Source: Rhizaria sp. SCN 62-66 (lineage: Eukaryota). From it: a stretch of 32,225 nucleotides of DNA. The position numbers and the translations under genes are program-made. A model generated the notes under the pieces. That model saw only the letters and a list, made by a program, of their open reading frames with translations, was not told where the DNA came from and made no database searches. The stretch covers positions 1 through 32,225 of the forward strand of contig MEDY01000343.1 in the NCBI GenBank assembly GCA_001724265.1, given 5' to 3'. Shown here piece by piece: positions 1 through 32,225 of this stretch (position 1 is its first letter; each line of letters opens with the position of its first letter).

Positions 1-706
1 AGTGAGGACACCCTGCTTCATGGGGAAACCCTGCTTGTCGTGTCCACCGGTGATCTTGAGGACGTAGCCCTTCCAGGCATCGCCGAGGATGTCGGCCTCA
101 ACCTGGTTGGACATGCGCTTGTCCATGAAGGCACGGCTGTAGTCGTGGAGAAAGTGCGATGAAGTTCAGAAGCGCGGGCGGCAAGAGGCGAAGCGAGTGA
201 AGCGGGGAGGAGAGAGCGAGAGGAAAGCGGGGGCGAAACAGAGACGCAAAGAAGGAGAAAACAAGTGAGCGCGGGTTGGCGAGCAGATGGTATAGCATTA
301 GACTGGTATGGGCTATTTGAAGAGAAGCTTCAGGAAGCGTCTTGTGGGGCTAGAGGGGCGTGCAGGGACGTAAACGTACATCTTAGCGGAGTCCTCGAGG
401 TCATCGAGCTTCAGGAGGGTCTGGGTGCCAGCGGCGGGGTAAGCAATGAGGAGCTGTGGGGACAGAATGCAGAAGGGAAGCAAGAAAAGAGTGAGACAAT
501 GCAGCTCATGACACTCCAGGGCTAAAACAGGACGGCCAGGCGCGGCAGCAGCGCTTCGCAGACGGCGAGCAAGGTGGTGCTCGACACTCAGGCTGGCCCA
601 CTTCGCAGAGCATAGAACGGGGCGAAAAGACGCTGCAGAACAAAAAGAGAGATAGTATGCGGTGCGAGAGAAGATCTAACAAATTATATAGCGGTCGTAC
701 CTTCAT
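1..706 (-). CDS. RPS6: 40S ribosomal protein S6 (eS6), 5' part; exons 701-706, 380-453, <1-136; continues off the left edge
   Basis: The spliced translation [72 protein letters not shown] contains the eS6 signature ([14 protein letters not shown]). Introns 454-700 (GTACGA..CAG) and 137-379 (GTACGT..CAG) keep the frame. The ORF track misses this gene. Confidence 0.97.
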
Positions 707-786
707 AGTGAAAAATCAGCCTTCAAAGGAAGCACTCGCAAAAAAGCGGTCACCTCGTCCTCACTGCGGCCCGGGCTCCAGTGTCG

Positions 787-886
787 CCCACCGAACCCAC
801 TTACCCGCCCGCGCGCTACTTAGCGCTCACGGTCACCCCGCTGATTTTTCGGCCCAAAGCCGTCCACTTTGGCTTTGGCTACGGAA
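787..886 (-). promoter_or_regulatory. Putative promoter module upstream of RPS6 (+ strand text: CCCACCGA 787-794, CTTAGCG 819-825, ATTTTTCGGCCC 844-855, ACGGAA 881-886)
   Basis: The same four motifs recur in the same order and orientation upstream of the ATP synthase delta gene (13983-14051). Function is inferred. Confidence 0.55.
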
Positions 887-2189
887 TCAAAACCGACACA
901 CAGCACTCGCATAGGCATGATTTTCAAATTAGCGACTATTAATGGACACTATGCACAATGGAGTATCTTGCCATTTTATTTGCACTTCAAAGGAAGACTG
1001 TCTGTGCAGTGAATTAGACTACCTTAATCTCATGATAGGCACTTCTTGAGCGTCATGTCTCTATTTACGCACTGGAGTTGAATCATATCTGGTCTTGACA
1101 AGATAAATCGGGTGTATTATATGGGTTATAGCGTTTAATTTCTGGGCGGGTGCCGTATTGTGGTTTCTCTTTGATCTATTACTTTGAAACCTCGTTAATC
1201 TCTCATTTCGCCTGATGTCGGCGGTCGTGTGGTCGGTCCTCATGGCTCATCATAGAGAGTTCAATAATGTCAGTTGGAGGTAAATAACGCACAACACGCT
1301 GCGTCAATATTGACAGTATGTCCCAGCGAAAACATGTTCCTACCAAAGATGAGCTGACCCTGATCTAGGTGTCAGGGCATAAGTCGAACGTGTTTTGGGC
1401 CTGTTTGCGAAGACTCTTTAATGATGACCTAGTACGAGATCCCAATCAGATATGTGAATAACACGGCGGCCATAACATGCAATGGACTTTATTCTACGAG
1501 TAATACGGACTAATTTGTTCTCTCATACCGGTTTGGCTGCTGTATCTGACTTAAAGATCGTGTGGAGGGGGATGTCACGATGTCGTGATCGGCATGGAAA
1601 GTCGAGATAAAGTGGTAAACAATACACGTTATGCAAATAATGAGTTGTTTTCCGGACGTTCAAAGCGTGTCTCTACATATATATGCGTATTATAACTTCA
1701 TATCTCACAGCTACATCCCGGAAGTGTGGGCTCCGATGTGAAACTGGTGACGTACTCATTTTCATTGAGCCGGCCCGAGGATCACGTGGTTTGTCCGTTA
1801 GCTGATCTCAAATTGATAAAACAAAGCCAATATACTCCGTTGATTGGAATATAACCGTTGTCTTAGAGTTTGCATAGAGAATAACTGTATTTTTCCGACT
1901 TAACATTTGCATTGCACTCATATTGTGTATGGATAATTGTATTTTCCGCGCAAGTCCGAATACGACGTCGCTAGTCCGACGCTCCCTCTATATCAGCCGC
2001 CGTCTCATGTATGTTTCCTGTCTAACATAAATCATTTGCGATCCCTGCTTTTTTTGTTTGCTCCATCATATACATGCTGCTCACTTCTGCTATAACCCCT
2101 ACCATCCTCGTGATCCTCCCCCTTCTCTCGCCGCAGTAGCCCCCTCCTCCCGCACCCAGTCTGCCCCCACTGCTCACCGTCACCGTCTG

Positions 2190-4047
2190 ATGCGCGTTTC
2201 GCTTCTCGCCGCGTGCGTGCTGGCCCTGGTGGCTGCGGCCTTTGCCGCGCCGTACTGGTCGTTGTCGGACTCGTACGAGCCCTCGTGCGCCAACTGGGAG
2301 AACGTCAAGGCCGCCTACGATGAGGTCATTGCTGCTGACCCCGTGAAGGACCGCGTCCGCAACAACTTCAAGATCACCTCCGTACGTCTCTAAAACAACT
2401 AGCAAGACTAAAACTAGGGTACACAATTCAATGCTTAGTGGTGTGTGTCTATTCTTTGGCTTCAGATTCTATATCTCATGAATGACACCTTTAAGTGTTC
2501 GTTCTCAATCTGAATCAACTTCATGTTTCTCTCTCATTGTTTGCCATGTCCCACAGGCGTACCACCGCATTGGCACTCTTTTCACCAAGCTCGTCGGTCT
2601 CTGGAAGGCCACCGAGGACTCCCCGCTTCCCGGCGAGTCTGGCTACCTCGCGTATCTTACCGCCCAGCCCCAGTCGTTCCCCACCCCTTGCACGCAGTCT
2701 CACTCTGCTGACTCTGACAACGCGGACGTTGGTGTTGATGCTGAGGCTGCGATTGAGGCCGCCGTCTCGTCTTCTCTGAGCGACGACGCGACGTTTGAGG
2801 AGCACCTCGCTGCTTTCCTCAACCCCAACACCAATTCTGAGACCCTTATCAACTCACGCTCATCCTCGTCCCGTGCTCACAGTCATGCTCACCCCTCGGT
2901 GGCGCTGGCTGCGAACGTGACGTCGACACAGGAGAACTGGCCCGGGCTCGCGGTGTGGGCGTCCAACACCGTCGGCTACGCTATCCGCAACAACATGCTC
3001 TCGTTCGACGTCGGCGCCATCCTCGCTGCGATCGACAAGGCGTACCCGCACATCATCCCTTCCGCCACGGCCGCGCAAATTAAGTCGTTGGTGAAGCTGG
3101 TCGAGGCGACGGTCTTCAAGACGCTGATGACGGAGACGTCGATCGGGCTCGGTAAGGGCAACCGCGACGTGTTCCACGACATCGGGTACTTCTTCTCTCT
3201 CTACGCGACCCACTTCTGCGACCAGCCCGCCTGGGACACTGCGCTGGCGCGATTCACCACATTCATCGCCAAGGTCGACCCCGTGACGCAGAAGGAGATG
3301 CGCACGGCCTTTGCGGCCACCTTCCAGGCGCACTACGCCACCGAGGCCGACCCGCTTCGGTTTGCCGAGGACGTCGAGGCGTCCCTGATCGAGACTGCTG
3401 ACGGTAGTGCCAGTCACGGCAAGATTAGCGTGAGCTCGGAGCAGCGCGAGGCATGGGCGCACAGCGTGATTGCGATGGGTGCGGCACCCCCGCGCGGCCG
3501 CCGGCTGACCGTGAAGGAGCGCGCCGAGCGCATGCTGCTGGGCAACATGCTCGTCGGCCTCCAGGAGCAGACGAACCTGCAGCAAGCCATCGAGGACTCG
3601 ATCCCTGCGCCCAGCGTGATCCCGTGGGGCGGCAAGAACATCACCATCAACTGGGGCTTTGTCTTCACCAAGGCGCTGATGACGCTGCAGTTCGGCAACG
3701 ACGCGCTGTTTGTCGGGCAGGATGTGAAGCCGCGCTCGTTTGACGGCAAGAACTTCGGCGTCCACATGCGCGCGCTGCAGTACAACGCGACCGCAGACGT
3801 GTACGCCTCCATGGGCGGCCGCGAGAGCGACTTGAAGGGGTCCGGCGCCGACGACTGGGTGAGTCTCAAGCACCGGATGCGGTTCATCGCGCCGCTGTTT
3901 CGCTCACGGCAGGATCTTGAGGAGATCACGTGCCACCCCTTCTCGGCGAAGCAACACGCAGCCATCTGGGACTCCAAGAGCAAGCTCCCCACCAGCGACG
4001 ACATCTGCGCCGGCAACTGCTGCACCAAGAACGGTGGACCTAAGTAA
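2190..4047 (+). CDS. Secreted uncharacterised protein, about 560 aa; exons 2190-2381 and 2557-4047; resembles a bacterial hypothetical family (possibly DUF2515-related)
   Basis: Starts with a signal peptide (MRVSLLAACVLALVAAAFA). A phase-0 intron 2382-2556 (GTACGT..CACAG) joins RNNFKITS|AYHRIG. Conserved-looking blocks: NWPGLAVWASNTVGYAIR, GNRDVFHDIG, LVGLQEQTNLQ, DWVSLKHRMRFIAPLFRSRQ. Ends in TAA. The family assignment is from memory, not from a search. Confidence 0.8.
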
Positions 4048-4500
4048 AGTGTGGGAGCGAATGCGCCCGCGTGCGCAGGGTGGCAGCGCGCAATTGTCAC
4101 TGTTTTGCTCTCTTTCTATGTTTTGTTTTAGCAGTCCGAAATATATTTTGTTTAAAAGCACTTGCGGAGTATCAACATGTTCGTGGTATACGTTAATATA
4201 CAATACTCTTTTGATAACTTATTGAATGTTCATCGACGGACGCGTGCCCACCACAAACGAACTTGATGCCTGGCCACTCAAGTTAGTTTATTGTCAACAC
4301 TGCTTTTCAGCGTGGTTCATCTGTAGAAGTGAAATTAATGGCTGTCACGCGAGATTTCTCATATTTATTGACTTGCCCCTACAACGTTTGTTTCTTAAAA
4401 ATTATGTTACTCCTCTCTACCAGCAACCAAACTTATCAGGACTTGCAGGAGTGTTGGGAAACGAAAAATCGCTGCCTTATCCCATTCACAGACGCTCGCT

Positions 4501-7500
4501 ATGAGCCTTCCACTGGCTCCCGACCACGTCGGCAGCATGTCGAGCATTCCAAACCTCCTTGCTGACGGGAATTTTGCCGACTGTGTCATTGTCGCCGGCG
4601 AGGGCCTCCCTGGCGTGACCCCCCTCAAGATACCCGCCCACACAGCCGTGCTCGCGCTCGTCTCGCGACACTTCCAGCGCGCGCTGTTCCCTGGCGCAGC
4701 GCTGCCCACGCTCGACCCGATTGCGTCGTTGCCTGCCGCAGCGCAGCGTGTGGTTGCGCCGTTGCTCGACGCTGTGCGCGCGCGTGCGTGCGCCTCGATC
4801 GTGATTGCCGACGGAGTTGCAACCGAGGCGACGGCGGCGGACAAAGCGATCGTCAGACTTGGAATCGTCGCGGGCGTCGCCGACAAGTCGCATGACGATG
4901 GCAAACGCCTGCCCTTTAGGTACACGCAGATGGTAAACGCTACGATTGATCCCACGAACACGCACGACAAGAGCAAACTGGCTGGTGATATTGCTGCTGC
5001 CGGGAAGACTACTGGCACCGCGCCGCTGCATCTCAACTTCTCCAAGGAGGCAAGCGCGAGCGCTGGCGGGGCTGACAAGGACGTCACCATCACGCCGGCA
5101 GACATCCGTGCGAACCCAACGATTGCACTGTACGACGTCGATCTGCTGTTGGCGAACCACGAAATCGTGTTGCACGCATTCCGCACGGACAACGACGTCA
5201 ACGTGCTGGAACCGATCTATCGCTACAGCAACAACAGCAACAACGCGGCGCACTCTTATTCAGCAGGACACGGGTCTTTTGGAACGCGTGATGGTACCGG
5301 TGCTCGGACGACGCGCGTCAGTGCATATGCTTAGCACGAAGAAGAAGACGGTGTGTCGTCACAGACAGCGCGTAAGACCATGACATTGGAGCAATACCTC
5401 TCTCAGTACGATAAGACCAACTCAACGACGACAGCGACGACTATGAAGACTTCACGAGATGTCGATGCTTCAGTCGCGACTACCTATGTTTCTAGTAGTC
5501 CAGCCATTGGCGCTGCCACAGAGGCGCAGTCCACGCTCCCGTCTCCGTCCGCGGAACTGTGTCTAGAGCGGTATCTGACCGATGCGGACCGCACTGCCGT
5601 GCGCCGCGCGTTTGTTGTCGCCGCGGCCCCTGGTGTTCAGCGCGCGGCCGCGTTCGCCGCGGTTAAGGCGACGGGCGACGCCGTGACGCGCCTGCGCTCG
5701 GGCGTGGGGCCGGCCGAAACCGAGGCCGCGACGGCGGGGCTAACCGCGGGCAGCGTCAGCATGGGCAAGGCGCGCGATGCGATGACTGTGACGGTCACGT
5801 GGCCCACCGACAAAGCGAGGACAGCTGCTTGTAGTGCGAATGGTCACGCAAAGAGTCAGAGTCCGACTCATAGTCAACCCGAGAACCCGTGGCCGTGGCA
5901 GCGTGAGTTTGCGACTGTGCATCTGCCGCTGCTTCCGCCAACGGTTTTGCCTCTGTTGTTGTCTCTCATTTATCAAACTCCCATCGTGAATCCTGCCAAC
6001 TCAACGAGTACGACGACGACAGCGGATCCGTTCGCGGACAGTGTCAACGGAGTCACCAGTCTTCCTCAAGCGGCGACCACTGCGCAGAATGTGGCAGTGA
6101 GTAAACGCTACGACGATAGCCCAGCCTCGTTTGCCCTCGCCGCCGCGGCAATGTTGAGCACGGCTGAGTCTGTTGACGAGAGCAGCAGCGCCGCCAGTGG
6201 CGACTCTGAGGATGTTTTGCCTGTGACTGGCCGTGAAGTTGCGCTTGCCTCTACGACGCTCGCAGCATTGCTCCCGCTCGCTCTCGTCCTCGATGCTGAA
6301 GTCCTGCAGCCTACAATAGCGGCCGCTCTGCTGACCGCGCTATCATTGCGCTCACTCCCGACTTATCTTGCATCAGCCCCGTTTTTCCCCGGCATTGCGC
6401 CCACTGTCATTGCCTTTGCGCGCACTCACGCGGAGCCGTTACTCGCCTCCGCAGCGGTCGAGCGCTTTCCGCCGCGCCTGATGCGCGCGCTCCTGGAAGA
6501 CGACGCACTCGCTGCGCCGGAGCTCGCATGCTTTAAGGCCCTCATGCGTTGGGCAGGCGCGCAACAGCTGCGCGCTGCCGTCTCAGCGCACGCGGCGGGC
6601 CCTTAGACCGCGGCCACAGTCGACGGGCGCGTGCGCGTGGACCTGTCGCTGCCAGCGCTGGCCCCGCTGCTGGCGCCGCTGCTGCCGTACGTGCGCTTCG
6701 CCGCGCTGTCGCCGACGGACCTGCTGCACACGCAGTTGGGCGGGACTGCGGATGAGGCCGCACTCAGCGTGTTGTTGCAGCACGCTTCGCTGGCGGTTGA
6801 CGGCTGCAACGAAGTGCCTGTTGTCGCGCGCACGCACCCAGACAGCGGCAGTAACCGCGATGAAACAAAGCAGGGTGGATGCGTTCACCAACGCGCAAAC
6901 GCACAATCTGGTGAAGACGGAGGACTGTTCGATGGCCCGCTGTTCACAAAACGTGGCAGCGCGACTGCGGCCCGCTCCACCCTGCCCGCGCGCACTGTCG
7001 CGCACTACGCGTCCCACGCGCACGGCATCATCGGCACAGTCTCCGCCCCGGTTGCGCTGCGCGCGCTGCCGCCCGAGCTCGCGGTCGCCGTCGACTGGCG
7101 TTGCCCAGTGCCGCTGACCGCCGCTGCGGCCGCCGCGCTACTCTACGGCCACCCGGCGCTGCCGCCGCCGCCCCCGGGCCTCTGGCGAGCTCGGCGCGGC
7201 GGCGGTTTGATTGCAGACGCAGACGCAGACGCAGACAACGGCGACTCTGTGGCTGCACCGCTGCACGGGCTCGACGGCTGGCTGCTCGAGGCGCGCGCGC
7301 GGGCTGGACTCCAGGCGCCGTGCCCGCTCTCAGGCGGCTCGCTGCGGCCTGCGCGCGCGGTGTGGGCGCAGGCGTGGTCTCAGTACATCGCCGCCTATCC
7401 GCAGCTCGCAGATACACTCGCGATGATGCTCACCGCAGCCCGGTCGAACCCGTCCAGCGCGGTCCCGCGCCCGCTTCCGCTCAGTCCTGCGGGCTGTTCA

Positions 7501-9777
7501 CCTCGCATTGCCGCGGTGCTGCCGCTGCCGGTGCGCGGCGGCGTGGGCGTGCCGGTGTGGGGCTGGGACGCCGCGCGCTGCACGGGCGCCGTGACCGTCA
7601 ACGTCGGCGGCGCAGGCGCGCGGTTTGTCCGTGTCGACAGGCGCCGCGGCGATGAGTTCAACATCACGCACAGTGTACTGCCGCTGGGCGTGCTGGACTG
7701 GACGCCGTACCTCACGCTCGTTGACTCGCCCGTCGCCGCAGACGTCATAGCCGCGCTGGGCCCGCGTGCCGTGTTTGAACCGGTGTTCTCGCGCGGCATC
7801 GTGCCGCCGCGCGCCGTCGACACCGCGCGCGGCTCCAGCGCCGTTTATTTCGCCGCCGAGATGGGCCAGCTCGAGTGGACGAAGCGCGTCGTTGTCAGCC
7901 TCGGCCGCGACCGCGTGCTGCTGCAGCCGCCGCTGCAGCTAGCCTTCGCGCCGTTGCCGCACGCCGTGGGCGCGCGCGTGCTGCGCGGCGTGCAGGCGTG
8001 GGAGCTTCTCGCACGCAACAAATGGGGCCGCGTGGCCGTGGACCGGTGGGGCGCGCGCGTGGGCTTGGCCAACGCGACGTGGCCCCCGCTGCGGCCGCTG
8101 CACACCACGGTTGGGGGCACGCTGCTCGACGACACGAACGAGCCCGTGGTGACGCGCGCATGGGTCTCGCACGGGTTCATAACGCTGCCGCTGGTGACTG
8201 CCGAGACCAGACACGGCGATCGCGCGCTTTCGCACACCGTGGAGCTTGCCAACGCGGACATGCCGGATGCGCCGCGCCCGTCGCGTCCGCGCCCCGGCGA
8301 CGGCAACAATGCAAACAACAACGACGACACCAACAACAATAATAACAATAACGTCAACGATGACGGCGATGATGGTCATGCTGGCGACGGTGTGAACAAT
8401 AACCCGGACGTTATCACGTCGCTTGGCGCGCAGTGGCGCCTGTACGACCAGGCGCAGCAACGCGTTCGCGAGCGCGCGCGCGTGCGGGACGGACTGCGGC
8501 AGCACGGCGCGTGGTCGCGCACGCATACGGTGCCCGTCTGGGCCGCGGCGCACCAAACGCACGTGCTGATTACACCGGGAGGTGCTGAGCCTGTGACGCG
8601 TGACCTCACTGCCGAGAGCGATCTACGCGCGATGCAACGTCCGAGCGCTGCTGCGACCGGTACTGGGTCCAGCAGGGCTGATGCGCACGCACCTGAGCAG
8701 GTGCCGACTGCCGCTGCGCTCGCAGTGGACGCCGCTGCGAACGCCGCGGCCAGCGCGTCCGTGCTGGCGAGCGGCAACGAGGCCCGTATCTGCAGCTTGC
8801 AGCAGCGGCTGCGCGAGCTCTGTGACGCGGCGAGTAACACGCGCCCCGACATTCTCTTGGCAACGCGCGACGGGGACACGTGGTACGCGCGCGCCTCGGC
8901 CATCATAGGCACTGTGAGCGAGCTTGAGCGGCTGGGATGTCCGCCGCGGACGATTGGCGGCGTGGGACTGCCCTGCTCCGAGTTGTCGTCGGTGCAGGTG
9001 TGCTTCGACGAGCCGCGCGGGCTGCTGCATCTGTCGACGTCGGTGCTGCTGCGGCCGGCGTACTCGCCCGCGCTGCTGGCGCTCGTGGCGACGCGGTACC
9101 GGCTCATCGCGGCCTACACCGACAAGCTCGAGCAGCTGTGCGACAGCCTCTTTTCGCACGAAGCCGTGGCCGCAGACGCGCTGCCCGCGCGCGAGTGGGA
9201 GGAAGTCGTGCGCCGCGGCAAGCTGCTACAGGCGCGCACGCTCTTTGCGCTCATCTCCAGCTCGCTCAGCGCCGACATGCAGCACCAGATGCTCGTGGGG
9301 CTGCGCGCGCGGTCTGTGACGCTGCGCGAGCAGATGAACGAGGTGCTCGCCGTGATGCGCTTTATTTACGCGCGCTTCTGGCGCAGCACGCGCGTCACCA
9401 CGATCCCCGTGCCGCAGCGCGCACTCGAGCTCAAGGCGCTCGACGCCGCGCTGGGCCGCCTCGCAGACCGCGCGAAGGCCGGGGTGTGGTTTCGCGCGCT
9501 TGAGGACGCGTGGCTGCACTCGCTCGCGCTCGGAACGCCGTGGACCGCGCACCCCGTGTGGGCGATCGTGCCCGCGCCGGTGCGCCGCGCAGTGCTGGGA
9601 CTGGCCGAGCAATATAAAGAGCGCGGGGGCGCGCCGCGGGACGTATTCACGCCGTTCGTCGGCGCGACATTCCATAATGATGTCATGAGGAGCGATAGTG
9701 TGATTGTGACGCTCAAGGCGATCCCGCTGACAGCCTTTATTGGATGGGAGTCCGTTGGGCTTTCTAACTTGACGTGA
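4501..9777 (+). CDS. Large BTB/POZ-BACK domain protein with a possible split SPRY-like C-terminus, about 1758 aa if the two in-frame TAG codons (5332-5334, 6604-6606) are translated
   Basis: ORFs 4501-5334, 5353-6606 and 6631-9777 share one frame and are separated only by single TAGs. The BTB start (FADCVIV..IPAHTAVLALVSRHFQRALF) is in ORF1 and its continuation (VHLPLLPPTVLPLLLSLIY) in ORF2. The BACK motif (LLEDDALAAPELACFKALMRW) in ORF2 continues as LLPYVRFAALSPTDLL in ORF3. Ends in TGA. Confidence 0.75.
5332..5334 (+). other. In-frame TAG (codon 278 of the BTB gene), candidate recoded codon
   Basis: GCA TAT GCT TAG CAC GAA GAA GAA GAC; the frame is open for 277 codons before and 423 after. 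Confidence 0.7.
6604..6606 (+). other. In-frame TAG (codon 702 of the BTB gene), inside the BACK domain, candidate recoded codon
   Basis: GCG GGC CCT TAG ACC GCG GCC; GC-rich, coding-like context with no polypyrimidine tract; the frame stays open for more than 1000 further codons. Confidence 0.75.
8305..8358 (+). repeat. Imperfect AAC/AAT trinucleotide tract encoding an Asn-rich insert (NNANNNDDTNNNNNNNVN)
   Basis: Read directly from the sequence, inside the BTB gene. Confidence 0.8.
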
Positions 9778-10218
9778 CGTTTGGAGCGTCACGACTATGC
9801 ACAAAACTGCTGCTGACTTGTTAGAACAGCGGCTGGTCGCAATACTATAACATGTAACTGACTATCTGCTCGAATGACTACTGATTTCCTTTGTTTTGAT
9901 GTCCTACTTCTTTTTGTAACCTGATTCTGAATCCGTGCTACAACTTTGTTACGCTTTTGTCTGCTGATCTGTCGCACCTCGTTACCTAGAACATCTGTGA
10001 CAGCAATGTTTAAATACAAATTCAAAAAGATTGTATTCGATGTACACCTTCTTGTTCCAAATAATATCATCATACGATTTCCTCAATTTTAGAATTGTTA
10101 TACCGATCACTACAGCTACTGTTTTCGTGTAAAGTCACTTTTGTGTACACGACGCTTTTTACTCCAGAGTACGAGCCAGAGTCATGAATCCTAGACGGAT
10201 AAACCTGACTGCGCCGCC

Positions 10219-12412
10219 TTACATACCAGAGTAGGCGGGGCCGCCTCCACCCTCGGGCACGGTCCACTTGATGTACTCCTTGGGCATCTTGATGGAGCAC
10301 GTCTTGCAATGCACGCAGTTCTGCGCGTTGATCTGCAGCTTCTTGCTCCCGTCCGCCTTCTCGGGGAACTCATACACGCCGGCGGGGCAAAACCGCGTCT
10401 CGGGCGCCGCGTAGACGGCCAGCGACATGTCCGGGTCGGCCTCCTGCCCGGGCTTGATCCGCAGGTGAGCGGGCTGGTTCTCCTCGTGGCTGACGCCGGA
10501 GCGCGCGAGATTCTCCAGCAGCGGGAACGAGATCACGCCGTCGGGCTTCATGTACTCGATCGGGGTGCAGTCCGCGGCCTTCTTGGTCGCCTCGGAGTCC
10601 GAGGTGTGGCCGTGCGACAGCGTCCACGGAGCGCTCTCGCCGAGCACGAACTGCTCCAGTCCGGCGTTGGCCAAGAAAGGCAGTAGGCCGAACTTGAACG
10701 CGGGGCGGATGTTGCGTACGTCAGCGAGCTCGGCCGTGACGGGGGACTCCTCCATGCGGGACAGGATCTCACCGACCTCGCGGCCGCTAAGCGCGGCGTC
10801 GAGGTCAACGGACTCAGGCGCCGCGAAGGGGAACGAAGCGGAGACGCCACCCTCGGCATCGCGTGAGAAGGCGACGTTGGACGCGGCGGCGATGCGCTCG
10901 AAGATGCCCTCGGCGGCCTCCATGCCGGACTTCATGGCGTTGTGCGAGCCCTTGATCTTGGGCACGTTGACGTAGCCGGCGGAGCAGCCAAGCAGCGCGC
11001 CGCCAGGGAAAGTGACCTTGGGGATGGACTGGTAGCCGCCCTCGTTGATCACGCGCGCGCCGTACGAGATGCACCGGCCGCCCTCGAGCGTGGCCTTGAT
11101 CAGAGGGTGGTGCTTGTAGGTCTGGAACTCCATGTACGGGTTCAGGTACGGGTTCGGGTAGTCGAGGCCGACGACGAGGCCGACGAGCACTTGGTTCTCC
11201 CCAATGTGGTACATGAACGAACCGGCGTAGGTGTCCATGGGCGTCGGGTAGCCGATGGTGTGGACAACCTTGCCCGGCACGTGCTTCTCTGATGGGATCT
11301 CCCAGATCTCCTTCAGGCCGATGCCGTACGTCTGGTTCTCGCGGCCCTCGCGCAGCTTGAACTTAGCGATCACTTCCTCAGAGCATGATCCGCGCGCGCC
11401 CTCCGAGAATAGAGTCTGCTTGGCGCGGATCTCCATGCCGCGGGCGTAGTTGGCCGTGGGCTGGCCGTCCTTGCCAATGCCGACATCGCCCGTGGCAATG
11501 CCCAGCACGGCGGACTTGTCCTCATTGTACAGCACCTCAGCCGCAGCGAAACCAGTGTAGATGTCCACGCCCGCGGCCTCGGCCTGCTCGGCGAGCCACG
11601 CGCACAAGCGGCCCAGCGAGATGACGTAGTTGCCGTGGTTGTCCAGCGAAGGCGGAATCGGCAGCGGGATCGCGGAGGACTCGGTAAGGAAGTAGAACGA
11701 GTCCTCGGCGACGGGCGTCTCGAGGGGCGCGCCGAGCTCGCGCCAGTTGGGGATGAGCTCGTCGAGGTACGTCGGGATGAAGACGTTACCGGACAGGATA
11801 TGGTCGCCGACCTGCGCGCCCTTCTCGACAACGCAGACAGAGAGCTCGATGCCGGCCGCGGTGGCGAGCTGCTTCAGGCGGATGGCGGCAGAGAGGCCGG
11901 CGGGGCCGGCGCCGACGATCACGACGTCGAAGTCGACCGACTCGCGGGGCTCTGTGCGAGATAGAAATTGAACCAGAGGAGATATAGGTCGATGACGGAA
12001 TTAGAAATGCAGTATGTAATGTCAGGTAATAGTCGTGCATAATTCTGAGTCGCTTCAAGAGCACAGAAGCGTCCCGAAGAGAAATATACGGCTCCGAAAA
12101 TGTGTCTGGGTTCGACGTACCAGTGGGGACGAAAGGAGCGGGCTTCTCCTCAGCAGCAGCGGGAGCGGAGAAGGCGCGCACAGAGTCGGTCTTGCCGAAG
12201 CCGGGGAAGCGCGGCATGGCGGTGGAGACGGCGAGCGGGCGCTGCGTGCGGGCGAGACGCGCGACGGCCGAGGTGGTGGCGGCGGGCAGCGAGAACGACG
12301 CGGCCGGGGCAGAGGCGAGCGAGGCGCCGCTGGTGAGCGACAACGCGGACGACGCGGCGCCCGCAGCCTTGAACACACCGCGGTTGAGGCGGGAAATAGA
12401 CCGGCTCAGCAT
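10219..12412 (-). CDS. ETFDH: Mitochondrial electron transfer flavoprotein-ubiquinone oxidoreductase (ETF-QO), about 674 aa; exons 12121-12412 and 10219-11951
   Basis: FAD-binding motif DVVIVGAGPAGLSAAIRLKQ, plus GDHILSGNV, NVPKIKGSHNAMKSGM and the 4Fe-4S region RFCPAGVYE..INAQNCVHCKTCSIK..WTVPEGGGGPAY. Arg/Ser/Ala-rich presequence MLSRSISRLNRG. Phase-1 intron 11952-12120 (GTACGT..CACAG). Ends in TAA. Confidence 0.97.
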
Positions 12413-12946
12413 CGGAGGCTGCTGTGGGAAGTGAAAATGTCGAAACGTGCAAGAGGGGTCGGGTGAGGTGGATCTCATTGGGAGGGGCTTACAAAAGCGT
12501 GGATATAACGACCGGTCAAACGTGAATACGTGTGCTGATTTAAAGAAATGTGGTTAAGTGCGCGATCAAATCAGATATAAAACTTCAATTCAACTGACTG
12601 TTTCTGTGCACTATAACGCGGCGGGAAAATTCTCGACGACTGGTTGCGGAACGAGTCACAGCGTGAGTCGCCACACAGCAGAGCACTTCAAGAAGAGAAA
12701 AGCGAGGAGATGTGACTTGATAACGAGTGTATTGGCACGTGATGCTACACAAAAGAAAACGCAAATAGATTAATAGAGTTGTCTTCTCTTTCCGCGTTCA
12801 GGGGCGCAAAGAGCATGGGTCTCTACCCGCGACAGATCGGCTCAGACGGGGGAGGCGCAAACGGCGCGAACTCCAGCCCGCCCGACCACCGCAGCCGCGG
12901 ACCAAGGAGGGGGGAATGGTGGTGATGACGATGGTGTTGTTGTTGT

Positions 12947-13271
12947 GAGGCCTGGCATGAAGGCCTCGTGGCGGAGACAGCGTCTGCTCTCATCTCATCG
13001 AAAAACAAAACGGAAAGCTTGTCAAAGCGCGGATAAATACTCACGAGGTGAGATGAGAGAGGGGAAGTATCGCTCTCGCACGCGCGCCGCTCCAGCCAGC
13101 CCGTCTAGCCCCCGTGCTTGTGACGCGAGGAGACGAGGGCTGACGCGGAAGTGGCCGCAGTCCAGAACGGGTGACTTGGATCGCGCAGATTGACGAGTTG
13201 CTCTCAAATCTTCACGCCGCCTTGCCTTGTCTTATCGTTGTATCACCAGCGAGCTGACCGGCAGCTGGTGA
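12947..13271. other. Cluster of inverted repeats (potential stem-loops) downstream of the ATP synthase delta gene
   Basis: GAGGCCT-7nt-AGGCCTC (12947-12967); CTCTCATCTCATC (12987-12999) pairs with GGTGAGATGAGAG (13047-13059, one G-U on +); TCACCAGC (13243-13250) pairs with GCTGGTGA (13264-13271). Confidence 0.4.
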
Positions 13272-13295
13272 GTGGAACGAGTGATGCCGACGCAC

Positions 13296-13769
13296 TTACT
13301 GGAGGGCGAGGTTGATGGCGTTGAAGACGTCGACGTTGATGCGAGCGTGGACCTGCTGCTCCTCGGTGGTGGCCTTGGCGAGCTCGGCGTTGGCGTCCTC
13401 GAGGGACTTCTTGACCTTAGCGAGGTCGAAGTCCTCGAGGGGGATGGCCTCGGAGCAGGTCACGGAGGCGGACGAGTTCTCCTCGACGACGAGGAAGCCG
13501 CCGGGGACGAAGAACTTGCTGGGGGCCGCGGTAGCGTCAGCGTAGACGGACACGACGCCGGGCTTGAGCTCAGCGATGGTGGGGGCGTGGTTGGCGAGGA
13601 CGCCCATGTCACCCTCGGTGGTGGAGAGCACGACCTGGTACACAGGAGCGTTGTCGCTGATGACAGCGCTGGGGCTGGCGAAAGTCAGGTTCAGGAAACC
13701 CTCCTTAGCAGCAGGCGCCTCCGCAAAGAGCGTGCGGGTGGCCCGGATAGCACGGAAAGAGCGAAGCAT
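13296..13769 (-). CDS. ATP5F1D: Mitochondrial F1 ATP synthase subunit delta, about 157 aa
   Basis: Presequence MLRSFRAIRATRTLF. Motifs LNLTFASP, GDMGVLANHAPTIAELKPGVVSV, KFFVPGGF and EAIPLEDFD, then a C-terminal helical hairpin. Ends in TAA; this stop overlaps a GTAAGT donor-like sequence, so a short further exon cannot be excluded. Confidence 0.95.
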   Translation of the reverse strand: MLRSFRAIRATRTLFAEAPAAKEGFLNLTFASPSAVISDNAPVYQVVLSTTEGDMGVLANHAPTIAELKPGVVSVYADATAAPSKFFVPGGFLVVEENSSASVTCSEAIPLEDFDLAKVKKSLEDANAELAKATTEEQQVHARINVDVFNAINLALQ

Positions 13770-13982
13770 CTTCTGTGTGGCTAGAACGTCGAGGAGCAAA
13801 AGTTTAAGCAAACAAAAATAGGGTGAGGCGTGCTCCAGTGAAAATGAACGCAAATGCTCGTATATAACACAGGCTGAACTCTCCAAATAAATCACTTTAA
13901 ATGTAAACTACATTGATCCCAGCGAGAAATCAACCTCAACACAAGCGCCCGACGACACAGTTGAGCTCGGTCAGAAGTCGGC

Positions 13983-14051
13983 CCCACCGACCGACCGCTT
14001 AGCGGCTTTACTTCTCTCATTTTTCGGCCCTCTAGCTGGTCTCAGACGGAA
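13983..14051 (-). promoter_or_regulatory. Putative promoter module upstream of ATP synthase delta (+ strand text: CCCACCGA 13983-13990, CTTAGCG 13998-14004, ATTTTTCGGCCC 14019-14030, ACGGAA 14046-14051)
   Basis: Co-linear match to the motif set upstream of RPS6, including an identical 12-mer. Confidence 0.55.
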
Positions 14052-14312
14052 CCCCGAAAAAATCATCATCTAAGCATGCCATACTCTCATTAAACCCCCA
14101 ATACAAAAATAACTACAGACTAGTTAGTATTTCTCATGCAACAATAGATGTATATCGAAAGACTTAAACATGTATTAGTCTAGTGTCATAGCACTAAGGT
14201 TCGAAAAAGAAGAAACATCGCCAATATCAACAGATACCATCACCACCTACCAGCATATAGAAAAACGAAGTAACGAGTGAGCCAGAACTCAAAGCGAACA
14301 TTGCTCGTGCGC

Positions 14313-17300
14313 TTAGAGCTTCATGTTGAAGCTGGGAGGCACATCGGGCTCGTCGTCGTCGTCCTCATCCTTGGCGTCCTTAACAGAACCCTTGTTTTTG
14401 TCATCAGACGCGGTGTCCTCAGCAGCCTTCTCCTTGGCCGCGCTCTCGTCCTCCTCCTTGTCCTTGTCCTCCATCTTCTTGACCGCCGCGGCCTCCGCAG
14501 CCGCCTTGTCACCGCCCTCCTTCTTGTCCGCGCCGCCCTCAGCAGCGCCAGCGTCCTTCTTGTCGTCCTTGTCGCTGCCGTCGAGCGTCTTGCCGTCCGT
14601 CGCGGTCGCGATGACCGTGGGCGGGAAGACCTCGTACTCCTCGCCGGGACGCTGGTCCTCGAGCACGACCACACCGGAGATCTTGGTCGTCACAGGGTGG
14701 AAGCGCTGCGTCGGCGGCACCACGATGAACCGCTGCTGCGCTGGCACCACGCGAGTCGGGTTGGACAGGATCACGACCTTGTCCTCCACCGGCGCGGCGG
14801 GCGTGGCGGCGGCCGCGGCCGCGGGGGCAGCGGCGTCGTCGTCGTCGTCCATGGCAATGGGCTTGCCGGCAAGCGAGCTGCTGCTGATGCTGCTGTTCGT
14901 GCCGGTGGGCGCGGCGGCGACACGGCCGCCTGCCACAGTCGGCACGTGCGCGGGCGTCGGCGACTGCGCGCTCGCACCCGAGCTCGCACTGGAGCTCGAG
15001 TCAGCGGCGGACGACGAGGCGGCGGCGGGCTTGGTGTTGGAGGGCGCGGCGACCGCAGAGGCGGCGCGGGAGAGCAGAGAGCCCGTGCGGGAGAGAGCGG
15101 CGCCCTCGACGCGCTTCTTCTTCTTCTTGCCGATCGACAGCACATTGACGACCTTCTTCTTCTCGTCCTCCTTCTTGGCCTCGGCCGCGGGCTTCGGGTA
15201 CCCGAACCACGACGGGGGCTTCGCGGAGACCAGCTTCCACGCCGTGGGCACCTTGAGCTCCTGGGTCACGCCGATGACGGCGGCGGGCGACAGCGATAGC
15301 GAGATCATGTTGACGAGAGGGTGCCAGTACCAGTACTGGCAGAACAGCGCCGCGCCCGCGATCGCCACCATGCGCTTGTGGCCCGTCGACGACCGAAGCA
15401 CGACAACGCTGTTCTTGCCGCCCGCGTCGACCAGACCGGCGCCGAGGTACACGCCGAGCTTGCCCGCCGTGTCGCCGCGCCGGTTCGTCCCCACGGTCAC
15501 GGCCGCGCGGAAAGCCTCGAGCTTGACCTTGCCGGCGGGCGTGTCCGTCACCCCCTGGAGCAGCATGCCCATCGCGATAAATGCACCCTGCCGCACGAAG
15601 TCCGTCTTGTCCGCGATGAGCGTCTCGAGCAGCGCGTGCGCCTCGGGGATTGCGAGCCCCGCGCCAGCGCACGCCACGCCAACCGCCATCGCGGCGCCGT
15701 ACCGCACGAACGGGTTGTAGCTCTCGGCCAGCAGCGCGACGAGACGCGGCGCCTGCTCGGGCGCGTTGATGAGCACAAAGCCGAGCGCGGTCACGGCGGC
15801 GCGGCGCACGTCATCGCTCGCGTCTGTCACGGCCGCGCGCAACAGCCGCTGGATGGCCGTCGCGTCGCCCGTCGCGGCGTAGGCCAGCGCAACCGTCCAC
15901 GCGCCGCCGTAGCGCACCACGGGGTCCTTGTCGCGCAGCATGCGCGCAATGAGCGCGTCGGCGGCGCCCTCGCGGCCGTAGCTGCACAGCGCGAGACCCA
16001 TAGCGGCGCCGCGGATGGTCTTCTCGTGCGGGGAGTCCGCCGCGAGGGAAAGCAGGTCCTCCTGCACCGTCGCGTCGCCGGAGCCCAGGAAGATGAGCCC
16101 GATCGCGTATCCGGCCGCCTCGCCGACAACGGCAGACTCGGTCACGAGCAGTGCGTCGTGGACCTCGCTGTAAAGCGCGCGGTCATGGGTACCGACGGCC
16201 GAGAGCCCGAGCCCGAGCATCGCGCCGTGCGTCTGGACCTCGTCCGCGCCCTCCTTCTTGAGCGCGGCGCGCAGAAACGGTGTGTTGGCGGTGGAGATGC
16301 CGCACGACATGAGCCCCATCGCGTAGTAAGCACCGGCCTCCTCGAAGGCGGCCGCGGGCGGCGCGGGGGGGTCACCGCCGGCAGGACGGCGCGGGGCCGC
16401 GGCGGCCGCGGCGGCCGCGGCGGAGGCGGAGGCCGCGGTGGGCAGGAAAGCCGCGAGCACGGTCTCGGCCTTGGCGCAGTTGCCGCGGTTGAGGACGCCG
16501 ATGCAGCCGGTGGCGGCAAACTTGTTCCAGCCCGTCGCGGCGCGCAGCCACGGCGCGTGGGTGTGGAAGAACGCGTCCGAAGTCGAGCCGGCGTTCATGA
16601 GCGCGTTCGCCGAGACGATAGCCGAGTGCACGACCAGGTTGCGGGGCTCGGCGCGCGCGACGAAGCTGTCGAGCAGGGCCGTGTCAGTGTGGTTGTTGCG
16701 GCGGAGGAAGTCGAGAGTGAGCCGGGCAGAGACCTCGCCGCTGAGGATCGACGTCAGACGCGTCACCGCGGCGGTCGCGGCGGCCGAGGCCGAAGCGGGA
16801 GCAGAGACGGCGGCAGACACGCGCGCCATGAAGGCTACGTGCTGGTTCTCAACGAGCTCGAACGCGACCTGCAGGTAGCGGAACAAAGAAAACGATTCCA
16901 TTCAGGGCAGTGTTAGTATATATCCATAAAATTCAATCAATAGTTCAAGAATAAAATCAACAAGAAGACAAAAATATTCCAGCTGAAGTTGCGTTACATG
17001 AAAAACGGTCGTGTTTTGGAGCAGTTTAACGCACCTGGAAGGCGAGGAGGGTGTCACGCTCCGACGGGGAGCAGGCGAGCGTTGTCAGCACCTCGGCGAC
17101 GCGCTCGGCCTGGTCGAGGTAAAACAGACACTGGCACAGAGCGAGCACGTCCGAGGTGACGCTGAGCTCGGTGGCGGCGGACGCCGCGGACTCGCCGGCG
17201 CCCTCTGAGGGCCGAGTGTTGTCCTGCGACGGCGCCGTGGTGTAGAGCTTGACCAGTAGGCGGACGAGCGAGTCGCGGAGAGGCTTGGAGTCAACCGCGG

Positions 17301-17907
17301 TCATGGCCGTGGTGTAGAGGTACTTCATCAGCGGGGCAGGCGCGGGGGAGCGGATCAGCATGCTCTCGATGAGGTCCAGGCGGCACGTCTGCACCGACAG
17401 ACCCAGCGCGTCCTTGGAGGAGTTGTCCGAGGCAAAGCAGCCCTCGATGACGCGCTCGACGATGCGCTCGATGCGCGGGTCCAGCTCCGCGGGCGCCGTC
17501 TCGGCCTCGGCGCCGTCCTCGGAGGCCGAGGCGGCGAGGCAGCGCGCGCGCTGGGAGGCCGTGTAGCCGTCGATGCAGGTGGCGACGACCGACTGCGAGT
17601 AGGAATCCGTCGCGGTGACCGAGAACAGGTCGCCGGCGGAGAGGGCAAGACGGACGGCGTCGGCGGGCTCGGACATGTAGTAGTAGATCTTCGACGCAAC
17701 CGAGGCGGCGAGCGCGCGGTGCGGGAAGGCGTCGTCGTCAGCGAGGGACTCGATGGTGGTGACGGCCGAAGCGAGCTCGGACCAGAAGAGGTGGACGGTG
17801 TCGTTCATGAGCACGAGGGCCTCGCCGCGGAGGTCGTGATCCGGCTCGTCAAGCAGCGACAGCATCGGACCCGCCGACGTGTACGCCGTGGTGGTCACAG
17901 AGGCCAT
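14313..17907 (-). CDS. RPN2: 26S proteasome regulatory subunit RPN2/PSMD1, about 1142 aa; exons 17035-17907 and 14313-16868
   Basis: N-terminus TSAGPMLSLLDEP..FWSEL..ASKIYYYM, then LLAFQ|VAFELVE across phase-0 intron 16869-17034 (GTGCGT..TGCAG). PC repeats include WNKFAATGCIGVL, HEKTIRG, DDVRRAAV, ESYNPFVRYG, DFVRQGA and QYWYWHPL; also LSNPTRVVPAQ and an acidic tail. Ends in TAA. Confidence 0.97.
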
Positions 17908-18549
17908 GGGACGACTGGGACTGTGGAGATATCATACGTGAGAGCGGAGCGACACGGAACAGACGGGAAAAGCAACAAAGAGAGGGAACACAGCAAGACG
18001 TTAAATTCAGGTAAGATCGCGCGCTGAAAGATCAAAAGTATTCAATTAAAATGTACACACTAGGCTCCTACTCTAGCAGTCACGCGTATCTCGTAAATCG
18101 TTGATACAGGACTGAAGGCAGAGAGAATGAGGGAAGTCGAGGGTCTGATGACGGTTTGTGGTCAGTGCAAATGGATATGGTCGCATCAGGGAGGCAGACG
18201 CTAGCTAATAGCGTGTAAACAGTAACAACAATTAGATCCGTAGCGCATACAAGAATTGTGTTAATTAGAAAGCCTGGATGTGACGTGGTCGCGCTGTAGA
18301 TGCAAACGTGCATCTGACCTCAACTCATCTGGACCCAGCGGTTTGAAAACAAGCCGCCCAGTCCAGCACGCCCAAAACACGTTTGTGGTGGAACAAAAAA
18401 AAAATATTTCAAGTCAATAATAATGTGATGGGGAGAATATGTGTATGGTTCCACTGGAATTAACGTTAGTACTACATAAAAACTGCTGGTTTTGGCCCCA
18501 GCTGCGCAATATGCTGTCGAAAGTCCACTGTAAACGAGCAGCAAAGGGA

Positions 18550-19652
18550 TCACTTATGGGGGAAGATAGCGCTCTTGACCGTGGCCCAAAGCGCGTCGCC
18601 ACTGCTGGCGTGGAGTTCCTTGTCGGAGAGCAGGCTCCGAAGGTATTCCTTCGAGGAGGCGTGCACGTGGGGGTCCGCGAGGTACCGCTCCGTGGTCTCG
18701 ACCACGAACTGGTGCACCAGGTCGCGCGTACGCTGGCTGTTTAAGTGCTCTGCAAGTCGCAATAATAGGGCGATTATACAAAGAATATAAGATCAAAATG
18801 AGACAGGATGTGTGCGCCTTAAGTACTAATGCAGCTTACACATACTGCCAAAGGATCATCTCCATAAACAATTTTTAACATCATTAAATTGAACATAAAG
18901 TAAGAGTTCAAGTTGCGTACCCTTAAGGAGCAAGTAGGTCGCCTCAACAACTTCAGGCTTCTCAAACGTGTTCTTGACGAGGGAAGCCAGCGCGGCAGAA
19001 GACACGGGGTCAACAGCAATCTCTACAACCAGATGCTTAAGATAGGCCATCGAGACAGGGTCCTGAACGACGTGCGCCAGGAGACCAACAATGGCATCCT
19101 ACAATGAAACAATGAGCAGAAAAAGAAAAGAAAAAAAACATAGCGAACAAGATCAAGTCAGAAATATATGACACAAAGTCAATTCGTAAAATATGAATGA
19201 AAAGTATCACATGTAAGTTTTATCGACACTTACCTGCGTCTCCTTCTGCTGCGAGAGGCGCGAGATGAACTCGATTGCAGTGGCCTGCACCTGGGGCTCG
19301 GTGAGGATCTTGCCACTGAGCTGCACCGCGCTCTCCTTGATGGCGTCGTCGTTGAGCGTGTTGGCCGTAACCTGCGTCGCCATCGTCTTGATCCCCGAGT
19401 CGATCTGGCGCCCGTATGTGAAGTAGATCGTCGCGCTCATTGTCGCCACCATCGCGAGGCCAGTCGTCACGAGCGTCACGAAGCGGAAGGAAAAGATCCA
19501 GTGCTTGATGGCCTCGATGATGTTGCGCGGGTTCCGCGACGACCGGCGCTTGCTGCCGGTGCCGCTACTGCCGCTGCTGTACGACTGCCCGCCGTACGCA
19601 CCGCCCCCGCCTGCGTTGGCTCCAGCGGTCCCGTCAGCGTTGTCACTGCTGC

Positions 19653-19685
<33 letters not shown>

Positions 19686-20394
19686 GTGCCATTGTGGCGT
19701 CTGCCATGGCGGCCGCGAAAGGGTCCGAGGTCGAGTAGTACGCGCGCAGCCACTCCATGCGCCCGCGCTCGGCCTCGGGGTCAGCGCCTGGCACGCGGTG
19801 CAGCGGCGCCAGGCGCACGCGCGCCGCGCGGGCGATCGACACGCTATCTCTCTCCTCGCCGTCCGACATCGACGCTTCTTCTTCCTCCGCGCGGCGCAGC
19901 GCGTCCACGTACCGGTGAAAATACACCTCCGCGAGCTCCGCGTTCGTCAGCGGCGCCGCGGCAAAGTCGAATGCGGGCGGCCGCAGCGCGTTCGGCGACG
20001 GCTGCGCGGCGTCGGCGGCGGCGCTGGCGGCGGAGTCGGAAGAGAAGGGAGGAACACGGCGGGCGTTCCAGACGTCTTTGTCCGCAAGGGTGGGGAAAAC
20101 AGGGGTAGCAAACAAATCATCAGGAACGGGGATGTTGGCTGCAGGAGTTGGCTGAACAGGCTCGGTGACGGGCCCAGGCTCCGGGACGGGCTTCGACCGG
20201 AACCAGGAGAAGAATGAAGACGTTGGCGCGTGCTAAACAGAAGCGACCGTCGGGACCAGAGTCGTTCGCGGTATGCGGACTAAGGGTGTGCCCACAGTGG
20301 AGAAATGTCGTTTTGCAATCTTCGTCAAGAGCACGGTAGACTGAGGAATGCGAGTGGGGAGCTGCCGAGAGGCAGTAACGATTGCCCCCCGCAT
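18550..20394 (-). CDS. Probable mitochondrial single-pass membrane protein of unknown function, about 512 aa if the TAG at 20233-20235 is translated; exons 19234-20394, 18921-19098, 18550-18749
   Basis: Presequence-like N-terminus (MRGAIVTASRQLPTRIPQSTVLLTKIAKRHFST), a hydrophobic segment (FVTLVTTGLAMVATMSATIYFTY) and amphipathic helical repeats ending GDALWATVKSAIF. Introns 19099-19233 (GTAAGT..TAG) and 18750-18920 (GTACGC..CAG) keep the frame. Ends in TGA. The start could alternatively be the in-frame ATG at 20460. Confidence 0.75.
19654..19683 (-). repeat. (AAC)10 microsatellite encoding poly-Asn
   Basis: Perfect (GTT)10 on the + strand, inside exon 1 of the membrane protein gene. Confidence 0.95.
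20233..20235 (-). other. In-frame TAG (codon 54 from the ATG at 20394), candidate recoded codon
   Basis: GCT TCT GTT TAG CAC GCG CCA joins ORF 20233-20460 and ORF 19207-20115 in the same frame. The next in-frame ATG is about 120 codons downstream. Confidence 0.6.
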
Positions 20395-21033
20395 CTCAGT
20401 ACCTTCTCCTCGACGCTCTACACAAGAGGAAATGTAACGAGGAAATGTCGTGTTGAGCATGTCTTACTTAAAGTCCCGTGCTTTCTTACTAAATTTGTAT
20501 GTGGAATTTGTATTTACATTACAATTAACGATGAATGTGTTCTGCATGACAAGGCGGCGATTCGGCCGCAGATCGGCACACTTGACAGGAGTCAACGCCG
20601 AAACGTTTGTGGTCACACTTAACCTAACACTCATGTGGCATATCCGAAAGGTTGCCGGTAGATATTTATATAGATTCAAGTTGTTCGCACTTAAAGGGGT
20701 TTGTAACTAAAGTAGCACATCTCTTGTACGATGTCTATGTGATAGCGTGTCTGTCAAATATCGACAGCCGTCGAACGAGCCAAATGAATCTTACGACTAT
20801 ACTCCGTAAAAACGCGTGTATACTTTGCCAATCAAACGCATACTCGGTGACAACTTGTCGGATGTTGCGATATGTATTATATCACGATTCCATTGTTATC
20901 TCAGAAGATTTCATTGCGTTTGTCTTCGCTCAAACAAGTCGTGTCTTAGTTGGGTCTCGTGCTATCATCTCATCCTTCGAACTTGTCTCTTCGCCTGCTC
21001 CTCGGATCTATTGACATACAGGTACAGCGCCCC

Positions 21034-24000
21034 ATGCCTAACTGGTCGCCTGGGTCTTTCTCTAAGAGCGCTCTTGTTGTCGCTCTCGCGCTCGCCCTCA
21101 CCATCACCGTCGCTGCAACCTCTCACACTTCCCCAGCAACCCTAGTCCCTACCTCTCTTGCAGGGGCCTCCGCGTTCTCAGCGTCCCGCACGACTCCGCA
21201 CGACAACGCACTCACATCCATCGAGAACCTACTCCGTTTACTCGCCTCCGTCCCCGCGACCTCCATCACGACCAGCCCCACTCTCGGCTTCAACGATGTC
21301 CACGCTCGCGTTCACTCTGGCACTGGCAACGGCGTTGGCGTGAGTTCTCCCTCAAGTCTGTCCTCCAGCGCCCCATCTGCCAGCGACGCGCCCAAAAAGC
21401 CGCCGCGGCTGCACCCAATCCCTGACACGTTCCGTCCCGGCGACGACATCACTGTGTCGTGGAACAACGTGCCGCAACCCGACTGGATCGACTGGGTGGG
21501 GCTCTACTGCGGCGCGCAGGCGCAGACGCTCGACTACGCAGATCTGCAGCTCGTCGGGCTTATCCCCACCGGCGCTGGCAAGGCGGCCCGGTTCCCTAGT
21601 CTTGAGGAGCGTCGGTGCGACTACCGTGTCGACTATGTCAAGACGAGCCTTTTCTCGCCTGACGACAATAGCACCGCTGAGACGGCGACTGTGAGCGGCA
21701 TGAGTTCTGACGCGAGCGCGCATCTCACGCTGTACGACGACGACAACTACTACAGCGACGTTGAGGTCGCTGCATTGAAGGCCAACGCTGCTGCAACACG
21801 CGCCGCAGCTGCCGCTAACAGGGCCAGCCTGTCTAACGAGGACTTTGCTCTGCTCGCGGCGTACATGCCCAGCGTAGTCAACTCCATCATCAGTGCAGCA
21901 CCGACCAGCAACAGCGAGGTGAAGCTGCCGCAGCCAATTCTAGAGCACGCTCTGAGTGCGGGTCCGCCCAAACGCAGCAACCGCAAACCGCGCGTTTCTC
22001 TCGCAGCGGCCGCGAACGCTGCCGCTACGGCTCCTGGCGCTGTGACGATCACGGCGGACGGCGTCGTGGTTGGCGAGGGCGAGCGGTTAGAAGACAACGA
22101 GCGCTGGGCACGCGCGGTGTGGCGCCGTATTGTTTCTCAGTCCCGCGTCCTGCGCAACATTAAGCTCAACAGCAATAACAACAATGAGAGCAACAACAAT
22201 AATGGCATTTATCAAGAGGCGGTAACTGAGGTTTTGCAACTCAAGTCGTTGCTGCTTGAGAACTTCAGTAAGATCAAGCACATGTTCCGTTTTACTGTAA
22301 TTGCCACCGTCACCGTGCCCAGCTCCGTCCCGCTCTCGCGCCCGCACCAGGTGCGCCTCGCCCATAGTAACGAGACGGGGGCGCTCTGGGTGAGCTACAC
22401 CGCGCAGGACTCGGTTGCCGTGCGTCCCACGTGGGTTGAGTTTGGCACCGCCCCAAACTCCCTGTCGCGCCGCATTGCTGCTGCCAGTGAGACACACACC
22501 GCGCGCGAGATGTGCGCCGCGCCCGCTAACGTCACGGGACAAGTGCTGTTCTCGAATCCGGGACATCACCACAGTGCGCTGATGACGGGGCTCAAGGCAG
22601 ACACGCGCTATTTCTACCGTGTCGGCAGCGAAAGCACTGGCTGGTCGCCAGTCCACTCGTTCATTGCACCCGCCGCCTCCACAAAGCAGGGAGTGAACAC
22701 AAATGCGAACCCTAACGGCGACGTGGGCGCAGCTGCGAACGCCGACGACAGCGACAAACCAGTGCGCCTGGCGTTCGCGAGCGACTGGGGCAGCTACAAG
22801 GCCCCGCGCAGCCACTCAACCGTGTCACGCATTTTGGCCGACGCCGTGGCCGGCGACGCCGCGACGGGGGCCGCTGCGCCACCGCTGCGCGCCGTGTTTG
22901 CCGTCGGCGACGTGAGCTACGCACTGGGCTCGACGCTGCTGTGGGACAGGTTCCTGCGCATGGTGGAGCCGTTGTCGTCGCGGGTTCCGCTGCAGGTGAC
23001 CGTGGGCAACCACGAGTACACGTACCGCACGAGCGCCACGGGCACGGACATCACGGGCGAGCAGTACCCCGGGTGGCACCCCAAGTGGGGCAACATGCGC
23101 CACGACTCCGGCGGCGAGTGCGGCGTTGCTTTGGCGCGCCGCTTCAAGTCACCCTCGGGCCCTGGTGCGCGGCCCGCTGCTGCTGACGTCAGCAGTGGCA
23201 ACGCCAGCAGCGACGACGACAAGGACCAGGGCAACGGTGTGTTTTGGTACGCACTCGACCAGGGCGCGGCTAAACTCATCGCGCTGTCAAGCGACCACGA
23301 GTGGACCCACGGGTCCCGCCAGCACGCGTGGCTCAACCGCACTCTGGCCGCGGTCGACCGCACCACGCAGCCATTTGTTATCGTGCTGATCCATCGGCCG
23401 CTGTATACCACGCAGCTCTGCGAGGACGACGAGCAGATGGTGGCGATCCGCATGCGCGCCGAGCTGGAGCCGTTGCTGCAGTTCCACCGCGTTTCGCTCG
23501 TCATCAGCGGCCACCAGCACTCGTACGAGCGCTCGTGCCCGGTGCACGGCGAGCGCTGTGTGGAGCAGCCTAAAAACTGCGACAAGCGCACTGGAGAGTG
23601 CCGCAAGCAAGCCGTGGGCGCGCATGGTTACGCTGAAGGCATTGCCGCTGCAGCTGCCTCGGCAAGTGCTGGCAGTGCTGAAGCTGATATCTTGTGCGAG
23701 AGTGGCGCGGCAACCTTCGGCGCTGGTTCTGCTGCCGTCTCGCACTGCGCCGGCCGCCGTGACCCCAACGGCAACAGCAACAGTCACGGCGACGATGGGG
23801 ACGATGATGCGAGCGTGAGCGGCGACGACACGGAGAGCAAGCGCAGTCTGTACAGCCACGTGTGGCGCGGCACGGTACACCTGGTCGCGGGTAACGCGGG
23901 CGCACCGCTGCAGCCGTGCGGTTTCAGCGATAAGTTCGGCAAGTACAGCGTCGAGCGCGAAAACGTGCACGGGTATTTACGCGCGACTGTGAGCAAGAAA

Positions 24001-24078
24001 CGGCTTGAGGTAGAGCACGTGCGCACTGACGACGGCGGCGTTCATGATCGGGTCACCATCTTTCCCTGGCAGGACTAA
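21034..24078 (+). CDS. Secreted purple acid phosphatase (metallophosphoesterase with N-terminal Fn3-like domains), about 1014 aa, no intron required
   Basis: Signal or anchor sequence (SALVVALALALTITVAA) and an Fn3-like segment (ITVSWNNVPQPDWIDWVGLY). All five PAP metal-binding blocks are present: SDWG, GDVSY, GNHE, VLIHRPLY, SGHQHSYERSCP. Also DSGGECGV and HGYLR. Ends in TAA. Confidence 0.93.
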   Translation: MPNWSPGSFSKSALVVALALALTITVAATSHTSPATLVPTSLAGASAFSASRTTPHDNALTSIENLLRLLASVPATSITTSPTLGFNDVHARVHSGTGNGVGVSSPSSLSSSAPSASDAPKKPPRLHPIPDTFRPGDDITVSWNNVPQPDWIDWVGLYCGAQAQTLDYADLQLVGLIPTGAGKAARFPSLEERRCDYRVDYVKTSLFSPDDNSTAETATVSGMSSDASAHLTLYDDDNYYSDVEVAALKANAAATRAAAAANRASLSNEDFALLAAYMPSVVNSIISAAPTSNSEVKLPQPILEHALSAGPPKRSNRKPRVSLAAAANAAATAPGAVTITADGVVVGEGERLEDNERWARAVWRRIVSQSRVLRNIKLNSNNNNESNNNNGIYQEAVTEVLQLKSLLLENFSKIKHMFRFTVIATVTVPSSVPLSRPHQVRLAHSNETGALWVSYTAQDSVAVRPTWVEFGTAPNSLSRRIAAASETHTAREMCAAPANVTGQVLFSNPGHHHSALMTGLKADTRYFYRVGSESTGWSPVHSFIAPAASTKQGVNTNANPNGDVGAAANADDSDKPVRLAFASDWGSYKAPRSHSTVSRILADAVAGDAATGAAAPPLRAVFAVGDVSYALGSTLLWDRFLRMVEPLSSRVPLQVTVGNHEYTYRTSATGTDITGEQYPGWHPKWGNMRHDSGGECGVALARRFKSPSGPGARPAAADVSSGNASSDDDKDQGNGVFWYALDQGAAKLIALSSDHEWTHGSRQHAWLNRTLAAVDRTTQPFVIVLIHRPLYTTQLCEDDEQMVAIRMRAELEPLLQFHRVSLVISGHQHSYERSCPVHGERCVEQPKNCDKRTGECRKQAVGAHGYAEGIAAAAASASAGSAEADILCESGAATFGAGSAAVSHCAGRRDPNGNSNSHGDDGDDDASVSGDDTESKRSLYSHVWRGTVHLVAGNAGAPLQPCGFSDKFGKYSVERENVHGYLRATVSKKRLEVEHVRTDDGGVHDRVTIFPWQD

Positions 24079-24139
24079 GCAAACCGCATACATTGCACCA
24101 AGTGCCTGAAATGCTATGAGTTTGACTCATCGAAGCTGA

Positions 24140-24163
24140 AGTGTCACTTGTGCAAGTGGCACT
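24140..24163. other. Short hairpin between the convergent 3' ends of the PAP and phosducin-like genes
   Basis: AGTGTCACTT-GTGC-AAGTGGCACT forms a 10-bp stem with one G-U pair on the + strand. Confidence 0.35.
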
Positions 24164-24410
24164 GCCTCATTGTTGGTGATACTCGCTTACTTTTGCACTG
24201 CTTATTAACATTTGAGTATACAATACAACATCGCAACTCGCACCACATCGAGTCAAACTTTGGAATCTGTATGGTCATGAATGGGCCTTCATCGTTCATT
24301 CAATACTCGTGTTGTTCTAAGTAGTAAAAGTAGTGCAACTAGGCCGTTCCATTGCCATATCATGTAACTATGTAAACATGCAGCGCTTAATGTGTTTCTC
24401 AAGCGTTCTC

Positions 24411-25497
24411 TCAGTCAAACAGCGCCGCCTCGCGCGGGTCCTCTGTCATCTCACTGGGCACGGCACCGACCTTCGACAGGGCCCACTCAACGTCGTCCGC
24501 TGTCGTCTTGGCGCCGCAGAAGCCGTCGAGCGTGGCCCACTGCCGCATGGGCCGGCCGCGGCGGTATGCCATGACGACTGGACAGTCCCCCAGGGGAACT
24601 GACTGGAGCGCCGACGAGTGCGCCATCTTGACGAACTTGGTCGATGGGAAGCGGGTGCTGACAGCGGCCAGCAGCTCCATCAGCGCCTCGGACGCGGCGT
24701 GCGCGGGGCGGTACACGAGCAAAACGACGGGACCGTTCTGCGACGCCGCGGAGACCTCCTCAGCGAAGGTCTCGGGTGCGATTTCTACCATGAGCCCCGC
24801 GGCGCGCGCCGTGAGCGACGATGTCGCCAGCGAAGACGCGCCTGCGGAGCTCGCGGCGGCCGCGGCTGCGCGCTGCTTGAGCTCGGCGATGCGCGCGCGG
24901 CGCATGTCCTCGACCAGGCGCGCGACGGAGCCGTCGCCGGCGTTGTCGTCATCGGCGAACAGGCTGTCAGCGTCCGAGTCGGAGTCCGACTCGCTGCCCG
25001 CGTCGACAGGCGCCACGCGCTCGCCGTGCGTGTTCGAGGCGACGGCGCGGGCGGCCTCGTCGGCCTGGCGCGCGACGTGGCGCCACTCGCGGCCCGACGG
25101 CAGCTCCGCCTGGCCCGCGGAAGTCCGCGACACGTGCATCGCGTTCAGGCGGTCCGCCGAGGCCGCGGCCATCGTGGCCTCCAGCGCTGCCAGGCGCGCG
25201 GGGCGCGAGCGCGCATCCTGCATGCGCTGCACGTGCTCCAGGTGCAGTTTGTCGTGGTCAGGGTCCTTCTCGGGGGCCGTGTCGATGCCAGACTTGTACG
25301 CGAGCTCGTCCACCTCGGTGAACTTGTCTGCGCAGGGGATGCAACACGGCGAACGCAAAACAGTGAGTGATAGTGAATCAGCATAAATGAGTGCATATTA
25401 GCAATGGAATCCCCGAATACGTAAGTATAAAGTTATAGAGTAACGTACCGGACTCCCAGGGCTGCTCGTCGTCGATGTCTTGCCACGGAAGACTCAT
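24411..25497 (-). CDS. Phosducin-like protein (PhLP2/PDCL3-like, thioredoxin fold), about 321 aa; exons 25449-25497 and 24411-25327
   Basis: Phase-1 intron 25328-25448 (GTACGT..GCAG) gives MSLPWQDIDDEQPWESDKFTEVDELAYKSGI. Phosducin-type motifs: RRARIAELK, EEVSAAS..VVLLVY, RFPSTKFVK, DVEWALSKVGAVPSEMTEDPR. Ends in TGA. Confidence 0.85.
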
Positions 25498-26544
25498 CTG
25501 CTGCGGTGAAGCTCTTGGCGTAGCGGGAAGAAGCGTACACAAAGCAAATCAAGAGGTTAGACAAAAGGTGTAAGATATATGTGAATATGCGTCATTTAAA
25601 ATCCAGTAGTGCTATACTATTACCACTGACGGATGTTATGAATGTGTTCTGAGAGGTGGCGTGTCACGCGCACGACGATCTTCCGCTCGCGACCCAAAGC
25701 GACCAATGATCTCAATACGCAAACTTCGCGAACGCATGTGATAGCAAGACCCTCGGATATCAGTACGATAACAGCACTTAATATCGGATGTACTCGTTAA
25801 ATTCGTATAGGTGTAGGTCCTGAATCGGATGACCTGGGAATTTGAGGCAACCACGAAGAGGTGGACGTTGGCCACCGCGTATCTGCAACACAATCTCGAA
25901 TATGTCGAGTAATTCTAGAATAATAAATATTAACACAAGAAACAATCATCTCTGCAGATCCAAGAAATCACACATATGATGCTATATCCTCAGAATTTGA
26001 TGAGATGCACGTCTGATTCTGATGCTGGCAGGGCTCGGAGGGCGTCGACCCAATTTCGAGGCCAGACCGTCAGCAGGGACAGGACACAAATAGAAATTAC
26101 AATATTTTGTTTCGGAACGTCCGTTGCCTGGGCTATGCGTGCACTGTTATATGAGTTGATATCTGATCTAGACAAACATTCAAGCGTTTGTGGTTCTGTG
26201 CATTTTTTTCCCTGAATATCTTGGCTTTCCCATTGGGCCCCGTGAGCCACCTCCGCTGGTCACGTCGGCTGCCGTTGCCTCTGCGTTCGGTGCCCTAATC
26301 TCACTGTTTGGGTTTGTATTTCTGCATTTCTTCTACTTTGTACAGAAGAGGTTTCCTTTTTGTCTTTTCTTGACCCGAGAGCTGCGCCGTAGCCCTCTCG
26401 ACCTCTCCCGAACCCACACGGTCGCGTCACGCCCCCCACTCGTCGTGCCACCTCCTCCGCGCGGTCCCCTGCCCCGCCCTCTTTCTCTCCGCGTCTCTCC
26501 CTAGCTTTTTGCGCCGCGTCCAGCCCGCTTGCTCCGCGCCGCCG

Positions 26545-29500
26545 ATGTCGCAGCCGCCGCAGAAGCCGAAACAGGCCGCGCAGCCTGACCCGTTGGCCAA
26601 CGTTAAGTCTGGTTCCTACCGTTTCACGGATGAGCAGCTCCAAGCCATCGCGCATGACGTACGCCCTTCATTCTGTCTCTCGCAAGTCACATCTCTCCCG
26701 ATATTACCCCTTTTGGCGCGTTTTATGTAGCTCTTCACTTTCTCGCTGTAATTCTAACCTTTGTCGCTCGTCTATCCTATTTTTCTATATGCTTTATCTG
26801 GGTGCTTCAGGCTGCGAACGGCTCGACCTCGTTCCCAGTCCCGTCTCGCTCTCTGCCCATCTCAGTGGCGCACGCCAACGCCGCAGCCGCGCCCGTTGCG
26901 CCGTCCCCGACCTCCGGCAGCGTGTCCTTGGCTCTGGAATCCTTCCTCAACTCGCCCCCGCAGTCAGCCACCCCCGGCAGCACCACGCCCTGGCAGCCCC
27001 AGCAGCACGCGCAGTCGCAGTCGCTAGCGGGCCAACTGCAGCAGCAGCGGCCGACGCTGACCAGCACGGCCTCAGCGTCCAGCTCCCACAGCAACAGCAG
27101 CGGCACCCCGTCAAGCAACGGCAACGGCGAGTTCACCTTCCGCATGGCCGGCGTGCCCACCGGCGCCCTCAACACCGCTGCGGCGGCCTCTGGTGGCAGC
27201 AGCGCGTCGCCGGGGCTTGCGGGCGGGCTTCACACGTCCAACATCTCTAGCCCGCACCTGGGCGCCGCTGGCGGCGGCACGCTTCGCTCGCGCGCGCGCA
27301 CGTCGTCGATCCCGGTCCCGGTCTCGGCCGCCGAGGCGCTTGCACTCGCGGCCGCGACGAACGGGAATCTTGCCGGGAGTGTGGCCGGCGGCGGGCGCGG
27401 CGGGCTGAGCACGCCGAGCGGGCTTAGCTCGCCGTCGTCGCCGCTGTCGCCGCTCGCCGGCGTGCCCATCGAGGCCGCCTCCGCCTCCCCGCCTTCTACT
27501 ATGGGGGGCATGGGCTCCACTCTCGGCGCAGGGCACTTGGGCAGTCAGTCGGCCGCCGCAGGCGCTGCGGGCGTCAGCTCGTCCCCCACGCTCTCCGGCC
27601 TGACCCGCGGGGCCCGGTCCGCCTCCCGCGCCAGCGCCAGCCCTAGCCCCAGCCCGCTGCCGCGCGCGCTGCCCCTCGGCGCCGTCGGCGCCGTCGCTGC
27701 TGGCGAGTCGGCTGCCGGCGGGCCCGTGGCGCCGTCGCCGCGGGCCGGCGCGCGTGGCAGCTTTGGCCCCGGCGCTGGGGATGCGGCGAGCTGCAGCGCA
27801 GTCAGGCTCGGGCTGCGGCCGCGTGGCGCGTCCGCGGCCTTGTCGTCGCCGCCCACCGGCGCCCTTAACACCGCCATCACTGGCAGCAGCAGCAGCAGTA
27901 GTAGTGTTGGCGGCGCTGGTCCCGGTCCCGCTCAGCCGTACGGCACCGCCACGGGCGGGTTTCCCACCGCGAGCGGCGGGTTCCCGACTGCGAGCGGCGG
28001 GTTCGACGGCGTCTACATGGGCGACAATGCGGGCCACGCAGACTACGTCGCCGCCGTGGCGTCTGCGCGCCGTGTCAGCATGTCGGGCCGCCAACCCACG
28101 CTCAACGCCGACGGGACCTTCTCCGACGCGCCCGCCCATAGTGCTGGGGCGGGGGGCGCGGCGTCGCACGCCGGCAGCGGCGTGTTTGGCGGGTCCATGT
28201 CCAGCCTCAGCGCCTCCAGCCTTGGCTCCCTCGGGCTCGGCGTCGGCAGCGGCAGCGGCGGCATTGGTCTAGGCTCTGGTGCGGGCGCCGGGGCTGGCGT
28301 GGGCCGCGCGCGCGCTGCGTCGACGGCCTCTGCCTCCGCGGCGGCCGCTCTGTTGGCCCCGGCCGGCGGCACGTCCCCCGTCGCAGAGGAGGGCTACGAC
28401 CACCACGACCACGAAGACGACGGCAGCGGCGGTTTGAACCGTGGCGACACCTCGCTGTACCTCTCGGACCCCGGACTGGGCTCGCCTGAGGGCAGCGCGG
28501 CCGGCGCGGGCGCGGTCGACGCCGTGGACGCCGGCGCCGCCGCGGGGGCGCTCGCTGGCCTCGGCCGCGGCAGCCTCAGCGGCGGCGGCGGCACCATCAA
28601 GAGACCGTCGCCTTCGCTGCACCGGCGCCGCGAGAGCGGCCGCCTCTACAGCAACGCCGCCGCAGATGGCAGTGGCAGCGGCGGTGGCAGCGATGCGAAC
28701 GCGAACTCTGGCCTCACGCCAGGGTTGGTCTCCGTGACCGCCTCTGGCTCGGCGGCCTCTAGCTCCGCCGCTGTCCACGGTCACCGCGACGCATCTTCAG
28801 TGGACGACGGCGCGGCCTCAACGACGACCGACGGTGAAGGCGACAGCGACGGCGACGGCCGCGGCGGGCTGCGTGCGGGCGGCGGCGGCAGCGGGGCGCA
28901 CCGTTTCTCCTCCATCCGACACCTGGTGCAGTTGGGCACGCTCTCCCGCGGTGCGCTGCTGGAGGACCCCACGACGACGGCGGCTGGCTCACTGGGCAGT
29001 CCGCGGGCCTCGCGGGCCGCCGCCGCCGCCTCTGTGGCCGCCGCGGCCGCCGCCGCCACCGCGGGGGGCTGCCCCGAAGAGCACGACGACGGGCTACACG
29101 GCCGCGGTCACTCTGGCGCGCTCTGCGACCACGAAGAGGGCGACGAAGAGGGCGCTGCGTCAGGTAACACACCGCACAAGCACATGCGCAGCAGCAGCCG
29201 CAGCAGCACCGGCAGCGCCGGCGGCGGCGGCAGCGGCGGGGAGCGCGTCCGCCGCCTCAGCATCACCGACCCGCTGCCGCAGCTGCCATCCGCACGCACC
29301 GGCGCCGGCGCCGGCGGCAGCGGCAGCGGCCTCGGTGGCGATGGCGGCGACGCGGCCGGCTCGAAACTGGCCCGCGACTCGTTCTTCGATGTCTCGCTCG
29401 TCTCATCCTCGTCCTCGACCTCCGCGGCGTCGGCCTCGTCGGCCGCGGCCGAGGCCGGCGGCGCGGCCGAGGGCGGCGGCATGGGCATGGGCATCGGCAT

Positions 29501-32225
29501 GGGCAGCCGCGGCGGCGTGGGCAGCACGATCGGCATCACCGGCAGCGGCGCCCGGTCGCTCACCCGCCGCGCGTCGCTCGTCCTCGCCCCGCAAGAGGTC
29601 CAGGAGGTCATCGCCGCAGCGGCCGCCGCCGCCGCCGCCACGGGCGCCGCGTCTGCGGCCGCTGTGGGCGCGATCGGCGGCTCTGACGACATCCTCCACG
29701 CTGGCGCCGGCAGCGACGACGACGGCGGGCTCACCGTCGTCATCCGGGATGGCAGTGGTGATACGAAGACGGCGGCCGGCGCCGGCGCCGCGCGCGCCCC
29801 GCCGGCGCGGCCGCACCGCCCGTCGACGACGGCCTCGCTGTCGGTCAACACTCTCTCGCCCTCGGCCTCAGCCTCCGGGGTTGCGGGGGGGGCGGGCTTC
29901 GCCGCGGGTCCCGGTGCCGGCAGCGGCGTTGACGGTCCGGCCCCCGCGCTGCCGCCGCGGCCGCGTATGAGCTTCCTGGCGACGCCAACGCGGCCCGCTC
30001 AGTCCTCCGCGGGCCCCCAGGCCTCGACGCCACGCACCTGGGTCGCGGGCAGTGGAGCCGACGCTGACGCCGCCGCCGCCACGGGCGCCAGAGCAGGGCG
30101 CTCTGGGTCAACTGGCGCGGCGCCGGTTGACGACATGGTGCGGGTCAGCGCGGCGCAGCGCGCGGCGGCAGCGGCGGCGCGGAAGCCGGGCAACGCGCGT
30201 GCCAGCAGCACGACAGCGGCCGACTCGGCCTCGGCCAAGGCGCGCGCCGCCGCAGCTGCAGCCGCCGCAGCCGCCGCCGCCCGCGCGCGCGCCGCGGGGC
30301 CGGGCCGCGCACCGCTGCTGCCGCTACTGACGCCGGCGCCTGCGTCGCTGGCGTGGCAGCGGCGGCTCTTCGACTATTTCGTCGTCATGGGGCTGCCGGC
30401 ACAGGACTTCGCGGCCGAGCTGGTGCGCGCGCAAGGCGTGCCGCGCGTGCTCGACCGCTATCCCAAGACCGACTACGCCGACTGCCGCGTCGAGGACTCG
30501 TGGGCGCTGCTCGCCTTCCCGGGTGGGCTTTCGCTCTCAAACGTTGCGCGGCCCGTGTTGACGCACCACGCAGCGCTCACCTTGGTCTCCGGTATGCGGC
30601 TGTACGCGACGTTCGTGCGTTTCGACACCGAGGTGGTGTGGCCGCGGCAGACGGTGCTGTTTCGCGGTGACGCGCCGCTGGCCGACGGGCTGTCGACCTC
30701 GGCCACGGCGGCCGCCTTCGCCGCCGCGTCCGGCGCTCAGCAGGTGTCGGCGCGCACCGCGGCAGCGAAGCTGGGCGCCGTGCTGCATTGTGCGCACTGC
30801 CCACACAGCGCGGCCGCCGTCAGCGCGCGCGCGGGCGAAGCTAATGAGGCGGCGACGGCGCAGCTGGCCGCCACGTTCAACGGGCTCACGCGGCAGGTCT
30901 CGCGCGCGGAGCCCGGCGAGGCGTGCGCAGAGGCCGCCGCGCTCGGCCGCCGCTGCTGCGGGCTCAGCGACGGCGACGACTACGACTGCACCGCCTCTGC
31001 CTCTCGCTCTAACCCCAACTCTAACAGGAACGAAGCGAGCGCGACTGCGATGCCGGTGCTCGCGCGCTGCACGTGCGGCGGCAGCGCACGCGACTGCAGC
31101 GGCGGCGACGGCGACGGGTGCGACGACCCCGACGGCCTCGTCGGCTCCGGCGGCCGCGGGCGCAGTCGTGGATCTGTCACGGCGCGGCCTCGGCGGCCAT
31201 CGCCCGCGGCGCTGGCGCAGGCCCGCGCGCGCGCCGGCAGTCGCGCCGGCAGCGACATCGCGGGCGAGCCCGACTCGGGGGGCGTGTTCGGCATCCCCGA
31301 CGCCGGCGGCGCCAACGACTACGACGACGACGACGACGAGCCCGATGAGGACGACGACGAGCTCCACCGGTACCCGCCCTCCGCGTTCATGTCCAGTCGC
31401 CGCGCCGGCTCCCCCACGGGCTACCGCTCCGTGCTCGCGAACATGGCGCCCTCGCCGGCCTCCACCGCGGCCGCCGCGGCTGCCGGCACAGGCGCGGGCA
31501 CAGCTGGTGGCGGCTCCGACGGGACGGCGCGTGTGCTGGCGCAGGCTCTCGCACAGCAGCTCGAGCTCCGCCGGCTCACCGCGCAGCGCGCCGCCGCCAT
31601 CGCCGCCGTCACCACGGCCGCTGCGGCCGCCGCTGCCGCCGCCGCGGGCGCCCTGTCCGCCGTCGCAGCCGCGACCGCTGCGGCCGTGAACGGCGGCGCG
31701 AGCGGCTTTGGCGGCGCCGACGCGCTCGCCGCGGCCTTCGCGGGCACGGGCCTCCTCCCGCCGTCCCTGGGCGGCGGCGCTGCCGCGGGCTCGTTCCCCT
31801 ACCCGTCGCTGCTGCGCAGCGTCGGCGGCGTGCCTCTGGCCGGCACCGCCGCCGAGGACGTGCCGTCGCTGGTGCTGGTGCCGCACGTCGCGCAGCCCGT
31901 CCCGCGCGGCTCCGGCAAGACTAAGTCCAACGCTTATGCTAGCAGCGGCAGCAGCAGTGTGGCGGGCGCCTGGGGGCACCCGTTCGCGTCCTCCGCCGCC
32001 GCCTCTGCCGCGGCCGCCGCCGGCACGCGCTGGTCCCCCCGCGGCACCCCCGTCAACGGCGCCGCGTTTGCAGACGACCTCCCCGCCGCCGTCGCCGCGA
32101 CGGTCGCCGCGGGCGCCGGCCACGCGGCCTCGTGCCCGCGCGCACGCGCCGCCGCGGCTGCGGTGGCGAGCGCCAACGCGGCCGCGGCGTCGGCGACGCG
32201 GCTGCCGGGCCGCGCGGGCGTGGCG
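26545..32225 (+). CDS. Very large DENN-domain protein (putative Rab GEF), 5' part; exons 26545-26658 and 26811->32225
   Basis: Phase-0 intron 26659-26810 (GTACGC..TTCAG). Exon 2 appears open for 1805 codons to the window edge, which is why the ORF track omits it. A uDENN motif lies at about 30363-30630: RLFDYFVVMG..PRVLDRYPKTDY..LLAFPGGL..LTLVSGMRLYATFVRF. Confidence 0.85.
27954..28004 (+). repeat. 21-nt imperfect tandem repeat, about 2.4 copies, encoding GGFPTAS-GGFPTAS-GGF
   Basis: GGCGGGTTTCCCACCGCGAGC GGCGGGTTCCCGACTGCGAGC GGCGGGTTC. Confidence 0.8.

Follow-up and report, generated by a model that had tools for sequence, protein, structure and literature searches.

In nuclear genetic codes, UAA and UAG nearly always change meaning jointly. 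In the two reports on which we draw (PMC5304391, PMC11687900), the nuclear lineages that part the two codons are a rhizarian, a single fornicate and certain phyllopharyngean ciliates, the same precedents that a preliminary description of the DNA studied here had named. In 2017, Panek and colleagues reported that in Rhizaria sp. exLh, a member of the Sainouroidea, nuclear UAG encodes leucine and UAA and UGA are stops, with 384 UAG codons found in 71 transcripts, proteasome genes included (PMC5304391). Described in the same excerpt is the fornicate Iotanema spirale, in which UAG is read as glutamine and makes up ~8% of the glutamine codons, UAA being the main stop. In phyllopharyngean ciliates UAG was assigned to leucine or glutamine, and suppressor tRNA genes were found (McGowan et al. 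2024, PMC11687900). Our search of the literature found no such code reported in a wastewater or cercozoan organism besides exLh.

The DNA analysed here, a stretch of 32,225 nucleotides (the window), belongs to an uncultured wastewater protist that has been met repeatedly, between 2015 and 2025, in metagenomes of wastewater and bioreactors. Together with 1.3 kb added by an overlapping JGI contig (L001), these 32 kb constitute the DNA covered for this organism, and the genic 2-kb bins of the window have 57-77% G+C. Among the 7745 codons of confident reading frames, TAG was found in frame three times, and TAA and TGA, as had been described, not once. The TAGs are restricted to two of the ~10 window genes: TAG1 (5332-5334) and TAG2 (6604-6606), both on the forward strand, are codons 278 and 702 of gene 1, and TAG3 (20235-20233, reverse strand) is codon 54 of gene 2. 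The peptides quoted around them in the preliminary description (SAYA[x]HEEEDG, AAGP[x]TAATVDGR and VASV[x]HAPTSS) were reproduced. A search of the unannotated parts of the window for further TAG-containing coding ORFs gave none with coding statistics. With the letters before them, the three codons read cTTAG, ccTTAG and gTTTAG, and an in-frame GTC stands 15-27 nt upstream of each. We propose, with moderate confidence, that the organism translates UAG and terminates with UAA and UGA.

As in the published account of exLh, UAG alone occurs in frame and the other stops are found at gene ends, but the 384 UAGs in 71 genes of exLh, where leucine is established, compare with three in 7745 codons here and none in RPN2. 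Iotanema, a lineage unrelated to this organism, shares with the code proposed here both a change confined to UAG and a low frequency, although that of the window is lower still, with three TAGs against 190 glutamine codons (165 of them CAG), or ~1.6%, if TAG is glutamine. With so low a usage, as in Iotanema, conserved genes can lack UAG, and the preliminary description was right that they do: there was no TAG in ~3,900 codons of ETF-QO, RPN2, ATP synthase delta and acid phosphatase. The phyllopharyngean ciliates, as far as the excerpted report describes them, resemble the proposed case in that UAG was reassigned alone, UAA is preferred, and the organisms are uncultured and known from metagenomes; in those ciliates, however, UAG usage is widespread and tRNAs were identified, whereas the window is rich in G+C, uses TGA as a stop and has nothing ciliate-like.

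It had been suggested that each TAG is flanked by open, coding-like sequence. The openness does not hold as an argument, as it is not above chance in GC-rich DNA: 13 of the 347 TAG trinucleotides of the window are flanked by open frame for at least 53 codons on the 5' side and at least 100 on the 3' side, ten of them in antisense or off frames. The coding nature of the flanks was upheld by homology and codon periodicity, and it is these, not open flanks, that make the three sites stand out.

Gene 1 (4501..9777, forward strand) is a frame of 1758 codons in which a BTB segment, a BACK segment and a long C-terminal part follow one another up to a TGA at 9775-9777, with no frameshift, TAA or TGA in 5.3 kb. 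It encodes a BTB-BACK protein. The Pfam BACK model, for which the cut-off is 20.9, matched residues 604-780 with 27.3 bits when these were excised (19.8 bits with the whole protein), and a BTB match at the N-terminus was weak and sub-threshold (13.4 bits, E 0.09); the N-terminus aligned with P0128, a protein of a relative, at 42% over 85 aa. Furthermore, a profile that included the BTB-BACK-TLDc proteins P0130 and P0131 matched SPOP and KLHL structures (E 3e-16 to 1e-6). Gene 1 has the N-terminal BTB-like segment and the BACK segment in common with KLHL, SPOP and BTB-BACK-TLDc proteins, but differs from them in the ~570 residues from BTB to BACK and in the ~1,050 residues that follow, which belong to no known family, and it lacks the Kelch and TLDc domains of KLHL and BTB-BACK-TLDc proteins, respectively. 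Pfam searches with short fragments 3' of TAG2 gave no match, a word-indexed homologue search with full gene 1 as the query returned only the window's own piece, and an AlphaFold model of the BACK region (4-row alignment) was too poor for use (mean pLDDT 48.5).

The single ORF of P0128 (836 aa) is collinear with residues 12-96, 465-495, 610-761 and 869-934 of gene 1, so that it spans all three TAG-separated pieces and aligns on either side of TAG1. Across TAG2 the identity is 63% (residues 610-761). TAG2 falls in a loop of the BTB-BACK part with the conserved motifs 'RW.G..Q' and 'LLP.VRF' on either side, homologous residues adjoin it on both sides, Pro701 directly 5' of it is invariant, and the alignment with P0130 and P0131 also crosses it. 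The GC pattern of codon positions 1, 2 and 3 continues unbroken across TAG2, with a GC3 of 0.80-0.93 on both sides; TAG1 lies where conservation is poor and GC3 lower, and near it, as near TAG3, codon periodicity is weak. Gene calling with the standard code cuts gene 1 exactly at the TAGs, into P0127 (277 aa, ending at TAG1), P0126 and P0003. We rejected the possibility that TAG1 and TAG2 are borders between separate genes, given the one P0128 ORF across all three pieces; in addition, segment C runs for ~270 codons without an ATG, and separate genes would leave a gap of 45 nt past TAG1.

Counted from the ATG at 20394, gene 2 (19207..20394, reverse strand) comprises 395 codons; it has another in-frame ATG at 20460 and ends in TGA. 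At its N-terminus the predicted protein is basic and free of acidic residues, and towards the C-terminus it has a conserved membrane segment; no family was found for it in Pfam or the ESM Atlas. A homologue, P0134, is 62% identical over residues 284-390 and has in common with it a further conserved block, residues 152-167. TAG3 lies 3' of both ATGs and 5' of this block, and the first ATG 3' of TAG3 is at residue 176. Since the conserved block precedes that ATG, the start of gene 2 must be upstream of TAG3. By homology, then, the TAGs lie in coding sequence, neither intergenic nor intronic; that orthologues place an in-frame UAG within coding sequence is argued strongly by the alignment at TAG2.

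An error of assembly or sequencing is hardly credible as the source of the TAGs, even with a metagenomic origin and a depth as low as ~5-10. Contig L001 is 100% identical to the window over positions 1-7175 and has both TAG1 and TAG2, and an X4 contig from a different study, of 2025, reproduces 6193-6966, TAG2 included, with 0 differences. Among the contig matches listed there was no X4 contig at 5161-5449, which includes TAG1, and none at the 5' end of gene 2. The ORF pieces that end exactly at TAG1 and TAG2 were each found on 7 contigs, and for both genes the TAG-bounded pieces occur on 6-7 contigs, which derive from as many as four sources. Identical alleles are present in runs from 2015 to 2025 of separate studies. 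The TAGs are real and are not assembly errors.

Removal of the TAGs from the mRNA, whether through RNA editing or through introns of small size or atypical form with ...TTAG at their end, was also considered and appears very improbable. Introns are present in RPN2, RPS6 and a secreted-protein gene, and the window genes are thus not intron-free. The RPN2 intron (16867..17032, reverse strand; 166 nt, GTGCGT...TACTAAC...CAG) served as a positive control for the appearance of introns in this organism: the Pfam RPN2_N match is divided over two frames at it, and a spliced X6 contig jumps 16867-17032. The pyrimidines before each TAG are acceptor-like, the upstream GTC might be taken for a donor in frame, the weak periodicity at TAG1 and TAG3 would fit, and the ORF of the homologue P0134 begins near the position of TAG3. 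However, all four introns seen have a GTRCGW donor and a CAG acceptor and measure 166 to ~243 nt, and none ends in TAG. There is no GTRCGW donor between 5136 and 5331, 5' of TAG1, nor on the reverse strand from 20460 to 20236, 5' of TAG3; the only donor matches near the TAGs fall within conserved blocks or 5' of them, or else 5' of the first in-frame ATG of gene 2. No intron of the GTRCGW...CAG type of this organism fits any TAG site. The relative has homologous residues immediately on either side of TAG2, no joint at a TAG site was found among the 15 joints listed, and gene 2 has no visible first exon upstream, the AT-rich DNA at 20470-21000 containing no candidate. A first exon upstream of the GTGCGA at 20690 was considered and rejected, as the DNA there is AT-rich and has a TAA immediately before the donor.

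The visible gene ends had been described as five TAA, three TGA and no TAG for the eight in the window, and this was confirmed; with the RPS6 end on L001, which is TAA, the count becomes six TAA, three TGA and no TAG in nine (p ~0.13 in this small sample if TAG were 20% of stops). That all three in-frame stops are TAG is a weak argument, as under this codon usage TAG would be the outcome of ~67% of random nonsense mutations and three of three has p ~0.3 under decay. This figure favours a different explanation, in which the code is standard and fixed nonsense mutations, two in gene 1 and one in gene 2, mark young pseudogenes or dispensable genes in a clonal population. Two TAGs in one gene are as expected after gene death; both genes are fast-evolving and lack a strong family assignment, gene 1 falls in the large BTB-BACK class, where paralogues may exist, and every conserved gene is without TAG. 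In addition, the relative's orthologue of gene 1 is likewise called in at least two pieces, a 77-kb ENA contig encoding P0128 and P0132 as two ORFs, and the T before the TAGs fits a single mutational process at TpC (T-CAG to T-TAG). Nonetheless, the frame of gene 1 is otherwise intact over its whole length, and its codon bias is undiminished just past TAG2 (GC3 0.93). Three nonsense changes and no frameshift have p ~0.03, on the assumption that indels are ~2x as frequent as nonsense among disabling lesions, and two dead genes in ~10 would be unusual for a compact, gene-dense contig. Contigs of RNA libraries cover parts 3' of the TAGs: those of the polyA-RNA library X5 match gene 1 with 0 differences after TAG1 (5641-5882) and after TAG2 (6774-7516 and 8075-8319). 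Likewise, the same alleles were seen from 2015 to 2025 in runs of different studies. The signs of a pseudogene (frameshifts, mixed stops, decayed codon bias, lack of transcripts) were not found, a picture that a very young pseudogene would also present, and we regard death of the two genes as unlikely, though well within consideration.

The base before TAG is T at all three sites and CAC follows at two of the three, a pattern noticed post hoc with n=3. In eukaryotes, C at +4 after a stop is a leaky context. It might therefore be proposed that the code is unchanged, UAG still being a stop for eRF1, and that near-cognate tRNAs read through it in this context often enough to give full-length protein; the extreme rarity of TAG is compatible with this. 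On the other hand, gene 1 would need two such events per molecule, so that the yield would be low, and TAG2 lies within a domain, whereas programmed readthrough is usually found at C-terminal extensions. The absence of TAG from nine gene ends also speaks against it, as does the post hoc nature of the context statistic, and we consider such readthrough decidedly unlikely.

Translation of the TAGs is thus supported by the collinearity with P0128, the homologous flanks of TAG2, the codon periodicity, the absence of other stops and the start of gene 2, and further by the lack of fitting introns, the gene ends free of TAG, the recurrence on contigs, the RNA-library matches after TAGs and the known precedents. 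The earlier proposal of TAG as a rare sense codon therefore stands in so far as comparative evidence puts the TAGs inside coding sequence; that they are read by ribosomes, and how, we infer. Among the matches listed, no contig piece from RNA library X5 or X6 crosses a TAG. Against translation count the number of sites, three, in two genes that both encode poorly conserved proteins, and the lack of TAG in the conserved genes, as opposed to the UAGs that exLh has even in its proteasome genes.

If UAG is translated, a tRNA with a CUA anticodon would most likely insert the amino acid, glutamine and leucine being the candidates; no tRNA gene was found in the window by ARAGORN. UAG would then be no terminator in this organism but a very rare sense codon (~0.04% of codons), tolerated only in genes that evolve fast and have weak codon bias. 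The sites had been described as not conserved, and all three indeed occupy variable or unalignable positions; since they sit in variable loops, they offer no conserved column from which the amino acid could be read. Glutamine is a guess, its sole hint being a Pro-Gln of P0128 that adjoins TAG2 in a variable loop, and counting against an established glutamine codon is that C-to-T change from the abundant CAG should give more than three TAGs. Plain reassignment, moreover, does not predict the T before every TAG. A further reading is an early capture of UAG, through an ambiguous intermediate, in a hitherto unsampled lineage, in which UAG would be gone from gene ends, would be inefficiently decoded, and only in a favourable context (T before, often CAC after), and would hence be kept at a few unconstrained positions of weakly expressed genes, a scenario that we find quite unlikely but worth stating.

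As to the identity of the organism, an ETF-QO tree, based on a single gene and few named taxa, groups the window's clade with the rhizarian Amorphochlora (support 99/90), and the lineage is possibly rhizarian. Sainouroids are described as coprophilic in the excerpted report (PMC5304391), a habit that, by analogy, would suit a wastewater organism. A metagenome scan with gene 2 and P0134 revealed no relative, a second metagenome scan returned only L001, which is the same organism, and scans of genome collections with gene 1 and with RPN2, as well as of viral contigs, gave no match; an ESM Atlas query with RPN2 gave no taxonomic resolution.

Standard gene callers fragment these genes, and databases already list gene 1 as three separate 'proteins'. 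If the proposed reading is true, a code variant of a kind already known would be present in a new and possibly rhizarian lineage, and another independent case would provide a data point on the capture of stop codons. A GC-rich genome with TGA as a stop and very rare TAG could then show an early stage of that capture.

The window DNA is eukaryotic, with GC-rich coding sequence (G+C at third codon positions 0.75-0.90) set in intergenic DNA of about 0.40 G+C. About ten genes lie on it: a partial RPS6, a gene for a secreted protein, gene 1 (4501-9777, + strand; BTB and BACK segments), ETF-QO, ATP synthase delta, RPN2, gene 2 (19207-20394, - strand; no known family), a purple acid phosphatase (20950-24078, +), an unnamed ORF and a 3'-open gene for a large uDENN-domain protein (26658-32225, +). 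At its N-terminus the phosphatase is extended by about 460 residues that open like a signal peptide and include runs of Asn, and long stretches of Asn and of Ala are a recurring feature of several of the genes. The 3'-open ORF exceeds 1856 codons at a GC3 of 0.86, in a region (28-32 kb) of about 77% G+C, and its sole match is uDENN. In each of the four runs, numerous foreign contigs and loose ends collect at a GC-rich stretch of RPN2 coding for an alanine run (16395-16440), and the depth spikes there belong to other organisms. Runs containing the stretch came from bioreactors, wastewater and activated sludge in eight studies dated 2015-2025, and the DNA may derive from three of these runs. In an ETF-QO tree the window clustered with unnamed environmental sequences, the closest named taxon being the rhizarian Amorphochlora (support 99/90); because the tree draws on a single gene and includes few named taxa, the rhizarian placement is offered as a lead only.

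The in-frame TAGs of the preliminary description were confirmed at 5332 (+) and 6604 (+) in gene 1 and at 20235-20233 (-) in gene 2, with the flanking peptides quoted there, as was its claim that no gene ends in TAG (five TAA and three TGA in the window). The RPS6 terminator, read on the overlapping metagenome contig L001, is TAA, giving 0 of 9 gene ends with TAG, and the 7745 codons of confident frames hold three TAG, no TAA and no TGA. Long open frames on both sides were found for 13 of the 347 TAG trinucleotides of the window, 10 of the 13 being antisense or off frame; such flanks are unremarkable in this DNA, and the case must therefore rest on other evidence. Reading through TAG also turns antisense frames of GC-rich genes into long ORFs, as at 7498-9948 (-, 816 codons) and 14274-17159 (+, 961 codons). 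Open frames come cheaply in this DNA and can mislead gene callers whichever TAG-sense code is applied. Two further TAGs, at 13908-13910 (-) and 20947-20949 (+), would extend the ATP synthase delta and phosphatase ORFs 5', but each precedes an evident start Met and targeting peptide and was thus assigned to 5' UTR and not counted as an added case.

A full HMMER search with residues 1-1200 of gene 1 as query, against 1.84 billion representatives, returned seven matches. Three were the window's own pieces (P0127, aa 1-277; P0126, aa 294-701; P0003, from aa 711), standard gene calling having split the gene exactly at the TAGs. The top foreign match, P0128 of a relative (836 aa, E 3e-63), is one ORF collinear with residues 12-96, 465-495, 610-761 and 869-934, and therefore covers all three TAG-separated pieces. 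Across the second TAG the two proteins are 63% identical (155 residues); the Pro adjoining it on the 5' side is invariant, and homologous residues restart six codons past it. P0130 and P0131, BTB-BACK-TLDc proteins by Pfam, likewise align across this site, with an invariant 'RW.G..Q' ahead and 'LLP.VRF' behind. The codon-position GC pattern is continuous through the second TAG (GC3 0.80-0.93) and weak near the first. For the relative's orthologue, too, gene calling gives two or more ORFs (on ENA contigs of up to 77426 bp), P0128 stopping near query aa 969 and P0132 beginning near aa 1030.

In gene 2 the C-terminal 107 residues share 62% identity with the homologue P0134. Translation, judging from this alignment, must start upstream of the TAG, at 20394 or 20460, because a conserved block common to both proteins (aa 152-167) precedes the nearest ATG past the TAG (aa 176). 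Starting from the ATG at 20394, 53 residues precede the TAG; they are basic and lack acidic residues, and in composition, read without a predictor, they resemble a mitochondrial presequence.

That the TAGs are sequencing or assembly artefacts is hardly credible, as both gene 1 TAGs are present in L001 at 100% identity over window 1-7175, a contig from a separate 2025 study shows no differences over 6193-6966, the second TAG included, and the TAG-bounded pieces P0127, P0126, P0003 and P0133 have been recorded on 6-7 contigs drawn from as many as four sources. Removal from the mRNA, by splicing or editing, is also very unlikely. Introns do occur in RPN2 (16867-17032, -; 166 nt, GTGCGT...TACTAAC...CAG, absent from a spliced RNA contig), the secreted-protein gene (2382-2556, +; donor GTACGT, acceptor CAG) and RPS6 (-; about 457-699, about 243 nt, ending in CAG, and about 165-378, 3' boundary approximate; donors GTACGA and GTACGT). 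They are few, and their donors conform to one tight motif, GT[AG]CG[TA]; mapped 3' ends are CAG, and the RPN2 branch site TACTAAC is yeast-like. RPS6 exon 1 is ATGAAG alone, and by rough estimates intron G+C ranges from about 36% (RPN2, AT-rich) to about 53% (RPS6 intron 1). No GTRCGW donor is placed to excise any of the three TAGs: the + strand matches at 5108 and 5130 lie within or ahead of the conserved 'LYDVDLLL' block, that at 6008 lies upstream of conserved blocks, and 20460-20236 (-) has none. No candidate first exon was seen 5' of gene 2, where the DNA is AT-rich.

Young null alleles, that is, broken gene copies under the standard code, are a less probable explanation that still carries some weight. 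With codon usage as in the window, TAG would arise from 66-68% of the single-base changes that create a stop, so that seeing only TAG (p about 0.3 under decay) is weak evidence. Against decay, gene 1 runs for 5.3 kb with no frameshift or other stop, codon bias is preserved right behind its second TAG, and two of ~10 genes in a compact contig would have to be dead; contigs of a polyA RNA library match 5641-5882, 6774-7516 and 8075-8319, among the matches listed, although such libraries can contain DNA. Readthrough of TAG with the code unchanged appears improbable. The preliminary description had proposed UAG as an amino-acid codon: the location of the TAGs in coding sequence is supported by homology, but the chances that they are translated are about evenly balanced. 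Against reassignment, TAG is extremely rare and missing from all conserved genes of the window. The codon before each TAG ends in T (GCT, 5329-5334; CCT, 6601-6606; GTT, 20238-20233, -), and CAC directly follows two of the three. T makes up 0.118 of third positions overall and precedes just 7% of in-frame CAG codons, a post hoc comparison with n=3; the pattern could reflect TpC-to-TpT mutation or decoding context.

UAG-only reassignment has precedents in Rhizaria sp. exLh and Iotanema (PMC5304391) and in phyllopharyngean ciliates (PMC11687900). In exLh 384 UAG were counted in 71 transcripts (PMC5304391), in contrast to three in 7745 codons here. Among the article texts searched, no report of TAG recoding in this lineage was found. 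If TAG is translated, the organism would share the variant of exLh, Iotanema and the phyllopharyngean ciliates and would add a new lineage to a known type, UAG-only reassignment.

Follow-up and report, generated by a model that had tools for sequence, protein, structure and literature searches.

In-frame UAG codons, probably read as glutamate, in a BTB-BACK gene and other genes of a putative rhizarian flagellate

Introduction

Several nuclear genetic codes are known in which UAG alone has become a sense codon. It specifies Leu in the rhizarian exLh and Gln in Iotanema spirale (PMC5304391), and phyllopharyngean ciliates (Leu, Gln) and Scotinosphaera (Ser) are included in a 2024 list of such codes (PMC11687900). 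A total of 384 UAGs in 71 genes has been described for exLh, and 78–91% of genes are described as containing UAG in phyllopharyngean ciliates. Codes in which both UAA and UAG (UAR) specify Glu are covered by NCBI tables 30 and 31. They have been described in peritrich ciliates and Blastocrithidia (PMC10553269, PMC12153298). In Oligohymenophorea sp. PL0344, which has ten CUA tRNA genes, UAG is Glu, UAA is Lys and UGA is the sole stop (PMC10553269). Few nuclear codes give UAG a meaning different from that of UAA. The 2024 list gives Leu, Gln and Ser for UAG-only codes, and UAG-only Glu is absent from it (PMC11687900); no nuclear code combining UAG as Glu with UAA as a stop was found in the accessible, mostly non-subscription literature on protists, metagenome assemblies, Sainouroidea and Cercozoa. 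A UAG-only Glu code would be a new code table, outside the ciliates.

Here, we have analyzed a window (the whole stretch of DNA studied, 32,225 nucleotides) that constitutes an entire contig of a 34.9 Mb eukaryotic assembly of 714 contigs, DNA of which was found in bioreactor and wastewater runs. An initial annotation had joined three ORFs of this window, separated by two TAGs, into a single BTB-BACK gene and had proposed recoding rather than decay, without giving a residue. Our results support recoding, which appears to be genome-wide rather than a local readthrough, and Glu is the residue that fits best.

Results

The features of the BTB-BACK gene, together with the eRF1 locus discussed below, are listed in Table 1. 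The frame opened by the ATG at 4501 contains no frameshift and no stop other than the two TAGs through 1,758 codons, and the earlier statement that no indel, TGA or TAA interrupts these 5.3 kb is correct as far as the terminal TGA. The motifs quoted in the initial annotation were also found where it had placed them, LLPYVRF starting 25 codons past TAG2. Its central proposal, that the three ORFs encode one protein, was supported by P0247, an 836-aa orthologue encoded by a single ORF, which is collinear across both TAGs and matches aa 12-96, 465-495, 610-761 and 869-934 in that order, the third of these matches spanning TAG2. A search of 1.84 billion representatives returned seven matches: two fragments of the gene itself, P0247, two proteins similar to its C-terminal part, and P0250 and P0251, which are BTB-BACK proteins of the ordinary type.

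Table 1 Features of the BTB-BACK gene in the window and the eRF1 locus of the same genome
Feature	Position	Strand	Basis
BTB-BACK gene, 1,758 codons, two internal TAGs, intronless as far as seen	4501..9777	+	Sequence; P0247 collinear; no GT-AG joint in run contigs
BTB domain, first half, aa 19-62	4555..4686	+	Pfam PF00651 aa 20-62, weak (E 0.09); alignment with P0247, P0250, P0251
TAG1, codon 278, within the ~400-aa insertion splitting BTB; likely Glu	5332..5334	+	Sequence; same in run X4 contig 5138-5473
BTB domain, second part, aa 465-494, ...LPPTVLPLLLSLIY	5893..5982	+	Aligned with the matching helix of P0250/P0251, plus P0247
BACK core, aa 635-690	6403..6570	+	Pfam PF07707 E 8.5e-4; P0247 63% identity over aa 610-761
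TAG2, codon 702, variable loop after BACK; likely Glu	6604..6606	+	Sequence; same in run X4 contig 6193-6966; P0247 continuous across
Post-BACK helices including LLPYVRF, aa 713-761	6637..6783	+	Alignment with P0247, P0250, P0251
Conserved C-terminal region, aa 1324-1756, no known family	8470..9768	+	P0249 32% identity; zero Pfam hits
TGA, true stop	9775..9777	+	Homology to P0249 reaches aa 1756; GC drops beyond
eRF1 with UAG in its own stop-recognition domain, possible feedback site	L002 / L098, G000:C63:103370-103699	minus	

It had also been claimed that the BTB and BACK domains each straddle a TAG. This is true only of the alignment with P0247, P0250 and P0251, in which the first half of BTB lies 5' of TAG1 and the remainder follows an insertion of about 400 aa; TAG1 is located inside this insertion, and TAG2 in the charged and variable loop that separates BACK from the LLPxVRF helix. 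The Pfam hits themselves, both under the cut-off, cross neither TAG. The order of BTB followed by BACK could be recognized from these weak hits and the alignment. The claim that the downstream ORFs have no starting ATG should be modified for the middle ORF, which has an ATG at 5380, 16 codons in; gene callers start P0246 there, and the gene is already broken into fragments (P0245 and P0246) in public protein sets.

In domain order and in conserved columns through BTB, BACK and LLPxVRF, the protein resembles BTB-BACK proteins (PF00651 plus PF07707), whereas in ordinary members BTB is not split by an insertion and here the C-terminal ~1,000 aa contain no Pfam family. From knowledge of the family we take the 1,758-aa product to be most likely a predicted Cullin-3 substrate adaptor with long low-complexity insertions, and the conserved C-terminal region would be the presumed substrate-binding part. 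Atlas matches of the latter to DHC_N1/WASH4 (recognition 1450) were too weak for use. The region downstream of TAG2 looks constrained, as judged from homology and strain variation: homologues match aa 1055-1229 and aa 1324-1756, both after TAG2, and among seven coding strain differences in the run contigs, each seen in single low-depth contigs, the five synonymous ones all fell among the six located after TAG2. The P0247 residue facing TAG2 was considered as a clue to the amino acid and found uninformative because it adjoins an alignment gap.

Both TAGs were present and unchanged in contigs of run X4 (another year and study, probably DNA) that bridge them, this run being an independent sample. 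Contigs of the polyA run X5 covered parts of all three ORFs and bridged neither TAG, and runs X6 and X8 yielded only short pieces. With joints having sides below 30 and non-GT-AG ends disregarded, no GT-AG joint was seen in the run contigs over the gene, the RNA contigs including neither TAG.

As for the surroundings of the gene, a 521-codon ORF with a TAA end and zero Pfam hits is located just upstream (2482-4047, plus strand), and 10219-32225 holds unremarkable genes, for ETF-QO, ATP synthase delta, RPN2, purple acid phosphatase and a DENN protein, as well as two ORFs that Pfam did not clearly match (19207-20232 and 24411-25397, minus strand). The coding parts of ETF-QO, RPN2, purple acid phosphatase and the DENN gene were TAG-free.

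A census of stop codons was carried out using a Viterbi parse trained on stop-free ORFs with an equal penalty for the three stops, and covered the window and forty 10-kb stretches at a fixed offset (the random part) as well as targeted loci. The 432,225 bases of the random part comprised 110,947 interior codons, and 21 TAGs, two of them being TAG1 and TAG2 of the window, and not a single TAA or TGA were found inside its coding segments. The whole census including targeted loci (193,985 codons) gave 34 TAGs and six TAAs as raw parse counts; the 34 TAGs include at least one probable mis-parse (L082). Segment ends gave the opposite picture in this random sample of the 35 Mb genome. The 143 ends with a nearby in-frame stop comprised 78 TAA, 63 TGA and 2 TAG, and both TAG ends sit just behind GTACG splice donors, that is, in introns. 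Some TAA and TGA ends are also intron stops, and true gene ends are therefore fewer than 141. When only stops within 6 nt of the segment end were counted, 58 TAA, 36 TGA and 1 TAG remained. The scarcity of TAG at ends was significant even supposing that 10% of genes end in TAG (p = 5e-4). Within the sample, UAG did not behave as a terminator, and UAA and UGA still did, considering the 141 ends and the absence of internal UAA and UGA from the random codons, with the six TAAs of the targeted loci set beside them. The frequency of TAG was about 1 per 5,300 codons, or about 0.5% of Glu codons (21 versus 3,628 GAG and 690 GAA). We consider it nearly certain that UAG is a sense codon in this host.

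Inspection of individual families showed that TAG inside a domain match must be interpreted with care. Among 142 kinase matches, TAG was the sole stop in nine, TAA in one and TGA in none, and stops of more than one kind occurred in four; five of the nine lone TAGs were coding and four were intron acceptors. Over kinases, dyneins, DEAD, kinesin and SNF2, 9 of the 14 inspected 'TAG-only' Pfam hits were intron acceptors, and the TAG-only hits in DEAD, kinesin and SNF2 were of this kind. Dynein heavy chains were likewise rejected as a source of TAG columns: in ten loci with ~36,000 codons each TAG was at a segment edge or intron-like, and coding TAG was absent. No internal stop was found in WD40, ABC and AAA matches. 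Three paralogous kinases with a helical-repeat tail (L092, L093 and L094) contain five coding TAGs, a density far above the genome average.

In-frame UAGs were identified in two conserved single-copy genes, eRF1 and Thg1, and also in UBC and kinases. In eRF1, the TAG is in the middle of an exon and corresponds, without an alignment gap, to human E107; this column contains E in 108, D in 8, V in 1 and Q in 0 of 117 homologues. In Thg1, it is at E77, on the E of the SDE motif, which was Glu in all four PDB sequences and in the one database match, the homologue search having returned only that protein. E77 is described as one of three active-site carboxylates (PMC6471195). L155:2-1597 (G000:C681) is an ORF in which a TAG-containing ubiquitin-like domain is fused with a Peptidase_S74 chaperone domain, a combination that is unusual for a eukaryote.

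The N domain of eRF1 is itself changed. The substitutions T32S, G57S, T58K and L124M were observed, giving GSS in place of GTS and S-KASNIKS in place of G-TASNIKS. All 117 homologues have T32 and G57, both of which are Ser in the host. In the nearest relative, P0004 (84% identity), T32 and G57 are kept, T58K is shared and Val occupies position 107. T32 has been described to hydrogen-bond the G of UAG and to be replaced by Gly in Iotanema (PMC5304391), and Tetrahymena and Blepharisma likewise have K at the start of TASNIKS (PMC4695839, Table 2). T32S retains the hydroxyl, and its effect on UAG reading is only a predicted one. A metagenome scan with the eRF1 of the relative returned four matches, of which three were distant eRF1s and one was a contig that carries the host gene without any difference, TAG included; the latter may come from the same source and is therefore not taken as independent. 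The code of the relative or relatives behind P0004, P0122 and P0247 would date the change.

A cognate tRNA(CUA) was present at the gene level. A pattern search gave three candidates, one of which was called by ARAGORN as a 73-nt tRNA with anticodon CUA. The gene is single-copy, lies among protein genes on contig C84, folds into a normal cloverleaf and is followed by a T-run. Compared with 30 other recovered tRNA sequences, a partial set, it is identical to Glu(CUC) at 47 of 73 positions and to Glu(UUC) at 40, other tRNAs reaching at most 39 and Gln 29-33, and the first pairs of its acceptor stem are those of tRNA-Glu. We found eight genes for Glu(CUC) and one for Glu(UUC). A search for intronless short-arm tRNAs with UUA or UCA anticodons identified neither in the 20 candidates checked, only Lys(UUU) and Gly(UCC); the wider tRNA pattern gave 31 matches versus 38 in a reversed control. 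The combination of sense UAA with a UUA tRNA, as expected for UAR = Glu codes or the PL0344 type, was not observed in the census and among these candidates.

To compare residues, those one anticodon change from CUA were scored by Pfam bits at in-domain TAG sites, leaving out one kinase-paralogue site in L092 and two Sel1-like sites without a Pfam hit. Summed over seven in-domain sites, the scores were E 502.4, Q 500.6, K 500.3, S 495.6, Y 489.5, L 487.4 and W 484.8. The Thg1 site gave E 88.8, D 85.7, Q 84.9 and K 84.7, and the CIMR site E 36.5, Q 36.2 and K 36.9; over the nine sites together, E was ahead of Q by 6.0 bits and of K by 5.8. Leu, Ser, Tyr and Trp scored 7-18 bits under Glu at the seven sites and 4-6 at Thg1, which does not agree with any of them. 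The Glu call rests chiefly on two columns and the tRNA, the other seven sites barely separating E, Q and K.

It is rather unlikely, in our opinion, that UAG is a sense codon for Gln, or is read as a mixture of Glu and Gln because GlnRS partly charges a tRNA that stems from tRNA-Glu and carries U35. Such partial charging is known from bacterial amber suppressors. Some of the weak sites do lean to Gln: a CAG of the host's own ubiquitin is replaced by TAG in a ubiquitin-like copy, 3 of the 34 TAGs are in a polyQ context (compared with 0.7% of GAG and 15% of CAG codons), and Q is less than 2 bits behind E over the seven sites. Opposite four TAG sites, kinase paralogues have three D, two Q and one T, other pairings being poorly aligned. 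UAG-only Gln codes are moreover known (PMC5304391, PMC11687900). However, the residue at the conserved sites is Glu and the tRNA resembles tRNA-Glu, in contrast with the Iotanema type: Q does not occur at all in the eRF1 column, the Thg1 SDE site prefers E by 3.9 bits, and the identities of the tRNA are far higher with Glu(CUC) than with Gln. As CAG to TAG is a transition and Glu would be tolerable in unconstrained tracts, we read the Gln-leaning sites as CAG-to-TAG transitions tolerated at loose sites.

Discussion

On the basis of these results, we consider it likely that the host uses a nuclear code with UAG as Glu and UAA and UGA as stops, and that both TAGs of the BTB-BACK gene would be translated as Glu, because in-frame TAGs occur in single-copy essential genes, a tRNA(CUA) is present and no sampled gene ends in TAG. 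Like the described UAG-only codes, it would combine a sense UAG and a CUA tRNA with UAA and UGA as the sole terminators, and eRF1 T32 is changed both in Iotanema and in the host; it differs from them in that the residue is Glu, UAG is far rarer and coding DNA is GC-rich. In PL0344, UAG is also read as Glu by CUA tRNAs resembling tRNA-Glu, whereas the host, in which a single CUA gene was identified, has UAA as its most frequent stop and is not placed with ciliates by the RPN2 tree. The UAR = Glu codes share a tRNA-Glu(CUA) derived from a Glu tRNA, but peritrichs and Blastocrithidia recode UAA too, and Blastocrithidia is described as recoding UGA also and as having no UPF1 or UPF2, whereas UPF1 is present in the host (G000:C4:51399-51851). 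UPF2 was not found in our search, a result that is uninformative because the control also matched nowhere.

With regard to mechanism, a copy of tRNA-Glu(CUC) might have given rise to the CUA tRNA, which would be charged with Glu, and the altered eRF1 would read UAG poorly, yet terminate at UAA and UGA. UAG would stay rare because one tRNA gene faces at least eight for GAG and because the genome prefers G/C-ending codons. AT pressure is not an obvious driver, since the coding DNA is GC-rich. A more specific scenario, which we hold to be doubtful, is that codon capture has been caught early, in which case eRF1 would have partly released UAG, a young tRNA-Glu(CUA) would compete for it, and the UAG in the stop-reading domain of eRF1 itself might serve as a feedback switch. 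The frameshift of bacterial RF2 is such a switch and provides the model. Autoregulation of eRF1 through readthrough and NMD has been described in plants (PMC5397192).

Among explanations in which UAG has no meaning as a sense codon, it appears very unlikely that short in-frame introns have their 3' splice sites at the TAGs, the mRNA being stop-free. Both TAGs do occur as CTTAG, an 18-nt GT..AG would fit ahead of TAG1, and TAG is a common acceptor in this host, as the domain hits inspected above illustrate. Nevertheless, the real introns are AT-rich and ~100 nt or longer, the flanks of both TAGs are coding-like, and eRF1, Thg1, UBC, kinase and ubiquitin sequences align through their TAGs without a gap; the lack of GT-AG joints in the run contigs points in the same direction, though the RNA contigs do not include the TAG sites. 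That the code is standard, with the TAGs arising from nonsense mutation, in pseudogenes or as G-to-T sequencing artefacts, is harder still to credit. TAG is rare, and GAG-to-TAG errors would land on Glu by construction, but the same process should have produced about four GAA-to-TAA changes given the numbers of GAA and GAG, and none was seen, nor was any GGA-to-TGA change; besides, run X4 shows both TAGs again, neither eRF1 nor Thg1 has a second copy, no TAG-ending gene was found in the sample and a CUA tRNA gene exists, and the census together with run X4 largely refutes this possibility. Finally, mending of the stops by RNA editing (A-to-I giving Trp or U-to-C giving Gln), both kinds of which are known in other eukaryotes and for which the RNA contigs do not include the TAG sites, has a negligible chance of being correct, as Trp scored lowest of the seven residues and editing would leave the CUA tRNA and the missing TAG terminators unexplained.

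A codon used about once per 5,300 codons is easily missed, and this suggests that more such codes are hidden as 'broken genes' in protist assemblies. The combination of one tRNA and an eRF1 with T32S/G57S/T58K would be a minimal testable kit for discrimination between UAG and UAA by a release factor, which also bears on eukaryotic amber suppression. As the host recurs in wastewater runs, it can be sampled.

The host is a long-branch flagellate, putatively rhizarian. A flagellate is suggested by dyneins of axonemal type, and an aerobic mitochondrion by ETF-QO and ATP synthase delta. Its closest named relatives show at most ~46% identity for RPN2 and ~72% for eRF1. In an RPN2 tree (LG+C20, 26 rows), the host was located on a long branch in a clade with Amorphochlora (SH-aLRT 99), and in a FastTree analysis of 55 rows it fell outside the Amorphochlora clade; both placements involve one gene with skewed composition and one named rhizarian, the chlorarachniophyte Amorphochlora. 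The 18S looks divergent by eye, and ubiquitin starts with MS-MQIFV (L156-L162), is off the usual sequence at many sites and has several monomeric copies ending in GGHPQ or GGHSQ; head-to-tail polyubiquitin junctions were looked for and none was found. A very divergent 18S and a polyubiquitin insertion have been described for helkesid Cercozoa, the group of exLh (PMC6133090). The divergent 18S and the MS- start of ubiquitin would fit this group (Helkesida/Sainouroidea), which we offer as a lead only. If the host were a sainouroid, the lineage would have reassigned UAG to Leu in exLh and, in a separate event, to Glu in the host, which would make it a natural experiment on the order 'release first, capture later'. 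The 18S match itself (L114:1500-5945, G000:C706), putatively of the host, spans ~4.4 kb with a very divergent core, and has several insertions that are group I intron-like by eye, the first of which holds an endonuclease-like ORF.
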